Shown here: positions 1 to 64,000 of the stretch, piece by piece | Layout: the number at the start of each line of letters is the position of its first letter | Numbering within the stretch: the stretch's first letter is position 1 | Notes under the pieces: model-generated | Database searches by the model: none | What the model was told of the DNA's origin: nothing | Seen by the model: only the letters and a program-made list of their open reading frames with translations | Source: Minisyncoccia bacterium | GTDB taxonomy: Bacteria; Patescibacteriota; Minisyncoccia; Phycocordibacterales; UBA918 | Direction: 5' to 3' | NCBI GenBank assembly: GCA_046598345.1 | Contig: JBKJIT010000003.1 | Span: 5,089-69,088, forward strand | DNA: 64,000 nucleotides | Translations under genes and position numbers: made by a program

Positions 1-2546
1 CCAGTAGAAAAGGGTCCAACACTCTGACAAATAGTTGCATTATTTGAGCCCCATGAAACTTGTACTAAATCTCCTGTCGTTATGTTTTTTGTCGATGCTG
101 CTCCACCATTATTGGTAATAGGACTTGCGCCCCCTACATTAGCAACTGTAATGCTTGCAGTGGGAGCGGCCGCACAGGCACTTCCATTCCAAGCAGAGCC
201 AGCAGTGCAAGATGCTGTTCCAGTTGCCGCATGGAGGAGTGTCGTGTTGTTATAGAGTGTAAACGCATTTGTTGCACCTGATCCGTAGGAAAGGTTTCTG
301 GAAGTTCCAGGATTTGAAGCTGCCAGGTTGAATAATCCTCCACCCTGATACACACGCGGAGTAGTTGCGTTTGAAGTCCAAGATACAGAGGTGGAGCAGT
401 TATTTGCACCGACTGCAATTGTACAATTGGGAACGGTAATCGTTCCCGTAGGGGCTGGAATACATGTAAACGTTCCTCCTTGAGCTGAGTTGCTCCAGTT
501 GCCATTTGCATGACGAGTGTGCATATACCAATAATATTGGGTATTTGGGTCTATTGTTGTTACCCGTGAAGTACCGGTGTAACTATCGAGACACAGCCCC
601 TCCGGTTCTGTTTTATTCGGAGAACATGCACTTGTCCAACTTTCTGCCGCTGGAGCAGGGGGACTTTTATAAAGACGCAGAAGTGATTGAGTGTATGTAC
701 TCGGAAGTGTCCAATTAAGTGTTGCTTGTGTCCCCGCTGCATTACAAGTTACGGCACCGGGTGTTGGAACAGGCGGAATATCGAAATAAATCACATTGCT
801 CGTTCCTACGGTCCCGTTAGTGCACTCAACCCGGTATTGAGCTATAGAAGTTACACCCGTGGGAAGCGGGTATTGTCTAGTACCTGGATATGGATAGGTT
901 CCAACGCTTGCATATGCGCCTGCATTCCACCTATACACCGTACACGATGTCGGGTTGTTAGTAGCACTCCAACCCAAAATTGCTGTTGCCCCGCTCTCAT
1001 TGTAGAAGGCACTTCGTATCCAATTGCCGGTCCCACCACTCTGTGTCGTGCCCGTAGCAGTAACGACTGGAGCAGGAGGAGGAGAGACTGTTCGAGACCA
1101 CGTCATGGTGTTGCATAGTATGTTGCTTACAGAGGCCGTATTGAGATACACATGTGTATTAAAATTTCCATATTCAGCATTCCCCGCTTTGTGATTCGCT
1201 AAGTTTATCGATCCTCGCCAGGTACCTCCTCCCATGTTTGTTCCTGGATACCAGACAAGGTCGTCCTGCCCCCCTGAATCTCCCCACGTTGGAAATGTTA
1301 CCGAGGTAACATTTGCACTCACCCCATACGCATAGGTGTATAACGTTCCTGTGGTGGCGGATGTATTAGAAGATTCCATTGCAACACTCGAACAAGAAGC
1401 TGCAACAGCACTGACCGTAACGGATTGCGCACCGGTAGACACACCGCTACCATTCCAGCACTCCAACGTGAAAGTCTTAGTTGCAGGAATAGCTTGCACT
1501 GAGCTTCCATTTACAACTTGCGAACCTGTCCATCCATTCGAAGCTGTGCAAGAAGTAGCACCACTCGTTGTCCACGTAAGGGTTGAGTTTCCATTTGCAG
1601 CAACAGATGTTGGGCTAGCGGAAAAATTGAGTGTTGGAGCCCCGGGACACGAAGGCGATGCCATGGTACTAGGCGTTGGTCCTGCATTTGCTGACGATCC
1701 TGCTGAGTTTGACGCTCTTACATAGTACGTATGACTCGAAAGTGGTGAAACAGCGTGAGTGTATGAAGTAGCAGCTCCAGTATAGATAATGTTACCAGCA
1801 CTTGTTCCGTCAGCCATGAGCGTGTAGCTCGTCGCACCCGAAACAGCATTCCACGATATATTAATGAAACCACCACAACCACCAGATTGAGATGCAACAA
1901 GATTTGTAGGGGTTGTGGGAGCGACAGCACAATTTACGCCTCCATTTGGCTGATACGGATTCCAACCAGCAGGAGCTGTTTGTACAGTTCCACTGCAATC
2001 AATATAGCAAGAATCACCGGGTTCAAGTTGGTTTATGTATCCATTGGCGGCATTGGGGCTCATTGATGTGCATGTCCACCACCAGCCCGGCTGTCCATAA
2101 GACGCACTACCTGCATTGTTTGTTCCCAAACCACCTGGCAAACAGGATGACCCCGTGGTTCCGCAAATTGCGTGTGCGTAAATATCCACCGCTTTAGTTG
2201 CTGTATTTACCGTATCAGTACATGAAACCTCTCGATTGGTATACCCGGTAATCGGTCCGATTCCGCTCACTGAGCTTACTGTAGGATACGAATATGCAGC
2301 AGCAGGAGCGTCATTAACAAACTTAACTCGACAACTAGTAGCACCTACTTGACCCGATGGGAACCAAGACAGGTTGATGTATGAGTTGTAAGGAACAGAA
2401 TGAGATGATGGACTAAAAAAGGTAGAGCCCGACACCCCAGTAGATACACTACTCACAGCGATCGCGTCTACGGGAAAAAAGAAAACCACAGCCACAAATC
2501 CAAGAAGGAGTACTTTTTGAAATAAATTTATAGAAAAAGTATTCAT
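1..2546 (-). CDS. Large secreted surface protein, 3' part (runs off the window start). Signal peptide MNTFSINLFQKVLLLGFVAVVFFFPVDA, S/T/G/A-rich with recurring Cys and Ig/FN3-like W-x-S/T repeat units.
   Basis: Hand translation of the minus strand from ATG 2546..2544 found no stops in the stretches checked (e.g. 1140-1184). The ORF track shows only short fragments here because the ORF has no in-window stop. Repeated motifs such as LTWTTSGATSCTAS, LNWTLPSTYTQ and VSWTSNATTP. Confidence 0.55.
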   Translation of the reverse strand, partial: MNTFSINLFQKVLLLGFVAVVFFFPVDAIAVSSVSTGVSGSTFFSPSSHSVPYNSYINLSWFPSGQVGATSCRVKFVNDAPAAAYSYPTVSSVSGIGPITGYTNREVSCTDTVNTATKAVDIYAHAICGTTGSSCLPGGLGTNNAGSASYGQPGWWWTCTSMSPNAANGYINQLEPGDSCYIDCSGTVQTAPAGWNPYQPNGGVNCAVAPTTPTNLVASQSGGCGGFINISWNAVSGATSYTLMADGTSAGNIIYTGAATSYTHAVSPLSSHTYYVRASNSAGSSANAGPTPSTMASPSCPGAPTLNFSASPTSVAANGNSTLTWTTSGATSCTASNGWTGSQVVNGSSVQAIPATKTFTLECWNGSGVSTGAQSVTVSAVAASCSSVAMESSNTSATTGTLYTYAYGVSANVTSVTFPTWGDSGGQDDLVWYPGTNMGGGTWRGSINLANHKAGNAEYGNFNTHVYLNTASVSNILCNTMTWSRTVSPPPAPVVTATGTTQSGGTGNWIRSAFYNESGATAILGWSATNNPTSCTVYRWNAGAYASVGTYPYPGTRQYPLPTGVTSIAQYRVECTNGTVGTSNVIYFDIPPVPTPGAVTCNAAGTQATLNWTLPSTYTQSLLRLYKSPPAPAAESWTSACSPNKTEPEGLCLDSYTGTSRVTTIDPNTQYYWYMHTRHANGNWSNSAQGGTFTCIPAPTGTITVPNCTIAVGANNCSTSVSWTSNATTPRVYQGGGLFNLAASNPGTSRNLSYGSGATNAFTLYNNTTLLHAATGTASCTAGSAWNGSACAAAPTASITVANVGGASPITNNGGAASTKNITTGDLVQVSWGSNNATICQSVGPFST

Positions 2547-3181
2547 GATGTCTGTAGAATAGTAAGGGTTTCCGCCACAGGGATTAACGCATCCCTCTTT
2601 TCGGGTGCGCGCACATCCAGAACAAAAAACCAACCGGAGTATTTCTCAAAATGAAAAATGACCAAATCGGCATTTTCTCCTATGTGTTCAAGCCCATTTA
2701 TACCAGGAATACTTAGAGTAAGTGGCCTAGTTCGATACGAAGGTCCCACGTATTCCTTGAGTGTTGTTCCAAAAAAGGCTTCCCACGCGGCTTCATGTGC
2801 GTCTTCCTCACCGTTATAGAAAGTCCTGAGAATGATTGAATCAGTTGTACTTGAGACTGCGATGACGCTGTCCTCATTATTCAACTGCTGAACATTCATT
2901 GTGGATTCTGGATATGTGAGAGTGTAGGAAATACCTTTTGTACCCTGTTTCGGCTTATCAAATGTCTTTCCAGTAAAAGTACTCATAGGCTCTGGCGCAG
3001 GAATCACTACGCTTTCAGATACTTCGTTTTGTTTATCTCTTTCGATGGCACCCACTGGCTCTGGTTGACTCTGCTTGTTTCCAAAAAAAAGAAAAAACGC
3101 ATATGCGAGGAGTAATGCAAGCACAACGCTACCCGAACACATGATTGCGTACCCAATAATTTTTTGTTTAGGGGTTGCCAT
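2543..3181 (-). CDS. Membrane-anchored hypothetical protein (N-terminal TM, extracytoplasmic domain)
   Basis: 212-aa ORF whose stop TGA (2545..2543) overlaps the ATG (2546..2544) of the downstream giant surface protein, an ATGA overlap. Hydrophobic N-terminus VVLALLLAYAFFLFF. Confidence 0.5.
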   Translation of the reverse strand: MATPKQKIIGYAIMCSGSVVLALLLAYAFFLFFGNKQSQPEPVGAIERDKQNEVSESVVIPAPEPMSTFTGKTFDKPKQGTKGISYTLTYPESTMNVQQLNNEDSVIAVSSTTDSIILRTFYNGEEDAHEAAWEAFFGTTLKEYVGPSYRTRPLTLSIPGINGLEHIGENADLVIFHFEKYSGWFFVLDVRAPEKRDALIPVAETLTILQTS

Positions 3182-3302
3182 AACAAACCGTGGACAATTC
3201 CAGAGGTATTACCCCTAATATTAGCATGTAGTCACGTCAGTAAATTCACTTTAGTTGAATTCTGTGACTATTTTATAGCGAAACCAGATAATACGGACGG
3301 CC

Positions 3303-3330
3303 TTGACAAAATACCCTATGATGGTATATA
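3303..3330 (+). promoter_or_regulatory. Near-consensus sigma70-type promoter TTGACA-N16-TATATA upstream of 3422 gene
   Basis: TTGACA at 3303-3308, 16-nt spacer, TATATA at 3325-3330. GGAG Shine-Dalgarno sits 8 nt before ATG 3422. Confidence 0.5.
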
Positions 3331-3421
3331 CTCCTTTTCGGTTGGTTTGGTCTTTTCAAAAAAACTTTCGCGGGTAAAACCGCACCCAATTCCTAGGGGG
3401 TAACCTGGGTGGAGATGTGAA

Positions 3422-3826
3422 ATGAAAAGCATGAAAAGCATCATTTTGGCGGCCACCTTGGCTGTTTTGTCGCTATTGTCCTTCGGGGCATCGGCGGAAA
3501 ACAATGGCATTTGTGAGACGCTGTACGCCGTTCGAGCATTCCCCGAGGGTAAGCGGCCAACGATTATTCAGGCATGCAAGCCCCTTCTGGTCGGCCAACG
3601 GTGGTCAATGATCACGACGTGCGGCGGCAACGGCTTTGCCATCAATGGCAACTTCCCTCCCTATGTGTATCACGGGATGGGCGGAACGACCGTCAGCTGC
3701 GTTCAGCTCGAAGTGGCCAAAGCTGAAGCAAACAGGCAAATCGATGCGACCCTGAAGGCCCTGACGAAGCTCGGCGGCGACGCCAGCTACTGGATGGCTA
3801 TCCAGGACGCACTCCCGGCGGAATAA
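3422..3826 (+). CDS. Small secreted protein (signal peptide, Cys-containing), unknown function; visibly GC-richer than the surrounding genome
   Basis: 134-aa ORF. N-terminal MKSMKSIILAATLAVLSLLSFGASA is a signal peptide. Codon usage rich in GGC/GCC/CTG/ACG. Own promoter and own terminator. Confidence 0.6.
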   Translation: MKSMKSIILAATLAVLSLLSFGASAENNGICETLYAVRAFPEGKRPTIIQACKPLLVGQRWSMITTCGGNGFAINGNFPPYVYHGMGGTTVSCVQLEVAKAEANRQIDATLKALTKLGGDASYWMAIQDALPAE

Positions 3827-3848
3827 CGGGCAGACGATCTGCCCTCCC

Positions 3849-3887
3849 ATGCGCAGGTATCCTACCAAGGGTCCTGCGCATTTTTTT
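3849..3887 (+). terminator. Rho-independent terminator (ATGCGCAGG...CCTGCGCAT + T7), preceded by second hairpin GGGCAGACGATCTGCCC at 3828-3844
   Basis: Inverted repeat followed by TTTTTTT at 3881-3887. Confidence 0.6.
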
Positions 3888-3914
3888 AACCACGCATATT
3901 CGAAGGAGAATTGC

Positions 3915-4331
3915 ATGAAAATTCGTTCAGTGTCCTTTGCAACGATGGTGAGTTTTCTCTCCATATTCACTTGTGGTGCTCAGACTGCTCCGCCCATTAC
4001 GCCACCAGGAAGTTCCACACCGACGGTGGAAGTGGTGGTAACAGTTCCCTGCAATCACTATACGTGGATTCGCTGGTCCTCGTCGGCAAACACACGGTAC
4101 TGTTACATGCAGCATGAAGGACTGATTGAACCTAACGGCAAAAAGTACGTAGGGCCAATACTCGCCTACACCGTGCGGTCAGTGACGTGCTTCAATGGAA
4201 CTGGAACTGGCTGGAGTGCCCACTACCCCATCGCGATCGTTCCCAGCACCATAAATCCGGACAACCCGCACGACTGTCGCATTCCTGTCCGCCTCAAAGA
4301 TGATCACGAGGAAGACGGGTCTGTCCCATAA
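3915..4331 (+). CDS. Small secreted protein (signal peptide), unknown function, GC-rich
   Basis: ATG 3915 preceded by GAAGGAGAA SD. The track ORF begins at 3849, but that would read through the terminator. Signal peptide MKIRSVSFATMVSFLSIFTCGAQTA. Several Cys. Confidence 0.55.
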   Translation: MKIRSVSFATMVSFLSIFTCGAQTAPPITPPGSSTPTVEVVVTVPCNHYTWIRWSSSANTRYCYMQHEGLIEPNGKKYVGPILAYTVRSVTCFNGTGTGWSAHYPIAIVPSTINPDNPHDCRIPVRLKDDHEEDGSVP

Positions 4332-4365
4332 AATACAGACCGTGGATTAACCTCTCTGACAATCG

Positions 4366-4407
4366 CCCGTCCCACTCGAAGTATGAGAGTGGGACGGGCT
4401 TTTTTTA
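4366..4407 (+). terminator. Rho-independent terminator CCCGTCCCACTCGAAGTATGAGAGTGGGACGGG + T7
   Basis: Perfect 12-bp stem and T-run. Confidence 0.65.
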
Positions 4408-4461
4408 TGTACATTTTTATAACGCTGGAGGAGAACATGCGTTCTGGTGTATCATGACTCT

Positions 4462-5028
4462 ATGATTGCGCGCCTTACGGGAGAAGTGGTTGATGCAAAG
4501 CTCACGCATATAGTGCTCAGCGTTGGTGGTGTGGGGTATCTTGTCGCTGTCCGTCTCACCTCAGCATTTGAAATAGGTGGCCTCGTGACTCTCCACACCC
4601 ATCTAGCGGTGCGCGAGACTGCCCTCGATCTGTACGGATTTCTGACGCAAGACGAACTCCGTATGTTTGAGCACCTTATTAAGCTTCCGAAGATTGGTCC
4701 AAAGTCCGCGATGCAGATTCTCTCCCAAGCGGAACTTACCCTGCTCCGGCAGGCAGTACGAGAAAACGACCCGACATACCTCTCGAAGATGTCGGGCATT
4801 GGAAAGAAGAGCGCCGAAAAAATTGTACTCGGCCTCAAAGACATTTTTGAAGGTGACGATTTTCTTATGAGTGAAACCCATGGCGGAAAAGACGCAGACG
4901 TTATTGATGCACTTATTGCGCTCGGGTACTCAGAACGTGACGCGCGTGCTGCGCTCCAGAAGCTTCCCGCGGAAATCACGGATACGAACGACCGTATAAA
5001 ACACGCACTCAAATTTGTAAGTTCTTAG
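4462..5028 (+). CDS. ruvA: Holliday junction DNA helicase subunit RuvA
   Basis: MIARLTGEVV... N-terminus, helix-hairpin-helix middle region, C-terminal LIALGYSERDARAAL motif. Alternative GTG start at 4447. Confidence 0.85.
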   Translation: MIARLTGEVVDAKLTHIVLSVGGVGYLVAVRLTSAFEIGGLVTLHTHLAVRETALDLYGFLTQDELRMFEHLIKLPKIGPKSAMQILSQAELTLLRQAVRENDPTYLSKMSGIGKKSAEKIVLGLKDIFEGDDFLMSETHGGKDADVIDALIALGYSERDARAALQKLPAEITDTNDRIKHALKFVSS

Positions 5029-5199
5029 CCTCAACTGAACACCCCTTAGTCTCTCTTTTTCTCTCTTTTATTTTTTCTATCCTTAAAATTTTTTTGTCCC
5101 CGTCTTCTGTTCCTGTCTTCTTCTGCTCATTTTTACTTTTTTAGAGTTGCCCCAAGCTAATCAAGCTAACAACGTAATTTGTGTATTTACTTAATTCCA

Positions 5200-5239
5200 A
5201 CATATACCATAAGGGCCGTACGGCCCTTATGGTATATGT
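5200..5239. repeat. Perfect 40-nt palindrome ACATATACCATAAGGGCC-GTAC-GGCCCTTATGGTATATGT (copy 1)
   Basis: Self-complementary by inspection. Near-identical copy at 5970-6019. Confidence 0.85.
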
Positions 5240-5364
5240 TGCTCAAAAAAAGTTGGGCGATACTCAATATGAATAAAAATACAGAATATAAGGTATAGAG
5301 TGTTAGGTGTTGGGTGTGAAATATCGAACACGGGGTATTGGATATGAAATACGAAATGTGGAAT

Positions 5365-5410
5365 GTCGGGTGTCGGGTGTCGGGTGTCGGGTGTCGGGTG
5401 TCGGGTGTCG
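5365..5410. repeat. Tandem heptamer repeat (GTCGGGT)x6.5, preceded by degenerate GT-rich copies from about 5290
   Basis: gtcgggtgtcgggtgtcgggtgtcgggtgtcgggtgtcgggtgtcg. Confidence 0.9.
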
Positions 5411-5968
5411 TCAAATCCTAAAATATTTCCGCAGATGCTTGTCGTTTTCAATGTAATCTGACGTAAGATAAAGCACATCTGAACTGAGTCCGAGGTGTGA
5501 TTTTAAAAGTAGAATAAAATCATCACACGCATACGGATACACCCATACACTTTTCTGAAGCATGTAAAATCCGTACAATTTCATACCTCGACGAAGCTCC
5601 TTTCTCACTTTCTCTTTCGTATTCGGTACGTCAAAAACAACAACTCTCCACCTCTCATCCCATTTCTTTTTCTCGGAAGATTCTATCCTCTGATGCCTGA
5701 GGGCAATTTCCCACTTACCCTTCTTTGTAACCTCAAGTACTTTCTCGCCGCCCTCATTGTGTGTCTGTTTAATAAGCCCTGATCTGAGCAGTGATTCTAT
5801 GTTCCTCTTGATAGATTGTCCGGGTGAATACTTCTTACGCTTAAAAGTTCCCCCCAGAAGTGAAAGTGCATTCGGTGCCACTACAGCGATAGTTACCACC
5901 CCGAGGGTACCAATAGTCATAAGAACCCCTTCTCCAATTTTGCCTAGTTTTTGTCGCGTTAGTGACAT
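5411..5968 (-). CDS. PaaX-like C-terminal domain protein with N-terminal TM helix and winged-helix-like segment (putative membrane-anchored regulator)
   Basis: Motif KKKWDERWRVVVFDVPNTKEKVRKELRRGMKLYGFYMLQKSVWVYP matches the PaaX_C / Cas2-like W-D-x-x-W...F-D-V-P...L-R...G-F...L-Q-x-S-V-W pattern. Hydrophobic stretch VLMTIGTLGVVTIAVVAPNALSLLGG. An alternative start at 5920 (MTIGTL) has a better SD (GGAGAAGGGG). Confidence 0.45.
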   Translation of the reverse strand: MSLTRQKLGKIGEGVLMTIGTLGVVTIAVVAPNALSLLGGTFKRKKYSPGQSIKRNIESLLRSGLIKQTHNEGGEKVLEVTKKGKWEIALRHQRIESSEKKKWDERWRVVVFDVPNTKEKVRKELRRGMKLYGFYMLQKSVWVYPYACDDFILLLKSHLGLSSDVLYLTSDYIENDKHLRKYFRI

Positions 5969-5969
5969 T

Positions 5970-6019
5970 ACCGTAAATATACCATAAGGGCCATACGGCT
6001 CTTATGGTATATTTACGGT
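5970..6019. repeat. Palindrome copy 2 (about 50 nt, 2 mismatches) sharing the core ATATACCATAAGGGCC..GGC.CTTATGGTATAT with 5200-5239
   Basis: accgtaaatataccataagggccatacggctcttatggtatatttacggt. Confidence 0.85.
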
Positions 6020-6040
6020 GTAGGGGTTATTTGGGTTATA

Positions 6041-6064
6041 GGGGTATAGGGGTATAGGGGTATA
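6041..6064. repeat. Tandem octamer repeat (GGGGTATA)x3 with degenerate copies from 6022
   Basis: ggggtataggggtataggggtata. Confidence 0.8.
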
Positions 6065-6207
6065 TGTCTATCTATACAGTGCGCTTTAATACTTTTTAAT
6101 AATTAAGGTGTTTTATGGAGAAAAATGTATGGGGAAAGAGCAATCCGCCAACCTCATTTAATTTGAGGCAAAGCGAAAAACCCGTATACTAAATTTAAGC
6201 TTTTCAT

Positions 6208-7497
6208 ATGGAATCTTTGCTTTACCACTTAAAACGACTTTTCCCAACTTCGTTATTTAAGCTCGTGCAGCCTCCTTACCACTACCTCCTCGCAGTACTC
6301 GGAGCGATGTACTATCAATTCCCCTCAAAAGAGATCACCGTTATCGGAGTAACCGGAACGAAAGGAAAATCAACGGTCGTTGAACTTGTAAACGCACTTT
6401 TTGAAGCTGACGGGAAACGAACTGCACTCGCGGGAACAATTCGCTTTAAAATTGGGGAGAAAAGCGAACGAAACCTTCACAAGATGACTATGCCGGGAAG
6501 ATTTTTCATGCAGAAGTTTCTCAGGGATGCGGTGAATGCTGGGTGCGACGTTGCAATCGTCGAGATGACTTCAGAAGGCGTGCGTCAGTCCCGACATAAA
6601 TTCATTCACCTTGATGCGCTCATATTTACAAATCTTTCACCTGAACATATTGAATCCCACGGCTCGTATGAGAAATATATTGCGGCAAAACTAGAACTAG
6701 CGCGGGCGCTTGAGGAGTCAAGGAAGCGCCCGCGCTACGTGATCGCGAATAGTGACGACGCGCAGGGCGCGGCGTTCCTCCGTGCGCGAGTAGAACACGC
6801 ACTCCCCTACAGTCTCGATGATCTTGAGCTCTACACATTAAACCGTGAGGATGTGAGTCTCGTGATAGATGGTACGACGATTCGCGTTCCGTTGGTTGGT
6901 CTTTTCAATATTTATAATGCACTAGCGGCAATCGTAACTGCGCGCGCATTTGGCATTCCACTTAAAACCATACTCGGTGCGTTTGCAAATTTAGCTCCCA
7001 TTAAAGGCCGTGTTGAACGCTTTAAATCTCCGAAGGGTGCGGCACGAAAAATTACTGCGGTAGTCGACTACGCACATACTCCGGATTCACTGGAGAAGCT
7101 CTACCAAGCATTTGAAAAAGAAAAGAAGATTTGTATTCTCGGCAACACAGGAGGAGGAAGAGACAAGTGGAAGCGTCCAGAAATGGGACGAATTGCCGGG
7201 GAATACTGCGAGCGCGTGATCCTCACGAACGAAGATTCATACGATGAAGATCCGGCAAAAATTGTTGACGAAATGGCACGCGGAGTTGAGGATGAATCAA
7301 AAGTAACTATCATCATGGATAGACGTACGGCAATTCGCACTGCACTTGAAGAAGTGCCAGACGGGGGCGTCGTGCTTATTTCCGGGAAAGGTACTGACCC
7401 GTACATCATGGGTCCTCACAACACGAAAACACCATGGAGCGACGCGAAGGTGGTGGAGCAAGAAATGGCTGCGCTCTTTGGTGAGCAGGCTACGTAA
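6208..7497 (+). CDS. Mur ligase family protein (MurE-like UDP-N-acetylmuramoyl-tripeptide synthetase, short form)
   Basis: P-loop GVTGTKGKST, DYAHTPDSLEKL signature typical of MurE, C-terminal Mur ligase domain ILGNTGGGRDKWKRPEMG. Confidence 0.65.
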   Translation: MESLLYHLKRLFPTSLFKLVQPPYHYLLAVLGAMYYQFPSKEITVIGVTGTKGKSTVVELVNALFEADGKRTALAGTIRFKIGEKSERNLHKMTMPGRFFMQKFLRDAVNAGCDVAIVEMTSEGVRQSRHKFIHLDALIFTNLSPEHIESHGSYEKYIAAKLELARALEESRKRPRYVIANSDDAQGAAFLRARVEHALPYSLDDLELYTLNREDVSLVIDGTTIRVPLVGLFNIYNALAAIVTARAFGIPLKTILGAFANLAPIKGRVERFKSPKGAARKITAVVDYAHTPDSLEKLYQAFEKEKKICILGNTGGGRDKWKRPEMGRIAGEYCERVILTNEDSYDEDPAKIVDEMARGVEDESKVTIIMDRRTAIRTALEEVPDGGVVLISGKGTDPYIMGPHNTKTPWSDAKVVEQEMAALFGEQAT

Positions 7498-7529
7498 CTT
7501 TTGTTTGAACTAAAAGGGGTGCGTGCGTT

Positions 7530-7991
7530 CTAGGCGAAGTGGAACAAAATAATCCCCGCCGCGACGGAAACATTGAGCGATTCTTTTTTACCCTCCATCT
7601 TGATGTGGAGCACGTGGTCACACACTGCACAGATTTCCTGCGGCACTCCCTCTATTTCATTTCCTAATATGAATGCCACGTCGAGCACGATCCCTACGCT
7701 TCGATACTCCTGCGAACGTTCGTGTTGCTCAATCGCAACAATGGAGACCCCTTCGGCTTTCAGTTTCAGGATCACCGCTTCAGTAGTTTCCGCGTACTCC
7801 CAAGGAACTGTTTCAGTCGCGCCGAGGGATGTTTTTTGTATATCTTCCCGAACCCGTCCAAAACGATCTGTAGGACACGGCGTGTACCCTGTGAGAAAAA
7901 TCTTTCGAATGCCTGCTCCGTCCGCACTTCGAAAAATAGACCCTACGTTATGGGCACTGCGTATATTATGAAGAATGACGTATCGATTCAT
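7530..7991 (-). CDS. SpoU/TrmH-family RNA 2'-O-methyltransferase
   Basis: ILHNIRSAHNVGSIFRSADGAG start and SPOUT C-terminal motifs (LGNEIEGV, SLNVSVAAGIILF). Start taken at MNRYV (7991) rather than the track 8033. Confidence 0.75.
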   Translation of the reverse strand: MNRYVILHNIRSAHNVGSIFRSADGAGIRKIFLTGYTPCPTDRFGRVREDIQKTSLGATETVPWEYAETTEAVILKLKAEGVSIVAIEQHERSQEYRSVGIVLDVAFILGNEIEGVPQEICAVCDHVLHIKMEGKKESLNVSVAAGIILFHFA

Positions 7992-8006
7992 GATGGTACA
8001 CTGTAC

Positions 8007-8363
8007 ATGATGTTGAATCCGTTTCCCATTCAATTCCTCGCGCTCCTCGCATATGCACTTTTACGTATCTGTGTTGGAGGAATTCTTGCGTACCGTGCTA
8101 CTTCCCATCTTCGCGAGAAACGAACGCTGGTTCAGGCCTTTGGCGCACTCGAGCTTGTCTCTGGGCTCATGCTGATTGTGGGCTACTACACGCAAATTGC
8201 AGCACTCCTATCGGGAGGAGTTGCACTCCTTGCGCTCTCGGTCCACGCTGTTCGATCGGCACTCAGTATGGGAGGGCGGCAATTTTACCTCCTTCTTTTT
8301 GTTGCTTCCCTTTCCCTTTTCATCACGGGAGCGGGATTCTTTGCCTTTGATTTGCCTATCTAA
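8007..8363 (+). CDS. DoxX-family small membrane protein
   Basis: 118 aa with 3-4 TM helices; LALLAYALLRICVGGILAY... The track ORF (7722..8363) is over-extended through the SpoU gene. Confidence 0.5.
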   Translation: MMLNPFPIQFLALLAYALLRICVGGILAYRATSHLREKRTLVQAFGALELVSGLMLIVGYYTQIAALLSGGVALLALSVHAVRSALSMGGRQFYLLLFVASLSLFITGAGFFAFDLPI

Positions 8364-8394
8364 CCAGTGTCAAAATCCGTGATACAATTTCTTC

Positions 8395-9204
8395 ATGACT
8401 GACGTCTTATACTATTTACTCCATGGAATGCTTGCTCCCTCGCCCGTTTTTCTCATTGGGTACGTTATTGTAACTTCGCTTCTCACCCTCCTCGCGGTGT
8501 CCTGTTACCTACACCGCTCTCAAACTCACCGTGCTGTGAAATTCATTTCTCCCATAAGTCATGTTTTCCGGCTTATTCTTTGGCTTTTTACCGGAATGGT
8601 GACGAAGGAGTGGGTTGCGGTCCACAGGAAGCATCATGCATCGAACGACACCCCTGAAGATCCCCACAGCCCTCGTCATTTTGGTCTTAAAAAAATCCTT
8701 CTTGAAGGTGCTGATATTTATCGCGACGCAGGAAAAAATTACCCACACCTTATGGATGAGTACGGCGAAGGCACTCCTGATGATTGGATGGAGCGAAACG
8801 TGTACTCAGGAAAGCTTCGCAATTGGGGTATCCGTGTAACGCTTGTTGTTGAGCTTGCTCTCTTTGGCCTTCCTGCACTCATTATTTGGCCGATTCAAAT
8901 GCTTGTGATCCCCATAATGGCTGCAGGATTTATTAATGGGATCGCGCACGTCTATGGGTATCAGCGATATAAAGACGGGATGCCGAGAGGTAATGGAAAA
9001 GTATACGAACGTATTGGAGATGCACGAAACGTACCGACATACGGTCTTGTCGTTGGAGAAGAGTTTCACAACAACCACCACGCTGAGCAGGGCAACTACA
9101 AATTTTCACATGCATGGTACGAATTCGATCTCGCTGGAACACTTATTGAACTCATGACCTGGATAGGCTTTGCGTGGGTGCCAACCCGACCAAAAAACAA
9201 TTAG
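8395..9204 (+). CDS. Membrane fatty-acid (acyl-lipid/acyl-CoA delta9-type) desaturase
   Basis: Three histidine boxes: HRSQTH, HRKHHASNDTPEDPH, HNNHHAEQ. Multiple TM segments. Confidence 0.7.
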   Translation: MTDVLYYLLHGMLAPSPVFLIGYVIVTSLLTLLAVSCYLHRSQTHRAVKFISPISHVFRLILWLFTGMVTKEWVAVHRKHHASNDTPEDPHSPRHFGLKKILLEGADIYRDAGKNYPHLMDEYGEGTPDDWMERNVYSGKLRNWGIRVTLVVELALFGLPALIIWPIQMLVIPIMAAGFINGIAHVYGYQRYKDGMPRGNGKVYERIGDARNVPTYGLVVGEEFHNNHHAEQGNYKFSHAWYEFDLAGTLIELMTWIGFAWVPTRPKNN

Positions 9205-9355
9205 CGAGTGATGTCGACATGATGAATTGATGTGCTATAGTTTCGGGGCGCAATTTGGCGCTATCATATCAGTACATCTCAGCTGTACGCGTAAACAGTA
9301 CCCCGCACTGCTTACCCTTATTAAGGAGAAGGTACGCATGTACAATTAAATATAT

Positions 9356-9428
9356 CCGCCCATAGCTCAGCCGGTAGAGCAGCTCCCTTTTAAGGAGAAG
9401 GTCCTTGGTTCGATCCCAAGTGGGCGGA
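9356..9428 (+). tRNA. tRNA-Lys (anticodon UUU)
   Basis: Cloverleaf by hand: acceptor CCGCCCA/TGGGCGG, D-stem GCTC/GAGC, anticodon loop CTTTTAA, T-stem CTTGG/CCAAG with TTCGATC loop. No encoded CCA. Confidence 0.85.
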
Positions 9429-9437
9429 CTCACAAAA

Positions 9438-9476
9438 ACCAAAAGGACTAGTTCATATGAACTAGTCCTTTTGGTT
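9438..9476 (+). terminator. Perfect hairpin ACCAAAAGGACTAGTTCATATGAACTAGTCCTTTTGGT after tRNA-Lys
   Basis: 18-bp inverted repeat followed by TTT. Confidence 0.55.
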
Positions 9477-9651
9477 TAGCATGCAAACTGCTTTGCACGC
9501 GACGCATGTCCGAACCGGAATGATGTTTTTTGCCCCGAAAAACGAATGAGGCGGGATCGCGAACACTTAGGAGCGAAGCGAGTTAGTGATTCGTGATGAC
9601 AAAAGATTGAAACCTGAATAGTTCATGTACTCAAAAATTCCGAAGGCTGTT

Positions 9652-10062
9652 TTACTCCTCCCGCTTAAAATACTTGTACAAACTCGCAACACCGACAATC
9701 CGGAGCGTTCGAAGGATTCGTATCGCGCGAATTGCTTTGAGAAACGTAAAATTTCCAACCCCAATATACGTCGGTAGAATAGAGAGAAAATCAACAATAC
9801 CAAAAAAGCTGGTGAAATACCGAATTTTTTTTGCTGCTGTCCAAATTCTCGCTGCATACTCCACGGTAAAAATAATTGTCGTTATCCATTGAACGAAGAA
9901 AATCGTGAGTGGGTACGCCTCTCTCGCGAAGTGTTCAAAAAGAAACGCAATAAGCGAAACGAGTGCAGCAATGGCAAGTACTCCCTGCACACCCGCAAAA
10001 TACTTTGACGTTGGTACATTTAGGGACTCAGTAGTCGCATTTTTGAAGGCTGAAACATTCAT
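9652..10062 (-). CDS. Stand-alone voltage-sensor domain (S1-S4) protein without pore domain
   Basis: Four TM segments. S4-like FLKAIRAIRILRTLRIV with Arg at every third position. ATG overlaps the holA stop (ATGA at 10059-10062). Confidence 0.55.
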   Translation of the reverse strand: MNVSAFKNATTESLNVPTSKYFAGVQGVLAIAALVSLIAFLFEHFAREAYPLTIFFVQWITTIIFTVEYAARIWTAAKKIRYFTSFFGIVDFLSILPTYIGVGNFTFLKAIRAIRILRTLRIVGVASLYKYFKREE

Positions 10063-10760
10063 AGAGAAAGAGCCCATTTTTCCAGCGCTATATCCATATC
10101 CCGTTTCCCCAAATGCGCATCATGGTAGATGGTAAGAAGTTCCCTTGAGATTACATCCACTTCTCCCGGCTTAAATGATGCGAGCGCCCGCTTTGCTTTC
10201 GAGTACACAAAGGGTTTTTGTTTTGCTTCGTCCGCACTCTTTGTCTTCTCCGCAAGCCGGAGCATTTTCACCTGCCAATAGAGGGTTCCTAGAACTTCTT
10301 CCGGAGAAAGCCCTTCACGCCATGCCTGCATAAGAAGGAGCCAGAGCGTTTTCTTATCCCGCTCGAGGAATGCATTAGCGAGCCCAAATGCATTGAAACG
10401 TTCCTTTAATGCGCCGCTGTATTCGGTACACGCATCGGCATGTTTTGCGAGCGCTTTTACCTCCGCCGCTTTTAAAGCCCCCTCAATACAAATAAAAGTG
10501 TGCGCAGATTCGTGTAAGAGTTTTGCTTCCTGAGTAAGTTCTTCAAATGCATCTGGCTCCTCAGAGAGCGTATCGAGTATGATAATCTCACATCCCTGGA
10601 AGAGCGACATCCCGGTCGCCGCATTCGCGAGTATTCCTGGTTCATACGTTTCAGAAGTAATAGTTCGTGTGATCGTTTCTTCCGTCTCCAAAACATGCGC
10701 CTCTTTGAAAGCTTTTTCTCGAACTGTAATGACGTCACTTCCCCAGAAAACTCGAAGCAT
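10059..10760 (-). CDS. holA: DNA polymerase III delta subunit (HolA), short form
   Basis: MLRVFWGSD N-terminus and overall delta-subunit-like helical architecture. Confidence 0.65.
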   Translation of the reverse strand: MLRVFWGSDVITVREKAFKEAHVLETEETITRTITSETYEPGILANAATGMSLFQGCEIIILDTLSEEPDAFEELTQEAKLLHESAHTFICIEGALKAAEVKALAKHADACTEYSGALKERFNAFGLANAFLERDKKTLWLLLMQAWREGLSPEEVLGTLYWQVKMLRLAEKTKSADEAKQKPFVYSKAKRALASFKPGEVDVISRELLTIYHDAHLGKRDMDIALEKWALSL

Positions 10761-10773
10761 GATAGGGTAAAGT

Positions 10774-11193
10774 ATGCGCTATCTTACGTATTTCCTCAAT
10801 CTCCCCTGGACGCTCATTGGGCTTTTGAATGCGCTCATCGCTGTTCCCATAAAAATGGAATTTCGAAATGATGCGATTATTTTTCATACGAAAACTGTAG
10901 GACTTGTTGCCTTATACCAGCCAAAAGGGGCTGGGGTAGCCCTTGGTAACGTTGTGATCGTAAAACGCGATCTTGCTATAAAAATCCTTGATCATGAGCT
11001 TGTGCACATTGAGCAATTTATGCGCGAACCGTTTATTCATCCTTTTTTATACTCGATAGAACTCTTAAGAAAAGGATATTTCAACAATAAATATGAGTTC
11101 GAGGCCTATGAACGTACTGACAGTTGGCCAGACTATATCAAAAAAGACAAAGAAAATTTTCTTAAAAATTCCAAAGTAATACGGATCAAATAG
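10774..11193 (+). CDS. Hypothetical protein with HExxH (HELVH) motif, possible small zinc peptidase-like protein, N-terminal TM
   Basis: DHELVHIEQ motif; hydrophobic N-terminus. Confidence 0.35.
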   Translation: MRYLTYFLNLPWTLIGLLNALIAVPIKMEFRNDAIIFHTKTVGLVALYQPKGAGVALGNVVIVKRDLAIKILDHELVHIEQFMREPFIHPFLYSIELLRKGYFNNKYEFEAYERTDSWPDYIKKDKENFLKNSKVIRIK

Positions 11194-11208
11194 TACGACT
11201 ATCGATTT

Positions 11209-11310
11209 GATGCTAAATAGATGAGATGCGCGGCGGCAAGTCGTGAAAACGTGAGGCGTATTTTTATACGATGAACGTTTGAACGACGTAGCCAACAAAG
11301 CAGATCGCTA
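11209..11310. repeat. Inverted-repeat element copy A: ATGCTAAATAG ... CTATTTAGCAT (11-bp perfect terminal IRs, about 80-nt interior with internal hairpins)
   Basis: Lies between convergent genes. Related copy at 16988-17056 shares the IRs plus GAGATG and ATGAACG..AAC interior motifs. Confidence 0.5.
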
Positions 11311-13713
11311 TTTAGCATTAAATCGAGACATTTCCTCCCAATTAGGGCCAACCTTAACCTCAGCGCTAATCGGCACCCCCTTCCCCTCTTCATTCGTAAG
11401 TACTCCCTCCATAATCTCTTTAAGCTTTGGCACAATTTTCTTCGTATCACTCTTTTTAATTTCAAACACTAGTTCGTCGTGCACCTGAAGCATCATGTGC
11501 ACGCGATCGTTTAGTTTTTCCTTCGAAAGATACTCATGAATCCGAACCATCGCAATGCGGGCAACGTCAGCAGCGGTTCCCTGCACAGGAGCATTAATTG
11601 CCATGCGTTCTGCCTGCGCGCGAATAAATGGCGCACTCGAGTTCATACCAGGAAAATGACGGCGACGTCCGAAGAGGGTCTCGGTAAAGCCGTGACGCCT
11701 CGCATACGCCTTCGTTTCCTCCAAATACTCCGCAAGTCGTGTGAACGTATTAAAGTACGCAGTGAGAAATTCCTGTGCTGCAGCACGCGACGTCCCTTCA
11801 CCTAAGTTCGCCTTGAGAGCATTCACACCCATGCCATAGAGAATACCAAAATTGATAACCTTCGCCTGCCTTCGCATATCAGGTGTCACCTCATCTTCAC
11901 TCACTCCAAAGACGCGAGACGCAACCCCACGGTGCACATCCTCCCCGCGCTTGAAAATCTCCATGAGCTTTTCGTCGTGAGATAAAATCGCCGCAATACG
12001 AAGTTCAATTTGTGAGTAATCGATGGCGACCAAATCAAATCCTTCTTCTGCCATAAATGCACGTCTAATTGCCCTCCCTTCGTCAGTGCGAATTGGAATA
12101 TTTTGGACACTCGGATTTTCTGAAGCCATGCGTCCAGTGACCGCACCAGCTTGGAGAAACGTGGGGTGAATGCGTCCATCTTTCTGCACCACATCGGGAA
12201 GTGTGTCCACGTAGGTCGAGACAAGTTTCTGAAGTTCACGGTAACGGAGAATTTCCTTAATGATGGCGTGTTCATCAATAAGTTTCTCAAGCTCAGATTC
12301 GCGCGTCGATCGCTGACCCATTGCTGTCTTTTTTTGATTCTTAGGTTTAAGCCCTAACGTGTCATAGAGAATCTCACCCAGTTGTTTCGGTGAATTGATG
12401 TTGAACGTAACTCCAGCATGTCCATAAATTCTCTCTTCAAGGATAGTGAGTTCCTTATGAAATTTCTTTGAAAGTGTTTTAAGATACGGAACATCGATCG
12501 TTATACCAACCTTCCGCATACTGTCGAGCACGTCCATGAGTGGAAGTTCAAGCGTCGTATACAGTGCTTGGAGTTTTGGGTCTGCTTCCAAATCAGCAAA
12601 AATTTCCTTCCGGGCCTCTTCAAACGTAGGGGTTCGATCTTCCGTCCTCCTGTATGAGATAACATCATCAATCGTAGGGCTCGTCATGTCTGAATTAAGG
12701 AGCCAGAGCGCAATCGTAGTTTCGGTGAGTGTGCGAGGATCAACTGATGCCGCTTCAATACTAACCTCTTCTGCCATCACAACCCCAAAGAGAGATTTAA
12801 CGCGCACGCCAAGTGTACGGAACCCCAGTACGCTAAAGAGCGTGAGTACTTTTTCAACATCCAGATTCTCTCGCCACGTGCCTTGTGGAAGTGCGTAGGT
12901 AACTGGTGCATCTCGCCTGATGGTCGCAAGCATTTTTGAAAAGAGCGCCTCTTCTTCACTCGCCTTAAGGAGTTCCACAATACGCGCCTTGATCCCCGCA
13001 TCGAGAAGTGTCTTCTCATTTTTCTTCAGCTTTTTATAGAGGTCTTCTATTGACCCAAAGGCGACAATGAGATCAGTCGCGCTTTTTTCTCCAATTCCTT
13101 TCACGCCAGGAATATTGTCCGACGGGTCTCCTCGAAGTCCTTTGTAGTCGGGGACGAGTTTTGGTCCAAATCCAAATCGCTCTTTCACGAGCTTCTCCGT
13201 GTAAAGAATCGTATCTTTAATTCCTTTTTTTAGCGTGTACACCGTGACTCGCTCACCCTGAACAAGCTGGAGCGTATCCATATCCCCCGACGCAATGATT
13301 ATGCGGAGATCTTTCTCATCCTTAAATTGATGCGCGAGCGTTCCCAAAATATCATCAGCTTCAAAACCAGGGTGTTCGAGAATAGGAATGCCAAACGCAG
13401 CAAACACATCGCGCGAGCGTTCGATCTGACTCACGAGCAAATCATCCGTTTTCGTGCGAGTTGCTTTGTACCCCTCGTAAACCTGGTGACGATACGTAGG
13501 ATCAGGGAGATCAAAACACGAAACAATATAATCGGGTTTCAGTTCTTCTACGATTTTGAGAAGCATTGCAACGACGCCGTAGAGTGCCCCCGTTGGCTCT
13601 CCCGTAGGAGAAGTGAAGTCAGGGAGCGCATGATAGGCACGGTGCAGAATCGCATGCGCATCAAGGAGCACGAGCGTTTTCTTCGCACTTGTTTTTTTAG
13701 CTGTCTTTGTCAT
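11308..13713 (-). CDS. polA: DNA polymerase I (5'-3' exonuclease + Klenow-like polymerase)
   Basis: RRQAKVINFGILYGMG, VHDELVFE and other family A polymerase motifs. Start taken at MTKTAKK (13713), 17-nt overlap with tsaE. Confidence 0.9.
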   Translation of the reverse strand: MTKTAKKTSAKKTLVLLDAHAILHRAYHALPDFTSPTGEPTGALYGVVAMLLKIVEELKPDYIVSCFDLPDPTYRHQVYEGYKATRTKTDDLLVSQIERSRDVFAAFGIPILEHPGFEADDILGTLAHQFKDEKDLRIIIASGDMDTLQLVQGERVTVYTLKKGIKDTILYTEKLVKERFGFGPKLVPDYKGLRGDPSDNIPGVKGIGEKSATDLIVAFGSIEDLYKKLKKNEKTLLDAGIKARIVELLKASEEEALFSKMLATIRRDAPVTYALPQGTWRENLDVEKVLTLFSVLGFRTLGVRVKSLFGVVMAEEVSIEAASVDPRTLTETTIALWLLNSDMTSPTIDDVISYRRTEDRTPTFEEARKEIFADLEADPKLQALYTTLELPLMDVLDSMRKVGITIDVPYLKTLSKKFHKELTILEERIYGHAGVTFNINSPKQLGEILYDTLGLKPKNQKKTAMGQRSTRESELEKLIDEHAIIKEILRYRELQKLVSTYVDTLPDVVQKDGRIHPTFLQAGAVTGRMASENPSVQNIPIRTDEGRAIRRAFMAEEGFDLVAIDYSQIELRIAAILSHDEKLMEIFKRGEDVHRGVASRVFGVSEDEVTPDMRRQAKVINFGILYGMGVNALKANLGEGTSRAAAQEFLTAYFNTFTRLAEYLEETKAYARRHGFTETLFGRRRHFPGMNSSAPFIRAQAERMAINAPVQGTAADVARIAMVRIHEYLSKEKLNDRVHMMLQVHDELVFEIKKSDTKKIVPKLKEIMEGVLTNEEGKGVPISAEVKVGPNWEEMSRFNAK

Positions 13714-14140
13714 ATGTAAATGTTCTCGTACCGTCCTTTTCGAGAATGGTGATGTGAAGTGCATTGACTGGAATAAGACGCGGGATTCGCTCTGGCCATT
13801 CAAGGCAGACGAGATTCGATGGATCCTTCAGTATCTCTTCAAAATTAAGAACGCGCATTTCATCTTCATCATCGACACGATACGCATCAATATGTATGAG
13901 TGTCCGTAAAAAAGTATGCGAAGGAATTGCATGTGTTTTCATTATGACAAACGTGGGACTTGTAATGTGCTCAGTGATTCCCAACTCCCGAGCGAGTGCC
14001 TTTGTGAACGCAGTTTTTCCTGCCCCAAGCTCGCCTCGGAGCGTTATGATCTGTGCAGTTTCCTCCTGCGACAACGATGCCAGCACTTCCCTCGCAACTG
14101 ACGCGAGCGCAGATTCCTCCGTAACCGTATGGGTGACCAT
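13697..14140 (-). CDS. tsaE: tRNA t6A biosynthesis ATPase TsaE
   Basis: GELGAGKTAFTKALARELG ... SPTFVIM. Confidence 0.8.
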   Translation of the reverse strand: MVTHTVTEESALASVAREVLASLSQEETAQIITLRGELGAGKTAFTKALARELGITEHITSPTFVIMKTHAIPSHTFLRTLIHIDAYRVDDEDEMRVLNFEEILKDPSNLVCLEWPERIPRLIPVNALHITILEKDGTRTFTYDKDS

Positions 14141-14198
14141 GTGAGCATTCTACCACCCTAAAAAGAAACCGCTCGTCCATAACATATTGAAAAATAAT

Positions 14199-14233
14199 CA
14201 AAAAAAACCGCGTTGAACGAATCCAACGCGGGT
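14199..14233 (-). terminator. Rho-independent terminator for the minus-strand lipoprotein genes (CCGCGTTGAACGAATCCAACGCGG + T8 on minus strand)
   Basis: Hairpin with A8 on the plus strand upstream, which is T8 downstream on the minus strand. Confidence 0.55.
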
Positions 14234-14248
14234 ACTTCTGTTTGAAGG

Positions 14249-14536
14249 TCAATTATTTTTGCACTGCAGCCTTCTCGAGGAATCTGCTGCAGTTTCCTTT
14301 TCGGCCGAGTTTCTTGGACCAAACGGAGAGCTGTACAGGTACGGTTTTTGGTACACATTCACGCCGCGCTGCTCGTACTGCGTTCCCACTCCCTTCGGGC
14401 ATGCGGTATGAGACAGCCGCTGGAGTGCGAGACTGAGCTCGGGGTCGAGACCCTTCGTTTCCACGATGGTTCCACGGTGTGCACAACCACTGAGAAGCGA
14501 AATGGTGATACAAACGAACATGAACATTTTGTGCAT
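14249..14536 (-). CDS. Small lipoprotein (lipobox LLSGC), GC-rich
   Basis: MHKMFMFVCITISLLSGCAH. Confidence 0.5.
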   Translation of the reverse strand: MHKMFMFVCITISLLSGCAHRGTIVETKGLDPELSLALQRLSHTACPKGVGTQYEQRGVNVYQKPYLYSSPFGPRNSAEKETAADSSRRLQCKNN

Positions 14537-14545
14537 GGTTTCTCC

Positions 14546-14899
14546 TTATCGGCCGTATTGGTAATACGACGGGGTATAGGAAGGATAATACGAGGGGTAG
14601 GTGTACGACTGGATGGGCGTGGTGTAGATCGGATTCCCGAACTTCGCCTCGCTCTCCCATTCGTAGACACAGACGCCATTCACAACTCGAGCACGCTTCC
14701 TTTCGCCGCTTTCTCCGGTTTTACCATCCGAAAGCGTCCGGCCCCATGCAATGAAGTCTTCGACGCCCTTTGGAGGGATCGCACAATTGTGCGTGACTGC
14801 GGTTACTCCCGGGCGGTCGTGCCTTACCATCTTTTCCTTCGTGCAGCCGAAGATGCCGGTCGTGAGTGCCAAAAGCAGTGATACGATTCCATAGTTCAT
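14546..14899 (-). CDS. Small lipoprotein with C-terminal Tyr/Pro/Ser repeat (YTYPSYYPSYTPSYYQY), GC-rich
   Basis: Start MNYGIVSLLLALTTGIFGC, preceded by AAGGAGA SD. Confidence 0.55.
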   Translation of the reverse strand: MNYGIVSLLLALTTGIFGCTKEKMVRHDRPGVTAVTHNCAIPPKGVEDFIAWGRTLSDGKTGESGERKRARVVNGVCVYEWESEAKFGNPIYTTPIQSYTYPSYYPSYTPSYYQYGR

Positions 14900-15017
14900 G
14901 TGAATCTCCTTGAAAGGATCCAACGATTGTAGAAAAACAAGTGATTTAAACCAAGTTTAATTATACCATATCTAGGTATATTGTCAATCTTGGGGTAACC
15001 TCATAAATCCTTATTTT

Positions 15018-16694
15018 GTGCCGTGGTACCATGGGGGAATGCCGATTTTTGACGATAAAACGCAACAAACTCGAGTGGAAGAACTCCATCACCGAGAGGA
15101 GGAGGCACTTATTCGTGCTCTGGCTCCGAAGTATGGGTACCAATACGTCAATCTCCATGATGTCCCAATCGATAGCGACGCACTCACCCTCATCCCGGAA
15201 GCGGATGCGCGTCTGGCTGAGGTAGTCATTTTTGCTCATGGAAACAATGTACTTTCAATTGCAATCCGTAATCCTAAGAACCCTGAGTCGATCGAAATGC
15301 TCGAGCGGATTAAAAAAATTGGATATACCTCACAGGTATTCATGGCGTCTTTAGGCAGCATTGAATATGGCTGGGAGAAGTACAAAGATATAAAAAATAC
15401 GAGTGCAGAAAAAAGGGGTGTGCTCGACATTGATCCGGATGCGATTATTTCCTTTTCGAAGAGCATTGAGTCACATTTAGACGTTGCGGCAGCAGTAGCA
15501 GAAGTACAGAAAGGAAACGGTTCTGAACAGGTTACGAAAACAATCGAAGTTATTTTTGGAGGTGCCTTGGCACTTAAAGCATCTGACGTCCACATCGAAC
15601 CTGGACCTACAACCGCACGCATTCGGTACCGTCTCGATGGTGTGCTCTGGGATACCATCGATGTGCAAAAAGCACTCTACACACTGATTATTTCGAGGCT
15701 TAAACTTCTTTCAGGGCTGAAGCTCAACATCCACAACGAAGCGCAGGACGGACGATTCACGTTTGATATCGGGGACAGAAAAGTGGAAGTCCGTTCATCG
15801 GTGATTCCAGGTGGCTACGGCGAGTCTATTGTTATGCGACTCCTCGACCCTTCTGCTTCAAGCTTCAAACTTGAATATCTCGACTTGAATACCAGACTGC
15901 GGGAAATAATTACAGCAGAGTTGAAACGTCCGCATGGAGCAATTATTACAACGGGGCCAACGGGTTCAGGAAAAACGACAGCGCTCTATGCATTCCTTCA
16001 AGCAGTCCATACTCCTGAGATTAAGATTATTACCATCGAAGACCCTATTGAATACAAACTCACCGGTATCGTACAAACACAAGTGAGTGAGGACTATTCG
16101 TTTGCGGCTGGTCTCCGTGCCGTACTTCGTCAGGACCCCGACGTTATAATGGTTGGTGAAATCCGTGATCGAGAAGTGGCGGAAACGGTTGTTCACGCAG
16201 CGCTTACTGGGCACCTCGTGTTTTCTACCCTTCACACAAACAGTGCCGTTGGTGCAATCCCTCGCCTCGTCGACATTGGTGTTGACTCACGCATGATTGG
16301 AAGTGCATTCAATTTAATCTTAGGCCAGCGACTCGTCAGGCGGCTCTGTGAGAAATGTAAGGTGGAACGAAATGCGACCACAGAGGAACAGGTGCTGATC
16401 ACAAAGATTATGGAACAGCCCGTTGCGATCCACTCACTCTTTACCGCACCCGGGTGTGATGCCTGTGGCATGAGTGGGTTTAAGGGGCGATTAGGAATCT
16501 ACGAAGCGGTACAAATTGATAAGGAAATGGATGAGGCAATCATTAGTGACCCTAGAGAAGATAGTCTTCGCATTGCGGCGAAGGTACAAAAAATTCCAAA
16601 TCTCCAACAGGATGGGATTATGAAAGTACTTGCTGGTGACACTTCGCTTGAAGAACTCTCGCGTGTTATTGATCTCTATAACGGGGGACGCTAA
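15018..16694 (+). CDS. Type II secretion / type IV pilus assembly ATPase (GspE/PilB family)
   Basis: GspE N-domain, Walker A GPTGSGKTT, MVGEIRD, C-terminal CxxC...CxxC. Start ambiguous: GTG 15018 or ATG 15039. Confidence 0.85.
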   Translation: MPWYHGGMPIFDDKTQQTRVEELHHREEEALIRALAPKYGYQYVNLHDVPIDSDALTLIPEADARLAEVVIFAHGNNVLSIAIRNPKNPESIEMLERIKKIGYTSQVFMASLGSIEYGWEKYKDIKNTSAEKRGVLDIDPDAIISFSKSIESHLDVAAAVAEVQKGNGSEQVTKTIEVIFGGALALKASDVHIEPGPTTARIRYRLDGVLWDTIDVQKALYTLIISRLKLLSGLKLNIHNEAQDGRFTFDIGDRKVEVRSSVIPGGYGESIVMRLLDPSASSFKLEYLDLNTRLREIITAELKRPHGAIITTGPTGSGKTTALYAFLQAVHTPEIKIITIEDPIEYKLTGIVQTQVSEDYSFAAGLRAVLRQDPDVIMVGEIRDREVAETVVHAALTGHLVFSTLHTNSAVGAIPRLVDIGVDSRMIGSAFNLILGQRLVRRLCEKCKVERNATTEEQVLITKIMEQPVAIHSLFTAPGCDACGMSGFKGRLGIYEAVQIDKEMDEAIISDPREDSLRIAAKVQKIPNLQQDGIMKVLAGDTSLEELSRVIDLYNGGR

Positions 16695-16702
16695 CTGACA
16701 CA

Positions 16703-16736
16703 AAAAATCTCACGCGTGGGCGTGAGATTTTTTGTG
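16703..16736 (+). terminator. Rho-independent terminator AAAAATCTCACGCG-TGGG-CGTGAGATTTTTT
   Basis: Perfect stem + T-run. Confidence 0.7.
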
Positions 16737-16840
16737 TCTAAAACTTCTTTTATGTTAGAAATGAATTTTCTTTTTGGGTCAAGGGGGCATTTAGCGTTTG
16801 TATGCTATATTCCCTCTTAACACGTCTGCACCTTGAGATC

Positions 16841-16984
16841 ATCCAGGGTATAACCCTCTAAGCAAAGGCTTCCGTATGAAAGTGGCCTTCGGAACTAAGA
16901 AATAGTTCAGCGGTCACGCTCGAAGCGAGTGCCAAAATACCCTCGTACCGAGTGCCGGTTTACTTAGAGGGTTATCTCCTGGAT
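16841..16984. ncRNA. Candidate structured RNA (unclassified) closed by a long helix (7 bp + 13 bp perfect ATAACCCTCTAAG/CTTAGAGGGTTAT) enclosing about 100 nt with several hairpins
   Basis: Long-range complementarity 16841-16862 vs 16963-16984. Internal CTCGAAGCGAG and CC(UUCG)G-like hairpins; repeated CGAGTGCC. No ORF. Confidence 0.3.
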
Positions 16985-16987
16985 ATA

Positions 16988-17056
16988 GATGCTAAAAAGA
17001 AAAACATCTCGCCTGACGGCTGAGATGAACGAACTAACATGGCTATTTTAGCATGT
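16988..17056. repeat. Inverted-repeat element copy B: ATGCTAAAAAG ... CTATTTTAGCAT with internal hairpin CATCTC..GAGATG
   Basis: Same terminal IR as 11209-11310. Confidence 0.45.
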
Positions 17057-17112
17057 TATAGTTTTTTGTCAACCCCATCCACTCTCTCTTATTTTCATAT
17101 ACAATAGACCAC

Positions 17113-18111
17113 ATGAATGATCCGGTACGCGAAAAAACTCCTTTGGAGCGAGAGGTAGGAGGAAATCTCGACCAAACGCTCCGCCCTCAAAAATGGGATG
17201 AGTACGTTGGACAGAAGAAGATCAAAGAGAATTTGCGTATTCTCCTTACGGCAGCGCGCGAGCGCGGCCACGCTGCAGAACACATACTTCTCTATGGCCC
17301 GCCAGGACTTGGAAAGACGACTCTCGCTCACTTGGTTTCAAAAACGCTTGAAACAAACTTGCGGACCACTTCAGGCCCTGCAATTGAGCGCGTAGGTGAC
17401 CTTGCGGCAATCCTCACCAACCTCTCCCCGGGAGATGTCCTCTTCATTGACGAAATTCATCGCCTCTCGAAATCTATTGAGGAGGTGCTCTACCCTGCAA
17501 TGGAGTCTGGCGTACTCGATATCATTATTGGGAAAGGCCCCTCGGCTCGTACTGTGCAACTTGATCTTCCACCCTTTACGCTTGTGGCCGCAACGACTCG
17601 CATTTCCCTCCTCTCTGCCCCACTTCGCTCACGATTCTCAGGAGGCACATTTCGACTCGAGTTTTATACGAACGAAGAGATCGGGGACATCTTGAGAAGA
17701 TCAGCAGGACTTCTAAACATCGAAGCTGGAGAAGTTATTCTCGCAAATATTTCGAAGCGCGCTCGTGCGACTCCCCGTATGGCTAACTATCTTCTCAAAC
17801 GGTGTCGCGACTTGGCCCAGCTCGAGGGAACTTCGCTGACCGCTCAGATTGTTGATCGTACATTCGAGCTGCTTGAGATTGATGCAATCGGACTCGGTGC
17901 CCCAGACCGAGCTGTGCTCGATGTGATCATTAATAAATTTGGAGGCGGTCCTGTAGGACTCAATACCATCGCAGCTGCGACGGGAGAAGAGATGTCAACA
18001 ATTGAAGAGGTGATTGAACCCTATCTCATTCGCCAAGGGCTCCTCGAGCGCACTCCCCGTGGCCGTATGGCGTCCCGAGATGCGTATGCCCATTTAGGTA
18101 AACTTGATTGA
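17113..18111 (+). CDS. ruvB: Holliday junction ATP-dependent DNA helicase RuvB
   Basis: [18 protein letters not shown] Walker A, RuvB signature regions. Confidence 0.9.
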
Positions 18112-18196
18112 CGTTGCAATATTTTTTAGAGTGAATACTATTGATGGTCCCACTTCCGAACATTAGTAAAGTATACATTCGTAACAAAATCTAAGC

Positions 18197-18748
18197 ATGA
18201 GCGGACATAATAAATGGTCACAAATAAAACATCAGAAAGCCAAGACGGACGGCAAGAAAAGTAAAGTTTTTTCTAAACACGCGAGTGTTATTGCAATGGA
18301 GTCCAAAAAAGCTGAGGGGAACTTGAGTGCCCCGAGTCTTATTGCTGCTATCGAGCGGGCGAAAAAGGACTCGATGCCTAAGGAAAATATTGATAGAGCA
18401 ATACAAAAAGGAAAATCGGCAGACGGCTCATCGCTCAGCGAAGTATTGTACGAAACGTATGGGCCAGGAGGTACTGCGATTCTCGTCACTGCGGTTTCAG
18501 ACAATCCAAAACGTACCACTCCAGAAGTACGGCATATATTATCGAAGCTCGGGTACCAGCTCGGTGGAGTGGGTTCATCAGCGTGGGCTTTTCAAAAGAC
18601 GGCGGAAGGATACGTACCCACTATGGTCGTTGAACTCAGTGAGGCGGATGGTGAAAAACTTGCAGCGCTCGTTGAGGCACTTGAAGAACACGACGATATT
18701 CAAGATATCTTTACGACCGCCGACAGTCCGGAATCTGAGGTATCATAA
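18197..18748 (+). CDS. YebC/PmpR-family probable transcriptional regulator (short form)
   Basis: MSGHNKWSQIKHQKAKTDGKKSKVFSK... canonical YebC N-terminus. Confidence 0.75.
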   Translation: MSGHNKWSQIKHQKAKTDGKKSKVFSKHASVIAMESKKAEGNLSAPSLIAAIERAKKDSMPKENIDRAIQKGKSADGSSLSEVLYETYGPGGTAILVTAVSDNPKRTTPEVRHILSKLGYQLGGVGSSAWAFQKTAEGYVPTMVVELSEADGEKLAALVEALEEHDDIQDIFTTADSPESEVS

Positions 18749-18752
18749 AGAC

Positions 18753-19232
18753 GTGAGAGTTTTAGCACTAGATCCAGGCTATGGGCGTCTCGGCATAGCA
18801 GTTTTGGAACGAATACAAGGAACCGAAACCCTTCTCTACTCCTCTTGTATGGAGACAGATAAAGAATCGCCTATCCCAGAGCGACTGCATGTCATTGGGA
18901 ATATGGTTCTGCGCCTTCTCAAAGAGTACAAGCCGGATTTCCTCAGTGTTGAAACGCTCTTTTTCAACAAAAATATCAAAACGGGTATCGCTGTTGCTGA
19001 GGTGCGTGGCATCATACTCTATCTTGCGAAGGAACATGGGTGTACTATCTGTGAATATGGGCCACAGGAAGTGAAGGTGGCCGTAACAGGTTACGGTAAT
19101 AGCGACAAAGATGCCGTCATACTCATGGTGAAGCGCCTAGTGAAGGGTGCGCCCCCAAAGGCGATCGATGATGAGTACGACGCAATTGCCGTAGGGCTTA
19201 CCTGTCTTGCCCATAATAGGAGTGCGCGCTGA
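18753..19232 (+). CDS. ruvC: Crossover junction endodeoxyribonuclease RuvC
   Basis: VRVLALDPGYGRLGIAV... RNase H-fold RuvC motifs. GTG start 5 nt after the yebC stop. The track's 18327 start is an over-extension. Confidence 0.8.
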   Translation: MRVLALDPGYGRLGIAVLERIQGTETLLYSSCMETDKESPIPERLHVIGNMVLRLLKEYKPDFLSVETLFFNKNIKTGIAVAEVRGIILYLAKEHGCTICEYGPQEVKVAVTGYGNSDKDAVILMVKRLVKGAPPKAIDDEYDAIAVGLTCLAHNRSAR

Positions 19233-19315
19233 AAAGAATCTTGCATTGCAGTCCAACATCTGATAGAAAATACGAGACGTTATAAATTTAGATGAACTAG
19301 TCAGAGAGATCACAT

Positions 19316-19561
19316 ATGTTTTTAGAAGAAGAGGAAGAAAAAGAAAAAGAGATACTAGACGATGCGCTCCTCGACGGTCTCGTGGAAGAAGTGGTGCTCG
19401 ATGATGAACTCCTTGATGAAAGTGGGGTGCCTATTCCGATACCTGAGGCAATAAAGGAAATTGACGAATTTGCAGACGACAAGGAGTTGTTGGACGGTGA
19501 CTTAGAAGAAGACGAGGAGGTGGATGACTATGACTCATTCGACGACCACGACGAGCTATAA
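19316..19561 (+). CDS. Small highly acidic low-complexity protein (81 aa, D/E/L-rich)
   Basis: ORF sits between ruvC and a strong terminator. Weak SD; could be spurious. Confidence 0.3.
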   Translation: MFLEEEEEKEKEILDDALLDGLVEEVVLDDELLDESGVPIPIPEAIKEIDEFADDKELLDGDLEEDEEVDDYDSFDDHDEL

Positions 19562-19572
19562 AAGAAAACATA

Positions 19573-19605
19573 AAAACCGGCGGCCCCTAGGGGCCGGCGG
19601 TTTTT
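19573..19605. terminator. Bidirectional rho-independent terminator AAAACCGGCGGCCCCTAGGGGCCGGCGGTTTT
   Basis: Perfect GC-rich palindrome flanked by A-run and T-run, between convergent genes. Confidence 0.8.
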
Positions 19606-19625
19606 ATGTTTTCTTTACGAAACTA

Positions 19626-20822
19626 TTACGGAATAAGTTTCACGAATCGTCGTTTCCCAATCTTCAGCGTACAGTCTTCTGTTAGCTCTGCAGGGAGTTC
19701 AGTGAATTTTTCCCCGGTCTCCATACTACGTACTCCCCCAGCTTCGAAAAGGCGATGGAGTTCAGATTTCGAACTCACTATTCCTGCCGCAACAAGGTTT
19801 TCTGCGTACGGCGCACGAATTTCCACCACATCCTCTGGCACCTCTTTATTTTGAAACACAGAAATAAATACCTCCTCTGCAGTCGTAGAATTCTCTTCTC
19901 CGTGGTACATACGAACGATTTCGCGTGCGAGACGCATTTTAATATTTTTTGGATTCTCTTCTTCATTGAAGATGCGTTCAATCTCTTCAAGCGAAAGCGT
20001 CGTGCAGTCAGTGAAAAGCTGGCGCATATTTTCATCCGGCTGCGCCATTATTCCTCCGTACATCTGGTCCGGTATAGAATCCAAAAACACACCGGTTCCT
20101 TGGGACTTCGACATCATTTTTTCTTTTGTTTTTGGATTTTCAAGCAAAGTGGTGATGAACACAAACTTTTCCTTATCTTTCAATTTTCGTAAAAGTGTTC
20201 TTCCTGCAAGCGCGTTGAACTTCTGGTCAGAGCCACATAGCTCCATATCAACCTCCATGGCAACTGAATCATATCCTTGCATGAGTGGGTAAAACAATTC
20301 GTGGAGGTAGAGTGGCTTATTGTCTTCGAGTCGTTTCTCAAACATATCTCGCTCTATCATCTGTTGCACCGTAAAATGGGAAGCAAGGTTGACCACATCT
20401 TCAAATGTAAGTTTCGAGAGCCAGTCGTGATTGTAGAGGATGGTGACCGGATTTTCGGGGTCATCAACTCCAATGATGGGGCGCACCTGCGTAAGCCACG
20501 TTTTGGTATTTTCCATCACCTCTTCCCGAGTGAGTTGCTTCCTTGCTGAGTCGCCCTTATCAGTCGGGTCTCCGATGCGGGAGGTGAAATCTCCAATCAA
20601 AAAAATTATTTCATGGCCAAGTTTTCGGAGCTTCTCGAGAATGAGGTAATTTGTTGCGTGTCCCAAGTGAAGCGAGGTACCCGTTGCGTCGGTACCGATG
20701 TAGATTTTGAGGCGACGCCCTGAAAGCAAAGCCTCCTTGAGACTCTCTTTACTTGGTAATATTTCCTTTACTGATCGGCTGAGAAGTTCGTCAATTAAAT
20801 GTTCGTGAGCGTGTGGATTCAT
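19626..20822 (-). CDS. tyrS: Tyrosyl-tRNA synthetase
   Basis: HLGH and KMSKS (KMMSKS) class I motifs, C-terminal S4-like region. Confidence 0.9.
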   Translation of the reverse strand: MNPHAHEHLIDELLSRSVKEILPSKESLKEALLSGRRLKIYIGTDATGTSLHLGHATNYLILEKLRKLGHEIIFLIGDFTSRIGDPTDKGDSARKQLTREEVMENTKTWLTQVRPIIGVDDPENPVTILYNHDWLSKLTFEDVVNLASHFTVQQMIERDMFEKRLEDNKPLYLHELFYPLMQGYDSVAMEVDMELCGSDQKFNALAGRTLLRKLKDKEKFVFITTLLENPKTKEKMMSKSQGTGVFLDSIPDQMYGGIMAQPDENMRQLFTDCTTLSLEEIERIFNEEENPKNIKMRLAREIVRMYHGEENSTTAEEVFISVFQNKEVPEDVVEIRAPYAENLVAAGIVSSKSELHRLFEAGGVRSMETGEKFTELPAELTEDCTLKIGKRRFVKLIP

Positions 20823-20892
20823 AGAAATTTCATAAACTGTAACATATTCACATCAAGTTTATATATACACAATACAATGCTATATTTGCAAT

Positions 20893-23175
20893 ATGTCGTT
20901 TCTTCCAAAGTGGCTTAGAGCCAACGCAAAAGAGCTCGCCATTGACGCGCTCATTATTTTTTTTGTACTTGGTCTCATCGGGACGGGAGTAGTTTTTCTC
21001 TGGATTTCAACCTTAAACATTCCTGACCTCTCCTCGTTTGAAGAGCGCCGCGTCCTCCAGTCAACTAAAATCTATGACCGCACAGGGGAAGTTCTTCTCT
21101 ATGACCTTCATCAAGATGTTCGCCGCACCATTGTTCCCTACGAAAAAATCTCGCGACATATAAAAAATGCGACGGTTGCCATTGAAGACGATTCCTTCTT
21201 TGAGCACGGTGGGATACGGCCGTTTTCTATTCTCCGCGCTGTAATTGCCAATCTTCAGGGTGGAAACCTTCTTGGTGGACAGGGTGGATCGACCATCACG
21301 CAACAGGTTATTAAAAATTCGATCCTTGAGCGTAATAAAACCCTCACGAGAAAAATAAAAGAATGGATTCTTGCCATTCGTCTCGAGCAAGTGCTCACAA
21401 AAGAAGAAATATTAGGCCACTACCTCAACGAGTCACCGTACGGTGGGACAATTTATGGTGTGGAGGAAGCGAGCCAAACTTTTTTTGGGAAACCAGCAGC
21501 TGACGTAACCTTGGCAGAGGCAGCCTATCTTGCTTCGCTCCCGCAACTTCCCACGTATTATTCTCCCTACGGGTTACACCGAGACGATCTTGAGCTCCGA
21601 AAGAACCTCGTACTTTTGCGCATGAAGGCGTTAGGATTTATTACTGAAGAAGAACATGCGGTTGCGCTTGTCGAAAAGGTGGAATTTAAATCCCAGACAA
21701 CTGGTGGTATTCGTGCGCCTCATTTTGTCTTTTACATAAAAGAACAACTTGCGAGTATGTATGGAGATGAATTCCTTGCAGAGCAAGGATTTAAAGTAAT
21801 TACCACACTCGATTACGAGCTCCAGGAAGAGGCTGAAAAAATCGTACACGACAAAGCACTCGAGAATGAGAAAAAATTTAACGCTGAAAACGGTGCCATT
21901 GTTGCCACTGACCCACAGACCGGGGAAATCATTGTTATGGTTGGTTCACGGGATTATTTCGATACGGAAATTGATGGTAATTATAATATCGCACTTGCGC
22001 TAAGGCAGCCGGGTTCGGCATTTAAACCTTTTGTATATGCAACAGCCTTTAATAAAGGCTATACGCCCGACACTATTCTCTTTGATGTCGAAACACAATT
22101 CTCAACCACCTGTGCGCCAAATGACTTCACCTCAGGTGACAACTGTTATTCCCCACGTAACTACGATGACCGATTTCGTGGGCCCGTCAGCATTCGGAAC
22201 GCCCTCGCACAATCGCTCAATATTCCTGCAGTCAAAACGCTCTACCTTGCTGGTATTCCCGCCTCTATTAAAACGGCACGCGATTTTGGTATCACGACGC
22301 TCACAAACCAGAACCAGTACGGTCTTACGCTCGTTTTAGGGGGTGGTGAGGTACGCCTCGTCGACATGGTGGGCGCGTACAGCGTCTTTGCAAACGAAGG
22401 CATCAAACATGAACTGACCGGGATCCTCCGGATTGAAGATAGTTCTGGAAACACAGTGAGAGAATTTAAATCTGATCCAAAGCGCGTCCTCGATGCTGAG
22501 GTGGCACGAAAAATTTCTGACATTCTTTCAGACAATGTGGCGCGTACGCCACTCTACGGAGCTAATTCGCTTCTCTATTTCCCCAACCGAGACGTGGCGG
22601 CAAAAACCGGAACAACGAACGATAAGCGCGACGCTTGGATTATTGGGTACACCCCGAACCTCACCGTAGGTGCCTGGGCTGGCAACAATGACAATCGCTC
22701 AATGAGTGAGATCTCAGGCCTCATCATTACCCCAATGTGGCGTGCGTTTATGGACGTTGCGCTCGCGAAATATGAGGAAGAAACCTTCACTGAACCCCTC
22801 GCAACCCCATCGGATCTTAAGCCTATTTTACGAGGAGTGTGGTTTGATCCAACTGCGGCGATTACTGGATACCCTTCAGATCCAGACCAGGCTCCAGAAC
22901 TTAACCTTGCGGGTACAATTGGTAGCGCTCACTCCATTCTCTATTATGTAAACAAAAATGATCCAACTGGTCCCTACCCTACAAACCCCGCAAGCGACCC
23001 GCAATTTGCACTCTGGGAATATGGCGTTACGAGATGGAAAGAAGCAATGCTTGGTGCACTTACTCCCCCGGCCACTACCACTGTGGATCAGGGTACCAAT
23101 ACTGATACTACCGATATTGATGCAGAAGAAGATACTGGCCGAAGAAGCCGGAATCGTAACAGCGACAACAACTGA
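20893..23175 (+). CDS. Class A penicillin-binding protein (transglycosylase + transpeptidase)
   Basis: EDDSFFEHGG, GGSTITQQ, SAFKPF (SxxK), SLN, KTGTT motifs. N-terminal TM. Confidence 0.9.
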   Translation: MSFLPKWLRANAKELAIDALIIFFVLGLIGTGVVFLWISTLNIPDLSSFEERRVLQSTKIYDRTGEVLLYDLHQDVRRTIVPYEKISRHIKNATVAIEDDSFFEHGGIRPFSILRAVIANLQGGNLLGGQGGSTITQQVIKNSILERNKTLTRKIKEWILAIRLEQVLTKEEILGHYLNESPYGGTIYGVEEASQTFFGKPAADVTLAEAAYLASLPQLPTYYSPYGLHRDDLELRKNLVLLRMKALGFITEEEHAVALVEKVEFKSQTTGGIRAPHFVFYIKEQLASMYGDEFLAEQGFKVITTLDYELQEEAEKIVHDKALENEKKFNAENGAIVATDPQTGEIIVMVGSRDYFDTEIDGNYNIALALRQPGSAFKPFVYATAFNKGYTPDTILFDVETQFSTTCAPNDFTSGDNCYSPRNYDDRFRGPVSIRNALAQSLNIPAVKTLYLAGIPASIKTARDFGITTLTNQNQYGLTLVLGGGEVRLVDMVGAYSVFANEGIKHELTGILRIEDSSGNTVREFKSDPKRVLDAEVARKISDILSDNVARTPLYGANSLLYFPNRDVAAKTGTTNDKRDAWIIGYTPNLTVGAWAGNNDNRSMSEISGLIITPMWRAFMDVALAKYEEETFTEPLATPSDLKPILRGVWFDPTAAITGYPSDPDQAPELNLAGTIGSAHSILYYVNKNDPTGPYPTNPASDPQFALWEYGVTRWKEAMLGALTPPATTTVDQGTNTDTTDIDAEEDTGRRSRNRNSDNN

Positions 23176-23192
23176 CCATAACTCTTAGCCCT

Positions 23193-23486
23193 CTACAAAA
23201 TATCTGTAGGCGTACTCTTCTCACCCAGTCTACCTTTTAAATGGGTTAAGATTTCTCCCTTGCGAAGGAGAATTTCTGATTTAAGCGGTCCACCGACATT
23301 TATATGAAGTGTTTTTGTTGCAACCGTGTACGTGCACGCCCCCTCTTTCAGCGTAAAATTAAAGAGATCGTAGATTACCTCACAAAAGACCTTAGTAACG
23401 GTACCTTGGGGCGCTTTGAAGCGTGTAGCATACACAGAAAAGAGTTTGGATATTTTTGTAATTTCTCCTCGTCCAAATTTGCGCAT
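23193..23486 (-). CDS. Small conserved protein downstream of dnaN, possibly DUF721/DciA-like
   Basis: 97-aa ORF 20 nt after the dnaN stop, same strand. Weak resemblance only. Confidence 0.3.
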   Translation of the reverse strand: MRKFGRGEITKISKLFSVYATRFKAPQGTVTKVFCEVIYDLFNFTLKEGACTYTVATKTLHINVGGPLKSEILLRKGEILTHLKGRLGEKSTPTDIL

Positions 23487-23505
23487 TGTAGTGTATCGTT
23501 TTCGC

Positions 23506-24597
23506 TTACTTATTCATCGGCATCACCAGGTATCGTAACGAGTGGTCATGGAGGTTTTGAATCACCACCGGCCGGCCGATACCAGCTAGGTGTAAAACCA
23601 TACTTTCATCACTAATATGAGGAATAACATCTGAAATGTACCGTTGATTAAAGCTGAGGGTAATTTCGTCTCCTTCAGTCGCAGCATGAATTGACTCAGT
23701 CGTTGCTCCGATTTCAGCATTTTGAGATGAAATAGTAATACTCTTGTCTGAAACAATGAGTGACATTTGCATAAACTTATTAAGAAAAATACTCGTCTTT
23801 TTAAGAATGTGTGCAAAATCAGCGGTAAGTGTGGTTGCGTGCGCTGCATATTCTTTCGGAATAATCTGTTCATAATCAGGAAACGTTCCCCCAACAAGCC
23901 GTGAGGTGATATAAAGATCTGGGGCCTCTAGTGCACATTGATTTTCAGTAATATAGAGTGTCACCTCCCCATCATACTCTCCAGCGACTCGAGCAAGTTC
24001 GAGGGCATTTTTATAAGGAATGAGTAAAGACTCAGAAAGCACCAAACCGTGTGCTGCCACGGTTTTTTCCATCAGTCGAAATGAGTCAGTAGCAACAAAT
24101 GTAAGTGAGTGCTCCTTTTTTTGAAAAATATACACACATCCTAATTCTGGCTTAATGGCAGATTGAGAAGCAGTAAATGCGGTAGTTTTAATACCTAATG
24201 CCAATAGAGAACCTTTGATTTTTTGTGGTGCTCCGGTTATTTTCGCAATTACGGGAAAGTCTTCTGCCGCAATACTCTTGAGTTCAGATTTAGATGTTGC
24301 GGTTTCAATAGTGAGAATAGTTCCCTCGGTTGAAAGTGAAATATTTTTTTGATTCACCAAATTTACAATCTGGAGAAGTGTTTGTGCAGGCACAGCAATC
24401 ACTCCCTCCCCTTCGATTGTTGCAGGAATAGTAACCTCAATTCCAATTTCCAAATTCGTTCCTTTAAGGATGAGTTTTTTACCTTTCGCTTCAATGAGCA
24501 CACATTGAAGAACTGGAAGTGTAATGTGTTTCGTACTCACTCGAGATACAGCTTCCAATGCTTTCTGAAGTTCAGTCGTTGTTGTCGTGATGTGCAT
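23506..24597 (-). CDS. dnaN: DNA polymerase III beta sliding clamp
   Basis: Three-domain beta-clamp length and typical N-terminus MHITTTTTELQKALEAVSRV. Confidence 0.85.
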   Translation of the reverse strand: MHITTTTTELQKALEAVSRVSTKHITLPVLQCVLIEAKGKKLILKGTNLEIGIEVTIPATIEGEGVIAVPAQTLLQIVNLVNQKNISLSTEGTILTIETATSKSELKSIAAEDFPVIAKITGAPQKIKGSLLALGIKTTAFTASQSAIKPELGCVYIFQKKEHSLTFVATDSFRLMEKTVAAHGLVLSESLLIPYKNALELARVAGEYDGEVTLYITENQCALEAPDLYITSRLVGGTFPDYEQIIPKEYAAHATTLTADFAHILKKTSIFLNKFMQMSLIVSDKSITISSQNAEIGATTESIHAATEGDEITLSFNQRYISDVIPHISDESMVLHLAGIGRPVVIQNLHDHSLRYLVMPMNK

Positions 24598-24907
24598 ATC
24601 TCGAATGATTATTTTTTTAATTCATCTTTTACTCATCCTTATTATGTATGTGGATGTGTGGAAGGTTTAGTTTTAATGAGTAATTACATACTATTCTAAG
24701 GAAGCCTAGTTGTGTATTACTGTGGATTTGTGTGTGACTTGTGTGGTTAGGGTGTGTAGTACTTTATTAAATAATGTTTGGTGTTTGTAAAAAACCAAAC
24801 ATTCTCCACTTTTGTACATACTTCACCCTTCTCACACACAGAGATAGTACAAGTGATATCCCTCTGTAATCCACACTCATGAGACACAGTAAAAAACTGT
24901 AAAAGAA
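24598..24907. promoter_or_regulatory. Candidate oriC / DnaA-box cluster between dnaA and dnaN
   Basis: Several 7-8/9 matches to TTATCCACA or its complement (TGTGGATGT, TGTGGATTT, TAATCCACA) in an AT-rich spacer. Classic origin gene context. Confidence 0.4.
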
Positions 24908-26308
24908 CTACTTGAGGAGTGTACGTATTTGTGACACCTCTTCCTCAAGTTCGGTATCCACGAGAAGTTCACGTTTTATCTTTTCACACGAATGAATAAC
25001 GGTGGTATGGTCGCGGCCACCCATTTTTTGTCCAATAGCGGGATATGAAACGCGAAAATCTTCTCGAAGGATATACATAATAAGCTGACGCGGCTTCACC
25101 ACCTCTTTTCGTCGTGTCTTTTCATAAATACTTGAAGGGTCGATGTCAAAATAACGCGCAACCTTATCTACAACGTCAGAGACCGCAAGTGATTTCCGTG
25201 GTCGGGTACTGTTTTTTATAAGCACCTTCACTTCATCAAGGGAGAGTGAGCGACCAAGGAGTTGTGACTGGCATAGAATGGTATTGAGTGCGCCTTCAAG
25301 CTCACGAATGTTGCCCTCAATAATTTTTGAAAGGTGCTCTACAACTTCGTCAGCGAGTGTAATTGTGTTCTGTGCTGCTTTTGCTTTCAAGATAGCGGAG
25401 CGTGATTCTGAATCCGGGGGTGGAATATCAACAATCATTCCCTGTGAGAAACGAGAGCGGAGTCGATCCTCCATACCGTTCATGAGCGCAGGGTGTACAT
25501 CACTCGAGAATACAATCTGCTTGTTGTTGTCGTGCATTGCATTAAAGAGGTGGAAAAGTTCTTCCTGTGTCTTTTCTTTTTGTGCGAGAAACTGCACATC
25601 GTCCATGATTAAAATGTCATACTGTCGGTATTTATCTTTGAAACTATTTGCCGTACCGCTTTGGAGCGAATTCATATAATCCACGGTAAAACGCTCACTC
25701 GTGACATAAAAAACCTTCTTCCCTTGTCGTTTAAGCTGGTTCCCGATTGCTTGGATGAGGTGGGTCTTACCATGACCTGTCTTCCCATAAATAAAGAGTG
25801 GATTGTATGCAATTCCAGGCTTTGCAACCACTGTTTTTGCTGCAGCGTGGGCAAGTTCGTTGAATGGACCCACAACAAAGGTCTCAAACACGTACTTTGG
25901 ATTCAAATTGTCGCTCTTATTAATGTAGTACTCCTCAAGTGGAAGAGCCGCATTTACCGTTTGCTTCTTTGAGCTCTCGTTTTTCCGGTCATTTCGCTGA
26001 ACTACCGCGTATTCAATGCTTCGCACGTGCGACGTAATATCTCGAAGATTTTTAAGTATGAGTGCTTGGAACTTGTCTTGAATCCAGTCGCGTACAAACA
26101 CACTCGGCACAGCGAGTGTCACTGTGCCGTCTTCAAGTGCAAGAATGTATGTATCGCGGAACCAGGTCTTGAAATTCGCCGCAGTTATGGAGAGTTCGAT
26201 GGTTACGAGCACGTCGTCCCATAATTTTTTCACATCAATTTGTTCTGTTTGGAGAATGCTTGTTGATGTATTCGGGAGGTAACTCATAGCAGACGAATCT
26301 AATAGCAA
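24908..26308 (-). CDS. dnaA: Chromosomal replication initiator DnaA
   Basis: GKTGHGKTHLIQAIGN AAA+ motif, C-terminal DNA-binding domain. Confidence 0.9.
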   Translation of the reverse strand: MLLDSSAMSYLPNTSTSILQTEQIDVKKLWDDVLVTIELSITAANFKTWFRDTYILALEDGTVTLAVPSVFVRDWIQDKFQALILKNLRDITSHVRSIEYAVVQRNDRKNESSKKQTVNAALPLEEYYINKSDNLNPKYVFETFVVGPFNELAHAAAKTVVAKPGIAYNPLFIYGKTGHGKTHLIQAIGNQLKRQGKKVFYVTSERFTVDYMNSLQSGTANSFKDKYRQYDILIMDDVQFLAQKEKTQEELFHLFNAMHDNNKQIVFSSDVHPALMNGMEDRLRSRFSQGMIVDIPPPDSESRSAILKAKAAQNTITLADEVVEHLSKIIEGNIRELEGALNTILCQSQLLGRSLSLDEVKVLIKNSTRPRKSLAVSDVVDKVARYFDIDPSSIYEKTRRKEVVKPRQLIMYILREDFRVSYPAIGQKMGGRDHTTVIHSCEKIKRELLVDTELEEEVSQIRTLLK

Positions 26309-26550
26309 GCATTATACCGGGCTGTGGAAAAGTGTAAATAGATATCGAAAAAACGAAGCAATGCGCCATGTTGCATAACTGCTGTGTACAAGATGTGGAG
26401 AACAAAAAATAGTTTGCATCAATTTTGTATGACACGCATTCGCAAATACAGTTTAAGAAATACGCATTTATTTCAAATAATCCTCGAAGATCATTCCTAT
26501 TGATTAAAAAGGACGCTTAGTGTACATTAAGCCACACAAAACATTCATAT

Positions 26551-26688
26551 ATGTCAAAGCGAACCTATCAACCAAAGAAGAAAAAGCGGGCAACAACCCA
26601 CGGTTTTCTCGTACGCAGCCAAAGCAAGACAGGTGCTAGGGTCCTCCGGGCGCGTCGCCGCAAGAAGCGTGCAAAACTGAGTGTTTAA
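26551..26688 (+). CDS. rpmH: 50S ribosomal protein L34
   Basis: [45 protein letters not shown]. Below the track's length cutoff; found by eye. Confidence 0.85.
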
Positions 26689-26702
26689 GCTACACTAGAA
26701 GC

Positions 26703-27035
26703 ATGCTAGCCAAAAAAGAACGATTGAGCCGAGAGACCTTCAATCGTTCTTTTTCGTTGGGAAAGCGGTTACACGGGACGACGCTCCAGCTCGTGTACTC
26801 GAAATCTGAGACACTCCATGGCGCTGTGGTGATTCCAAAAAAGATTGAACCCCGTGCAGTTATGCGGAACAAGCTTCGGCGTCGCGTCTACGATGCGCTC
26901 CGCCAGGTAGCTAAGGAGGAAGGGGTGATTGGTACATTTATCTTTATTTTTAAAGCGAAAAGTTCAGCGCGAGCGTTTACTGATTTGAAACAAGAGGTGT
27001 CTGAATTGGTACATACAGTGACAAAGCAAAGGTAA
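26703..27035 (+). CDS. rnpA: RNase P protein component
   Basis: Position after rpmH and basic RnpA motif KLRRRVYDALR. Confidence 0.8.
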   Translation: MLAKKERLSRETFNRSFSLGKRLHGTTLQLVYSKSETLHGAVVIPKKIEPRAVMRNKLRRRVYDALRQVAKEEGVIGTFIFIFKAKSSARAFTDLKQEVSELVHTVTKQR

Positions 27036-27060
27036 TCGACTATAGTAAGTCACGTTTTCT

Positions 27061-27807
27061 ATGTTTAGCTCAATTTGGCACGGAGTCTTCTTTGATCCGA
27101 TATACAACAGCCTCGTATTTTTTATCGATTCGTTGCCAAAGGGCGATGTTGGGCTCGCGATCATTGCTACTGTGGTACTCGTAAAGCTTATTCTTCTCCC
27201 CTTTTCCCTAAAAGTCGCGCGCACGCAGCTCATAATGCGAGAGATAGAGCCAAAGCTCAAAGAACTTAAAGAAAAGTATAAGGATCAGCGGGAAGAACAG
27301 GCTCGCCGCATGATGGAACTCTACCGGAATGCCGGGGTAAATCCCTTTTCAAGCATCCTGCTTCTTTTTCTCCAGATCCCTATTGTTATCGCCCTTTATT
27401 TCGCCGTCTCTACCGGTGGTGGTGTTTCACTTCCAAATATCAATATAGACCTTCTCTATTCATTCGTTCCGAAGCCAGAGACCGCCAATATGCTTTTCCT
27501 TGGAATTGTTGACATTGCAGGGAAAAGTCTTCTTCTTGCTCTTCTTGCAGGCATTACTCAGTACATTACCGGGCACCTTACCCTTCCCAAGCCTGAACCG
27601 CGTCTCGCAGACTCGAAACCCGATTTTAAAGACGATCTCGCGCGGAGCATGCAGCTTCAGATGCGCTACATGATGCCGATTCTTATCTTTGTTGTTGCCT
27701 ACACTATTTCAGCAGCGATTGCGCTCTACTTCGTGGTGAGTAACCTCATGGCAATTGCACAAGAAGTTGTCGTCCGACGCCAAGGTCTCAAACCAGCGAA
27801 AAAATAA
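27061..27807 (+). CDS. yidC: Membrane protein insertase YidC (short form)
   Basis: rpmH-rnpA-yidC synteny, multi-TM, YidC/Oxa1 core. Confidence 0.8.
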   Translation: MFSSIWHGVFFDPIYNSLVFFIDSLPKGDVGLAIIATVVLVKLILLPFSLKVARTQLIMREIEPKLKELKEKYKDQREEQARRMMELYRNAGVNPFSSILLLFLQIPIVIALYFAVSTGGGVSLPNINIDLLYSFVPKPETANMLFLGIVDIAGKSLLLALLAGITQYITGHLTLPKPEPRLADSKPDFKDDLARSMQLQMRYMMPILIFVVAYTISAAIALYFVVSNLMAIAQEVVVRRQGLKPAKK

Positions 27808-27877
27808 ATAGTTGAATACGTGCGACAGAGAGGTGCTCCGCATCTTTCTCTGAATAACTGAATAAAAATCAGAATAT

Positions 27878-27934
27878 GAAACCCCGTCATATCCTATACG
27901 GTCCGGCCGGACCGTATAGGATATGACGGGGTTT
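27878..27934. terminator. Long perfect palindrome GAAACCCCGTCATATCCTATACGGTCCGG|CCGGACCGTATAGGATATGACGGGGTTTT between yidC and the convergent T4SS-like operon
   Basis: About 27-bp stem with T-run. Confidence 0.6.
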
Positions 27935-27974
27935 TTGTCGGGTCTTTGTTTGGGGGTAAGGATGTTATTTTCTT

Positions 27975-29126
27975 TTAGTCACCTCGCACCGAGGTGTCAT
28001 ACATCCAGAGGGTACCGTCGTTTTTGTTTATGAAATAGATGTAGTCTCCATTTGCACTTACACCAATCTTTGACACATCAACCTCTCGTCCACTTTCAAC
28101 TTCAAAATCACTGAGGAGTGCCCCCTCGCCAGATGTGATATTAATTTTCCAAAGACCATCGGAAAAGGAGACTATTCCTTTATACCAATCGTCTGGGTAC
28201 AGTGCTTCCGGCATTTTGAAGGGCGCTGCACAGATCAAATGTCCCCCCACGGGTTCCTCGGTGCATTTTTGAGGAAAGAGTGAGAGTGGAAGAGGACGTG
28301 TCTCAGCCGCTGACACATGTGAAGAAGTTAAACTACTTTCAGTAATTTTTGTCATACCGATGCCATACAGTGCAGGAAATGCCATAAGCCCAACCCCACC
28401 TGGAGCCACATATCCAAGGGAACCATTTGTGATTCGATAGAGGTGTCCAATCTGTGCCCCGCTCGGAGTGGTGTATACATATGTGTCTGTCCCCCATACA
28501 ATTTGTATGTCGCGTAGAGGGATTGAAAACAGCACGGAGGTTTGCCCGGTTCCTATGTGGTACTGCACACCCACCGTACCAATATCAGTCGGTTCAATAT
28601 ACGAAATGGTATTTTCCACTGTAAACGCCGCTTCCCGTGCGCGCGGGGGCAGCTGAAGTGTTTCAATTTTTCCTCCAGAACTATCTGAAACATACGTCCC
28701 TAACACAGTCTGTATTCCCGCTTCGGTATCATACGTAATAAGCACTCGTTCACCAGTTTCGTTAAAAATTGCATCTGTTGTACGTGGGAGGGTGGTGCCG
28801 CTGAGGAGCGTTTCATTGCCGCTTAACAGTTGTATTTCATAGAGATGGCCAGTTCCCCGTTCCATGTAGCGTACTCGTTCGCCGATAAAAACAGCACCCG
28901 CAACCGGACGTGTGGTTAGTTGTCGCAGTGCTTTGCGTGATGCTGTGTCATTACTCCCCCCATTTTGTGATGAACTCGGTTCAAAAACGCTTGGTGATCC
29001 AGAACCAAAATTAGCAAAGATGTCTTCCCCATTTTCGGGTGCACCAAACATAAACAAATATACCCATACAACCACAATAAGGAGGATAATGATGATGCCT
29101 GAAATAATGAGAATTGGTTTTTTCAT
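27975..29126 (-). CDS. Membrane-anchored extracytoplasmic protein (possible beta-propeller), last gene of T4SS-like operon
   Basis: N-terminal TM IISGIIIILLIVVVWVYLF. Start ATG 1 nt after the upstream stop. Confidence 0.5.
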   Translation of the reverse strand: MKKPILIISGIIIILLIVVVWVYLFMFGAPENGEDIFANFGSGSPSVFEPSSSQNGGSNDTASRKALRQLTTRPVAGAVFIGERVRYMERGTGHLYEIQLLSGNETLLSGTTLPRTTDAIFNETGERVLITYDTEAGIQTVLGTYVSDSSGGKIETLQLPPRAREAAFTVENTISYIEPTDIGTVGVQYHIGTGQTSVLFSIPLRDIQIVWGTDTYVYTTPSGAQIGHLYRITNGSLGYVAPGGVGLMAFPALYGIGMTKITESSLTSSHVSAAETRPLPLSLFPQKCTEEPVGGHLICAAPFKMPEALYPDDWYKGIVSFSDGLWKINITSGEGALLSDFEVESGREVDVSKIGVSANGDYIYFINKNDGTLWMYDTSVRGD

Positions 29127-29127
29127 A

Positions 29128-29910
29128 TTATGAACCGTTTGCTTTAGGGTACGTGCACACTGAACTTCTTTGATCAGGGTTGCTCACAAATGTACCCTTC
29201 AATTGTGTACATTGTGTTCTGCAGGGTCCGGGAGGGTAGTCAATGATCGGCTGACCACAATTTGTTTCTTCTGCTGTACAGCCACCAACAATTGTCGTCA
29301 CCGCTTCGTAGGTACATGTTTTTGTGGCAGTTTCATATACACAACCAGTGGTATTGTCAGTTGTGCTTTCAGTAAAGGTTCCACCCAGGGCTCTGCACTC
29401 ATTTGCACATAGGCTTATGTCGGCATTACTTTTCGAACAAATTTTTGTTGCGGTCGTCCCAGTCAACCCAGAATTTGTACCAGTTGTTCCCGCGGCGTCT
29501 TTGCTTTTAATAGTAATTGTTGGGGCGTTACCCAAGATATTTAAATTTGTGAGACCAGAATAGATGGTATTCAGTACCACAAATGGAATAAGGAGAATTC
29601 CCAAACCTTTTAATACACCCATAATGTCGTCTTTAGCCTCCTCCTTATTTGTGATCACGTCACCAAAAGCGTACTTCGCACCCGCAATGGTTATTTTAAT
29701 GGCCGCCGCGATGGCACCAATTATAATAAGAAACTTGTAGAGTTGATTTAAGTAGTTTGCGAGGCCCCCGGTAGATGTTGGTGTAATGCCCGGAATCCCC
29801 GCAAGAGGGACAAATTCATTTCCCGCAAACAAAGTAACCGGCAAGATAAGGTACATCACACTTAGGAGAATGAAAGTGGTTACGTTCCTGTGTTGTGAAA
29901 TAGTGTGCAT
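29128..29910 (-). CDS. VirB2/TrbC-like pilin with C-terminal Cys-rich (10 Cys) extension
   Basis: Signal peptide, then two hydrophobic helices separated by a short charged loop (LYKFLIIIGAIAAAIKITIAGAKYAF - GDVITNKEEAKDD - ILLIPFVVLNTIY). Start at MHTIS (29910), 1 nt after the upstream stop. Confidence 0.5.
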   Translation of the reverse strand: MHTISQHRNVTTFILLSVMYLILPVTLFAGNEFVPLAGIPGITPTSTGGLANYLNQLYKFLIIIGAIAAAIKITIAGAKYAFGDVITNKEEAKDDIMGVLKGLGILLIPFVVLNTIYSGLTNLNILGNAPTITIKSKDAAGTTGTNSGLTGTTATKICSKSNADISLCANECRALGGTFTESTTDNTTGCVYETATKTCTYEAVTTIVGGCTAEETNCGQPIIDYPPGPCRTQCTQLKGTFVSNPDQRSSVCTYPKANGS

Positions 29911-29911
29911 G

Positions 29912-30898
29912 TTATTTAAAGAAAACATCGAATGCACCTGCGACGTACGTGGGGATCTCTCCGACGTGTTTGAGTACATACCGGAATCCAAGATTCGCAG
30001 ACCCTTCGCCCCCAGTATGACGGAGAGTAATAGCATTCTGCTCACTGTTTCCAGGATTTACGGAGCTACCATTCATTGTCCACTCCGCATCCCCTTCCCC
30101 TCCAACATTACGAGTGTCCATAAAATACGGCTCAGCGAGAATGGTGGTTTCTTCCCCAGTCATTGTAAATGTGGGCGTGAGTGCCTTACGACTTAGTCCA
30201 CGGAGAGGATTTGTTTCATAAAAATACAGTTCAGGCTCTACTCCATTCAGAAGAATAATATTTCGGCCGAGAGTCGATCGATTAGTGTCGTACACCGTCA
30301 CCATAAGCCTATGGTCTGCATACGGGGGCATATCAAAAGTTACTGCATACTTTCCCTGTACTGGTCCGCCAAAGAGAACACTGCCATCGAGTGACCATTC
30401 ATAGGTGTAGCGTTCCGGGGCGGTGTTGGTTTTTCCATGCACAATTGCAATCGCACGAATAGGAGCATTCTCTGCCGGAAGTGCTCTCCCCTCATAGAAA
30501 TCGGGAACGCTCGTTTCCGCCTCAATAATAAGATCTACAGCACCGACTTGAATAGAAAGTTCCGTTTGAAGCGGGACACCATTTGAGGTCATTCGGACAC
30601 GTACCGTATGCTCGGTGCCAATTTTTCCGGTAGTAAACGAAATTGAACGCTCGTTTCTTCCTTCAATCATCTCCTTTCCGTCTACATACCAGAAGATGCT
30701 TGACCCTACTGTATTCATAGAATATGCATCGAGAGTAACGGTGACGGTGGAATTCGGTTGAGGAAAGCTTGGTACAGTAGAAAGTGAGATTTTACTCTGA
30801 TAGTCTGAAAGGGATTGTGCGTTCGATGGAGAACTTGAAAGAACAATGCTGCAGAGAAGCATTGCAAAAAAAAGTAGGCCGTTTCGAACGCGTACCAT
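29912..30898 (-). CDS. Secreted protein (signal peptide, beta-rich/Ig-like), T4SS-like operon
   Basis: MVRVRNGLLFFAMLLCSIVLSSSPSNA signal peptide. Confidence 0.5.
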   Translation of the reverse strand: MVRVRNGLLFFAMLLCSIVLSSSPSNAQSLSDYQSKISLSTVPSFPQPNSTVTVTLDAYSMNTVGSSIFWYVDGKEMIEGRNERSISFTTGKIGTEHTVRVRMTSNGVPLQTELSIQVGAVDLIIEAETSVPDFYEGRALPAENAPIRAIAIVHGKTNTAPERYTYEWSLDGSVLFGGPVQGKYAVTFDMPPYADHRLMVTVYDTNRSTLGRNIILLNGVEPELYFYETNPLRGLSRKALTPTFTMTGEETTILAEPYFMDTRNVGGEGDAEWTMNGSSVNPGNSEQNAITLRHTGGEGSANLGFRYVLKHVGEIPTYVAGAFDVFFK

Positions 30899-30924
30899 TA
30901 CCTCTAGTGTATCATTCGGAGTCG

Positions 30925-31824
30925 TCAACTGGCCGGGTTTTCGTGGATTAGTGCGACGGTAGATCTCACCTTTACAATTATGACCCAGATGAGAAGCCAG
31001 GGACCAATATTTGTTACGGGGAGAAAGCTCAGGGTAAAGCAAAGCGGCGTCAGTAGGGGGTGTTTTTTATTCACCTCAATCCCCGTAATGTAAAACGAAA
31101 TAATACAAGCGAGAAATACTCCAATGGTGATCAGTGCAGCGACACCCCAAAATGCCCACCCCAGTAAATCTGGTTGAAGCGCTGAATTGGCAAGGCTGAA
31201 TATCCAATTCGTGGCAAAGCCATGCCATGCGGTAGTTTTTGACCCTTCGATCGTGGCATATATTCCCCAGGCAATGAGTGTAATAAGTGCACAGATGAAT
31301 TGCCATACATACGCAGTTGCAACGAATCCAACTATTCCCCAACCCACAAGGCTTCGTGCCTGCTTTCCTTTTTGAGCAATTTGCTTCACCTGTCCCGCAG
31401 CACGCTGTGCATTGGCCAATCGCCCGCCTGCGCCCTCCAACCGTCTTGCCGTCTCTCCAGAACTTTGAGCACCACTGGTACTCTTCATTAGGGCAGTTTT
31501 TTCCTTGATATCTTGTGCAACACCCTTTTCTCCTGTCTCGGTTCGAAATCGCGCTGAAGAAGCAAGTGGGGATTCGTAGTGGGTCTCTACATTTTGTGGT
31601 GAAGACTGAGGTGAAGATTTGCGGACGGCGTGTCGGTGAAGGGTCCGCACCTTTTGTATAGAGTAGGAAGGGTCATTTGCGGCTTCTTCTCGTGAATCCC
31701 GGTCTCTAATTGCATCAGGATTATACCGATCCTCAAGCACGTGTTCCATTCCAGGTTGTTGATCAACACGACGAGGGTCTGCCCACGCATCATTTTTTCG
31801 TACCGTGCTCCTATCCCCTTTCAT
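30925..31824 (-). CDS. Membrane protein with hydrophilic N-terminal region and about 4 C-terminal TM helices, T4SS-like operon
   Basis: TM segments from LVGWGIVGFVATAYVWQFICALITLIAW onward. Confidence 0.5.
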   Translation of the reverse strand: MKGDRSTVRKNDAWADPRRVDQQPGMEHVLEDRYNPDAIRDRDSREEAANDPSYSIQKVRTLHRHAVRKSSPQSSPQNVETHYESPLASSARFRTETGEKGVAQDIKEKTALMKSTSGAQSSGETARRLEGAGGRLANAQRAAGQVKQIAQKGKQARSLVGWGIVGFVATAYVWQFICALITLIAWGIYATIEGSKTTAWHGFATNWIFSLANSALQPDLLGWAFWGVAALITIGVFLACIISFYITGIEVNKKHPLLTPLCFTLSFLPVTNIGPWLLIWVIIVKVRSTVALIHENPAS

Positions 31825-31846
31825 AATTGTTTATATGAGGCGTATG

Positions 31847-33643
31847 TTAGCCATTACCTTGAAGTTCCGCACGGGCATTCTTTATTTGGAGAATTTGTGA
31901 GGGATCAGAAGTAATGATTTGGTCTTCTGTGTAGGAAGCAATAACTTTAATCGCTACATGTTTTAGTCCTGCAAAGAAAATCCCTTCGCCAACTCCCGAC
32001 TCAAGGAGAAGAAACTTCTCTTCATCGGTAAGGTTGAATACACTTTGGAGCGTATCGACTGCGGTTGGCGATTGTTTCATAAGCATCTGCATAGATGAGT
32101 TCGTGATCATCGGGACTCCGTACGGTGAGCGGAGGAAGTCATCCACATCCTGCGTAATGGTCGCAATCCCGAGGTAATATTTGCGACCGCGCTTTGCAAG
32201 GCTGTGAAGGAATTCAGCCGTGTCGGGGGATTTGAGCATCCACCACGCCTCATCGATAACGAGGAGTCGCTTCTTCAGCTCTCTCCGGATCGCGCCCCAA
32301 ATGTGACTTGTAACGATGTACATCGCAATGGTTTTGAGTTCCTCCTCCATGTCTCGGAGAGAAAAGACGATAAAACGCTGGTTGATGTCGATGTTCGTGG
32401 ATTGATTGATGAATCCTGACCACGTACCTGAAGTATATTTTGACAGACGTTGTACGAGTGACTCACTTCCCTCCATACCTGCGAGAACCATTTCAAAGTC
32501 GGAGAGCAGTGGTGGTTCGAGGTTGGTGTAGTCATTATTACCAGTGATGTCCTTTAGTGCATATGTTTCGCGGAGTGCCTGGTCAATAATGGCATCTTCT
32601 TCAGGTGTAAGCCCTGAAAGCATGAGCTTAAAAAGTCCAACGAGCTCAATAATATGTGATCGGAGAAGGTCCTCAGGATTCTCGTCCGCCTGTGGAGGTG
32701 GAAGATCAAATGGATTAATGTGGTGGCTCGACGAGAGAGAAATATTGAAGAAACGTCCTCCAGTTGCCTCTGCGAGGTACTCGTACTCTCGTTCAGGATC
32801 GATCACGATAATCTCTGTACCAAACATGAGTGAGCGAAGAATCTCGAGCTTCAACGCATAGGATTTACCTGCACCGGAGGTAGCGAAAGTCACCGAGTTG
32901 TAATTGGGGAGAGAGAAACGGTCAAAGAGAACGAGCGATGAGTTGTGCCTGTTGATGCCGTAGAGAATACCCGTGTCTGAAGTAAGGTCAAATGAAGTGA
33001 ATGGGAAGAAGCTTGAGAGTGGTGAAGAGTTAAATTTGCTATGCACGAGCAGTTTGTCGCTCACCGTTGGAATAACGCTTGCAAATCCTTGCTCTTGCTG
33101 GAAGAGCGCTGGTTTAATGTAAATAAGTCGTGCATCGAGCGAGGTCTTAATTTCCGCTTCTGTTTTATTGAGTTCCGTTTCAGTATCTCCATAAATAGCC
33201 ACGTAGAGCCCCACATCAAAAAGTTTCTCTTCTGCTTGTTGGAGTTTGTCGCGAAGATCTTCCAGGTTGCGGTATGCTGCGTCAAGTTGTGGGTCACGCA
33301 CCTGGTGATGCTCTTCGCGCATATTTATCTGGCTCTGCACCTCTGCCACCTTCTTCGTAAATTTCTTTAATGTTTCAGCGGTACTAATGGGGTGAATGAT
33401 GATCGTGACATCGAGTTCGCGTTCAATATTGAGAATTGGCTCCATCCAACCATCGTTCAAGTACCGTGGGTAGGAAACCGCAAAAAACACACGTGCGAGC
33501 TTGCCACTTATGCTAATGCTCCTTGGATTAATGCTGATTGCGGCAGGCGCAACTACATCTTCCATAGTGAGCGGCGCATCGCTCCCCACGATTTCCATTT
33601 CGTCTTCCTTCTTATGTGGTTTTAATGCGTCAAAAATTCCCAT
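31847..33643 (-). CDS. VirB4/TrbE/TraC-family type IV secretion ATPase
   Basis: Walker A TSGAGKSYAL, Walker B LLVIDEAWWML, RKYYLGIATITQDVDDF. CagE/TrbE/VirB-type N-domain. Confidence 0.8.
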   Translation of the reverse strand: MGIFDALKPHKKEDEMEIVGSDAPLTMEDVVAPAAISINPRSISISGKLARVFFAVSYPRYLNDGWMEPILNIERELDVTIIIHPISTAETLKKFTKKVAEVQSQINMREEHHQVRDPQLDAAYRNLEDLRDKLQQAEEKLFDVGLYVAIYGDTETELNKTEAEIKTSLDARLIYIKPALFQQEQGFASVIPTVSDKLLVHSKFNSSPLSSFFPFTSFDLTSDTGILYGINRHNSSLVLFDRFSLPNYNSVTFATSGAGKSYALKLEILRSLMFGTEIIVIDPEREYEYLAEATGGRFFNISLSSSHHINPFDLPPPQADENPEDLLRSHIIELVGLFKLMLSGLTPEEDAIIDQALRETYALKDITGNNDYTNLEPPLLSDFEMVLAGMEGSESLVQRLSKYTSGTWSGFINQSTNIDINQRFIVFSLRDMEEELKTIAMYIVTSHIWGAIRRELKKRLLVIDEAWWMLKSPDTAEFLHSLAKRGRKYYLGIATITQDVDDFLRSPYGVPMITNSSMQMLMKQSPTAVDTLQSVFNLTDEEKFLLLESGVGEGIFFAGLKHVAIKVIASYTEDQIITSDPSQILQIKNARAELQGNG

Positions 33644-33662
33644 GGCATCTATATAGTAACGT

Positions 33663-34289
33663 CTATTGCTTGGGCGCGCTCGACATGTCTGTAGGATTAA
33701 AAATGTGGTAGTACAGCTCTATGAGCGCGTCGTTTCCTAGCGCCGCCGTACGCACCCCGATGCGCGATAGACCCTGCTCTACCACACTCACGCGCTGCTC
33801 AAGCTGACTCCGCTCTTCTGCAAATTTAGCAGCATCCATCCCCACACTTTTTTTCTTCGCTCCAATGTTGAGAAGGTCTTTAATTCCCGCAGTATCAATA
33901 CCACTCGGAGTGTAGGGCACAACGACGAAGAAGTTTTTAGACATAATGTCTACCTCTTCGGTAAACGAACGGATAAACTCCATGTATTCGCGGAGTTGAA
34001 TCTTCATGAGGTCGTTGTACTGGCCTGCCTCGTGCGAGCGGAGCACTTCCATGTATGGGCGAATGTCGAGACGACGAGATTGTATGTAGATCTGCAGTGA
34101 GAAATCAATGGTATTAAGGAATGATTGAAAGTTGGTGAGGATTGCCTCCTGTTCCGCCGCTGACTTGAGAGCAAAGTTGATCGACGATGCGAGGAGCACC
34201 ATGCACATTTGCCCATTTTTAAGTATGACAATTCCATCACGGATATCCTTGATGGGAACAAAATGTTGTGTGGGAGAAGTAGTTGCCAT
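33663..34289 (-). CDS. Soluble 208-aa protein immediately upstream of VirB4-like ATPase (possibly a split-off VirB4 N-terminal/accessory domain)
   Basis: 20-nt gap to the ATPase gene; no TM. Confidence 0.45.
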   Translation of the reverse strand: MATTSPTQHFVPIKDIRDGIVILKNGQMCMVLLASSINFALKSAAEQEAILTNFQSFLNTIDFSLQIYIQSRRLDIRPYMEVLRSHEAGQYNDLMKIQLREYMEFIRSFTEEVDIMSKNFFVVVPYTPSGIDTAGIKDLLNIGAKKKSVGMDAAKFAEERSQLEQRVSVVEQGLSRIGVRTAALGNDALIELYYHIFNPTDMSSAPKQ

Positions 34290-34291
34290 AC

Positions 34292-34702
34292 TTATTTAGT
34301 GTCGTTCATATTTAATTCAAGCTTGTGTGCGAGAGCTGCGAGATTTTGCTTTTGCATTGGAATATTCTCGGGAACCTCAACTGGCTCTTCACGCTTTGTC
34401 ACAATACTCTGCTCTTTTACCTTCCTCCAAAGATATAACTTGCTTCCACTAAAATAACTCACAAACGCCTCAAGAAACGATGAAAATGGACGATTATTGA
34501 CCTGGTGGAATGCAAGAAAACCTGCGAGGGAGGCAACGGGGATTGCGAATAGGAGGAATAGGAGGAATGGAAGCATAAAAAAGAGCACCACACAGAGCCC
34601 CACCCCACCCGCAACATACACAAACTGCTTCCAGGTAAGTGGGCCGACGATCTTGTCTTCAACGTCAATAAATTGAGGTACTTCAAAGCGCATACACCAC
34701 AT
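34292..34702 (-). CDS. VirB3/PrgI(TcpE)-like small 2-TM protein
   Basis: 136 aa, two adjacent TM helices (VYVAGGVGLCVVLFFMLPFLLFLLFAIPVASLAGFLAF), positioned just upstream of the VirB4-like gene. Confidence 0.45.
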   Translation of the reverse strand: MWCMRFEVPQFIDVEDKIVGPLTWKQFVYVAGGVGLCVVLFFMLPFLLFLLFAIPVASLAGFLAFHQVNNRPFSSFLEAFVSYFSGSKLYLWRKVKEQSIVTKREEPVEVPENIPMQKQNLAALAHKLELNMNDTK

Positions 34703-34742
34703 TGTATCCTACTTTTCCTCGAGCTTTATGAAGCCGTGCGGA

Positions 34743-35279
34743 TTATTCCTTCCCCTCGTTTTTTGCTGCATCAGCTTTTATGCGCGCAGCTTCAATATCA
34801 CTCGCCATCGTGCGCTTTGGAGAAAGTGCATTCATGAGTTCTTCGCGCGTAAGTGGTCGTGCCATTTCTTCAACAATCCCCACTTCTGGCGATACAGAGT
34901 TTTGTTTTTGCACGCCCTCGGGACGAAGATCTAGACGTTCTTTAGAATCTGAAATTTCAAAAGTTTGTTTCACCGCAGAAGAAGTATTCGCTCTCCCCTC
35001 AATTGGCTCTAGAAATTCTTTTAAGTCACTCGCGATTTTATCGGCTTCGTCTGAAGACACTTTTACGTTTTCAACCATAAGTTTTTTCAAGTCAGATATT
35101 GGATAGAAACCCAATATTATGTCTCCAACAACATTTATAAGGGCATACTTGTCTGATACAGAATATTTTTTGATGAGCGAAAGAAAAAGTTCACCACTCT
35201 CTTCCGAGCTATACATTGACGCATATGATTCAGGAAGTTGTGAGAACGCCGCTAAACGCATTTCTTTTGTGATTGTCAT
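34743..35279 (-). CDS. Soluble hypothetical protein, T4SS-like operon
   Basis: Start at MTITKEM (35279), 2 nt after the VirB6-like stop. Confidence 0.45.
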   Translation of the reverse strand: MTITKEMRLAAFSQLPESYASMYSSEESGELFLSLIKKYSVSDKYALINVVGDIILGFYPISDLKKLMVENVKVSSDEADKIASDLKEFLEPIEGRANTSSAVKQTFEISDSKERLDLRPEGVQKQNSVSPEVGIVEEMARPLTREELMNALSPKRTMASDIEAARIKADAAKNEGKE

Positions 35280-35281
35280 AT

Positions 35282-37489
35282 TTATTTTCCAAATTGAACT
35301 CCCAATGCAGAACTGAGCCAATTGTCTGCCGCGCTAAGGTAGGCGGCGTTAGGTAACGGAGGACCGCCCGCAGCTATTGCCGCGTTGTTTGCAGCGATAG
35401 CTGTTTCGAGTTGGGTCCTAATATGTGCCTGATCGACGGTATTTATTGTTGAGTCTTGAGCTATCTTAGCCAGAGCATTTACGGGAATTTCAGTGCTAAT
35501 CAGTTTCAATACTTCTGCGGGCATTTTTGCAATTTCTCCTGATTTTTGTTTAAGTATGTGATCCTTATCAAGTGTTGCTGGTGCCCCTGCTCTCATCGTA
35601 GCAATCGGAATGTTTTGAGCTAGCTGTTTCAGTGCATCTTCGCGTTTTTTAGAAAGATTACCAAACTCAGTTTTTGTAAACTTTTTCTTTAGATCATCCA
35701 TTTGCGAAGAGGTTAGACGTGCTGCATATTCAGGATCCTCAAGGAACTTTGCTCCAAGCCATTCAAGGTGCTCTGCACTTGCTTTCGCGAGAGAATCACG
35801 ATCTGCTTCGTATATCGCTTTAATTGCATCAGATTTCTTACCTTTAATTTTATTTTTTTCTTCCTCACTGAGTTCAGTGCTCTTGTCGAGTCCCTCAATT
35901 TGGCTTGTAGACAAGTCAGCCGCAATTGCTTCTCGCTCTTCTTGGCTGAGTCCCTCAAGGATCTTTGTGGTGGCGTCTGCAACTGCTCGCTCTTTTTTAA
36001 TACGAGCTACATCCCCAGCACTCCCCAGTGGCGCAGCTACACCCCCTGCGATAGCATCTTTGAGTTTTGCTTTTTCGCCACTCACCGTTCGCTCATTTTT
36101 AATCTCCTTTTTTTCCTTTTTTGCTTCTACACGTGACTGGGAGCTACCAAACTTAGCTTCTGCTCCCGCATGTGCAGCACCATACACTCCCGTTCCTCTC
36201 ATAAGACCCGCAGCTCGCTGTTGCCATTTATTATCGCTTTTACGCATATCTTCTTGTTTGTGTGCAATTGCATAGCCCAATCGTCCCACAGTGTTTCTCC
36301 CGGCAAATCCTTGAATACCCCCACGGATTTTGTTTGACCAGTCCTTTCCAAGTGACATTGCCTTGTCGGCACCCTTGATGCCAAATTCCTGTGCAATTTT
36401 GAGAGAAAAGATCAAGAACATGATGCTGATAATAAAAAGTAAGACGACATCAAACATTCCTGCGGAAGCAGCGGGGTTTCCTGCAAGTTGACCACTTCCT
36501 GAAAGGGCATCGGAAAGAGATTTCACTGGGTTTCCTTTTGCATCCAAATAATTTAGTGATTTGAACGCCCCATCAAGAATGTGAATAGAAATAAGAAGCA
36601 AAAATATGTATGCAGGTGCAAAGAAAGAGTAACTAATCAGTTTCGAAATAAGATCGTCCGCGTACTTTTTAGTTTGGGGAAATACTCTGGCCGCAAAAAT
36701 AATTGGGGAAAACACCATAATCAGTACAAGCGCAACGAAGCGGACAATGAGGAGAATGCCTCCTGCTGCAAGGACAAACCCCGCGATCATGAGAAACACT
36801 GCTCCCATCACAAAGAAGGCAAAACTCCCGCCGCCGGTGAGCTTGGCCGTTGCCTCTGGCTCCATGGTATTCCAGAAGGTTTGAATCCCCATAAGGCTTG
36901 CAAATTTTTCTGATATGTTTTTGTTGGTTGATCCCTTCAGCATGGTGGTGTAGGTCTCCACAGCAATGTAGTTTGAAACATCGATGACCACTTTTGTGAA
37001 AAAGAGACTGAAGTTAATGAGGAGAGCACCGATGATGATCGCGGCAAGCGTGCGTTTCACGTCAGCACTTTCTGAATCAAGGATGGTCCTGATACCCAAG
37101 TAAATAAATCCAAAGATAAAGGCAAGGTTCGCAAGGTCACGAATAGTAGTCCAGGCTGAATTAATAGCAACACCAAGATCCCCCTTCACTAATGCACCTA
37201 ACCCAAGCACCAACTTATCAATCGAAACTTCAAGAATCATTCCCCCCACCCACGTAGCCCGAGAGGCAACATAGAGAATCATGTTTCCGATTGTGTTTCC
37301 CATCATTGAGAGGATGTCCACTCCTCCTTGGGCTGCTGCTCCTCCTGCCACGGCAGCGGGGGGTGCAACCTCACCGGCCGCAAAAACAGTGTGTACTTCC
37401 AGAAAAAGTGCTGAAAACACAAATACGCAAGATAAAATTCCTAGAAGAATTTTTTGAATTTTTGTGTTGTGAGTGTTAACGGCAACCAT
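35282..37489 (-). CDS. VirB6/TrbL-like polytopic membrane protein with long C-terminal hydrophilic extension
   Basis: Signal/TM N-terminus, at least 6 TM helices in the first 400 aa, then a charged coiled region (K/E/A-rich). Confidence 0.55.
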   Translation of the reverse strand: MVAVNTHNTKIQKILLGILSCVFVFSALFLEVHTVFAAGEVAPPAAVAGGAAAQGGVDILSMMGNTIGNMILYVASRATWVGGMILEVSIDKLVLGLGALVKGDLGVAINSAWTTIRDLANLAFIFGFIYLGIRTILDSESADVKRTLAAIIIGALLINFSLFFTKVVIDVSNYIAVETYTTMLKGSTNKNISEKFASLMGIQTFWNTMEPEATAKLTGGGSFAFFVMGAVFLMIAGFVLAAGGILLIVRFVALVLIMVFSPIIFAARVFPQTKKYADDLISKLISYSFFAPAYIFLLLISIHILDGAFKSLNYLDAKGNPVKSLSDALSGSGQLAGNPAASAGMFDVVLLFIISIMFLIFSLKIAQEFGIKGADKAMSLGKDWSNKIRGGIQGFAGRNTVGRLGYAIAHKQEDMRKSDNKWQQRAAGLMRGTGVYGAAHAGAEAKFGSSQSRVEAKKEKKEIKNERTVSGEKAKLKDAIAGGVAAPLGSAGDVARIKKERAVADATTKILEGLSQEEREAIAADLSTSQIEGLDKSTELSEEEKNKIKGKKSDAIKAIYEADRDSLAKASAEHLEWLGAKFLEDPEYAARLTSSQMDDLKKKFTKTEFGNLSKKREDALKQLAQNIPIATMRAGAPATLDKDHILKQKSGEIAKMPAEVLKLISTEIPVNALAKIAQDSTINTVDQAHIRTQLETAIAANNAAIAAGGPPLPNAAYLSAADNWLSSALGVQFGK

Positions 37490-37492
37490 ACT

Positions 37493-39076
37493 TTATGGAG
37501 CAAATGGGGTACGCAAATCAACAGCAATTGAACAGTCGGATGCGACGGGGCAGGTAAGTGTCGGTCCAGTCGCATTTCGGACATTCACGTACACAGTGCT
37601 GCCTGGAGTTAAATTCGCCTGTGTTCCTGATACATTTCCATTAATTGAGAAGGTGATGCCGGCGCTCGGCGTTCCACCACTTCGTGTGTCTGGGTATTCT
37701 GTCGTTGTAAAATTACACGGAACGCTGGAGACATTGTATTCGCGAGAGACACTAACGGGTGTCACTGTTTGTCCTTCAGTATCGCTGTACGCTGGCAAAG
37801 TGAAAATATCAACCGTGCCTGCCTTTTTCGGCAATTCCCCATTAAATGAGGCTGGGATCTGGAGCTTGATAGCCACATTAGAATTACCCGCTCCCGTCAT
37901 TAACACTTTTCCCATCTCAACACCATCATCTACTGGCCAATCCAAAATCGCTTCGTAACACGAATTACTCTGAGATCCTACAACAGTCTGGCGCACATCT
38001 TGGTAGGTCGGGGTTTCTGGTCGTGGGGTATTATCCACGTAACTATACCCCTCCGTCGTAGTGGCCAGGGTGCTACTTCCCACCCTATCGAGATAACTAA
38101 GTCCACTCCCGTTCTTTGAATTCGTAAGACCAACGAGCCCGCCGGCCTCTTTCATTGCCATTTTTGCAAGTTGTGTAAAAAGCGCTGCAATAATTTCGTT
38201 GATTTCGTCTGCAACCATGATGCGATCCACGGGAATGCCAAGAGTTCTATCGAGCGTATCTTTTATGGTGCTTCCTGGTGTGACTGTTTGACACTCTTGT
38301 ACTCCGGCAGCCGGGCCTTCGGTAATGGTAAAACACTCTTGCCTACTTAAAAACCCATTTCCAAAATCAAGACGCTTATACTCCTGCCCGCGTGCGTTAG
38401 AAAGCCGTTCTGAAAGTTCCCATTGCCCCAAAAGCATTGCCCCATACGGATTGTTCTGAGCATTTGTAGTCATTTGAAACCATCCATCCCACCCCCCAGC
38501 GAGGAAATTACCATTCATGAAACTCTCTACATTACTCGTAACTTTTGAAAGTGTACATGCCTGAGCGGAGCCCTTCCCAAAATCTCTTCCGGACTTGTAT
38601 TGCAAATTGAGTGCGAGCTTAATGTCGAGTTGAAGTGGAGAACAAAGAAAGTTGAGTGCCGTGCCTTCGAGAAAGTTCCCTGCAACCTCATCCCCAATGC
38701 CCTGCATAAACCCTCCCAAGTTCGTCACAAACGCTGGACTTCCTTGGAAGCCCGAATTAATCCAGTTGATTGTTTCCTGTGTAAGTTGTTGAAGGATAAG
38801 GTTAACTGCATACCAGGCAACGCCATCAAGCCAACCCTCTTTCATTTTAAGATATTCATTCGCCCAGGCAGAAATTGCTGCCTGTGCACCGGTGTACCAC
38901 GCACCAATTGCAGTCACAGCAGTCTCTATATCTGCGATTAAATCTGCGACTATCCATTGTGCATTTGCTGTTGGGGTTTTGTGTGTAGGGGCATATGCGC
39001 CACCAATAAGCGAAAGTACAATGAAGAGTGAGAGAATGAACTTTGCACAGCGCTTTGTAAAGAAGTCTTTCATCAT
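37493..39076 (-). CDS. Large secreted protein (527 aa, signal peptide, Cys pairs), T4SS-like operon
   Basis: MMKDFFTKRCAKFILSLFIVLSLIGGAYA signal. ATGA overlap with the upstream gene. Confidence 0.5.
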   Translation of the reverse strand: MMKDFFTKRCAKFILSLFIVLSLIGGAYAPTHKTPTANAQWIVADLIADIETAVTAIGAWYTGAQAAISAWANEYLKMKEGWLDGVAWYAVNLILQQLTQETINWINSGFQGSPAFVTNLGGFMQGIGDEVAGNFLEGTALNFLCSPLQLDIKLALNLQYKSGRDFGKGSAQACTLSKVTSNVESFMNGNFLAGGWDGWFQMTTNAQNNPYGAMLLGQWELSERLSNARGQEYKRLDFGNGFLSRQECFTITEGPAAGVQECQTVTPGSTIKDTLDRTLGIPVDRIMVADEINEIIAALFTQLAKMAMKEAGGLVGLTNSKNGSGLSYLDRVGSSTLATTTEGYSYVDNTPRPETPTYQDVRQTVVGSQSNSCYEAILDWPVDDGVEMGKVLMTGAGNSNVAIKLQIPASFNGELPKKAGTVDIFTLPAYSDTEGQTVTPVSVSREYNVSSVPCNFTTTEYPDTRSGGTPSAGITFSINGNVSGTQANLTPGSTVYVNVRNATGPTLTCPVASDCSIAVDLRTPFAP

Positions 39077-39951
39077 TGTTCAAAAAGATACATAAGTGCA
39101 CCAGCCTCTTCGTTAGAAAAAGAAATGTCGTTAGCTTTAAAAACATTCACCATTTCTCCAGCTGTTGTGAAGAAAGCCTGTAAATCATCTTGGTAACGAT
39201 TTGCGCGCGCAAGACCGAAGAGGGGATCTTCGAACATGCCCTTCATAGCAACGAGATCGAAACGGACTGCCTCATACCCATTTATAAATCCAAGGTGCAC
39301 ATCTATAAGATTCACTGGAGTTGGTACTGCGAGCATCTCTTTGATCATTGTTTCGTACGCATCGATACTTGGTTGGAGTTTTTCAATAAGCTCACGGTCA
39401 TTTGTCTGAAGTGCCTTTAGGAGGGTCTGCCCATTTCCATCCCCAGAGTTGTCGGCGGGATACATGCCTACAATGCGGAAAATTTCATTTGCATACATGC
39501 GCATGCTTTCTTCCGAGACAGGAATGATGGTGAGCTCAAGTCGTGAATGCCGTTTACTTTCGGTATTTTGTTCGATTGCTTCCACCGCAGTGTCTATAAA
39601 TGCCGTGGGATCTTCAAACGATTCCCCACTCCCCTTACGCGACATGTAGTCTTGGAAAAATGCGACCGCAAACTTTCCCGTGAAGGTCGTGGGTGGCGTG
39701 TAGCTCGCCACTCCCGCGAGAAGTGTTGACGATGCTGATACTGAAGGGATGATGTTTTTGCTTATCTCGTCCTCCCAGTCCGGAGTACCATTTTGATCCG
39801 CATCAATTTCCCGGATGTGGTTTTTTTCAGGAGCTTGAATCACCAGTGCTGCTTGCGAAATTGCTTCGTCTCCGGTGCGTGCATAAAAGGCTATTGCGAT
39901 AAGTGCAACACCACAGAGTACCGCTCCTCCTATACGAATAATGCCTTTCAC
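39073..39951 (-). CDS. N-terminally anchored extracytoplasmic protein, first gene of T4SS-like operon (VirB8/TcpC-like topology)
   Basis: TM GGAVLCGVALIAIAFYA followed by a 270-aa soluble domain. Confidence 0.45.
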   Translation of the reverse strand: MKGIIRIGGAVLCGVALIAIAFYARTGDEAISQAALVIQAPEKNHIREIDADQNGTPDWEDEISKNIIPSVSASSTLLAGVASYTPPTTFTGKFAVAFFQDYMSRKGSGESFEDPTAFIDTAVEAIEQNTESKRHSRLELTIIPVSEESMRMYANEIFRIVGMYPADNSGDGNGQTLLKALQTNDRELIEKLQPSIDAYETMIKEMLAVPTPVNLIDVHLGFINGYEAVRFDLVAMKGMFEDPLFGLARANRYQDDLQAFFTTAGEMVNVFKANDISFSNEEAGALMYLFEQ

Positions 39952-40030
39952 GCAAAGGTAAGTTACTCAGTAAGTATACCAAGTGATGTGGATTATCAGG
40001 GTATAACTTTGTTGAAAAGCAGTATATAGA

Positions 40031-40858
40031 TTACTGCGTGCTTTGTGGGTTATCTGTGGAAAGAATTGCGTCAGCGAGTGTAAGCCACGATTCGATAGAA
40101 AGGTCCTCCCCACGAACGTCGAGAGCGAGACCCAGTGTGGAAAAAATGTGGGTAAGCACTGCTCTGTCCATTACTTTTGAAAGATTCCCAAGGAGCTGCT
40201 TGCGTTTTGAGGCAAATCCATGATGAAGGAGCTTAAAAAATTCCTCTTCCCGGAGTTTTGCAAAAGATGCGTGGGAAATGTTCTCAATGAGTAAAATAGC
40301 AGATTCAACGTTCGGTGGTGGTGAAAAATTTCCCCTCCTCACGGTGGTTACGTACTTTGGCTTCCCGTACGCTTTCACACTGAGCGAAAGAAGGGATTCT
40401 TTTTTGTCCCTCGCAATACGCTCCGCAACCTCCTTTTGGACGAGAAATACAATATCGGACGGCTGCATATCGGTCTCGAGAAATATTCGAAAGAGCATCC
40501 CTGAGAGAAAATATGGGATATTCGCTACTACTTTGTAGGAATGTTCAGGTAGCTTAAGGTCGTGGAGGGAAAAAGTGCGAATGTCTTTGTGCATGAGCGT
40601 CAGCTGTTTTGATGTCAGGTAGGAAGCAAAATCATTGGTGAGCGATTCGATTGCTCGCAGATCAGTTTCGATGGCGATTACCACCCCTCCCCGTTCAAGT
40701 AACTCCCTCGTCAGTACACCAGTGCCTGGCCCAATTTCCACAATAGTTTCACCTGACACTACGCGTGCAGCGTCCACCATTCGTTTTGGAACGCCGCGGT
40801 TATTCAGAAAATGCTGTCCGAGAGATTTTTTAGGAGCAATTTTTCCAAGCCCTTTCAT
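40031..40858 (-). CDS. rsmA: 16S rRNA (adenine1518/1519-N6)-dimethyltransferase
   Basis: LGQHFLNNRGVPKRMV, EIGPGTGVLT SAM motif. Confidence 0.85.
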   Translation of the reverse strand: MKGLGKIAPKKSLGQHFLNNRGVPKRMVDAARVVSGETIVEIGPGTGVLTRELLERGGVVIAIETDLRAIESLTNDFASYLTSKQLTLMHKDIRTFSLHDLKLPEHSYKVVANIPYFLSGMLFRIFLETDMQPSDIVFLVQKEVAERIARDKKESLLSLSVKAYGKPKYVTTVRRGNFSPPPNVESAILLIENISHASFAKLREEEFFKLLHHGFASKRKQLLGNLSKVMDRAVLTHIFSTLGLALDVRGEDLSIESWLTLADAILSTDNPQSTQ

Positions 40859-40896
40859 TACTGTACTCTGCCTTAAAAATGAGAATTTTGCACGCG

Positions 40897-42846
40897 TTAA
40901 TCAAAAAATATTGTTGTTTCGTAGCCCGATTCACTCGGATTACTGCTTTCAATAAGGTCTTTGCTGATGTCGTGGAGAAAGCACGAGGGCACGTTCACCC
41001 GCTGACTTCCAAAAATAGTGCGAATGTGGGCAAATGAGAGGAACACCTTTTTCCCCGCGCGCGTGAGTGCTACGTAGAAAAGACGGCGCTCCTCCTCTTC
41101 GTCCGTCTTCTCATCTGAAAGTCGCTCATGGGGAAAGAGCCCCTCTTCAAGCCCAGTGATAAATACGTACGGGAACTCGAGTCCCTTTGATGCGTGTACC
41201 GTCATAAGTCGTACGGCGTTTTTCTCCTCCTTTGATTTAAGCTCGTCCTGATCACTTTGGAGTGCGGCATCCTCAAGGAGATGCTCGACGGCTTCCTCGG
41301 GTTCGTATTCTGCGTACTTCGTACCGAGCGTGACGAGCTCTCGTAAGTTTTCAAGTCGTTCGAATCCTTCTTCCCCCTCCGTTTTGAGTGTTTCTTCCAG
41401 GCCCGTACGTTTTAAAATATACTTAAGGGTTTCGGAAACAGGATTTGTAGTTGCATAAAGACGAATCGCTTCCATCATTTCTCCAAATTGTGCAACCTTG
41501 TCCCTCGTGCTCCCTGTAAGCTCGGCACGCTTCCCCTCCACAATTTTCATGAGGGTTACTTTTCCAATACCGCGTGATGGTGTATTAATCACACGGCTGA
41601 GGTCAGCGATACTTTCAGGATTGAGTGCAAGTCGAAGGAAGGAAAGTACATCTTTAATCTCTTTTCGTTCAAAGAAGCGCGTGCCAAGCATTTGGTAGGG
41701 CACGTTGTAGTTAATAAACGCTTCCTCAAGCACGCGCGACTGAAAGTTTGTCCGAAAAAGTACCGCAATCTCTGAGGGGGACACATTATTCTGAATCAAT
41801 TTTTTGGCTGTAAGCGCCACGTACTCGGCTTCTTCTTGCCCTCCCATGGCGGCATAGAGAGAAATCAGCTCCCCCTCGTGATTTTTGGTGAATACGTTTT
41901 TCGGGGGACGGTTTACATTTTTTCCGATGATGTCATTGGATGCAGAAACAATAGTTTGAGTTGAGCGATAGTTTTCCTCGAGCATGACGATTTTTGCAGA
42001 GGGAAAATGTCGTTCGAATTGCATGATGTTTTTAATATCTGCACCGCGCCATGAGTAAATATTTTGATCCACATCCCCCACAACACAGATGTTTTCACGA
42101 GGGCCAACGAGTAACCTTGCAATTTCGTACTGGACGCGATTAGTGTCCTGGTACTCATCTATATGAATATACTGAAAACGCTCTCGATATAACTCAAGAA
42201 TAGGCGGGTGACTCTTGAGAAGGTTGAGTGTTTTGATGAGGAGATCGTCAAAATCAAGCGCCTGCTCTTCTTTAAGTATTCGGTCATAGAGTTTCCACGC
42301 TTCTCCGGCGACTCGCTCAGGGTATGACCGTGCCCCGGCCAGGTAGTCCTCGGGAGAAAGCGCATCACCCTTTGCTTTGGAAATCATACTGAGAAATTTC
42401 CTGGGTTCAAACTGCTTTTCGGTGTATCCCGCTGTTTCTAGGGCTCGTTTCATAGCCCTAGTTGAATCACTACGGTCATAAATGGTAAAATGTCGGCGAA
42501 GTCCTAGTACCTCGTGATGTTCGCGGAGAATTCGTACACCAAGTGAATGGAAGGTTGAAACGGTAGGAGTTCCATCACTCATCGTACGCGCTCCCACAAA
42601 GTGTTTTGCTATAAGCGCGCGTACCCGCTCTCGCATCTCTGCCGCAGCCTTGTTGGTAAAGGTAACTGCGAGAATTCTCTCTGGAGGCACTCCCTTCTCG
42701 ATGATGTGGAGGATACGGTGGGTAATCACCCTCGTCTTCCCAGAGCCGGCTCCAGCAAGCACGAGAAGTGGCCCTTCAGTGTGAAGTACTGCCTCTTTTT
42801 GCGCATTATTTAGGCCTTCGAGATGCTCCGTTGTCATGAAAAACAA
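40897..42846 (-). CDS. pcrA: UvrD/PcrA-family ATP-dependent DNA helicase
   Basis: GAGSGKTRVITHRI Walker A and SF1 helicase motifs. Confidence 0.85.
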   Translation of the reverse strand: MFFMTTEHLEGLNNAQKEAVLHTEGPLLVLAGAGSGKTRVITHRILHIIEKGVPPERILAVTFTNKAAAEMRERVRALIAKHFVGARTMSDGTPTVSTFHSLGVRILREHHEVLGLRRHFTIYDRSDSTRAMKRALETAGYTEKQFEPRKFLSMISKAKGDALSPEDYLAGARSYPERVAGEAWKLYDRILKEEQALDFDDLLIKTLNLLKSHPPILELYRERFQYIHIDEYQDTNRVQYEIARLLVGPRENICVVGDVDQNIYSWRGADIKNIMQFERHFPSAKIVMLEENYRSTQTIVSASNDIIGKNVNRPPKNVFTKNHEGELISLYAAMGGQEEAEYVALTAKKLIQNNVSPSEIAVLFRTNFQSRVLEEAFINYNVPYQMLGTRFFERKEIKDVLSFLRLALNPESIADLSRVINTPSRGIGKVTLMKIVEGKRAELTGSTRDKVAQFGEMMEAIRLYATTNPVSETLKYILKRTGLEETLKTEGEEGFERLENLRELVTLGTKYAEYEPEEAVEHLLEDAALQSDQDELKSKEEKNAVRLMTVHASKGLEFPYVFITGLEEGLFPHERLSDEKTDEEEERRLFYVALTRAGKKVFLSFAHIRTIFGSQRVNVPSCFLHDISKDLIESSNPSESGYETTIFFD

Positions 42847-43205
42847 CTATAGCATGAGCGCTCCTTTGGGGATGTGAAAAGTGTATGAAAAGGCTTTAAG
42901 CCATTATTACACAATAAGATTTAAAGTTTGCATATAGCTACAAAATGGCGTTTCCAAAGGGTTAAATTGAGTTTTTTATCACACTGTGGACAACGATTTT
43001 TGGCAAGGTTGCTACTCGTCCCTATTCCGATATCATAGTGAAGTACTGATGAAGTGGTACAGAAAAAAAGGGGGTCTACGATCCGCTTTTTTATTTCGGT
43101 AATTGCTGTAATGGAAGTATTGCGGAGAGTCCATAACATTTGCATATAGAATCTCACTACAAAAAATCTGATACCTCCCATAAGCGTTCGGGTACAAGAG
43201 GTCAG

Positions 43206-44228
43206 ATGACATACAGTTCATTCAAGCGGGTGTCTTTTGCACCACTTTCGCTCTCTTTACCCGTTCTCGTTGGTATTCTTGTTAATGCCAGCATTTACTT
43301 TGCAATCTACTCAGTGAATGAAAAGGCAGAAGCTGAAGGCTTCGCTGTTTCTCCTATGAATGCGCAGACGATGCCACTTCTTAAAGCAACTCATTCGGTA
43401 CATCAAAATTCTGCGAAAGGAGGGGGCGATATTATTGTTGAGGATGGATCTCTCGTGTCTCCTAATGATGTGAGTGAAAGGGATGACGCAGAAAATGGAA
43501 AGACATCTAATGGTGAGATTAGCCTCTATCTCGTCCGTGAAGGAGATACCCTCTCACAAATTGCCGATATGTTTGAAGTGAGTGCGAAGACGATTCTTTG
43601 GGCAAACGACCTTAAGTCTGCTGGACTCATTAAACCAGGTTCATCACTCGTTATTCTTCCTATTACGGGCGTACGACATATTGTAAAAAAGGGTGACACC
43701 ATAGCGTCAATTGCTAAGAAGTACAGTGGAGACGTCGATGATATTCTTTCGTACAACCAACTTACCTCAGGTAGCGAACTTACGGTTGGAGACACGGTCA
43801 TGATTCCTGATGGCACGATTACTGTACCTACTCCTGCGCGAAGTGCCACCGGAAAGGCTGGAGGAAGTGCAGTTGCAAGTGGGGGGGCACTCTCAAACCC
43901 GCTTCCGGGTGGTGTAAAGACACAGGGAATTCACGGATACAACGGTGTTGATCTATCAGGAGTGCCAGTAGGAAGTTCAGTGGTTGCGGCCGCCGCGGGA
44001 GATGTAATTGTGGCAAAGGGTTCTGGCTGGAATGGTGGGTACGGAGCATACATAGTTATTAAGCATCCAAACGGTACACAAACACTGTACGCTCACCTCT
44101 CAAGTGTGTCTGTTTCCGTAGGGCAGTATGTTGGAAAGGGAGCGGTGATCGGTGGTATGGGTAATAGTGGTCGCTCAACCGGGCCGCACCTACACTTTGA
44201 AGTTCGAGGATCACGGAATCCGTTTTAG
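43206..44228 (+). CDS. Membrane-anchored LysM(x2)-M23 peptidase (peptidoglycan endopeptidase)
   Basis: Two LysM repeats (GDTLSQIADMF..., GDTIASIAKKY...). M23 motifs HGYNGVDL and HLHFEV. TM near the N-terminus. Confidence 0.8.
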   Translation: MTYSSFKRVSFAPLSLSLPVLVGILVNASIYFAIYSVNEKAEAEGFAVSPMNAQTMPLLKATHSVHQNSAKGGGDIIVEDGSLVSPNDVSERDDAENGKTSNGEISLYLVREGDTLSQIADMFEVSAKTILWANDLKSAGLIKPGSSLVILPITGVRHIVKKGDTIASIAKKYSGDVDDILSYNQLTSGSELTVGDTVMIPDGTITVPTPARSATGKAGGSAVASGGALSNPLPGGVKTQGIHGYNGVDLSGVPVGSSVVAAAAGDVIVAKGSGWNGGYGAYIVIKHPNGTQTLYAHLSSVSVSVGQYVGKGAVIGGMGNSGRSTGPHLHFEVRGSRNPF

Positions 44229-44235
44229 AAATATG

Positions 44236-44269
44236 AAAAACCCCGCGGCCGGGAGGCCGCGGGGTTTTT
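44236..44269. terminator. Bidirectional terminator AAAAACCCCGCGGCCGGGAGGCCGCGGGGTTTTT
   Basis: GC-rich perfect hairpin between convergent genes. Confidence 0.75.
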
Positions 44270-44281
44270 CGTAATGTTTTT

Positions 44282-45808
44282 CTATATTTTCACCCGATAC
44301 TGAAGGGCTTCGAGTACATGCTCTGATGTAAGCTCCTCATCCCCTTCGAGATCTCCGATTGTGCGAGCTACTTTAATAAGTCTGTGGTAGCTTCGGGGCG
44401 AAAGTTTCATTTTTTCCGCTGATTGACGAAGGAGCGCTCGAACGGTATCGGAAAGGACGATCCGGTCTTCAATGTCGCGAGAGGACATTTCTCCATTTGT
44501 TTGGACACCAAGCCCCTTAAGACGTTCTCGTTGCATCTTTCGAGCTTTAAGGATTTGCTCTCGTACCAATTCCGTTTCTCCGGGCTTTTCTTCTTTTACT
44601 TTATCTCGAACGCGCGTAAGCGTATCAAAATCAACGTGTGGTACAGGAAGCCAAAGGTCGATGCGATCGAGGATAGGTCCAGAAATCTTTTGCTTATATG
44701 TGGTGATCATCTGTGCGGCGTAATCACCTCCCTCATCTCCACCTCGAGTCGGGTTCATTGCAGCAATTAAAATAAAGTCTGCAGGGAAAAGTGCTGAGGA
44801 ATGGACTCGCGAGATCGTCACGACCTTGTCTTCCAGGGGTTGCCGGAGCGCATCAATACTTCGTCGTTCAAATTCTGGAAATTCATCAAGAAAGAGTACG
44901 CCTTTGTGAGCGAGCGTGACCTCCCCAGGCTTTGGGTGAGTACCTCCACCAACGAGCGAGGTGTGTGAGGCTGTGTGGTGGGGCGCACGAAATGGCGGAC
45001 GTGACGAAATGCGTTCCCCCGTACCCGCGACCGAGTGAATCGCGGTGACTTCAAGTGCTTCCTCAACGGAAAGCGGCGGCAGGATACTTTGAAATGCACG
45101 CGCGAGCATTGTCTTCCCTGTACCTGGTGGACCAACCATGATGATATTGTGCCGCCCTGCCGCCGCGATCATGAGTCCACGCTTTGCAGTTTCCTGACCC
45201 CTAATATCTTCGAGGCGAAGCGCGCTTTCGTCCCAGATCGTCTCAATTTGTGTGGGTGGTTGTGCAGCCAGAGGTTGATGGTCGTCTCGTTTGTGGTCGA
45301 GATGTCGAATGACTTCACCAAGCGTACGGGCTGGTGTCGTAATGATATCCGGAATAAGCGCAGATTCTTCAGCATTTTCATGTGGCACAATCACCTCGGT
45401 AAATCCTCGTCGCATAGCCTCTCGCACAATTGGAAGTACGCCGCGCACCCTCCGGAGTGTGCCATCCAGTGCAAGTTCCCCAATAAGGAGACAGGTGGGC
45501 GAAACGGGCGCCATGTCTTCGTTTGCAACGAGGTACGCGATCGCAATAGGAAGGTCAAAGAGTGGTCCTTCTTTTTTAAGATCAGCGGGCGCGAGCGAAA
45601 TAATGACTTTGTGATTTTCACTCTTCGGGGAACTGAATCCAGAATTTTTAATAGCACTTGAAACACGATCTTCAGCCTCCTCTACCGCTTTGCCCGGAAG
45701 TCCAACAATTGAAAATGAATACAGACCTCGCGAGAGGTCTGCTTCGATAGTTACAATGTCTCCCCCGGTGACGGAAGGTTGTGCAGCATGTACTCGTGCA
45801 ACAGCCAT
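44282..45808 (-). CDS. YifB/ComM-family Mg-chelatase-like AAA+ ATPase
   Basis: N-terminal Lon-like domain SFSIVGLPGKAVEEAEDRVSSAIKNSGF, Walker A GPPGTGKT. Confidence 0.85.
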   Translation of the reverse strand: MAVARVHAAQPSVTGGDIVTIEADLSRGLYSFSIVGLPGKAVEEAEDRVSSAIKNSGFSSPKSENHKVIISLAPADLKKEGPLFDLPIAIAYLVANEDMAPVSPTCLLIGELALDGTLRRVRGVLPIVREAMRRGFTEVIVPHENAEESALIPDIITTPARTLGEVIRHLDHKRDDHQPLAAQPPTQIETIWDESALRLEDIRGQETAKRGLMIAAAGRHNIIMVGPPGTGKTMLARAFQSILPPLSVEEALEVTAIHSVAGTGERISSRPPFRAPHHTASHTSLVGGGTHPKPGEVTLAHKGVLFLDEFPEFERRSIDALRQPLEDKVVTISRVHSSALFPADFILIAAMNPTRGGDEGGDYAAQMITTYKQKISGPILDRIDLWLPVPHVDFDTLTRVRDKVKEEKPGETELVREQILKARKMQRERLKGLGVQTNGEMSSRDIEDRIVLSDTVRALLRQSAEKMKLSPRSYHRLIKVARTIGDLEGDEELTSEHVLEALQYRVKI

Positions 45809-45817
45809 AGAAAGAAA

Positions 45818-46195
45818 TTAGAGGGGTAAGGTTGTTTCGTCATTCATGTGGGCTTTGTCGGTTCGCGCTTCTGGGCTCACGAGAAGACGATCTTCTTCAA
45901 CCTCGCTTCCACAAACCTCGCAGGCGCCATACGTTCCTTCCTCAATTTTTCGGAGCGCACGCTGGATGTTGTTGTATTGGACTTCGAGTGTTGCGACAAG
46001 TCCCCGTCGTTCATCCCAATCTTCCGCCACGTCAGCAACAAGATCGACATCAGCTTCATTTGCGTCGACACCTTCAGGCACAGCAATCCAATCTTGAGGA
46101 TTATCGGGGTTATGAATACCTACGGTCTTAAGTTCTTCGGTAATATTTACGAGTAGCACCTCAAGCTTCGCCTTATATGTTTGTGTATCCATCAT
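45818..46195 (-). CDS. DksA/TraR-family C4-type zinc-finger protein
   Basis: YGACEVCGSEVEEDRL C-terminal motif. Confidence 0.5.
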   Translation of the reverse strand: MMDTQTYKAKLEVLLVNITEELKTVGIHNPDNPQDWIAVPEGVDANEADVDLVADVAEDWDERRGLVATLEVQYNNIQRALRKIEEGTYGACEVCGSEVEEDRLLVSPEARTDKAHMNDETTLPL

Positions 46196-46216
46196 TTTTC
46201 GAGTATACCACGAATT

Positions 46217-48058
46217 TTATTCACCTAATTGCCCAAGAATTACCGAAAGTGCCTCACTTGAAGTGGTAATCACCAGTGTCGTTTGGTTCACAAATGCGTA
46301 CACGATGCGCTCTCGCCCATCGGTACCATAGAGAATCCGAATGGCGGCATTCTGAGAAATAGCATCCACGAATCCCCGCGACGAGGCACTGCTCGGGTCA
46401 TTAGCTCCAAAAAATACTCCTAGGTCAGCTGCAATAAATGGCTCCCACGCAAGCATGCCGGCAAAGGCAACATCAAATGCATTTGAGCGCAGAACGATGT
46501 ATGGCTCATTTCGTGCTGACGTGGAAACGCTTCCGAGTGCCAAGTCGGCCTGAAGTGCGCGCCTCCAAGAACCTTCGGTATGCGGTGCTAGCACTTCCAT
46601 TATGGTTGCAGCGGTCGGGTCTTGGAAAGCATCAGTAAATTGAATGTGTGAAATTCCATCCCCGGCATTCGCAATTGCTTTCTGGAGGCTTGTCGTGAGC
46701 ACTGTGTTCGTAGTAGCCCACGAAACAGTCAGAGTTGTATCGGTGGTAAGAAGCGACGGTGAAGAAAGAGGTGTCGCTATGCTTGCAGGTTTCTCATGTG
46801 TATAGAGTGCCGCTCCAATCCCAGCAACCGCTCCAAGTATGACGAAAAACAAAATAAGAAAAACAGGAAAAAGACTTCTTCCGGGTTCGGGAGACGCTGC
46901 TGCGGTTGCCCTGCGTGCACGTACCGGCACTCGTGACGCGAGAGGCGAGGGCTCCATGACCGGTGGCGATGGAGGTAGTTCTTCAGGAATGGGCGCAATT
47001 GGTACGACTGGTTCTCTAGGAATCTCCTCTTCCACAGTAATTTCCTTCTGAATTTCATCGTGTATTTCATGTCTTTCAACTTCTGGTGCAGGTATCGGTG
47101 CAATTTCTTTCTCGGGCGTACTCCAACGAGTGTCAGTAATAATTTCCGCTACAGGAACGGGAGGAGGCACCGGATCTGGTTTTGAAAAAGTAAGCGGGGT
47201 TCTCGTGGTGACTTCCGGGGCAACGCCCGATTCCATCGCCCCGACGTTTAGGTGCCCCGAATTCATAGTTGGAGACGAAGTTGTTTTTACTGTCGGGGTT
47301 GGTGTCGTCGGTTTCGGAATCTCAGGTTTTCTTACGTACGCATCAATAGGTCGATCAATTTTTCGCTCAACTGCGGGGGCAACAGCAAACCCACGCATAT
47401 CGAGAGGCTGCTTTGTGAACACAGGAGCTGGTGAGTGCGGAGGTGTTTCTTTCTTTGGTATTGGTACGGGTATTGATTCTGGTTTCAGAGTTGGTGTGAT
47501 TGGCGCGCTCCACGTTGGGGTGCTCTGTGCAGATGGCTTTATGATTTGGTACGGCTTTCCGGTAATCTTTTCTGCATCATGGGAGAGCGTCTTTAGTTTT
47601 TCGACCACAACGGCGTGGTCATTGTGAGGCACCAAGGTTCCATGTTTAGTTGCTTCAGCAATTATTTCTTTCCGCTTTTCTGGGGGTGCCATCGTGGGCG
47701 CGGGAAGATCCACATACTCGATTTTTTCGAGAGTATCTTGGAATTTCGTAATCCATTCCTTTGCGGCGCCTTTTAGTGCTCCTCCCAAACCCATGTGATG
47801 GTGACGCTTGTCGGTAACTATCGTTCCACTCTCTACATGATCTTCCTGGAACATTTTTCCCACGTCAAACACATCGCTCTTGTTTGAAAGGATTGATTTT
47901 TGTTCTTGCCGCCCACCTCCTCCCGCCTTAAGCGGAGCGTGCATATTCAGCGTATCTGAATTACCTGTTGTGGCAGGTTTAAAGACGACCCCCATTCCTG
48001 GATTCGTTTCGCTGTGCCCTGCATCAGATTTTACCAGTGGGTCATCCTTCGGCATCAC
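46217..48058 (-). CDS. Proline/threonine-rich bitopic membrane protein (cytoplasmic Pro-rich N-region, one TM, extracytoplasmic C-domain)
   Basis: Long PxP repeats; TM LFPVFLILFFVILGAVAGIGAALY. Confidence 0.5.
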   Translation of the reverse strand: MMPKDDPLVKSDAGHSETNPGMGVVFKPATTGNSDTLNMHAPLKAGGGGRQEQKSILSNKSDVFDVGKMFQEDHVESGTIVTDKRHHHMGLGGALKGAAKEWITKFQDTLEKIEYVDLPAPTMAPPEKRKEIIAEATKHGTLVPHNDHAVVVEKLKTLSHDAEKITGKPYQIIKPSAQSTPTWSAPITPTLKPESIPVPIPKKETPPHSPAPVFTKQPLDMRGFAVAPAVERKIDRPIDAYVRKPEIPKPTTPTPTVKTTSSPTMNSGHLNVGAMESGVAPEVTTRTPLTFSKPDPVPPPVPVAEIITDTRWSTPEKEIAPIPAPEVERHEIHDEIQKEITVEEEIPREPVVPIAPIPEELPPSPPVMEPSPLASRVPVRARRATAAASPEPGRSLFPVFLILFFVILGAVAGIGAALYTHEKPASIATPLSSPSLLTTDTTLTVSWATTNTVLTTSLQKAIANAGDGISHIQFTDAFQDPTAATIMEVLAPHTEGSWRRALQADLALGSVSTSARNEPYIVLRSNAFDVAFAGMLAWEPFIAADLGVFFGANDPSSASSRGFVDAISQNAAIRILYGTDGRERIVYAFVNQTTLVITTSSEALSVILGQLGE

Positions 48059-48125
48059 ATAAGTATCTCATGCTTCATACAAAATCGCGTTCATATTTTG
48101 TGAACGCGATTTTGTAGCACGGAAA

Positions 48126-50267
48126 TTAGGCGATCGGTTTCCTCTCCGGCGCTTTGATTCCTTTCTTCTCTGCGAAATCTGGATCTGCCTTTTTAATGGA
48201 GAGGCCAATTTTTCCTTCTTCAATCTTTGAGACGACGACCGGGACGACCTCCCCCACTTTAAGGAGTCCCTCAACGGTGTCGAGGCGCCAGGACACAATT
48301 TCAGAAATGTGAACGAGTCCTTCCGTTGAGTCGTTAAGTTTTGCAAACGCACCGAAGGTCGCGATGCGTGTAATCGTTGCATCAAGTCGTTCACCAATTT
48401 CGAATACGCGGGTAATTGCTTTAATTCTCTCCAAGGCTCGTTCGGCTGAACCATCTTTCCCTGTTATGTAGACGGTACCATCGTCCTCGATGGTGATCTC
48501 ATCGACGCCCGTATCATCTTTGATGCCGTTAATGGTCTTCCCCCCACCTCCAATCACAAGACCAATTTGGCTTGGAAGAATGGTATGAACGAGAATTTTT
48601 GGCGCTCGGGGAGAAATATCAGGTCGTGGAGAAGCAATTTCTGCAATGAGCACGTCAAGAATTTGGAGTCGGGCGAGCCGCGCTTTTTCTAGTGCTTCTG
48701 CGAGAATTTGTACGGGTATTCCACCCACCTTCACGTCCATTTGAATCGCTGTAATACCTTTGGTTGTTCCTGCAACTTTAAAATCCATATCACCAAACTC
48801 ATCCTCTGGGCCTTGAATATCGGTGAGGAGGGCGTACTCACTTTCGCTTCGCATCATGAGTCCTGAAGCAATGCCGGCAACCGGGCGTGTAATCGGAACA
48901 CCCCCGTCCATAAGTGCGAGTGTTGATGCGCAGACGGATCCCATTGAGCTCGAGCCATTTGATGACATGGTTTCTGAAACAAGTCTCACGGTGTATGGGA
49001 ACACCTGCTTAGTCGGGAGTATGGGGAGGAGTGCTTTCTCAGCGAGCGCACCGTGTCCGATCATTCTGCGATTTTGTCCTCCGACGCGACCAGTCTCACC
49101 TACTGAGAATGGTGGAAAGTTATAGTGGTGCATGAACTGCTTCTTCGTATCATTTTCTTCGATGGTGTCGAGTATCTGTGCATCATCTGGCCCACCGAGC
49201 GTAAGTGCAGTAAAAATGTGTGTTTCTCCGCGATAAAAAATACCGCTGCCATGAAGTACGGGAGAAATACCGCCCGCTTGTGCGTAGAGTTTGCGCACCT
49301 CATCCATGCCTCGTCCATCTGCACGCTTTCCGTCATCGATTGCGCCACGGTGAATCTCGGCATCAACTCCCTGCTCGAATAGGTCGCTTGCGTCAGTGGA
49401 CTCAGCCTCTGGAAGTCGTTCCTTCACGAGTGCCATCCATGAGTCCTTAAGTTCATAAATATGAGCCTTTCCAGAGCGGTTTGAGAACAGCGTTTCAGAA
49501 AGTTTTACTTTCATCTCAGTTTCAAAAAGCATCCGCATGTCGAGTGGAATTTCTTCAAGTCTCATTGCACGCTTCGCTTGTCCAATTTCTGCAATAATTT
49601 GCTTCTGGAATGCTTCGATTGCTGTATTGATAGTGGCCGCTTGTGTAAGTGCACTCAAAATCTCAGCTTCAGCAATTTCATTTCCGGCAGTTTCAATCAT
49701 GTTGATGCTGCCGTCTTTTCCGCACGCGAGTACTTCATAAGAGAGCACACCGTCTTCTCGCTCCTTATATGTTGGGTTGATGACAATAGCGCCCGTATCA
49801 TTTCGCTTACCAATACGTACTGCGCCGACGGGTCCTCCCCAAGAAATCGGAGAGGTGGCAAGCGCGAGTGATGCCCCGATAATGCCGAGTGTGTCCGGGT
49901 CATCTTCTCCCATTGCGAGCACGGTCACAATGACCTGTATTTCATTCCGAATTCGGTGATCAAAGAGTGGGCGAATCGTACGGTCAACAATGCGTGCAGA
50001 AAGTACTGCCCCGTCACTCGGCCGTCCTTCTCGTCGCATAAAGCGGCTTCCTAAAATCTGTCCGCTTGCATAAAATTTTTCCTCAAACTCAACAGAAAGT
50101 GGAAAATAGGAAAGTCCAGGATTTTCCCTGCCCATTACTGCTGTTACAAGAATCACCGTCTCCCCCATGCTGACCATTACGGAACCATGTGCTTGGTTCG
50201 TGAGGTCGTTAAATTCTGCAGTAAGTGTCTTCCCTCCAACTTCGTGTGTAAACGATCGTTTCTCCAT
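48126..50267 (-). CDS. pnp: Polyribonucleotide nucleotidyltransferase (PNPase)
   Basis: Two RNase PH domains + KH + S1, typical N-terminus. Confidence 0.9.
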   Translation of the reverse strand: MEKRSFTHEVGGKTLTAEFNDLTNQAHGSVMVSMGETVILVTAVMGRENPGLSYFPLSVEFEEKFYASGQILGSRFMRREGRPSDGAVLSARIVDRTIRPLFDHRIRNEIQVIVTVLAMGEDDPDTLGIIGASLALATSPISWGGPVGAVRIGKRNDTGAIVINPTYKEREDGVLSYEVLACGKDGSINMIETAGNEIAEAEILSALTQAATINTAIEAFQKQIIAEIGQAKRAMRLEEIPLDMRMLFETEMKVKLSETLFSNRSGKAHIYELKDSWMALVKERLPEAESTDASDLFEQGVDAEIHRGAIDDGKRADGRGMDEVRKLYAQAGGISPVLHGSGIFYRGETHIFTALTLGGPDDAQILDTIEENDTKKQFMHHYNFPPFSVGETGRVGGQNRRMIGHGALAEKALLPILPTKQVFPYTVRLVSETMSSNGSSSMGSVCASTLALMDGGVPITRPVAGIASGLMMRSESEYALLTDIQGPEDEFGDMDFKVAGTTKGITAIQMDVKVGGIPVQILAEALEKARLARLQILDVLIAEIASPRPDISPRAPKILVHTILPSQIGLVIGGGGKTINGIKDDTGVDEITIEDDGTVYITGKDGSAERALERIKAITRVFEIGERLDATITRIATFGAFAKLNDSTEGLVHISEIVSWRLDTVEGLLKVGEVVPVVVSKIEEGKIGLSIKKADPDFAEKKGIKAPERKPIA

Positions 50268-50394
50268 AAGTAAGTCATTTTATTGAACGATCCAGATTTC
50301 AGATTTCAAGTATGCTTGAAACCTACCTATCTAGATCGCACCTAATAACCCCCTGAGTGTATCAGAACTGGGAAAAATTTACATAAAGACAGTA

Positions 50395-50412
50395 TCCCGC
50401 GCGCTGAACTGG
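50395..50412. repeat. Direct repeat copy 1 GAACTGGAGGAGGTTCGA (context GCGCTGAACTGGAGGAGGTTCGAGC)
   Basis: About 21/25 identical to the copy at 51021-51045. Confidence 0.55.
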
Positions 50413-50490
50413 AGGAGGTTCGAGCCCGGTATTGCGTATAAAAAGAAACCGCTCGACGAGCGAGCGGCTCGTGGGGCGGGTGGATGTGGG

Positions 50491-50877
50491 TTAGGCGTCG
50501 TTGAATTGTTGCCAGAACTCCTTCCGAGTCTTGACCGGCTTCACGACTTCTGCCGAGTTGTGGTCGAAGAGGAACAGGGCGAACGGATGGTTTGGGAAAC
50601 CACCTTCCATCCAGTACTCGGCCGCTTCAGGTGACTTCTGCTGGAGTGCTTCAATCGCATGCGTCTGAAGCACGATGTAGCCGGGGTAGTCCGGAACTTC
50701 GAATCCAGTCTCCACGTCGAGGGTGCGGTCACCCTCATTGGGCGGTACCCCATCGTGCGTAAACATGCAGGGCACCTCGACCCCGATCCATTGCTCACGG
50801 ATTGAAAGAGGTGCACCACCACGGGGAACGGAAATAAGACGAATCGTTCCCAGGTCCTCCATTTGAATTTGCCTCAT
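50491..50877 (-). CDS. Hypothetical protein, GC-rich ORF of foreign-looking composition
   Basis: Start at MRQIQMEDLG. Own rho-independent terminator (CCGCTCGCTCGTCGAGCGG + TTTCTTTTT on minus) at 50440-50470. Confidence 0.45.
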   Translation of the reverse strand: MRQIQMEDLGTIRLISVPRGGAPLSIREQWIGVEVPCMFTHDGVPPNEGDRTLDVETGFEVPDYPGYIVLQTHAIEALQQKSPEAAEYWMEGGFPNHPFALFLFDHNSAEVVKPVKTRKEFWQQFNDA

Positions 50878-51025
50878 GACAAGACTCCCGAGGATGAACA
50901 CATGCCGACATAGGCAAGATGGGATAAGTAAACTTGAATAAGTGCTCGAAGTCAATCAGTTGTCGAACTCTATTCCGCACAAACGAAAATAACCCCAATA
51001 AATTGGTTATTTTCATTTGTGCGTC

Positions 51026-51043
51026 GAACTGGAGGCGGTTTGA
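51026..51043. repeat. Direct repeat copy 2 GAACTGGAGGCGGTTTGA, followed by 12-bp perfect palindrome TTTGAAACTCAT-GGG-ATGAGTTTCAAA (51037-51066). An 18-bp hairpin lies just upstream at 50977-51028.
   Basis: By inspection. Confidence 0.55.
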
Positions 51044-51159
51044 AACTCATGGGATGAGTTTCAAAGCTGTTCAGAGATAGTTTTCGAGTAAAGCGAAGAT
51101 AAATACCCTGAACGGGTACTGAACATGTAATGTTCGAACTTTTGTGCTCAGAAATTATA

Positions 51160-51729
51160 CTAAATTTTGTCAGTATCAGTTCCGACAATCTGCTGGATGT
51201 GTTTACGGAATTTGCCGGCGCCGCGGAAACCAATCAAAAATTCTCGTGGATTCTCATCCATATCAATGAAGTCGTCTACGGTTTCTCGAAGTCGTGAGGA
51301 GCTTGAGCGTCCAAACGCGATCGCTTCAACTTGGCAGCCATTCGAACGGACATATTCAACGAGTGGTACGAAGTCACCATCTCCCGTGGCGAGTACGATT
51401 GCATCGACTTTTTGGGAAAGCTTAATGGCATCAATAGCCATACCAACGTCCCAATCGGCTTTTTTTGCTCCCCCGTAAAAAATCTGGAGGTCTTTTGTCT
51501 TTACTTCGATACCAATTTTTTCAAGCGCTTCAAAGAATGACTGCTCTTCCCCACTTTCAGTGGTGACAACGTACGAAATCGCCCGCACGAGCTTACGGTC
51601 ACCAAGCGCAGCCTTTACGACTGCGTCGAAGTTTACTTTTGATTTATGAATATTTTTTGCACTGTGATAAAGGTTTTGTGTGTCAATAAAAATGGCGACA
51701 CGCTGTTCTGCATGTTTAATGATGGACAT
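51160..51729 (-). CDS. NYN-domain (LabA-like, PIN-like) protein
   Basis: VAIFIDTQNLYHS ... LATGDGDFVPLVEYVRSNGCQVEAIAFG. Confidence 0.7.
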   Translation of the reverse strand: MSIIKHAEQRVAIFIDTQNLYHSAKNIHKSKVNFDAVVKAALGDRKLVRAISYVVTTESGEEQSFFEALEKIGIEVKTKDLQIFYGGAKKADWDVGMAIDAIKLSQKVDAIVLATGDGDFVPLVEYVRSNGCQVEAIAFGRSSSSRLRETVDDFIDMDENPREFLIGFRGAGKFRKHIQQIVGTDTDKI

Positions 51730-51884
51730 AGTACATATGTAAAATAATAAATAGAATTCTGAAGCTACCTTCAGAAAAGTTTTAAAAGATCGTGTTCCTA
51801 CAGAACCAGTATACCAAAAAGCATTATGTGAGAAAAGTGAAGAAAAATACACGCGCTTCCTTTGGAAGCGCGTGTATTTTCTTG

Positions 51885-52148
51885 TTACTTAAGGCCAAGT
51901 TTCTTTACGAGGGACTTGTGTGCCTTCTCGTCATGGCGCTCGAGGTATTTGAGATGCTTCCGTCGGTCAGCGACCATTTGCAAGAGGCCTCGTCGTGAGT
52001 GAAAATCATTTCGATGCTTCTTTAGATGCTTTGAAAGCTCATCAATCTGCTTCGTGAGAAGCGCAACCTGAGCCTCAGGCGATCCAGTATCGCTGTCATG
52101 TCGTCGCACGTCTTTCAGTGCGTTCTCTTTCTTTCGTTTTGTAAGCAT
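51885..52148 (-). CDS. rpsO: 30S ribosomal protein S15
   Basis: 87 aa; GSPEAQVALLTKQI...HSRRGLLQMVADRRKHLKYL. Confidence 0.85.
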   Translation of the reverse strand: MLTKRKKENALKDVRRHDSDTGSPEAQVALLTKQIDELSKHLKKHRNDFHSRRGLLQMVADRRKHLKYLERHDEKAHKSLVKKLGLK

Positions 52149-52288
52149 GATGTTTTAAAAATGCGTCTGTATGTGCTAGATCATCACATAGACGCTGTTA
52201 GTACTAACCTGCGAAGGTTGTAACCACTCTACCACAAATTGACATACTTTGCAACCCCTCGTGTAATGAAGAATTTCATGGGTTCGGT

Positions 52289-53233
52289 GTGCGGTACAAT
52301 AGAGGTATGACGCTTACAGAACTCAAACGACAATTCCTTGAATACCTTGAAATTGAAAAAGGGCGAAGTATTCGCACTATAACGAACTACGATCACTACC
52401 TGACTCGATTTTTAGACTACGCAAAGACGGATTCCCCAGCGAAACTTACCGAAGAAATGGTTCGCGAGTACCGCCTGTGGCTGAATCGCCAACCGGGAAC
52501 AAAAACAGGGCGCCAGCAGGACACATTAAAGCGAAAAACTCAGAACTATTATCTGATTGCCCTTCGTGCATTTCTCAAATTTATGCGCAAGCGTGGCATC
52601 GAGTCTCTCAATCCGGAACGCATTGAGCTCGCGAAGGTGCCGGAGCGTTCGCTTGATCTCATTTCGCCCCAAGAACTAGGGCGTCTTATGGATGGGCCAG
52701 ACGTTCGCACGTTACCAGGGCTTCGTGACCGCGCCATGCTTGAGCTACTTTTTTCCACCGGCCTCCGTGTGTCAGAACTTTGTTCCCTTTCTCAAGAGGA
52801 TGTAGACCTCTCTCGTGACGAGTTTTCTATTCGTGGGAAGGGAGAGAAGATTCGCGTCGTGTTTCTCTCTGACACTGCGAAAGATGCGATTCGAGCGTAT
52901 CTCAAAGAACGAAAGGATTTTGATGATGCGATGTTTATTCAGTACGGAAAGAACGCTAAGCAGGCAGAGATACAAAATAAGGACTTACGGCTAACTCCTC
53001 GGAGTGTGCAACGGATCATGAAGCGCTACGCGACAATCGCCGGCATTACGAGGAAGGTAACCCCGCACGTCATCCGGCACAGTTTTGCTACAGACCTTCT
53101 TTCAAATGGTGCAGATCTCCGATCGGTGCAAGCGCTCCTTGGTCATGCACACATCGGAACGACGCAGGTGTATACGCATGTGACTGACAAGCATTTACGC
53201 GATATACATAAGAAATTCCACTCAAGGAAGTAA
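52289..53233 (+). CDS. Tyrosine recombinase XerC/XerD family
   Basis: R...HxxRHSFAT...LGH...Y catalytic motifs (HVIRHSFATDLL, LLGHAHIGTTQVYTHV). Start GTG 52289 or ATG 52307. Confidence 0.85.
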   Translation: MRYNRGMTLTELKRQFLEYLEIEKGRSIRTITNYDHYLTRFLDYAKTDSPAKLTEEMVREYRLWLNRQPGTKTGRQQDTLKRKTQNYYLIALRAFLKFMRKRGIESLNPERIELAKVPERSLDLISPQELGRLMDGPDVRTLPGLRDRAMLELLFSTGLRVSELCSLSQEDVDLSRDEFSIRGKGEKIRVVFLSDTAKDAIRAYLKERKDFDDAMFIQYGKNAKQAEIQNKDLRLTPRSVQRIMKRYATIAGITRKVTPHVIRHSFATDLLSNGADLRSVQALLGHAHIGTTQVYTHVTDKHLRDIHKKFHSRK

Positions 53234-53243
53234 GAAAATAAAA

Positions 53244-53274
53244 ACACCCGCGGCCTCCGGCCGCGGGTGTTTTG
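53244..53274. terminator. Terminator ACACCCGCGGCC-TCCG-GCCGCGGGTGT + T-run
   Basis: Perfect hairpin. Confidence 0.7.
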
Positions 53275-53290
53275 CGTTTCTGTGAGTGAG

Positions 53291-53803
53291 TTATTCAACA
53301 ATCAATTTTCCAACCATGCCGTTTGCGCGATGTTGTCCTATTGAGCAGTAGTACTCAAAGGTTCCTTTCTTGTCAGCAACAAAGGTTACGCTCGTGGTTC
53401 CGTCTGTTTGGACTTTCCCGGTGCGTGCATTAAATTCATCCACTACCCAATCATGGAATCCTCCCGTACTCGTGAAGTTAATCTTGACCGTGTCTCCTTC
53501 TTTCACCCGAATCTCCGCTTTGTCATAATCAAAGTTTTTTCCACTGATCTCAATTATCTTTGCATCAGCTGGTAAATCGGCGATTGGATATTCCATATTG
53601 ATGTCAGTTCCGGTTTCTCCACTCATGTCTGCTCCCTCGTGATCAGTTGGTTCTTCGTCAAGGGTTTCAGTGGTAATGGGTGTCGTGGACGTTGGGGTAA
53701 GGACGATTACTTCTTCAGTGGGAGCAGGTGTGCTCGTGCGCATAAAGAGAAATCCAACAACGAGAAGGACGAGGATGGTTATAACAATTGGTAATGGTTT
53801 CAT
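53291..53803 (-). CDS. Membrane-anchored cupredoxin-domain (type-1 blue copper-like) protein
   Basis: GGFHDW ... YYCSIGQHRANGM places His/Cys/His/Met ligands in cupredoxin spacing. N-terminal TM and Thr/Pro linker. Confidence 0.5.
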   Translation of the reverse strand: MKPLPIVITILVLLVVGFLFMRTSTPAPTEEVIVLTPTSTTPITTETLDEEPTDHEGADMSGETGTDINMEYPIADLPADAKIIEISGKNFDYDKAEIRVKEGDTVKINFTSTGGFHDWVVDEFNARTGKVQTDGTTSVTFVADKKGTFEYYCSIGQHRANGMVGKLIVE

Positions 53804-53865
53804 ACGTAAAAATACTTACGAGTAATTGAATCGATATTCTATCACAGTGACTGAAAATCTAGGTT

Positions 53866-55089
53866 TTAGAGCTGCTCCCCGTTAATATCGACGAGTGTGT
53901 GCACGTATGCGCCAAGACAATGCTGAGTGACGTCGATACGCTGTGTTGGTTCAGTATCGCTTACGATGAATCCCCCCAGCGCCCGCACGGGCTTTGGTAG
54001 AGTCCTAAGAATAAGTGTTCCGTCTTCTCTCAGTACACGCACCTTGTCTCTTTCGGTCAATTGAACAAATACGTGGCGGGCGTTCAGCGTATGTAGTTCT
54101 TTTTTGAACCCCGTCACGTCTACAGTTGGACTGTTCTGTAAAATGGAAACGGCACTCGCGAGTCCTTCTGCATACCCACAGTAATTACGAATCGGGCCGC
54201 TACTAGCCTTCGAGCCATCGATGCGCCAACTTGTAAAATCATTCACGTATGTTGTGTACGTGTCTTTTTCAAGTATTCCGTCCGCATCCTTTAGTGCAGC
54301 CATGATCCAGAGGTATAGGTTTGCATCAAACGGCTGAGCTTTCAAATAGGTAAATGCCTGCAGGATGGCCTCCTTTACTTCCCCGCTTGGATTGAAGTGG
54401 TACAACCGGACGAGCGCAAGGAGCGCTTCCCCGTTTGAGAAAGGTGACTCTGCTTCAGCTTGTGTTCGTACACCAAAGCGATATCCATTTCGAAATCCAC
54501 CGTTTTCTTTCTGTTGCCCCAAGATAAATGCACCGTAACCTGAAATTAATTCAGCATATGTGCGTTCCTTTGCGGGCATTTCTTCCACATAGGAGAGCAA
54601 TCCGATGAGCGCTAGGCTCGTAGCACCGAGTTGGCACCGTGAGCTCACTTCTGTAGCACGAATGCACGCGATGGCTGTGTCTTCCTCGTGTCTGGTGAGG
54701 CCTTCGAAATACGTGATCGCACGCGTAATTGGTGTACCGAGCTTCAGTGAATCATTTTGCGACTCCCGGAAGAGCTCTCCTAGAATGTAGAGCGCACCTG
54801 TTTGTCGTACGATGTTGTCATCCGTACTGTATGTGTCTTCATACGGAGTATATTCATATCTAAAATGACCATTCGGTTCCTGTGACTTAGTCATCCACCC
54901 CGCTCCTGCAGTAATCGAATCACGCAGTTCTGCATCAGTAAGCTCCTTGGTTTGTCTAAAGGTTCTCGCGAGGTACGAACTAATTGCCGGAAGTTGTTCA
55001 AGAAGACTCTCGTCCACCTCCTCCGCCTGAAGGCTAAAAGGAGTAGAACAGATACTTATCATCAACAAAGCGAATACTATTTTTTTCAT
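53866..55089 (-). CDS. Secreted protein with QxxNGGF-type repeats (possible alpha/alpha-toroid, prenyltransferase/squalene-cyclase-like fold)
   Basis: Signal peptide MKKIVFALLMISICSTPFSLQA. Repeats QEPNGHFRY and QKENGGFRNGYRFG. Confidence 0.4.
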   Translation of the reverse strand: MKKIVFALLMISICSTPFSLQAEEVDESLLEQLPAISSYLARTFRQTKELTDAELRDSITAGAGWMTKSQEPNGHFRYEYTPYEDTYSTDDNIVRQTGALYILGELFRESQNDSLKLGTPITRAITYFEGLTRHEEDTAIACIRATEVSSRCQLGATSLALIGLLSYVEEMPAKERTYAELISGYGAFILGQQKENGGFRNGYRFGVRTQAEAESPFSNGEALLALVRLYHFNPSGEVKEAILQAFTYLKAQPFDANLYLWIMAALKDADGILEKDTYTTYVNDFTSWRIDGSKASSGPIRNYCGYAEGLASAVSILQNSPTVDVTGFKKELHTLNARHVFVQLTERDKVRVLREDGTLILRTLPKPVRALGGFIVSDTEPTQRIDVTQHCLGAYVHTLVDINGEQL

Positions 55090-55175
55090 TCCACTATTAT
55101 GCCGATGAACGAGAAAAAAAGAAACGCGAGCCGAAGGCTCGCGTTTCTAAACTGTAGTACCAAGAGTGAAGCAAC

Positions 55176-55748
55176 TTACTCAAATTGTATTGGAATCTCG
55201 AGTGCGTTGTCGTTTTCGGGGAGGCCTGAGGGGTTATCTTTCTTAAAAATGATTGCACCGCGGCGGTACGGTGTATCGGCAGGAAGCGTGTACGTAATGG
55301 TTGCACTAAAAGGTACAAAGTCCTCAGTCATCCATTCGCCATCAGCGGTTGCAATCCCTTCCCCAATAATGAGCCCATTCCAATTGACAATGGTGATCGG
55401 AAAACTTGCCTCGAAAAACCAATATCCGCGCGCCTCACCAGTAATCGTGATCGGTGAACTCACCACTGTGTCGCGTTTTGGACTTTCTACCATAATAAGA
55501 TTTGCTTTTGAATCGATATGGGCCTGGATGTCGTCACCAACTGGTGTGGGGCACTCCGCAAATTCGCAGTTGGAGCCAGTCCTCCCTACCGCGCTTCCAT
55601 CAGGGCACATTTTTGCGTCCATAGTGCAGGCGACTTGTGTGTCACCACCGTTCTGGCCTGTCCGCCTATTCTCTAGCGTGATCCAGAGTGCTATGCCAAT
55701 AATAACGACAATAACGAGTGCAATAATATTGATTGTATTTCGATGCAT
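55176..55748 (-). CDS. Membrane-anchored extracytoplasmic protein with Cys-rich segment and beta-rich (Gmad2/Ig-like) C-domain
   Basis: TM IIALVIVVIIGIALWI; 6 Cys in 30 aa. Confidence 0.4.
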   Translation of the reverse strand: MHRNTINIIALVIVVIIGIALWITLENRRTGQNGGDTQVACTMDAKMCPDGSAVGRTGSNCEFAECPTPVGDDIQAHIDSKANLIMVESPKRDTVVSSPITITGEARGYWFFEASFPITIVNWNGLIIGEGIATADGEWMTEDFVPFSATITYTLPADTPYRRGAIIFKKDNPSGLPENDNALEIPIQFE

Positions 55749-55771
55749 ATATTAGTATTTAAATCGGTAAC

Positions 55772-56371
55772 TTATCGTGAACCTCTCCCCTTTGCCGCAA
55801 AGAGTATGAGTGCTGTTACAGCCCCAAGTGTATCCATAAGGATGTCTTTTTGCGCGTCCCAAATATCTCCCTGTGAACCTAGAAACGCAGCTCCTGCATC
55901 CCCGCCATAGGACGCTGCAAACCACCATTCAATCATTTCATAGGCCGCAGCAACGCTGATAATGAAAAAAAGTGGGGTCAGGTAAAGGAGCCATTTGGTA
56001 TTCACGAGGTTCTTTGCACGAATAATTTCGGCGAACGGATATGCATAGAAGCCTACAGAAAAGTGCGCAATCCGATCGTACATGTTGCGTTCATATCCGA
56101 AGAGTTCACTAAACCACTCGAACGGCACGCGTTCAAAGGTAAAGTGTCCCCCTATTGTATGGAGGTAGAGGAGTACGAACATGAGTGCATAGGATGTGTT
56201 TGAGAACCTAGTCCCACGAACATAGAGGATGAAGAGTATGAGCGCAATGATGACAATCGGTAAGTTTTCTGCAAACCAGACGGCTCGGTTATATGGCGAA
56301 ATGGCGAGTGCCACAAATAGTATTCCGTAGGCAAGAAATAGAAATTTAGGAAAAGATGAGGTGTTTATCAT
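55772..56371 (-). CDS. Polytopic inner-membrane protein (YjdF/DUF2238-like)
   Basis: 5-6 TM helices; resemblance is from memory only. Confidence 0.4.
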   Translation of the reverse strand: MINTSSFPKFLFLAYGILFVALAISPYNRAVWFAENLPIVIIALILFILYVRGTRFSNTSYALMFVLLYLHTIGGHFTFERVPFEWFSELFGYERNMYDRIAHFSVGFYAYPFAEIIRAKNLVNTKWLLYLTPLFFIISVAAAYEMIEWWFAASYGGDAGAAFLGSQGDIWDAQKDILMDTLGAVTALILFAAKGRGSR

Positions 56372-56373
56372 AA

Positions 56374-56745
56374 TTGTATTGTACTATGTCTGCTATGAAA
56401 ATGTATTCAGGTTCGTGTCATTGTGGGGCAGTAACGTTCAGTGTCACGTGTAGTGTGGAAAATGTCATTGAGTGTAACTGTTCACACTGTGCGCAAAAAG
56501 GACTTCTGCTCACCTTTGTCCCTGCGTCAGAGTTTTCTCTTCACAGCGGAGCGGACTCACTCACCGAGTATCGGTTTAATAAAAAAGTTATCGCGCACCA
56601 ATTTTGCAGCGTGTGTGGCGTCGAATCATTTGCTCATGCACAGAATAAAGAGGGAGAGCCGACGGTGGCAATCAATGTGCGATCGCTCGAAGGCGTAGAT
56701 GCGGCGGCAATCCCGCGAGCGATGTTTGACGGAAAGAGTTTGTAG
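56374..56745 (+). CDS. GFA/CENP-V family (Mss4-like) zinc-binding protein
   Basis: CHCGAV ... CNCSHC ... CSVCG cysteine pattern. Start may be 56395 (MKMYSGSCHCGAV) given the divergent gene 2 nt away. Confidence 0.6.
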   Translation: MYCTMSAMKMYSGSCHCGAVTFSVTCSVENVIECNCSHCAQKGLLLTFVPASEFSLHSGADSLTEYRFNKKVIAHQFCSVCGVESFAHAQNKEGEPTVAINVRSLEGVDAAAIPRAMFDGKSL

Positions 56746-56752
56746 CTAAAAT

Positions 56753-56790
56753 AATAAATACCGCGCGCCTTTGGCGCGCGGTATTTATTA
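56753..56790. terminator. Bidirectional terminator AATAAATACCGCGCGCC-TTTG-GCGCGCGGTATTTATT
   Basis: Perfect palindrome between convergent genes. Confidence 0.7.
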
Positions 56791-57645
56791 TTCATCGTTC
56801 TTCCCCCTTCCCGTATTTTCTCGATTTCCCTCGTTTCCATTCTGTGGCTCACGCACCGTCGACTCCCCTTCCACCACACCCTTTTCTGGATTTTTTTCTA
56901 CTTCAACGCGGACTTCCCCATCCTTTTTTTCAATACGCGTCCGGTCATTTTTCCGGGTGATGTCAATTCGTGTTTCACCGCTAGCATCATGGCGGATTAC
57001 AACGGTGCGACCCTTTTCCACTGCATCTTCCTGCCCGTCTGCTACATTCACCTCAAGTGCGAACGCGTCAATTTCATGAAAGATCCCTTCAAGCATTTTT
57101 TCACGGTCAATTTCCTCAAGTTCTGTGTCATCAATAAAACTGAGTATTGCATCAACTGCAACACCGACGCGCTCCTCCCCATGCTTCGACAGAGATTTTT
57201 GGGCCTGGGTGCTCGTCGTGGGCACCATCATTTTCGCTACATCATCTGAAATCGAGTGCTCATTAATAAGTTCGCGTAACTCTGCGATACGTTTTTCAGA
57301 AAGTGCAGATTTAAGTTCTCGCTTGGCTTCGGCATTTTTAGTTAAATGAAGTCTTGTATTTTCAATCACGCGCTCGAGCGGGAAAAGTACATCCCCGGGA
57401 CGTGAGCCATCTGCTGCGAGCGCAGTAGTGCCGCCGGTAATGACGACGAGAAGAATAACGAAAGCTGAAAGAAGCGAGCGATGATACGCAAGACTACTAA
57501 ATGTAAAAGGTAAAAAAGGAGAGGGTACGGCACTCTGAGGAGGGAGCTTTTCAGAAATACGTGTCCACAGTAATGCCTCTACCTCATCGTTGAGGCGAGG
57601 TGCGTGAGCGTTTAATTTTTCTATAATGTGTTTGTCGTCTTTCAT
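56788..57645 (-). CDS. Putative anti-sigma factor (single TM, K/E-rich extracytoplasmic domain) coupled to ECF sigma
   Basis: ATG 1 nt after the sigma stop; TM LLSAFVILLVVITGG. Confidence 0.45.
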   Translation of the reverse strand: MKDDKHIIEKLNAHAPRLNDEVEALLWTRISEKLPPQSAVPSPFLPFTFSSLAYHRSLLSAFVILLVVITGGTTALAADGSRPGDVLFPLERVIENTRLHLTKNAEAKRELKSALSEKRIAELRELINEHSISDDVAKMMVPTTSTQAQKSLSKHGEERVGVAVDAILSFIDDTELEEIDREKMLEGIFHEIDAFALEVNVADGQEDAVEKGRTVVIRHDASGETRIDITRKNDRTRIEKKDGEVRVEVEKNPEKGVVEGESTVREPQNGNEGNRENTGRGKNDE

Positions 57646-57646
57646 G

Positions 57647-58171
57647 TTACGGTTTGATGTTTTTTCGTAGCGTAGCGATTGCTCTGTGGTGGCGTACTCG
57701 TACTGCTGTTTCATTCATACGGAGCATCAGTGCGATTTCTCCGAATGTGTACCCTGACCAGTGGTGGAGCGTTATGACTTCTTTCGCCTCAGGACTCAGT
57801 GTCTCAAGAAGGCGAGAAATTTCATCTTCTTGTTCGTGGTTACTATCACCATCTTCCTCCCCCAGAGCGTTTTCGTCAAATGGGAGTGGATCTCGTGCAC
57901 CGCGCGAATAATACTGTGCAAGTTGACGTTTCGTGATCACGAACACGAAGGCGTAAAACTGAGGAAGTGAGCGAAAAACAAACTTTGGGAGTGCTTTCCA
58001 GAGCTCAATGAATACGTCCTGTACCAGATCCGTTGCTGCTTCCTTCGTCTTTACCCGCGAGCGTACGTATGGAAAGACACGTGAAACGAGGTGCTCATAG
58101 AGACTTTTGTAACATTCTGTGTCACCCTTCCCACTTTTGGCGATAAGAGTCACTATGTGCGTAGAATCCAT
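57647..58171 (-). CDS. ECF-type sigma-70 family RNA polymerase sigma factor
   Basis: Region 2 (DLVQDVFIELW) and region 4 (GYTFGEIALMLRMNETAVRVRHHRA). Confidence 0.8.
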   Translation of the reverse strand: MDSTHIVTLIAKSGKGDTECYKSLYEHLVSRVFPYVRSRVKTKEAATDLVQDVFIELWKALPKFVFRSLPQFYAFVFVITKRQLAQYYSRGARDPLPFDENALGEEDGDSNHEQEDEISRLLETLSPEAKEVITLHHWSGYTFGEIALMLRMNETAVRVRHHRAIATLRKNIKP

Positions 58172-58338
58172 CCGTCTACTCTACTATATATGCTGTCATT
58201 TGTTTAAAAACGTTACAGATGTGTGAGGGATTCATGAAACGTGACATTGAGCCATATCTACGGCATAATCTCTCCCGTTCCCGAGGCAAGTTTGCTTAGG
58301 GATAGGATTGTTCTTTACAATAACTAAAGGGATTGACC

Positions 58339-58722
58339 ATGCGAGTGGTTGTCATTGTAGTTCTGTTTTTCTTTGTTTCGTTCGCGGAAGCAGCCCGTGC
58401 GGAGACGTACTTTGTTTCACGAACATCAGATATGTATCCGGTATTGCTAAACAAGCCGCCGAAGGGAAAAATCGGCAGGAACCTCTATGAGCGTGCACGT
58501 AGCACATTGTTGAGTGCAGGTTTCGAGGAAGTTTCAGAGCGACCGCACAATTTCGAGAATCAAGCTTGCGAATTGGTACCGTACAGCTCACGGATGTACA
58601 TAGCGTGTGTGCGAGCGACTGAGGAACCGTTTTGCGCATTTTTGCCAGATCAGATTCATGTGAACGCCATCGTTCACATGATGAAGACATTTCGTCGGGC
58701 CTGTCCGACACGGATTATCTGA
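58339..58722 (+). CDS. Small secreted Cys-containing protein
   Basis: Signal peptide MRVVVIVVLFFFVSFAEAARA; AAGGG SD. Confidence 0.45.
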   Translation: MRVVVIVVLFFFVSFAEAARAETYFVSRTSDMYPVLLNKPPKGKIGRNLYERARSTLLSAGFEEVSERPHNFENQACELVPYSSRMYIACVRATEEPFCAFLPDQIHVNAIVHMMKTFRRACPTRII

Positions 58723-58731
58723 GGAGATGAC

Positions 58732-59184
58732 ATGCAAGAATTAGAAGCCGAGGTAATTCGGGAAGAAGACCGGAGCAGTTTCATTATGACCCTTGTGGTG
58801 GCCGTTCCGCTAGTGGTTGTGTCTGCGCTAATGCTGAACATCGGACAGAGGTCAGTCTTGGAGTTCAAGATCGGCGGAGTGCCCTACGTTGTGGACGCAA
58901 CAAGAAACACGGAGGTGTTCAAATCCTTGCTAAAGCAGGGAGGAGCGCGCATTCCTGCCACAAAGCATGATGACAACCCGAATGCCTACTTCTGTGTCGT
59001 GGAACCAGCGCAAATTGGGGTCGTTTCGTACGTGTACCAGGCGTGCGGAAAAATGGGTGCGGAAAAAGGAGAAGTCTTTGGGTGCAATGTAGACTCACTG
59101 GATGCCGCACAGAGCATTCTCGAATACATTCGATACTCGAAGAAGTTCACTTGTTCATTGGAGGGAGGAAGAAGGCCAGTGTAA
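58732..59184 (+). CDS. Small membrane-anchored protein
   Basis: TM IMTLVVAVPLVVVSALML; 4 Cys. Confidence 0.45.
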   Translation: MQELEAEVIREEDRSSFIMTLVVAVPLVVVSALMLNIGQRSVLEFKIGGVPYVVDATRNTEVFKSLLKQGGARIPATKHDDNPNAYFCVVEPAQIGVVSYVYQACGKMGAEKGEVFGCNVDSLDAAQSILEYIRYSKKFTCSLEGGRRPV

Positions 59185-59197
59185 TTGCTGGGCAAAT

Positions 59198-59230
59198 GGG
59201 GGATGTGCGCAGGCACTCCCCCGTTTTTTT
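59198..59230 (+). terminator. Terminator GGGGGATGTGCGCAGGCACTCCCCC + T7
   Basis: Hairpin + T-run. Confidence 0.65.
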
Positions 59231-59235
59231 GTTAC

Positions 59236-60027
59236 CTACTCTCCTGTAACTGTAAACGTGCCGAGTGGAATCAACTGACTTCTTAGCGTTACATACTCTA
59301 CGTCATCATACGGAATAGTATTTGAATACTCTACTGAGTACGTTTCTCCCGCTTTCATACTCGTGGTGAGCGAAACATGTACACGACGGGTAGGTCCACG
59401 CGAGAGGGGTATACTTTTTCCTACTATCTCGCCGTTACTATTTGTTACAAAAAGAACAGCACCGTCATTCTCGAGTTCAATATAATCAATAATCACCTCC
59501 TCTCCAGTCGGCTGATTAGTAAGTGCGAAACCAAGCACCGCATTTGAAATGTAATCGGTGCCACTTTCGGCAGTCATCGCACTTTCATTAAATGGAGCTA
59601 ACATTTTTGCATCCATATCAGGAGTGGGGGCACCCATGGTGTCCATAGCGGGCGCGCTCACTGACTGTGATTCAGGCGAACTCGTGTACGAGGTACTTGG
59701 AACTCGGGGGGTGCGAACCACGTCGTCCACTTCCCCACCGTCTCGTGTCATAAACTGCGGTACAAGAATAAGGAGAAGAAGTGCGACTGCACTAAGCGGT
59801 GCAACACGCATCATGAGCGCATGCATGAACGGCGATGGTGCGGGTTTTTGTACGGTCTGTGCATAGATGAGTTTGGCACGGAGTGAGCGTACAAACTCAG
59901 GGTCTATGGTAATGGAGGGCTTTTGTGTAATCAGCGCCTCGACAATCTGGCGCACGTTCGCATCTCCCTTCCAAGAAGGGTCGAGCATTTCTAGTTCTGT
60001 AAGTATTGTGTCGATATGGTCGTGCAT
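59236..60027 (-). CDS. Putative anti-sigma factor / bitopic membrane protein downstream of second ECF sigma
   Basis: Single TM VAPLSAVALLLLILV, 8 nt after the sigma stop. Confidence 0.4.
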   Translation of the reverse strand: MHDHIDTILTELEMLDPSWKGDANVRQIVEALITQKPSITIDPEFVRSLRAKLIYAQTVQKPAPSPFMHALMMRVAPLSAVALLLLILVPQFMTRDGGEVDDVVRTPRVPSTSYTSSPESQSVSAPAMDTMGAPTPDMDAKMLAPFNESAMTAESGTDYISNAVLGFALTNQPTGEEVIIDYIELENDGAVLFVTNSNGEIVGKSIPLSRGPTRRVHVSLTTSMKAGETYSVEYSNTIPYDDVEYVTLRSQLIPLGTFTVTGE

Positions 60028-60035
60028 ACTGTATA

Positions 60036-60683
60036 TTACGAAAGTTCCTTAAAAGGTAACGCTAGGGAATCCGGGAGAAGAGCAGAGTGCATGGTGAAGA
60101 AAAGGAAGAGTCCCAGCGCGCCACATTTTTCCCGCACATCGCGAATACTTCTCGAGAACGCCATTTTTACACTGTCCTCGGTCCCTCCCACAATCAGAGC
60201 GATCTCCTTATAGGATCGCTCTTCCCAAATGCGAAGCGTGATAATTTCTCGTTGCTTAGGCGTAAGTGTTTTGAGGTAGATCTCGACTTTTTCGAGGGCC
60301 ATAAGCGCATCTGTTTGCTCCGCAGTGCGCTCATCAAATCCGATATCAAACAGGTCGTCGATCGGCACCGTCGACTTCTTTGTCCGGTAATAATCAATGA
60401 TCGCGTTTCGTGCAATGCGATAGAGCCACGCAGAAAATGAGCCCTTTGCGGCGTCAAAAGAATTAATTTTTTGGAATGCCTTAGTGAACACTTCGCTCGT
60501 GAGGTCCTCAGCGATTTCTTTGCTCCACACTTTGTAGTAAACAAAGCGGTAGATACGATCGAGGTATCGATCGTAGAGCGCACCAAACGCAGCGCTGTTC
60601 CCTGCTTGAGACTCCATAACATCAGAAAGGTCCGTATCCATGCTCACAGTATGCATGCTCATTCGCCGGAATTCAATGTGCAA
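60036..60683 (-). CDS. ECF-type sigma-70 family sigma factor (second copy)
   Basis: Region 2 DLTSEVFTKAF and region 4 SYKEIALIVGGTEDSVKMAFSRSIR. Confidence 0.8.
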   Translation of the reverse strand: MHIEFRRMSMHTVSMDTDLSDVMESQAGNSAAFGALYDRYLDRIYRFVYYKVWSKEIAEDLTSEVFTKAFQKINSFDAAKGSFSAWLYRIARNAIIDYYRTKKSTVPIDDLFDIGFDERTAEQTDALMALEKVEIYLKTLTPKQREIITLRIWEERSYKEIALIVGGTEDSVKMAFSRSIRDVREKCGALGLFLFFTMHSALLPDSLALPFKELS

Positions 60684-60702
60684 AAGGAGTTATAATGGAT
60701 AT

Positions 60703-61461
60703 ATGAAATGGAAAGGGGCATACCCAGATGGCATCGTTGCACCAGGGGCACTTCTCGCGAGCGCCATCATTGCCTTTCTTTCGGTCATGGGATTCCTCGT
60801 CGTGCCGCTCGCGACGGAACCGCTTGCTGACATGCGCATCGAGCCTTCCTCGGGTACGCTCACTGTGGGGAGTACGTTTGACGTGAAGGTTCTCGTATCA
60901 GCAAAGACGCCCGTGAACGTATTTAAGGGCGCTCTTACATTTGATCATACGAAGCTCAGTGTGGATTCGATTTCGTACAACACGTCGATTGCTAATATTT
61001 GGGCTGAGGAACCGTGGTACCGGAATGGTGAAGGGACGCTCGGATTTATTGGTGGCACGTCACGTAGTGGCGGATTTCTTGGTGACGGAGAATTACTAGT
61101 CATTACGTTTCGTTCTATGAAAGAGGGGGATGCGGTCATTAGGTTCCATGAGGCACGTATTCTAGAACACGATGGACTCGGCACGGATGCCACACTCGAA
61201 TCCCCGATCGATAGTATTTTTCTCGTTGAACAGGCAGAGCTCGAACGTGAAACAGTTGCGGTACCGCTCCCCGATGAAGCTAGAATTGCTTCGGTGAAAG
61301 AGTACGCAAGAACAGACCTCAATTACGACGGCAAGCAATCTCTCGCTGATATCAGTATTTTCATGCTCAACATGATGGGTGATAATCCTCGATTTGATTT
61401 CAATACTGACGGAAAAGTTACCACAAAGGATCTCAGTATTATCCTAAGCGCAGAAAGGTAG
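60703..61461 (+). CDS. Secreted protein with cohesin-like beta domain and C-terminal dockerin-type Ca-binding repeats
   Basis: Two D-x-N-x-D-G-K repeats (DLNYDGKQSLADIS, DFNTDGKVTTKDLS). N-terminal TM/signal. Confidence 0.5.
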   Translation: MKWKGAYPDGIVAPGALLASAIIAFLSVMGFLVVPLATEPLADMRIEPSSGTLTVGSTFDVKVLVSAKTPVNVFKGALTFDHTKLSVDSISYNTSIANIWAEEPWYRNGEGTLGFIGGTSRSGGFLGDGELLVITFRSMKEGDAVIRFHEARILEHDGLGTDATLESPIDSIFLVEQAELERETVAVPLPDEARIASVKEYARTDLNYDGKQSLADISIFMLNMMGDNPRFDFNTDGKVTTKDLSIILSAER

Positions 61462-61535
61462 GGTGTTCCCCGCCTCTGTTTGAAGGACCATTGGTGGTGA
61501 TAGAAAAACGGCGGCCTCCCTGAGCCCTCCGTTTC

Positions 61536-62006
61536 CTATTTGAGATCGTGCAAGTCTTGCAGTACGTCGTCTGCATGCTTTGGTGGTTTCACATTCTCGT
61601 ACACTTTGCGCAGTATGCCTTTTGGATCAATGAGAAATGATGTTCGAAGAATTCCTTCGAATTCCCTTCCCATGAACTTTTTCTTTCCCCATACACCGTA
61701 GAGCCCTACAACTTGTTTCAGAGAATCTGAGAGCAATGTAAATGGAAGTTTGTACTTCTCTTCAAATTTCTTGTGACTCTTCTCGCTATCGGCACTAATG
61801 CCAAACACGACACAGTCTAGCTTTTGTAATTCTGGAAACGCATCCCTGAGGACACAGGATTCTTTCGTACATCCGGGTGTGTCGTCTTTTGGATAAAAGT
61901 ACATGAGCACCCATTTTCCTCGGTAATCAGAAAGAGTATGCACCTTCCCATTTTGATCAGGGAGTGAAAAATCGGGAGCCGATCTATCAATCGTTGGATG
62001 GGCCAT
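61536..62006 (-). CDS. bcp: Peroxiredoxin Bcp (thiol peroxidase)
   Basis: PKDDTPGCTKESC active-site motif. Confidence 0.85.
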   Translation of the reverse strand: MAHPTIDRSAPDFSLPDQNGKVHTLSDYRGKWVLMYFYPKDDTPGCTKESCVLRDAFPELQKLDCVVFGISADSEKSHKKFEEKYKLPFTLLSDSLKQVVGLYGVWGKKKFMGREFEGILRTSFLIDPKGILRKVYENVKPPKHADDVLQDLHDLK

Positions 62007-62010
62007 ATAT

Positions 62011-62829
62011 TTAGAGCGAAGTTTCTGATCCAGTTTCTATTTTAATTTCTATATCCGCACCTTCGCGAAGTGTGGCAAGAAATGCATTAACCAGCTCAAG
62101 GCGTTTTGGTGTGATAATTTCTCGTTCGATTTCCGAACGAATTGTGTCGAGAGGTGGAGTAGTGGTGCCTCCTTGTTCGCTTAGCATCGCGTAGAATGCA
62201 CCGATCTCTTCAGGAGTTGCAGCAAGCAATTCAATATCCGTTTCTGCTTCGATAAATTTATCAACGACAATTCTCTCGTAAATATTGCTGCGGAGCTTTT
62301 CCTCAGTAAGACCTACCACGTCCATTTGGGCCTTCAGGTTTTCCTCTCCCTTGAGTTCAAGTACAAGCGCATCTCGTTGCACTTTAATTTCTTCGTCACT
62401 AGCAGTGATATCTGCATCCCCAGCTGCTTCAAGAAGAAGTGCATTATTTACAAGCGTGTCGATTGCCTGCGTTGTGATTTCCTTTTGTATATCTGGACTG
62501 GTCACATCGTATCCTTGGAGCGATGCCTGTTGGGTGATGAGTGCAACATTGTTATCAAAATCAATCTTCTTGATCTTCGTTCCGTTTACTACTGCCGCAA
62601 CGGTATCGGATTGTGAGCGAAGGTAAAACATTCCTCCTGCAACAAGTACGCCGACGAGCACAATACCGATTGCTATCTTAATTTTCCCTGCGTTTCCGTG
62701 ACCTAGAGCGTCTGTGCCCGGTGTTTCAGGCGCCCCTGTCTCGCTCGTAGTCTCACTTGTGTCGTCTCCAATTATTGTTGCATCAGTAATCTGATTGTTA
62801 GAATTTTGTTCGTCCATATCAATATTCAA
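62011..62829 (-). CDS. SurA N-terminal-domain-like periplasmic chaperone-type protein (no PPIase domain evident), membrane-anchored
   Basis: TM IAIGIVLVGVLVAGGMFYL followed by a SurA_N-like helical region. Confidence 0.4.
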   Translation of the reverse strand: MNIDMDEQNSNNQITDATIIGDDTSETTSETGAPETPGTDALGHGNAGKIKIAIGIVLVGVLVAGGMFYLRSQSDTVAAVVNGTKIKKIDFDNNVALITQQASLQGYDVTSPDIQKEITTQAIDTLVNNALLLEAAGDADITASDEEIKVQRDALVLELKGEENLKAQMDVVGLTEEKLRSNIYERIVVDKFIEAETDIELLAATPEEIGAFYAMLSEQGGTTTPPLDTIRSEIEREIITPKRLELVNAFLATLREGADIEIKIETGSETSL

Positions 62830-62890
62830 AAAGTAAATATACGCACGCTGATAAGTACGTCAAGGGTACCATGTCGGATCAGACTTGTAC

Positions 62891-62933
62891 AAAAGAAGGG
62901 CGACGAGTCTCCAGAGGAGACTCGTCGCCCTTC
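62891..62933. terminator. Perfect palindrome GAAGGGCGACGAGTCTCC-AGAG-GAGACTCGTCGCCCTTC
   Basis: 18-bp stem. Confidence 0.7.
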
Positions 62934-62952
62934 AACATCGCCTTTCACCCCC

Positions 62953-63372
62953 TTACCCCCAGCGTCCAATAAGGAAACCGTACATGAGAAACAGCACGAG
63001 CTGGAATCCAGCCTGAATGAGAAACAACGCCCATTTCACCTTGTTGGGCTGGTTATTCCACATCGCACTCCCTGCCACTGTGGGCATGACGAATCCGAGC
63101 CAGAGGAAAAATGCCACCCCCACACTTTGTGCCGACCATGAGTTCCATGTAATGAAATTACTAAAGATATATACTTGCAAAAGACTGAGTGCAAACTGAA
63201 TAATGTAGAGCGGCTTTGCAGCCCTCTGCATTTCCTTTCGTTTCTCAGCGTCCATCTCAGTCGCCCCCATGATCTGCATCCACTTTTTTCCAAAAAGTGG
63301 TCCAAACCACACAAAGCCGATAACCATTGAGAGGAGTGCACCGACAAGAATAATTACGTAATTTGCTTCCAT
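62953..63372 (-). CDS. Small polytopic membrane protein (DUF1761-like)
   Basis: 4 TM helices. Confidence 0.4.
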   Translation of the reverse strand: MEANYVIILVGALLSMVIGFVWFGPLFGKKWMQIMGATEMDAEKRKEMQRAAKPLYIIQFALSLLQVYIFSNFITWNSWSAQSVGVAFFLWLGFVMPTVAGSAMWNNQPNKVKWALFLIQAGFQLVLFLMYGFLIGRWG

Positions 63373-63415
63373 AATGATTAGTTAATCTTATATAGTCATA
63401 GCGTACCACCAGGTT

Positions 63416-63925
63416 TTACATCTTTCTACTATCATATGCCCAGTGAAGCAGCGCCTGTCGCTGTCGCCTCCGACAGAATTCGTCACCCTTTCTGCAGTGG
63501 AGAACCACTTGCGCGACATGACGCCGAATCGCATTCCAACGTTTAATTTGGCGCACATCGTCCTCATGCCTCCGACCGAGATAGTAACGACAATACCACT
63601 CAAACCATCCGTGAGGGTCGTCTGTATGAATCCATCCTTTTTTTTGCCACACAGAGCGTGGTTGGCTCGCGAGCACTCCAAAATAATTAAGTTCTTTGTG
63701 CGGTGCACCATCAGGGGAAAGTCTCGCTCCTTTCCACCAGGATGTAGGAAATTCTTTCGTACGTTCTTCAAAATATGCACCTCCAAAAACTCCGAGGGCT
63801 AGCATTTCTTGCGGAGTAAGTTGCGGTCTAAATTCCTTGGCAAAGTTTTTTCCTACGGGTTCACTACAAACGTACGAATACTTCTTTTGAAGTGGTGAAG
63901 AGACAACGACTTTTTTACTTCGCAT
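63416..63925 (-). CDS. Conserved hypothetical protein (HGWFEWYCRYY motif), slightly GC-rich
   Basis: 169-aa ORF with coding-like composition. Confidence 0.4.
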   Translation of the reverse strand: MRSKKVVVSSPLQKKYSYVCSEPVGKNFAKEFRPQLTPQEMLALGVFGGAYFEERTKEFPTSWWKGARLSPDGAPHKELNYFGVLASQPRSVWQKKGWIHTDDPHGWFEWYCRYYLGRRHEDDVRQIKRWNAIRRHVAQVVLHCRKGDEFCRRRQRQALLHWAYDSRKM

Positions 63926-64000
63926 CTTTCAGATAACTATCAAAGTAAATTGCGTGGCAAGTGAGAAAGTCTGGGTGAAAAATGCCGGGGGCATTTTGCA

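Follow-up and report, generated by a model that had tools for sequence, protein, structure and literature searches.

A folded core beside ruvB

In the window, i.e. the whole 64-kb stretch of DNA that was analysed, the region at 16740-17112 lies between a gene for a pilB-like secretion ATPase and the ruvB-yebC-ruvC operon. On its minus strand we place a small RNA gene that is convergent with the former and divergent from the latter; pilB-like ATPase, ruvB, yebC, ruvC and polA are the neighbours of this gene. The folded core of the RNA consists of the following parts:

16841-16984, minus strand: structured core, a closing helix around a three-way junction (covariance model match, inverted repeat, fold z -7.3, covarying homologues)
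16959-16984, minus strand: 5' arm (RNA sense) of closing helix P1, with CCCUCUAAGUAA in its inner part, the most conserved stretch of the family (inverted repeat, covariation)
16884-16956, minus strand: P3, a long irregular arm with an apical hairpin (constrained fold of the window sequence)
16869-16882, minus strand: P5, side hairpin CUUUC-AUAC-GGAAG beside the junction (window fold; each of its 9 pairs shows both-sided changes across the family)
16841-16866, minus strand: 3' arm of P1 (inverted repeat, covariation), not followed by a U-run in the window's clade

An earlier note on this DNA, made by eye, had described several of these elements, and most of its observations held. No open reading frame longer than 34 aa is found in 16740-17112. 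The closing helix is real, as judged from the inverted repeat and from folding beyond shuffled sequences: the P1 arms comprise 26 nt each, are 88% complementary, enclose 92 nt and include a perfect ATAACCCTCTAAG/CTTAGAGGGTTAT pair, and exact copies of this 13-mer occur in the 64-kb window at these two sites only. A 156-nt stretch reached -66.9 kcal/mol on the minus strand (z -7.3) and -63.5 kcal/mol on the plus strand (z -6.4), with 0 of 200 shuffles as good in either case. The duplicated block could also be traced, with ...CGAGTGCC at 16916-16933 and 16939-16956 (83% identical). In the second hairpin module, ATGCTAAAA (16989-16997) indeed pairs with TTTTAGCAT (17046-17054) around a CATCTC...GAGATG hairpin; its arms are the -10 box of the RNA promoter (minus strand) and a facing -10-like box (plus strand), and the inner hairpin lies within the 5' leader of the RNA (see below).

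When folded under constraint, the window copy forms a tight three-way junction. Its P3 arm carries AGGG/UUCU where the family has AGGA/UCCU, and its wobble-rich helix UUUUGGC/GCUGAA contains a tandem U·G/G·U.

The search against Rfam 15 comprised 4227 models, including 6S, SRP, RNase P, tmRNA, Y RNA, riboswitches and ribozymes. At gathering scores, a tRNA at 9356-9428 was the sole match in the whole window, and 17 homologous loci gave none. At E <=10 nothing was reported on 16841-17036; within 16650-17200 there was terminator-type noise at 16690-16820, where the sub-threshold matches at the 16697-16738 terminator were of terminator type only, and a weak match to a lncRNA model (E 1.8) at 17037-17194. 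The relative L004 (2690-3010) gave only a chance match to a snoRNA at this threshold. SRP, RNase P and tmRNA motifs, compared by eye, did not fit, in agreement with Rfam and ARAGORN. A hammerhead core was considered on account of a CUGAUGA in L002, which is conserved neither in the window nor in L001.

Homologues, covariation and strand

The collection of homologues amounts to about 142 sequences, of which more than 120 are less than 95% identical; all stem from Patescibacteria of the Paceibacteria/Kaiserbacteria type. The core measures 123-181 nt across the family and 144 nt in the window, and more if leader and trailer are included. Covariance model R1 matched the window once, at 16843-16982 on the minus strand (87.6 bits, E 2.5e-22), and matched none of 58 ruvB loci from outside the Patescibacteria. 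The RNA pattern alone retrieved 75 loci; ruvB was upstream and divergent in all 67 with sufficient room, at a spacing of 44-316 nt, and insertions of up to 2.4 kb are tolerated on the pilB side.

The family fold is built from a P1 of 22-28 bp leading into a three- or four-way junction, from which a long wobble-rich P3 and the side hairpin P5 emerge; another side hairpin, P2, is present in most relatives. In P3, the AGGA/UCCU segment is invariant, and a tandem U·G/G·U wobble is conserved as well. The arm tips vary freely, while helical segments and wobbles are invariant: conserved positions of the family are almost all helical, and unpaired conserved runs are <=4-5 nt long.

For the first 20 sequences, 92.3% of the cells were paired and 28 of 36 pairs showed changes on both sides, with 0 of 500 shuffles as good. 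The plain MAFFT alignment of 126 sequences, made without fitting to the structure, gave 86.8% paired cells over 52 pairs, 44 of them changed on both sides; again 0 of 500 shuffles were as good, and slid controls reached 37-56%. Of 135 sequences folded without constraint, 111 took on this shape. P1 was paired in 95.4% (n=126), and 20 of its 23 pairs had changed on both sides, but its statistics are biased where they come from metagenome homologues, since the search pattern used to gather these prescribes a portion of P1; the interior helices and the 20 genome-derived sequences are free of this bias. P3b/c was paired in 92.4% (n=126), and pair 87:131 occurs as GC (85), AU (24) and UA (6). P3a covaries as well, with six pair types at 66:150 and UA (58) or GC (27) at 71:145. 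The two wobbles of the tandem, U91·G127 and G92·U126, were each kept in 106 of 126 sequences. As a further observation, the P1 helix is able to change its sequence completely with the fold retained.

These data also indicate the strand. Read in the minus sense, the homologues contain 415 G·U versus 59 A·C oppositions (74 versus 21 in a separate count, 33 versus 8 within the window's clade), and 94.6% of the pairs are canonical in the minus sense versus 84.9% in the plus sense. Since G·U outnumber A·C 415 to 59 and the tandem wobble is kept in 106 of 126 sequences, we assign the functional fold to the minus strand; as far as comparative evidence goes, 16841-16984 is a minus-strand core and a member of this family, and a functional plus-strand fold is excluded. 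A plus-strand transcript over the element may nevertheless exist, because the window's clade keeps a promoter-like box facing the element on that strand, and because a ruvB-sense terminator-like hairpin directly follows the element in three clade members (L204, L207 and L210). The box, GGTCAAG/TGcTATATT, is present at fixed spacing in the window, L001, L201, L202, L204, L205, L207, L209 and L210; L002 has the -10 box only.

Promoter, transcript ends and the ruvB side

The signals around the core are the following:

17100-17115, plus strand: TACAAT (17100-17105), 7 nt, ruvB ATG (17113); a leaderless ruvB mRNA is likely to be made from here
17045-17072, minus strand: predicted RNA promoter, -35 TTGACA (17072-17067), 16-nt spacer, extended -10 TGcTAAAAT (17053-17045); 11/12 consensus match with TG
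16994-17027, minus strand: predicted 5' leader hairpin CAUCUCAGCCGUCAGGCGAGAUG (17027-17005) followed by UUUUUCUUUUU (17004-16994); 5' stem-loop or attenuator, seen in leaders of relatives
16990-16998, plus strand: ruvB-sense -10-like box TGcTAAAAA facing the RNA promoter; left arm of the second hairpin module
16777-16811, plus strand: promoter-like box facing the RNA gene, GGTCAAG (16777-16783), 23 nt, TGcTATATT (16803-16811); clade-specific, possibly an antisense promoter
16739-16840, minus strand: putative 3' trailer of the primary transcript in the window's clade; no U-run after P1, next terminator at 16738-16697 (probable)
16697-16738, both strands: bidirectional intrinsic terminator, a 19-bp perfect inverted repeat flanked by A- and T-runs; ends the pilB-like gene (plus) and probably the RNA (minus)

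Transcription, ends and abundance of the RNA are inferred here from such signals. The RNA would start near 17038 (predicted range 17038-17040) from the near-consensus sigma-70-type promoter at 17072-17045. Of the first 92 loci with enough room, 87 have a strict TTGACA-N16-18-TAnnnT upstream, oriented like the RNA; after later loci had been added, 122 promoter-bearing loci were tabulated. The near-consensus form TTGACA-N16-18-TGnTAnnnT precedes the RNA in almost every locus of the family. In L204, where a gene is inserted before ruvB, the promoter remains with the RNA; in L204 and L047, RNA and promoter lie 300-470 nt from ruvB and are still together. In L038, promoter, RNA and a separate terminator are all in the minus-type (RNA) orientation.

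The window's transcript would comprise a leader of about 55 nt and the 144-nt core, with a probable end at the bidirectional terminator 16738-16697, as proposed for its clade. A leader stem of the CAUC...GAUG type with altered interior was found in the nearest relatives, L201 and L202. Of 114 leaders, 23 have a comparable hairpin with U-run, as against 7 on the other strand. Situated between promoter and core, such a hairpin could stop many transcripts early. Directly after the closing helix, a U-run is seen in the RNA sense at 76 of 142 loci, versus 20 of 142 on the other strand, so that helix and U-run together are the predicted terminator of the RNA in about half of the relatives; the U-run is absent in all 10 members of the window's clade.

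On the ruvB side, an equivalent TGnTAnnnT box, usually a perfect TGCTATAAT, occurs in the leaders of 70 of 122 relatives. In the window's clade, no Shine-Dalgarno sequence precedes ruvB, and TAnnAT stands 6-9 nt before its ATG in L001, L002, L201, L202, L204, L207, L209 and L210; the two features together suggest that the ruvB mRNA is leaderless and does not contain the element. Overlap between the -35 box CTTGACAT of the RNA promoter and the ruvB ATG is seen in most relatives; in the window, the -35 box lies 41 nt upstream of the ATG without overlap. As the RNA promoter faces or overlaps the ruvB start region, transcription of the RNA probably competes with that of ruvB.

Possible function and comparison with known RNAs

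Taking this evidence together, we consider it likely that a small non-coding RNA gene lies opposite ruvB and has its folded core at 16841-16984 (minus strand). It is the window's member of a single-copy family and would be transcribed from a near-consensus promoter. The family is missing from Rfam 15 and from the papers searched. The RNA is probably a small stand-alone one that binds protein, to judge from its conservation pattern. For the mechanism our confidence is low: the RNA would act in trans as a stable folded particle, and most likely a protein would bind its sequence-invariant helical segments in the manner of SRP RNA, Y RNA or 6S RNA. Base pairing with mRNAs, or ligand sensing for a downstream gene, is unlikely. 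A broader proposal is that the RNA represents an undescribed class, universal and single-copy in Paceibacteria-type Patescibacteria, which forms its own RNP or binds a ligand via P1 and the tandem-wobble arm and is expressed face to face with ruvB-yebC-ruvC; this we put forward tentatively, seeing nearly as much for it as against it.

The head-to-head arrangement raises the question if the role of the RNA gene is a local one. Its transcription might repress ruvB-yebC-ruvC by promoter occlusion, polymerase collision or 5' antisense pairing, with the fold serving mainly for stabilisation or termination. The invariant linkage to ruvB in 67 of 67 loci, as opposed to the tolerance of insertions on the pilB side, would be in line with this, as would the -35 box over the ruvB ATG in most relatives and the 70 of 122 leaders with a facing ruvB-sense box, in which transcripts would overlap at their 5' ends. 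However, a mere stabiliser or terminator would not need an invariant interior, a tandem wobble and a multi-helix junction over class-level divergence; moreover, the family persists in L204 and L047 at a distance from ruvB, and the window's own -35 box does not overlap the ATG. We therefore regard a mainly local role as unlikely.

Could the RNA be the 6S RNA of these bacteria, i.e. a mimic of the open promoter that sequesters the sigma-70 holoenzyme and is freed by product-RNA synthesis? 6S RNAs measure about 160-200 nt. The canonical form is a rod of closing stem, large single-stranded central bulge with an opposite hairpin, and apical stem (PMC8414754). The first 11 nt of its product-RNA region are conserved across lactic acid bacteria (PMC8414754). 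Like 6S RNA (ssrS; RF00013 and relatives), our candidate is a stand-alone single-copy gene of roughly similar size with a strong housekeeping-type promoter. Its ends form a long closing stem, which together with a long apical stem containing small internal loops and a hairpin 3' of the junction makes up a core of 140-180 nt, so that P1, P3 and P5 could map onto closing stem, apical stem and the hairpin opposite the bulge. In addition, its conservation peaks in the inner part of the closing stem's 5' arm, a region that in 6S RNA templates the product RNA. Full-text literature searches for non-coding RNAs of Patescibacteria, or for 6S RNA there, returned nothing relevant, and no paper among the results links 6S RNA to these bacteria. 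Attractive as the canonical description makes it, we set this assignment aside since the supposed bubble strands pair and covary (66:150). Instead of a large central bulge there is a compact three- or four-way junction with strands of 2-5 nt, and most relatives have a stable, in some cases UUCG-capped hairpin where the single-stranded template would be expected. The Rfam 6S models gave no match to two representatives even at E <=10. An identity with 6S RNA thus appears improbable.

The earlier note had read the spacer as either an unclassified sRNA or a cis-regulatory leader of ruvB. The former stands, with no Rfam family at gathering scores or at E <=10 and with homologous spacers that are conserved and strongly covarying. 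A plus-strand leader of ruvB (riboswitch, attenuator or protein-binding) is very improbable, even though the plus strand folds well too, the element is always upstream of ruvB and the clade-conserved TGnTATAnT (16803-16811) upstream of it could start a transcript. The G·U excess opposes it, and on the plus strand the invariant tandem becomes two A·C mismatches in mid-helix; an mRNA started from the ruvB-sense -10 box TGCTATAAT would not include the element in most relatives, where this box is located downstream of it, and in the window's clade a -10 box belonging to ruvB stands close to the ATG. The RNA is on the opposite strand, with its promoter pointing away from ruvB and, in about half of the relatives, its terminator likewise. 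A leader or riboswitch on the minus strand was dismissed too: in the window as in relatives, nothing follows the element on that strand but the 3' end of the pilB-like gene, which is convergent.

That the long, nearly perfect inverted repeat with its highly conserved arms is a DNA-level element (a miniature inverted-repeat transposable element, a recombination site or a protein-binding palindrome) is scarcely credible, because the window has a single copy of it and its locus is constant, its interior helices covary, the excess of G·U over A·C would be meaningless for double-stranded DNA, and two pattern scans of viral contigs gave no more than three chance matches, all rejected by the covariance model. 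The single copy and the shared neighbours of the 67 pattern-found loci led us to reject MITE or REP sequences, and the rejected viral matches a phage origin. A replication origin was considered in view of DnaA-box-like repeats in the leaders of some relatives; in the window, such repeats are lacking around the element and not in excess overall.

If the broader proposal made above is correct, an RNA particle would take part in the control of recombination, repair or growth state in these ultrasmall symbionts. Much of bacterial diversity belongs to the Patescibacteria, their regulation is hardly known, and no dedicated non-coding RNA of theirs was described in the results of our full-text searches. 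RNAs conserved to such a depth are usually core cellular components. With 140-170 nt, the RNA is an easily synthesised target for pull-downs, structure probing and metatranscriptome mapping, and the collected alignment is large enough to seed a family model.

Among other known systems, the conserved stem of paired 5' and 3' ends is the protein-binding site in Y RNAs. Bacterial Y RNAs/YrlA resemble our RNA in their long conserved end stem, a more variable structured module inside and a U-rich 3' end. In contrast to them, the conserved neighbourhood here (pilB-like, ruvB, yebC, ruvC) includes no rsr/Ro gene, no bulged-helix motif (P1 being continuous in its conserved part, as judged by eye) or tRNA-like module was recognised, and the Rfam Y RNA model does not match, for which reasons a bacterial Y RNA was rejected. 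The pairs oxyS/oxyR, gcvB/gcvA and sgrS/sgrR likewise combine a small RNA and a divergent protein gene around a short shared control region, in a conserved arrangement. There, the neighbour is the transcription factor of the small RNA, which acts by pairing through a single-stranded seed, whereas the RNA described here adjoins a DNA repair operon and appears to lack single-stranded seed regions. A further comparison is with the raiA motif/ModT, OLE, ROOL and GOLLD RNAs, of which ModT is described as a conserved structured RNA (PMC11706538). They, too, are defined by covariation, class- or phylum-wide and equipped with transcription signals of their own, with a role not evident from sequence; they differ in sequence, fold and hosts, their models do not match, and our RNA is tied to one genomic position.

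A structured element conserved beside ruvB

The spacer at 16740-17112, which the earlier note had described as non-coding, contains no ORF longer than 34 aa, and the structural parts pointed out there are present. The arms of the closing helix P1 (16841-16866 and 16959-16984, 26 nt each, with 92 nt between them) are 88% complementary and include a perfect 13-mer pair (ATAACCCTCTAAG and its complement); near-duplicate blocks lie at 16916-16933 and 16939-16956, and a second hairpin module consists of an outer repeat, ATGCTAAAA (16989-16997) and TTTTAGCAT (17046-17054), around a CATCTC...GAGATG hairpin. The structured spacer is genuine and beyond chance: a 156-nt stretch reaches -63.5 kcal/mol on the plus strand (z -6.4) and -66.9 kcal/mol on the minus strand (z -7.3), with none of 200 dinucleotide shuffles as good on either.

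Conservation in homologous spacers, which the earlier note had proposed to look for, is extensive. The RuvB of the window (17113-18111) has its nearest relatives in uncultured Patescibacteria (79%, lake MAG; 77%, Candidatus Kaiserbacteria MAG). By nhmmer, the two closest loci were found to have the element directly in front of ruvB, and a profile from these sequences led to many more distant Patescibacteria loci, whose common architecture was seen by reading the sequences. Trained on 20 sequences, a covariance model matched 22 of 24 Patescibacteria-type ruvB loci and none of 58 ruvB loci from other phyla; in the 64-kb window it found a single copy (16843-16982, minus strand, 87.6 bits). A metagenome scan added at least 120 loci (113 strong covariance-model matches among those listed), its pattern specifying only parts of P1, so that this set is skewed to one P1 sequence type. 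The element is present, scoring 70-79 bits, in each of seven further distinct loci of the window's clade, whose RuvB is 80-86% identical. Altogether, at least about 142 copies were collected, and 122 of the first 135 are less than 95% identical.

Several MAG records that combine the RNA with a Paceibacteria-like RuvB (L006, L007, L009, L014, L016, L018 and L038) bear the titles "Candidatus Saccharibacteria" or "Bdellovibrionales"; two others with Saccharibacteria titles and a more distant RuvB (L023 and L029) are devoid of it. Some of these record titles may be mislabels.

Fold, covariation and strand

In a model based on covariation and single-sequence folding, a long P1 opens onto a compact junction of three or four helices, from which extend P3, a long irregular arm, and the short side hairpins P2 and P5. 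For the first 20 sequences, standard pairs fill 92.3% of cells and both-sided changes occur in 28 of 36 pairs, with no shuffle equal and slid controls at 39-54%. The covariation that the earlier note had proposed to test held up in an alignment of 126 sequences made by MAFFT alone, with no fitting to structure: 86.8% of cells are paired over 52 defined pairs, 44 of which show both-sided changes, none of 500 shuffles attains any of these measures, and slid controls lie at 37-56%. By helix, P1 is 95.4% and P3b/c 92.4% paired; P2, P3a and P5 reach 70-74% in this unrefined alignment, with both-sided changes in every pair. Mutual information recovered P3a and P2 independently (pair 31:60 occurs as CG 60, GU 13, AU 12 and GC 11), and pair 66:150 takes six pair types. 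Distant members (L007, L014, L038 and L047) retain the P1 helix with a wholly different sequence. When single sequences were folded without constraints, 111 of 135 showed three arms in addition to the closing helix and 15 showed two; having no P2, the window's clade belongs with the latter. P3 runs from P3a through a small loop, an AGGA/UCCU segment, a one-by-two loop and a wobble-rich helix to a variable tip.

Since both strands fold, the strand call must rest on asymmetric signals, and all of these agree: the conserved fold is on the minus strand, opposite to ruvB. Read in minus sense, G·U pairs outnumbered A·C 74 to 21 in a first count and 415 to 59 in the 126-sequence alignment (outer pairs touching the U-tail removed), where canonical pairs amount to 94.6% versus 84.9% in plus sense; the window's clade, taken by itself, gives G·U to A·C as 33 to 8. 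In 106 of the 126 sequences, the window among them (U·G, G·U and G-C in UUUUGGC/GCUGAA), a tandem U·G/G·U adjoins an invariant G-C; reading in plus sense would turn this tandem into two A·C mismatches side by side. Of the first 92 loci with enough sequence upstream, 87 have a strict TTGACA-N16-18-TAnnnT there in the RNA sense, nearly always with TG before the TAnnnT box; after later additions, 122 promoter-bearing loci were tabulated. A U-run directly follows the closing helix in 76 of 142 loci, against 20 of 142 in the mirror test, and L038 has a separate canonical terminator 3' of the RNA. Where ruvB lies farther off, as in L047 and L204 (the latter with a MazE-like gene inserted), the promoter remains beside the RNA. 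We conclude that the element marks an RNA gene of the minus strand that is structured, conserved, single-copy and equipped with signals of its own, its transcription and transcript ends being predicted from sequence. The insertion in L204, a 58-aa MazE-antitoxin-like ORF (1198-1374, minus) between RNA promoter and ruvB, is the sole such case among the gene-called loci examined.

Promoters and genomic setting

Features of the window around the RNA gene
15018-16694, plus: pilB-like type II/IV secretion ATPase
16777-16811, plus: promoter-like box GGTCAAG-N23-(TGn)TATAnT, conserved in the clade with fixed spacing, lying 3' of the RNA gene and pointing into it
16990-16998, plus: TGcTAAAAA, window counterpart of the ruvB-sense -10-type box
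17072-17067 and 17053-17045, minus: predicted RNA promoter, TTGACA, 16-nt spacer, TGcTAAAAT (11/12 match)
17100-17105, plus: TACAAT, -10-like box of ruvB (ATG at 17113)

The gene order in the window is polA (minus), an unknown ORF, the pilB-like ATPase (plus), the RNA (minus), ruvB, yebC and ruvC (plus), and a Trp/Tyr-tRNA synthetase (minus). Among 75 listed loci found by RNA pattern alone, ruvB is upstream and divergent in all 67 with enough flank, the RNA lying 44-316 nt from the start of the protein match; away from ruvB-linked loci, the distribution was probed with the P1-type pattern only. The pilB-like gene, where seen, always lies downstream in convergent orientation, up to 2.4 kb away. 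The window's yebC (18197-18748) is overlapped by an alternative-start ORF (18327-19232, plus) in which RuvC forms the C-terminal half (Pfam, residues 145-292); by comparison with relatives, ruvC itself probably begins near 18750. In L210-L212, a MazG-like gene lies between ruvB and yebC; in L211 it is duplicated, and part of the RuvB C-terminal domain with it.

By reading, the -35 box of most relatives is CTTGACAT, overlapping the ruvB ATG (ATGTCAAG..., in frame with the conserved LDQTLRP). In L003-L019 and most metagenome loci the first ruvB codons (ATG TCA AG.) are conserved down to the nucleotide, being the reverse complement of this box, with protein start and promoter element using the same bases. 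A ruvB-sense TGnTAnnnT box, usually a perfect TGCTATAAT, faces the RNA promoter in 70 of 122 leaders. Two facing -10-type boxes form the arms of the second hairpin module, and its inner hairpin (17027-17005, minus, followed by UUUUUCUUUUU) lies within the RNA's leader, which together account for that module; the CAUC...GAUG stem is kept in the nearest relatives, L201 and L202, with a different interior. In a large clade of relatives (L116, L098, L132, L190, L089 and others) the leader has three DnaA-box-like repeats at about 11-nt spacing (TTATCAACA, GTATCAACA and CTATMCACA) between the distal RNA promoter and the RNA, and after these come TGCTATAAT in ruvB sense and a further, proximal ATAGTATAAT box in RNA sense. 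The arrangement suggests that DnaA or another repeat-binding protein acts on this control region; near the element of the window, no such repeats were found.

The window's clade has further peculiarities. With a U-run after P1 in 0 of 10 cases, the transcript probably extends to a bidirectional terminator at 16738-16697. Its ruvB genes (L001, L002, L201-L210) lack a Shine-Dalgarno sequence and carry TAnnAT at a distance of 6-9 nt upstream of the ATG, which suggests that the ruvB-yebC-ruvC operon is translated from a leaderless mRNA. The GGTCAAG-N23-TATAnT box is present in the window, L001, L201, L202, L204, L205, L207, L209 and L210 (L002 has the -10 part only) and resembles an extended -10 promoter that may drive antisense transcription; the conserved box upstream of its -10 part is unusual. 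L204, L207 and L210 also have a ruvB-sense hairpin and U-run just past the element. Box and hairpin may belong to an antisense transcription unit, which would leave the minus-strand verdict on the conserved fold unchanged.

Known families and possible function

The Rfam search suggested in the earlier note assigned no family to the element, either at gathering thresholds or at E ≤ 10. Against the 4227 families of Rfam 15, the sole gathering-level match in the whole window was tRNA-Lys (9356-9428), with which ARAGORN concurs; at E ≤ 10, the region 16650-17200 gave terminator-type noise on the hairpin 16697-16738 and a weak lncRNA-model match (17037-17194, E 1.8), and nothing else. Seventeen homologous loci yielded no gathering-level match, a permissive search of the best-scoring homologue one chance snoRNA match, and full-text literature searches on non-coding RNAs of Patescibacteria nothing relevant. 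As judged from sequence, the RNA is a new family within a known kind, the conserved orphan structured small RNA; the newness is that of the sequence family only, any function being a proposal.

Two parts of the RNA are nearly invariant. One is the inner portion of the closing helix, which reads AAUCUCUAAGCAAU/AUUGYUUAGAGAUU in most members and CCCUCUAAG.../...CUUAGAGGG in the window; the other is the arm AGGA-C-GUUCUGG/CUGGGGC-UA-UCCU together with its wobbles. Length and sequence are free to change at the tips of P2, P3 and P5. Invariant helices with conserved non-Watson-Crick pairs are typical of protein-binding sites in SRP RNA, Y RNA and ribosomal-protein operators, and atypical of seed-type small RNAs. 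Given these helices and wobbles, the variable tips and the lack of a downstream gene for riboswitch control, the RNA may, by analogy, be protein-binding; this is the favoured reading of its mechanism, put forward tentatively and at somewhat less than even odds. It would act in trans as a folded particle, and promoter competition with ruvB would likely be a side effect or a second function.

That the RNA is the 6S RNA of these bacteria appears quite improbable. In canonical 6S RNA, 160-200 nt long, a large central bulge on the 5' side separates the closing stem from an apical stem that has small loops, and a hairpin lies across from this bulge (PMC8414754). P1, P3 and P5 could be mapped onto such parts, and the product-RNA template would then be the inner 5' arm of P1, which is conserved; however, the strands from the junction to AGGA/UCCU pair and covary, most relatives form a stable hairpin where the single-stranded template is expected, and the Rfam 6S models match neither the window region nor the best-scoring homologue. 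The defining central bulge is missing as well: where 6S RNA has a large single-stranded bulge, the RNA described here has a compact junction with strands of 2-5 nt and covarying pairs.

What the first reader, a model, noticed from the sequence alone, without database searches (positions are those of the whole stretch)
27975..39951. An 11-gene type IV secretion-like operon (VirB4, VirB6-like, VirB3-like, VirB2-like pilin plus six secreted or anchored proteins) with no coupling protein or relaxase
Eleven co-directional genes on the minus strand are packed with ATGA overlaps or 1-3-nt TAA-N-ATG junctions (39076/39073, 35282/35279, 29912/29910, 29128/29126), so they form one transcription unit. 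Gene order along the operon is:
- a TM-anchored protein;
- a 527-aa secreted protein;
- a VirB6/TrbL-like polytopic protein with a long C-terminal extension;
- a soluble protein;
- a 2-TM VirB3/PrgI-like protein;
- a 208-aa protein;
- a VirB4-family ATPase with clear Walker A/B and RKxx...TQ motifs;
- a 4-TM protein;
- a secreted Ig-like protein;
- a VirB2-like pilin;
- an anchored extracytoplasmic protein.
Nothing resembling VirD4/TcpA, VirB11 or a relaxase is present, and the flanks are housekeeping genes (yidC on one side, ksgA on the other). It is therefore not a typical integrated conjugative element but a chromosomal secretion or pilus apparatus. In a reduced, surface-protein-rich genome this kind of machine is a strong candidate for host-cell interaction. 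Most components are too divergent to name from sequence alone.
Basis: partly seen in the sequence, partly recalled or inferred. Interest (0 to 1): 0.8.

Follow-up and report, generated by a model that had tools for sequence, protein, structure and literature searches.

The report
Patescibacteria chromosomal type IV secretion cluster
The eleven genes are real and form the coupling-protein-less, relaxase-less type IV secretion and pilus gene cluster that ultrasmall Patescibacteria keep next to their replication origin; this system was published in 2023-2025, so this is a correct rediscovery, not a new system.

Summary
Eleven tightly packed minus-strand genes (27975-39951) lie between ksgA and the convergent rpmH-rnpA-yidC operon, 1.7 kb from dnaA.

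Five genes are T4SS core parts:
- VirB4 ATPase, which passes the NCBIfam CD1110 cutoff (best solved relative 4AG5, no FtsK/HerA match).
- The 208-aa protein, a TrsD-type piece matching the VirB4 N-terminus.
- PrgI/VirB3.
- An extended VirB6/TrbL.
- A VirB2-like pilin.

The other six are lineage-specific envelope proteins. They include a four-helix-bundle anchor, a secreted protein with a variable C-terminus, a multi-TM protein, an Ig-like protein and a TolB-like propeller.

The order uvrD-ksgA-cluster-yidC-dnaA-dnaN recurs in about 80 Paceibacteria-type MAG species. The cluster is therefore vertically inherited and not an ICE. No T4CP, relaxase or VirB11 was found among the window ORFs scanned.

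This matches the Patescibacteria T4SS described by Wang et al. 2023 (essential for epibiotic growth in Saccharibacteria) and Quinonero-Coronel et al. 2025 (about 2,400 genomes; TrsD, PrgI, VirB6 and pilin near virB4; no relaxase; near dnaA and ksgA).

Small additions: cysteine-rich C-terminal extensions on the pilins, and pilin homology to Mycoplasma ICE pilin-like proteins.

The parts
39073..39951 (-). Gene 1, 292 aa (GTG start): N-terminal TM anchor plus an extracytoplasmic all-alpha four-helix-bundle domain. Lineage-specific accessory protein. It is not VirB8-like.
37493..39076 (-). Gene 2, 527 aa: Sec-secreted protein with a conserved, mostly helical N-terminal module of about 320 aa (four conserved Cys) and a variable C-terminus. 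Function unknown; possibly a surface or host-binding component.
35282..37489 (-). Gene 3, 735 aa: extended VirB6/TrbL-like polytopic membrane protein with a hydrophilic, Ala/Lys-rich C-terminal tail of about 364 aa.
   Evidence: PF04610 TrbL 34.7 bits (gathering score 25.9), residues 144-315. Seven hydrophobic stretches in the KD scan, the longer ones possibly holding two helices; tail residues 372-735. The median tail in 62 sequences is about 376 aa.
34743..35279 (-). Gene 4, 178 aa: soluble protein of unknown role, fast-evolving.
   Evidence: No TM segment. No family match. Sequence homologues in only 17 of 81 loci.
34292..34702 (-). Gene 5, 136 aa (or 133 aa): PrgI/VirB3-like protein with a two-TM hairpin.
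   Evidence: PF12666 PrgI 39.6 bits (gathering score 27). Hydrophobic hairpin at residues 24-68. Present in 78 of 81 loci at 36-66% identity.
33663..34289 (-). Gene 6, 208 aa: TrsD-type protein, the separately encoded N-terminal piece of VirB4.
   Evidence: Matches model positions 2-129 of NF045971, 103-233 of NF045975 (E 5.6e-10), 5-170 of TIGR00929, and TrsD NF041427 (E 4.9e-5). Coverage is collinear and non-overlapping with gene 7. PF26593 TraC-like in precomputed hits. Separate ORF in 80 of 81 loci at 45-79% identity.
31847..33643 (-). Gene 7, 598 aa: VirB4-family ATPase of MPF_FATA (CD1110) type.
   Evidence: NF045971 363.7 bits (cutoff 325). PF19044 P-loop_TraG 88 bits against DUF87/HerA 29 bits. 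PDB 4AG5 E 1.8e-40, then TrwK; no FtsK/HerA match. P-loop ATSGAGKS read from the translation. Walker B LLVIDE at 460 and RKYY...TQD at 487. 67-89% identical in 80 species.
30925..31824 (-). Gene 8, 299 aa: hydrophilic N-terminal half plus 3-4 C-terminal TM helices. The position is conserved but the sequence is not.
   Evidence: TM segments at 162-186, 219-252 and 265-286. A multi-TM ORF occupies the same slot downstream of virB4 in most loci. Only 6 loci match by sequence.
29912..30898 (-). Gene 9, 328 aa: secreted protein with Ig-like beta-sandwich repeats.
   Evidence: Signal peptide. Family profile hits phage Hoc Ig-like domains at E 1.3e-4. Weak BiPBP_C match at E 4e-4. Present in 74 of 81 loci.
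29128..29910 (-). Gene 10, 260 aa (alternative start gives 242 aa): VirB2/TrbC-like pilin (signal peptide plus two TM helices) fused to a 142-aa C-terminal extension with 10 Cys, predicted to be extracellular.
   Evidence: PF18895 T4SS_pilin 20.1 bits (below the gathering score of 26.6) and TrbC 18.1 bits. 38 of 40 homologues match PF18895, best E 9e-10. 30 of 40 match NF045849, the Mycoplasma ICE pilin-like family, best E 4.9e-10. The extension is present in 38 of 40 homologues, median 164 aa, mostly with even Cys counts.
27975..29126 (-). Gene 11, 383 aa: N-terminal TM anchor plus an extracytoplasmic TolB-like beta-propeller.
   Evidence: TM at residues 1-32. Family profile hits TolB propellers at E 2e-5. 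Invariant K287-C288, C299, W314. Present in 65 of 81 loci.
27883..27930 (.). Perfect 20-bp-stem hairpin between the last cluster gene and the convergent yidC. Likely a bidirectional terminator that marks the 3' end of the transcription unit.

Best explanation
[quoted passage not shown] It is a derivative of the monoderm MPF_FATA conjugation machinery that has lost, or never had in cis, a coupling protein and a relaxase.

Proposed working (inferred):
- The extended VirB6 and the VirB3/PrgI hairpin form the membrane platform.
- The VirB4 ATPase, encoded in two pieces (TrsD-type N-terminal piece plus the 598-aa ATPase), docks on that platform.
- VirB4 extracts the Sec-inserted VirB2-like pilin from the membrane and polymerises it into a pilus or tube through the cell wall.
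- The pilin's Cys-rich C-terminal domains face outward.
- The membrane-anchored or secreted accessory proteins build or decorate the extracytoplasmic part and contact the host cell. These are the four-helix-bundle protein, the 527-aa protein with a variable C-terminus, the Ig-like protein and the TolB-like propeller.
- The apparatus serves the epibiotic interface (attachment and passage of macromolecules), not conjugation.

My confidence by step is 0.9 for the identity of the system, about 0.6 for pilus assembly, and about 0.6 for a host-interface role. Direction and substrate are unknown.
For: Shown here:
- Core homologies: VirB4 above the curated cutoff, TrbL and PrgI above Pfam gathering scores, the TrsD-type piece collinear with the VirB4 N-terminus, and family-wide pilin matches.
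- Tight packing and a terminal hairpin.
- uvrD-ksgA-cluster-yidC-dnaA-dnaN synteny in about 80 species, all Patescibacteria MAGs.
- No compositional island: GC 0.44-0.48 in the cluster, within the window's range of 0.41-0.51.
- No T4CP, relaxase or VirB11 among the window ORFs scanned. No recurrent extra large ORF in the +/-10 kb flanks of 80 loci.
- Signal peptides, TM anchors and conserved Cys in the accessory proteins.

From the literature:
- The same component set (VirB4, TrsD, PrgI, VirB6, VirB2-like), the lack of a relaxase, and the proximity to dnaA/dnaN/ksgA/rnpA/rpmH were reported for about 2,400 genomes (PMC12102498).
- Homologous T4SS and pilin genes are essential for epibiotic growth of Southlakia epibionticum (PMC10633639).
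- The review in PMC12857230 covers these systems.
Against: - No experiment exists for any Paceibacteria system. Pilus formation has not been seen, even in Saccharibacteria.
- The window's own pilin scores below Pfam gathering scores, and its 142-aa extension is atypical for a polymerising VirB2.
- No VirB8-like or VirB1-like gene lies inside the cluster. Gene 1 is not NTF2-like.
- A VirD4-like gene may exist elsewhere in the genome. The 2025 paper finds such homologues in most genomes, far from virB4. One related MAG (L058) has one next to virB4.
- Only 64 kb of the genome was visible.
Confidence: 0.82

Rival explanations
1. The same machine works inward, as a DNA or nucleotide importer. It would be analogous to the Helicobacter ComB system or the archaeal Ced system and would feed a cell that cannot make nucleotides.
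For: - Absence of a relaxase and of a T4CP in cis is also typical of ComB-type uptake systems (established knowledge).
- The authors of PMC12102498 favour import of DNA or other macromolecules.
- The ATPase domain has a weak CedB match, E 5.5e-9.
Against: - The CedB score is 35 bits against a cutoff of 700, which reflects only generic ATPase similarity.
- No ComB- or Ced-specific components were found.
- In S. epibionticum, comEC deletion abolishes competence without loss of viability, while the T4SS remains essential. Essentiality is therefore not explained by transformation.
- Nothing in this window speaks to direction.
Confidence: 0.12
2. The cluster is the mating-pair-formation module of an integrated conjugative element. 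Its T4CP, relaxase and oriT lie elsewhere in the genome.
For: - VirB4 is of the conjugative MPF_FATA (CD1110) type.
- VirD4-like genes are common elsewhere in Patescibacteria genomes.
- One relative (L058) has a VirD4-like gene beside virB4.
- A tyrosine recombinase lies at 52289-53233.
Against: - The position between ksgA and yidC/dnaA is identical in about 80 species, and identity decays in step with the flanking housekeeping genes.
- There is no GC anomaly.
- No relaxase or T4CP was found among the window ORFs scanned, and none recurs in the flanks of 80 loci.
- Relaxases occur in only 103 of 3,035 genomes.
- The recombinase is 12 kb away among housekeeping genes and looks XerC/D-like.
Confidence: 0.03
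3. The system is a Ptl-like exporter. Substrates first cross the membrane by the Sec pathway, and the T4SS then releases them or mounts them on the surface without a coupling protein. The co-encoded secreted proteins would themselves be the cargo.
For: - Six of the eleven products have signal peptides or single N-terminal anchors.
- T4CP-less protein-secreting T4SSs exist, such as Bordetella Ptl and Brucella VirB.
Against: - The Ptl logic depends on an outer membrane, which a monoderm lacks. A Sec-exported protein is already outside the membrane.
- The accessory proteins are conserved in position like structural parts.
Confidence: 0.03

Closest known systems
Patescibacteria-clade T4SS (Quinonero-Coronel et al. 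2025, PMC12102498; Saccharibacteria locus SEML1_0006-0019 of Wang et al. 2023, PMC10633639)
   Same: - VirB4 of MPF_FATA ancestry, with an adjacent TrsD homologue, PrgI/VirB3, VirB6 and a VirB2-like pilin.
- No relaxase or T4CP in cis.
- Chromosomal location near dnaA, dnaN, ksgA, rnpA and rpmH, as reported for Paceibacteria.
   Different: - There is a single pilin gene, not the six-gene array of S. epibionticum.
- No peptidase or lysozyme gene lies immediately downstream of virB4. The nearest is a LysM-M23 peptidase 3.2 kb upstream on the other strand.
- The six accessory proteins and the Cys-rich pilin extension are not described in those papers.
Monoderm conjugative MPF_FATA T4SS, CTn2/CD1110 and pGO1 (TrsD/TrsE) subclasses, and Mycoplasma ICE (Mbov_0395 pilin-like, Mbov_0397 VirB4)
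   Same: - VirB4 passes the CD1110 equivalog cutoff, and its second-best match is Mbov_0397 (265 bits).
- A separate TrsD-like N-terminal piece is present, as in pGO1.
- A PrgI-type VirB3 is present.
- Pilin homologues match the Mycoplasma ICE pilin-like family in 30 of 40 cases.
   Different: - No relaxase, T4CP, VirB1-type hydrolase, VirB8-like protein or LPXTG adhesin is present.
- The cluster is not mobile and sits at a fixed housekeeping locus.
T4CP-less T4SSs of diderms (Bordetella Ptl, Brucella VirB, Helicobacter ComB)
   Same: They work without a VirD4 coupling protein or a relaxase, and serve secretion or DNA uptake, not conjugation.
   Different: - Those systems have the outer-membrane core (VirB7/9/10), and some also have VirB11.
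- They belong to MPF_T, not to MPF_FATA.

Membership tests
Patescibacteria-clade T4SS (PMC12102498) | VirB4 of MPF_FATA ancestry | tested here: met
   NF045971 (CD1110 family) 363.7 bits against a cutoff of 325. Next best is the Mycoplasma ICE VirB4 at 265 bits. PDB 4AG5 at E 1.8e-40.
Patescibacteria-clade T4SS (PMC12102498) | VirB4 falls inside the monophyletic Patescibacteria clade | tested here: inconclusive
   No tree with reference classes could be built. The 80 loci kept out of 585 tblastn-confirmed relatives (67-89% identity) carry Patescibacteria or unclassified-MAG titles.
Patescibacteria-clade T4SS (PMC12102498) | TrsD, PrgI/VirB3, VirB6 and a VirB2-like pilin encoded near virB4 | tested here: met
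   All lie within 4 genes of virB4.
Patescibacteria-clade T4SS (PMC12102498) | No relaxase or T4CP associated with virB4 | tested here: met
   None in the cluster and none among the other window ORFs scanned (30 of about 50 ORFs of 120 aa or more outside the cluster). The rest of the genome was not visible.
Patescibacteria-clade T4SS (PMC12102498) | Chromosomal position near dnaA, dnaN, ksgA, rnpA and rpmH (Paceibacteria pattern) | tested here: met
   ksgA is 79 nt upstream. yidC, rnpA, rpmH, dnaA and dnaN lie within 4.5 kb downstream. The arrangement is conserved in 50 or more loci.
Conjugative element (ICE or plasmid MPF module) | Relaxase, T4CP, and evidence of mobility (variable insertion site, integrase, compositional island) | tested here: not met
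   No relaxase or T4CP. Fixed locus in about 80 species. Uniform GC.
VirB4/TraC ATPase family | Walker A, Walker B and a C-terminal ATPase domain that scores above FtsK/HerA-type models | tested here: met
   ATSGAGKS (read from the translation), LLVIDE and RKYY..TQD. P-loop_TraG 88 bits against DUF87 29 bits. No FtsK/HerA chain among PDB matches.
VirB4/TraC ATPase family | N-terminal domain and ATPase domain in one polypeptide | tested here: not met
   The N-terminal 130-170 model positions are on the separate 208-aa ORF. The split is conserved in 80 of 81 loci, as in the pGO1 TrsD/TrsE arrangement.
VirB2/TrbC pilin | Signal peptide plus a two-helix hydrophobic hairpin, and a family-model match | tested here: inconclusive
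   The topology fits. The window protein scores 20.1 and 18.1 bits, below the gathering scores of 26.6 and 27.9. However, 38 of 40 homologues match PF18895, with a best E of 9e-10. The 142-aa C-terminal extension is atypical.
VirB8-like (NTF2-fold) component of monoderm T4SS | Bitopic protein with an NTF2-like alpha+beta ectodomain | tested here: not met
   Gene 1 is an all-alpha four-helix bundle. Gene 11 is propeller-like. Gene 9 is Ig-like.
Ced/ComB-type DNA import system | CedB/CedA or ComB-specific components | tested here: not met
   CedB scores 35 bits against a cutoff of 700. No other Ced or ComB match was found.

The most novel reading that the evidence does not exclude
In Paceibacteria the T4SS may build a decorated pilus. 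Each VirB2-like subunit would carry a variable, disulfide-rich C-terminal domain on the outside. The conserved secreted 527-aa protein, with its swappable C-terminal modules (Ig-like or discoidin in relatives), would act as a VirB5-like tip or host-recognition factor. The TolB-like propeller, the Ig-like protein and the four-helix-bundle anchor would replace the missing VirB8 and VirB1 layer. This would be a host-range-determining envelope complex not yet described for any T4SS. The pilin itself would be inherited from the MPF_FATA ancestor, as shown by homology to Mycoplasma ICE pilin-like proteins, and not co-opted from diderm systems.
Probability: 0.25. Interest if true: 0.55.

Novelty: already known. 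Interest (0 to 1): 0.25.

Why it matters
Patescibacteria make up a large share of bacterial diversity and live on other microbes. Their T4SS is one of the few machines shown to be essential for that lifestyle, in one Saccharibacteria species, yet its substrate and direction are unknown.

This window adds a clean, complete Paceibacteria example with well-defined boundaries. It also gives a list of six conserved but unnamed envelope proteins that any structural or genetic study of the machine would need to account for.

It does not open a new question. The system, its lack of a relaxase and T4CP, and its position at the origin are already published.

Tried and rejected
- **Gene 2 as VirB5/TrbJ-like.** This idea came from its position just upstream of virB6 and from weak TrbJ hits in 2 of 38 homologues. 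Profile searches of PDB at E up to 10 found no TraC or TrwJ. It stays a lead only. An attempt to fetch R388, RP4 and pTiC58 for a VirB5 profile failed because those accessions are not in the plasmid collection.
- **Gene 1 as VirB8-like.** Rejected, because the model is an all-alpha bundle.
- **TrsD-family profile against PDB.** No match. The pilin profile also gave no PDB match.
- **T4CP in relatives.** Among ORFs of at least 300 aa in 80 loci that lack a window homologue, only one locus (L058) has a VirD4-like protein. That protein has no homologue in the window or in the other loci.
- **DnaA boxes.** Boxes with at most one mismatch are not enriched in the window.
- **Public names.** Exact-sequence look-ups returned no public name or accession for these proteins.
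- **Rest of the genome.** The 341.7-kb NCBI contig could not be reached with the tools.


Full report
**Observation**

The region 27975-39951 holds eleven minus-strand ORFs of 292, 527, 735, 178, 136, 208, 598, 299, 328, 260 and 383 aa. An identical Logan contig carries the same gene calls.

The junctions are -4, 3, 2, 40, 2, 19, 22, 26, 1 and 1 nt. A perfect 20-bp-stem hairpin at 27883-27930 separates the last gene from the convergent yidC. No comparable structure lies inside the cluster.

uvrD (40897-42846) and ksgA (40031-40858) are co-directional, with gaps of 38 and 79 nt and no terminator. The transcript may therefore begin upstream of the eleven genes. GC content is 0.44-0.48 across the cluster, within the window's range of 0.41-0.51.

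**Core components**

- **VirB4.** The 598-aa protein scores 363.7 bits against NCBIfam NF045971 (VirB4-like, CD1110 family; cutoff 325). It scores 265 bits against the Mycoplasma ICE VirB4 model. In Pfam, P-loop_TraG gives 88 bits against 29 bits for the HerA-type DUF87.
- Its best solved relatives are the Thermoanaerobacter VirB4 C-terminal domain 4AG5 (E 1.8e-40) and R388 TrwK. No FtsK or HerA chain appears. The P-loop ATSGAGKS (read from the translation), Walker B LLVIDE and RKYY...TQD are present.
- **TrsD-type piece.** The 598-aa protein starts at model position 184. The two ORFs together make one VirB4. This split is conserved in 80 of 81 loci, so it is not a frameshift.
- **PrgI/VirB3** scores 39.6 bits (gathering score 27), and **TrbL/VirB6** scores 34.7 bits (gathering score 25.9). 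Both pass Pfam thresholds. VirB6 carries a hydrophilic tail of about 364 aa, as do most of its homologues.
- **Pilin.** It is sub-threshold on its own (20.1 bits). However, 38 of 40 homologues match PF18895, and 30 of 40 match the Mycoplasma ICE pilin-like family NF045849.

**Accessory proteins**

- **Gene 2** is Sec-secreted. It has a conserved N-terminal module of about 320 aa with four conserved cysteines, and a variable C-terminus. Some homologues carry Ig-like or discoidin domains. Its model is poor and its fold is unassigned.
- **Gene 8** is a fast-evolving multi-TM protein. Its slot downstream of virB4 is filled in most relatives.
- **Gene 9** is a secreted Ig-like protein.
- **Gene 11** is a TM-anchored TolB-like propeller.
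- **Gene 4** is a soluble protein with no match to any family.

**Context and inheritance**

A scan of 185,579 species genomes found 585 tblastn-confirmed VirB4 relatives. The 80 loci kept (67-89% identity) carry Patescibacteria MAG or unclassified-MAG titles, such as Kaiserbacteria, Nomurabacteria and Paceibacteria.

In these loci the order uvrD-ksgA-genes 1 to 11-yidC(convergent)-dnaA-dnaN recurs. Identities fall in step with the housekeeping flanks. The only rearrangement is a swap of the pilin and propeller genes.

The window itself shows rpmH-rnpA-yidC and dnaA-dnaN right next to the cluster. This is a vertically inherited chromosomal locus beside the presumed origin, not an island.

No T4CP, relaxase or VirB11 was found among the window ORFs scanned, which were the cluster plus 30 of the roughly 50 other ORFs of 120 aa or more. 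The only related ATPase is a PilB-type T2SSE protein with an MshEN domain at 15018-16694. Among 80 related loci, only L058 has a VirD4-like gene beside virB4.

**Comparison with the literature**

Wang et al. 2023 (PMC10633639) described an unusual T4SS in Southlakia epibionticum:
- It resembles Gram-positive conjugative systems but has pilin genes.
- It lacks a recognisable coupling protein and relaxase.
- It is essential in Tn-seq.

Quinonero-Coronel et al. 2025 (PMC12102498) surveyed 3,035 genomes and reported:
- VirB4 is present in 2,417 of them, mostly in one clade nested in MPF_FATA.
- TrsD, PrgI, VirB6 and VirB2-like genes lie near virB4.
- Relaxases occur in only 103 genomes.
- In Paceibacteria the cluster lies close to dnaA, dnaN, ksgA, rnpA and rpmH.

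A 2025 review lists these systems as a recognised T4SS type (PMC12857230). The finding is therefore a correct, independent rediscovery.

**Mechanism**

Shown: the homologies, the topology signals, the synteny and the absence of conjugation genes in cis.

Inferred:
- VirB6 and VirB3 form the membrane platform for the two-piece VirB4.
- VirB4 polymerises the pilin into a surface pilus or tube.
- The extracytoplasmic accessory proteins and the Cys-rich pilin domains face the host.

Direction and substrate remain open. Import of DNA or other macromolecules, which the 2025 authors favour, is the main functional rival.

**Small additions beyond the papers read**

- The pilin C-terminal extension is family-wide, with a median of 164 aa and mostly even Cys counts.
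- Homology of the pilins to the Mycoplasma ICE pilin-like family suggests a pilin already existed within MPF_FATA.
- The six conserved accessory proteins are catalogued here.

**Verdict**

Interest is 0.25.

Noticed in passing
window 29128-29910 and homologues in L002-L081: 38 of 40 VirB2-like pilin homologues carry a C-terminal extension after the second TM helix (median 164 aa, mostly even Cys counts of 4-20). This feature is not mentioned in the papers read. 30 of 40 match the Mycoplasma ICE 'Mbov_0395 pilin-like' family, so a pilin may be native to MPF_FATA.
   Followed up: partly
L058:428-3196 (minus strand; JBBTSH010000006.1): One related MAG has a 923-aa VirD4-like protein (TraG-D_C 25 bits, T4SS-DNA_transf 21.3 bits, DUF87 27 bits) divergent from PrgI-TrsD-VirB4, at the start of the contig where genes 1-4 would otherwise lie. 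It has no homologue in the window or in the other 79 loci.
   Followed up: partly
window 43140-44228 (+): A LysM-LysM-Peptidase_M23 cell-wall hydrolase lies divergent from uvrD, 3.2 kb upstream of the cluster. It is a candidate stand-in for the missing VirB1. The 2025 paper notes M23/LysM domains among VirB1-like hits, and VirB1 association with virB4 in Paceibacteria.
   Followed up: no
window 15018-16694 (+): A PilB/GspE-type ATPase (T2SSE 370 bits, MshEN domain) sits next to ruvB/ruvC-like genes, apparently without adjacent pilus genes. It belongs to the same superfamily as VirB11, but its N-terminal domain marks it as a type IV pilus ATPase.
   Followed up: no
window 23506-27807: Classic origin neighbourhood: dnaN and dnaA on the minus strand, then rpmH (26551-26688), rnpA (26703-27035) and yidC (27061-27807) on the plus strand. 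DnaA boxes with at most one mismatch are not enriched; only two lie in the dnaA-rpmH spacer (26323, 26394).
   Followed up: partly
window 27883-27930 and 44232-44273: Two long perfect palindromic hairpins (20-bp and 19-bp stems) lie between convergent genes. They look like bidirectional terminators.
   Followed up: no
window 37493-39076 and homologues: In the gene 2 family the N-terminal ~320 aa are conserved, while the C-terminus varies between species. It is helical in most, beta-rich or unmodelled here, and carries Ig-like or F5/8 type C domains in a few. This pattern is typical of receptor-binding proteins.
   Followed up: partly
L009, L013, L015-L034 and others versus the window: The order of the pilin and TolB-like propeller genes is swapped in many relatives (Ig-propeller-pilin instead of Ig-pilin-propeller).
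   Followed up: no
window 3-2633 (-) and 46217-48058 (-): A large surface protein with a GBS_Bsp-like repeat runs off the window start. A 613-aa ORF has no Pfam match at all.
   Followed up: no

Follow-up and report, generated by a model that had tools for sequence, protein, structure and literature searches.

The window (the whole stretch of 64,000 nucleotides of DNA that was analysed) carries on its minus strand an 11-gene operon, 27975–39951, of which the tenth gene encodes a pilin-like protein. This gene, an open reading frame (ORF) of 260 amino acids for which the first-pass annotation gave no strand, lies on the same strand as virB4 and, by our count, two genes downstream of it. In order of coordinate, the components of the operon are:

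27975..29126, minus strand: 383-aa N-terminally membrane-anchored protein with two cysteines and no Pfam match; in L001, L002, and L003, the gene after the pilin gene is its orthologue
29128..29910, minus strand: pilin-like protein (260 aa)
29912..30898, minus strand: secreted protein of ~328 aa, encoded by the gene upstream of the pilin, with a weak hit to the Ig-like family BiPBP_C; orthologues in L003 (329 aa), L001, and L002
30925..31824, minus strand: conserved operon membrane protein of up to 299 aa; orthologues of 221–223 aa
31847..33643, minus strand: VirB4-type ATPase, P-loop part (PF19044, E = 5.4e-25)
33663..34289, minus strand: TrsD-like protein, encoded separately and similar to the N-terminal part of VirB4 (hits to NCBIfam VirB4_plasma and TrsD)
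34292..34702, minus strand: PrgI/VirB3-like protein (PF12666, E = 7.9e-10)
34743..35321, minus strand: 192-aa ORF without a Pfam match, located between the genes for the VirB6-like and PrgI/VirB3-like proteins; same-position counterparts of 190 aa in L001 and 156 aa in L002
35282..37489, minus strand: VirB6/TrbL-like polytopic membrane protein (PF04610, E = 2e-8; ~9 hydrophobic segments)
37493..39951, minus strand: two genes, conserved in the operons of L001 and L002, for proteins of 527 aa and 292 aa that each have an N-terminal hydrophobic segment

Apart from the proteins of the VirB6, PrgI/VirB3, TrsD, and VirB4 types, the members of the operon are secreted or membrane-anchored and lack a Pfam family: a Pfam search assigned none to five conserved operon proteins, and a comparison of the two proteins flanking the pilin with PDB sequences returned nothing significant. 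The genes neighbouring the operon are yidC and rnpA (on the plus strand), dnaA, dnaN, ksgA (RrnaAD), and genes for a UvrD-type helicase and an M23/LysM peptidase. The same 11-gene order is found in contigs L001 and L002, where the operon adjoins yidC, rnpA, rpmH, and dnaA (and, in L002, also dnaN). Judged by gene content and order, this layout matches that published for the type IV secretion systems (T4SSs) of Patescibacteria, in which genes for VirB4, TrsD, PrgI/VirB3, VirB6, and VirB2-like pilins lie near dnaA, dnaN, rnpA, ksgA, and rpmH and a relaxase is usually lacking (PMC12102498); the separate TrsD-like protein of Patescibacteria has likewise been described already (PMC12102498). Of the genes annotated in the window, none was seen to encode a relaxase or coupling protein. 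The named relatives of the pilin-like protein come from metagenome-assembled genomes (MAGs) of Paceibacterota and Kaiserbacteria. The rest of the window holds ordinary chromosomal content, and Rfam and tRNA scans of it returned nothing relevant. A separate PilB-like ATPase is encoded at 15018–16694.

The pilin ORF begins with an ATG at 29910, one base past the stop codon of the upstream gene, and the downstream gene begins with an ATG at 29126; the three genes are thus tightly packed. A longer reading from a GTG at 30045 runs into the upstream gene and was rejected for that reason. For an identical protein, the public gene call (P0001 at NCBI, 242 aa) begins at Met19, by which most of the signal peptide is lost and a 12-residue leader without a charged n-region is left. 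Since all relatives have 25–35 residues ahead of a conserved Y-x-P-L-x-G-x-P-G segment, we prefer the 260-aa start, and the public call appears to start 18 codons too late. An artefact of frameshift or gene fusion was also considered and rejected, the ORF being continuous and its architecture common to relatives. The parts of the protein, from N-terminus to C-terminus, are:

29821..29910, minus strand: signal peptide, residues 1–30 (n-region HTISQHR, hydrophobic core, ending ...LFAG/N; from hydropathy)
29527..29820, minus strand: pilin core, residues 31–128 (from AlphaFold2, Pfam, and profile search)
29449..29526, minus strand: low-complexity linker rich in Thr, Gly, and Ser, residues 129–154 (from composition; pLDDT below 50–60)
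29326..29448, minus strand: four-cysteine module A, residues 155–195 (C158, C168, C172, C190; CSKSNADISLCANECRALGGTFTESTTDNTTGCVY; from a regular expression and module alignment)
29269..29325, minus strand: inter-module segment, residues 196–214, with the extra pair C199 and C211 (from sequence reading; AlphaFold2 strand at 195–206)
29140..29268, minus strand: four-cysteine module B, residues 215–257 (C218, C230, C234, C252; CGQPIIDYPPGPCRTQCTQLKGTFVSNPDQRSSVCTY), a tandem duplicate of A
29128..29139, minus strand: last three residues and stop codon (from ORF reading)

The first-pass annotation had described a signal peptide followed by a pilin-like helical hairpin, and this description holds. 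Hydropathy yields three hydrophobic segments, at residues ~9–30 (the signal peptide), 56–80, and 94–120, the latter two separated by the charged loop GDVITNKEEAKDD. AlphaFold2, run on an alignment containing 143 relatives, places helices at residues 49–82 and 86–116 with pLDDT of 83–95; this run replaced an earlier one on 16 sequences, which had been poor (pLDDT 48.6). The core accordingly reads as a PLxGxPG segment, a helix at 49–82, the charged loop at 83–95, a helix at ~96–120, and the end motif LTNLNIL. Relatives align with small residues ahead of the conserved Y-x-P-L-x-G-x-P-G segment, the presumed mature N-terminus, and the signal peptide is probably cleaved at this place.

The assignment of the core to a pilin family is supported by profile comparisons, with a sub-threshold Pfam score as a caveat. 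The Pfam family T4SS_pilin (PF18895) matches residues 48–107 over model positions 3–62 of 71 (E = 6.6e-4, 20.1 bits; gathering score 26.6), and TrbC (PF04956) matches with E = 3.3e-3 and 18.1 bits, under its gathering score of 27.9. Across the alignment, PF18895 is matched at E ≤ 0.01 by 87 of 143 relatives (best E = 2.5e-9) and PF04956 by only 4 of 143; three relatives have a precomputed PF18895 hit. A core profile (A2) searched against 1.84 billion cluster representatives returned 14,311 hits at E ≤ 1e-3, 205 of them at E ≤ 1e-30; a search of PDB sequences with the core profile gave no significant relative. Direct homology to the VirB2 of Agrobacterium type was not detected: hhalign of two family alignments (A2 and A3) against eight annotated plasmid VirB2/TrbC proteins gave a probability of 0.2%, a weak test given the low diversity of the alignments. 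The first-pass naming of the protein as a VirB2-like pilin consequently stands in respect of its plan, its T4SS operon, and the weak matches to PF18895 across its family—as a member of the T4SS_pilin family of Patescibacteria—and does not extend to detectable descent in common with the Agrobacterium protein. In cultures of Patescibacteria with methanogens, the extracellular genes with high expression include those for T4SS pilins (PMC10936435).

All ten cysteines lie beyond the linker, at positions 158, 168, 172, 190, 199, 211, 218, 230, 234, and 252, within a C-terminal region of ~100 residues, as had been noted at first reading. The other 38 predicted proteins of the window contain 62 cysteines in 14,421 residues (0.43%), against which background at least 10 cysteines in 103 residues have a binomial P of 3.5e-11; the VirB4 protein (598 aa) contains none and the VirB6 protein (735 aa) one. 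Homologues were sought with and without this extension, and both kinds were found, most of them tailed. A census was taken of 157 proteins, made up of the best 150 of the 14,311 core-profile hits and the sequences found by the initial homologue search. Tails of 50 aa or more (median 110, range 51–194) are present in 149 of them; the best 150 hits are nearly all 200–330 aa long, with the core at the N-terminus. T, G, S, A, and P abound in the census tails, the linkers of relatives being rich in G, S, T, and P, and a median of 36 residues precedes the first cysteine. Their cysteine numbers are 0 (3 proteins), 2 (15), 3 (2), 4 (44), 5 (1), 6 (49), 7 (1), 8 (25), 10 (8), and 12 (1): 142 tails have an even, non-zero count (2–12), four an odd one, and three none (binomial P = 2e-37 if the sequences were independent, a significance overstated because relatedness is ignored). 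The spread over even counts implies that cysteines are gained and lost in pairs, and such even numbers point to extracytoplasmic disulfides in the tails as their cause. The same paired pattern is found in other secreted proteins of the operon, namely the 527-aa protein (eight cysteines after the signal peptide) and the 383-aa protein (two).

Sequence divergence is distributed very unequally between the two parts. Compared with the query, relatives have a median identity of 51% over the core and 21% over the tail, the latter against a shuffled baseline of 17%; the tail therefore evolves much more quickly than the core. The tail may also be absent: the pilin of L003 has 135 aa, 59% core identity, and no tail, ending in ‘LNILRLAP’ and being followed directly by the conserved downstream gene. 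Two other relatives (P0168 and P0006) look tailless in the same way, a third (P0187) has a low-complexity tail without cysteines, and several other short relatives sit on contigs of ~1–2 kb and may be incomplete. Within the query's own subfamily, as sampled by the census, the cysteine-rich tail is nonetheless the rule and not an oddity. The initial view of an unusual fusion is therefore apt when the protein is set against canonical VirB2, which has ~100–120 aa, but not within its own clade, where 149 of 157 proteins are tailed; and the preponderance of even, non-zero cysteine counts (142 of 149 tails) identifies a conserved architecture in place of a one-off event.

The tail of the query has an internal repeat. 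Both of its modules follow the pattern C-x9-11-C-x3-C-x17-C-x-Y, phmmer aligns module A to module B, and a gapless self-match of 29 residues (168–196 against 230–258) reaches a BLOSUM62 score of 52, a value attained by none of 2000 shuffles (mean 17, maximum 51). These self-comparisons show a tandem duplication of a four-cysteine CxxxC module. The module recurs in the family as C-x(6-14)-C-x3-C-x(12-22)-C-x-[YFW], often in the form C...D..C...C..L.GTF...C.Y; among 187 full-length relatives, the full four-cysteine version is present in 26 and the CxxxC...C.[YFW] core in 44, and two copies occur in only one further relative (P0125). In the AlphaFold2 model, each CxxxC lies in a short helix (162–174 and 229–236) packed on strands, at moderate confidence (pLDDT 57–87); C168 and C172 lie in the first of these helices, which is flanked by strands at 152–158 and 178–183. 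Disulfides probably form among these cysteines, and C199 would pair with C211, as judged from parity only. The module matched no Pfam family at E ≤ 10; in PDB, the best match of the tail sequence had E = 1 and that of a module profile E = 0.059, the latter to an unrelated TNFR-type domain. When the cysteine module was sought in other genes of the window and of the fetched loci, it was found in pilin ORFs only.

The general plan of the protein resembles that of conjugative pilins. VirB2 of the Ti plasmid, TrbC of RP4, and TraA of F have, as is probable here, a long leader cleaved by signal peptidase, and their genes likewise adjoin those of VirB3 and VirB4 homologues; canonical pilins also have two hydrophobic helices, a polar loop lining the lumen, and a C-terminus on the exterior of the fibre (PMC10939261), an arrangement predicted for the query as well. 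They differ in size, as the first reading had rightly held: eight annotated VirB2/TrbC genes encode 98–120 aa and no extra domain, compared with 260 aa here. Moreover, the canonical systems are those of diderms, whereas the system described here is of monoderm type (MPF-FATA-like). The closest likeness is to the VirB2-like pilins of Patescibacteria (Quinonero-Coronel et al. 2025, PMC12102498; Wang et al. 2023, PMC10633639), which have the same leader and two-helix hairpin and are encoded near virB4, trsD, prgI, and virB6 at the replication origin. The published pilins of this group are small and often encoded in arrays of 2–11 divergent paralogues, whereas a single gene with a hypervariable, disulfide-rich tail of 130 aa is found here. 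What was already known, from papers of 2023–2025, are the T4SSs of Patescibacteria and their VirB2-like pilins; what is new, as far as the searchable literature shows, is the cysteine-rich tail. Neither the key papers nor full-text literature searches, within a searchable literature that is incomplete, yielded a mention of a C-terminal cysteine-rich or disulfide domain on pilins of Patescibacteria.

Other likenesses are of design. Type IV pilins (T4P) combine a conserved hydrophobic, helical assembly core with a surface-exposed, disulfide-stabilised, fast-evolving C-terminal D-region active in receptor binding and antigenic variation, but they belong to an unrelated family and use different assembly machinery; the comparison is an analogy only. 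That the protein is itself a T4P pilin was considered and rejected, its N-terminus (MHTISQHRNVTTFILLSV) being without the class III leader (G/(F,M)-T-L-x-E, Glu5). Flagellin, also by analogy only, bears on every subunit a hypervariable and dispensable surface domain (D2/D3) that coats the filament around a helical polymerisation core; in flagellin, an unrelated family, the variable domain is an insertion between core helices with few or no disulfides, whereas in the query it is a tethered C-terminal tail. The modules themselves resemble the cysteine-stabilised alpha-beta (CS-alpha-beta) peptides in having, in the AlphaFold2 model, CxxxC in a short helix on strands with partner cysteines; they differ in that they have no CxC, only four cysteines each, and no Pfam or PDB match.

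A search for a pilin-family paralogue elsewhere in the window found none, and the pilin-like gene is the only one of its family both here and in the syntenic clusters. A tip-like position of the cysteine-rich domain, which the first-pass annotation had proposed, is consequently unlikely: if a single gene supplies all subunits, the domain would be present on every one of them along the shaft. The adhesin function proposed at the same time is a plausible candidate role.

We consider it moderately probable that the gene encodes the single T4SS_pilin-type subunit of an origin-proximal T4SS of Patescibacteria (Paceibacteria/Kaiserbacteria-like), and that the outward disulfide-bonded tail forms a variable coat for host contact. 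In this scheme, the exported hairpin would lodge in the membrane, its loop on the cytoplasmic side and its tail outward; because the second helix would exit outward whether the leader is cleaved or uncleaved, the tail would lie outside the cytoplasm in either case, in agreement with its paired cysteines. Five disulfides would lock the tail. The VirB4/VirB6/VirB3 machinery would extract and polymerise the subunits, the helices forming the wall of the fibre as they do in F and T pili. Subunits of the F pilus contact one another through their two hydrophobic domains, with the lumen lined by the basic loop and the C-terminus exposed at the surface (PMC10939261). Each subunit would then hold a disulfide-stabilised domain of ~10 kDa on a flexible tether at the fibre surface, and the resulting variable coat would mediate contact with the surface of a host cell, whether by recognition or by adhesion. 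Recognition of the host surface is the most likely role of the tail, and we favour it because no PrgB-type adhesin has been found in Patescibacteria and arrays of diverged pilin genes are mostly a feature of other classes, Saccharimonadia and Microgenomatia (PMC12102498). The hypervariability and dispensability of the tail fit such a role.

Three other readings were weighed against this one. The least probable—and, in our view, very improbable—is that the protein is no pilin at all but an unrelated membrane protein with two transmembrane helices and a cleaved leader, for which ‘T4SS_pilin’ would be the wrong name. In favour of this reading, a helical hairpin is a generic structure, the Pfam scores of the query are sub-threshold, the hhalign comparison with VirB2 was negative, and no member of the family has been linked by experiment to a pilus, none having been observed to date for the T4SS of any Patescibacterium (PMC12857230). 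Yet the gene keeps its position in a T4SS operon across genomes, the PF18895 signal extends broadly over its relatives (87 of 143), the lengths of leader and helices and the position of the loop fit the VirB2 plan, and pilin genes of the family are essential in the T4SS cluster of the cultivated Saccharibacterium Ca. Southlakia epibionticum (PMC10633639). It is also improbable, if a shade less so, that the tail is cut off in maturation, either as a discarded pro-region or as a released disulfide-rich peptide (a signal, toxin, or effector) for which the core would be the export vehicle. The canonical pilins TrbC of RP4 and VirB2 of Agrobacterium provide a precedent, in that both are trimmed at the C-terminus before they are cyclised; proteases could reach the flexible linker, and small disulfide modules of helix and strands recall secreted defence peptides in their general design. 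Against such processing, no TraF-like or other maturation peptidase was recognised in the operon (in which five conserved proteins have no Pfam family), no conserved cleavage motif was seen at the junction of core and linker beyond LTNLNIL, and the module has no relatives among toxins in Pfam or PDB and lacks the CxC of CS-alpha-beta peptides.

A structural role of the tail on the same pilin deserves more weight than either of these, although we still regard it as unlikely: the tail might form an outer sheath that lends the fibre stability, anchor or space a short T4SS conduit in the peptidoglycan or S-layer of a monoderm envelope, or dock to the secreted proteins of the operon. Its presence in 95% of the close relatives of the tail census suggests a general role, several conserved operon proteins are secreted or anchored (two of them with paired cysteines), and the pili of Patescibacteria T4SSs have never been observed (PMC12857230). 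A purely structural domain that binds a partner would, however, be expected to be conserved, and tail identity barely departs from the shuffled value (21% vs 17%); tail length spans 51–194 aa and cysteine number 2–12, and in some syntenic clusters the tail is absent.

The variable coat for host contact, to return to the preferred reading, can be carried one step further. We suggest, tentatively and as something possible rather than probable, that the major T4SS pilin of the Paceibacteria type is a determinant of host specificity, the tail on every subunit making the entire fibre or conduit a polyvalent adhesin. If so, diversification of the tail by module duplication, loss, and changes in cysteine number would replace the pilin arrays of Saccharimonadia and Microgenomatia or the PrgB-type adhesins of Gram-positive conjugation, and tail sequence would predict the host of an uncultivated epibiont. 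The feature is, from its distribution, a trait of the family and not of this window alone, and the proposed mechanism would be a plausible one.

Much of bacterial diversity belongs to the Patescibacteria, which live attached to other microbes; in the single species tested, the chromosomal T4SS is essential. No adhesin has been found in these T4SS clusters, for which a fast-evolving, disulfide-stabilised outer domain is a concrete candidate recognition surface. As far as the searchable literature shows, the protein would be the first natural case of a folded domain added to a VirB2-type pilin. For annotation, finally, the CxxxC module and the even-cysteine rule provide simple markers of proteins that are now all labelled ‘hypothetical’.

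The pilin gene has a natural counterpart that ends with the core:

L003, 3001-3408: close, tail-less relative of the pilin, 59% core identity

In this locus of a related genome, the pilin lacks the entire linker and cysteine-rich tail and the flanking genes are retained, which shows that the pilin core, whatever its role, can do without the tail. In P0125 (a pilin relative encoded outside the window), residues 179-282 contain two near-identical four-cysteine modules in tandem (CTAGISDPDKC..QC..L.G...C.[FY]). This duplication looks much more recent than that of the pilin encoded in the window, and it suggests that duplication of the module recurs.

The 5' end of the pilin gene is called differently in public annotation and by alignment with relatives:

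Window 29856-29910, minus strand: pilin 5' end with the start-codon discrepancy

In the public gene call, the identical protein (P0001) is 242 aa long and begins at Met19, and so lacks the charged n-region as well as half of the signal peptide. When relatives are aligned, the better-supported start is the ATG at 29910 (260 aa).

[quoted passage not shown]

Window 27975-29126, minus strand: pilin-flanking gene, 383-aa membrane-anchored protein
Window 29912-30898, minus strand: pilin-flanking gene, secreted protein of ~328 aa, weak Ig-like match
Window 31847-34289, minus strand: VirB4 as two genes, TrsD-like protein and P-loop protein
Window 37493-39076, minus strand: conserved 527-aa secreted protein, 8 cysteines after the leader

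Both flanking genes adjoin the pilin gene in all related loci examined, including tail-less L003, and their products may be pilus-associated factors; apart from the weak Ig-like match, neither has Pfam or PDB relatives. The 527-aa protein, which matches no Pfam family, is another candidate disulfide-bonded extracellular component of the T4SS.

VirB4 is divided between a TrsD-like protein (208 aa, matching the VirB4 N-terminus) and a P-loop protein (598 aa), the genes of which are separated by 19 bases. A frameshift is ruled out as the cause because the same two-gene arrangement is present in the related loci L001 and L002 and has been described as typical of Patescibacteria (PMC12102498).

Three further genes lie outside the operon:

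Window 43140-44228, plus strand: LysM + M23 peptidase, 3 kb from the T4SS operon
Window 15018-16694, plus strand: PilB/GspE-type ATPase (T2SSE E=1e-110, MshEN domain)
Window 18197-19232, plus strand: region of the 301-aa, GTG-started ruvC ORF and an overlapping ORF

The peptidase is a possible cell-wall-opening (VirB1-like) partner of the T4SS, a kind of partner proposed for Paceibacteria (PMC12102498). The ATPase, whose gene is located among ruvA, ruvB, and ruvC, suggests that the genome also encodes a type IV pilus system distinct from the T4SS. In the ruvC ORF, which overlaps the second ORF at 18197-18748, the RuvC domain is confined to residues 145-292; the true start probably lies further downstream, or else the ORF has an unannotated N-terminal extension.
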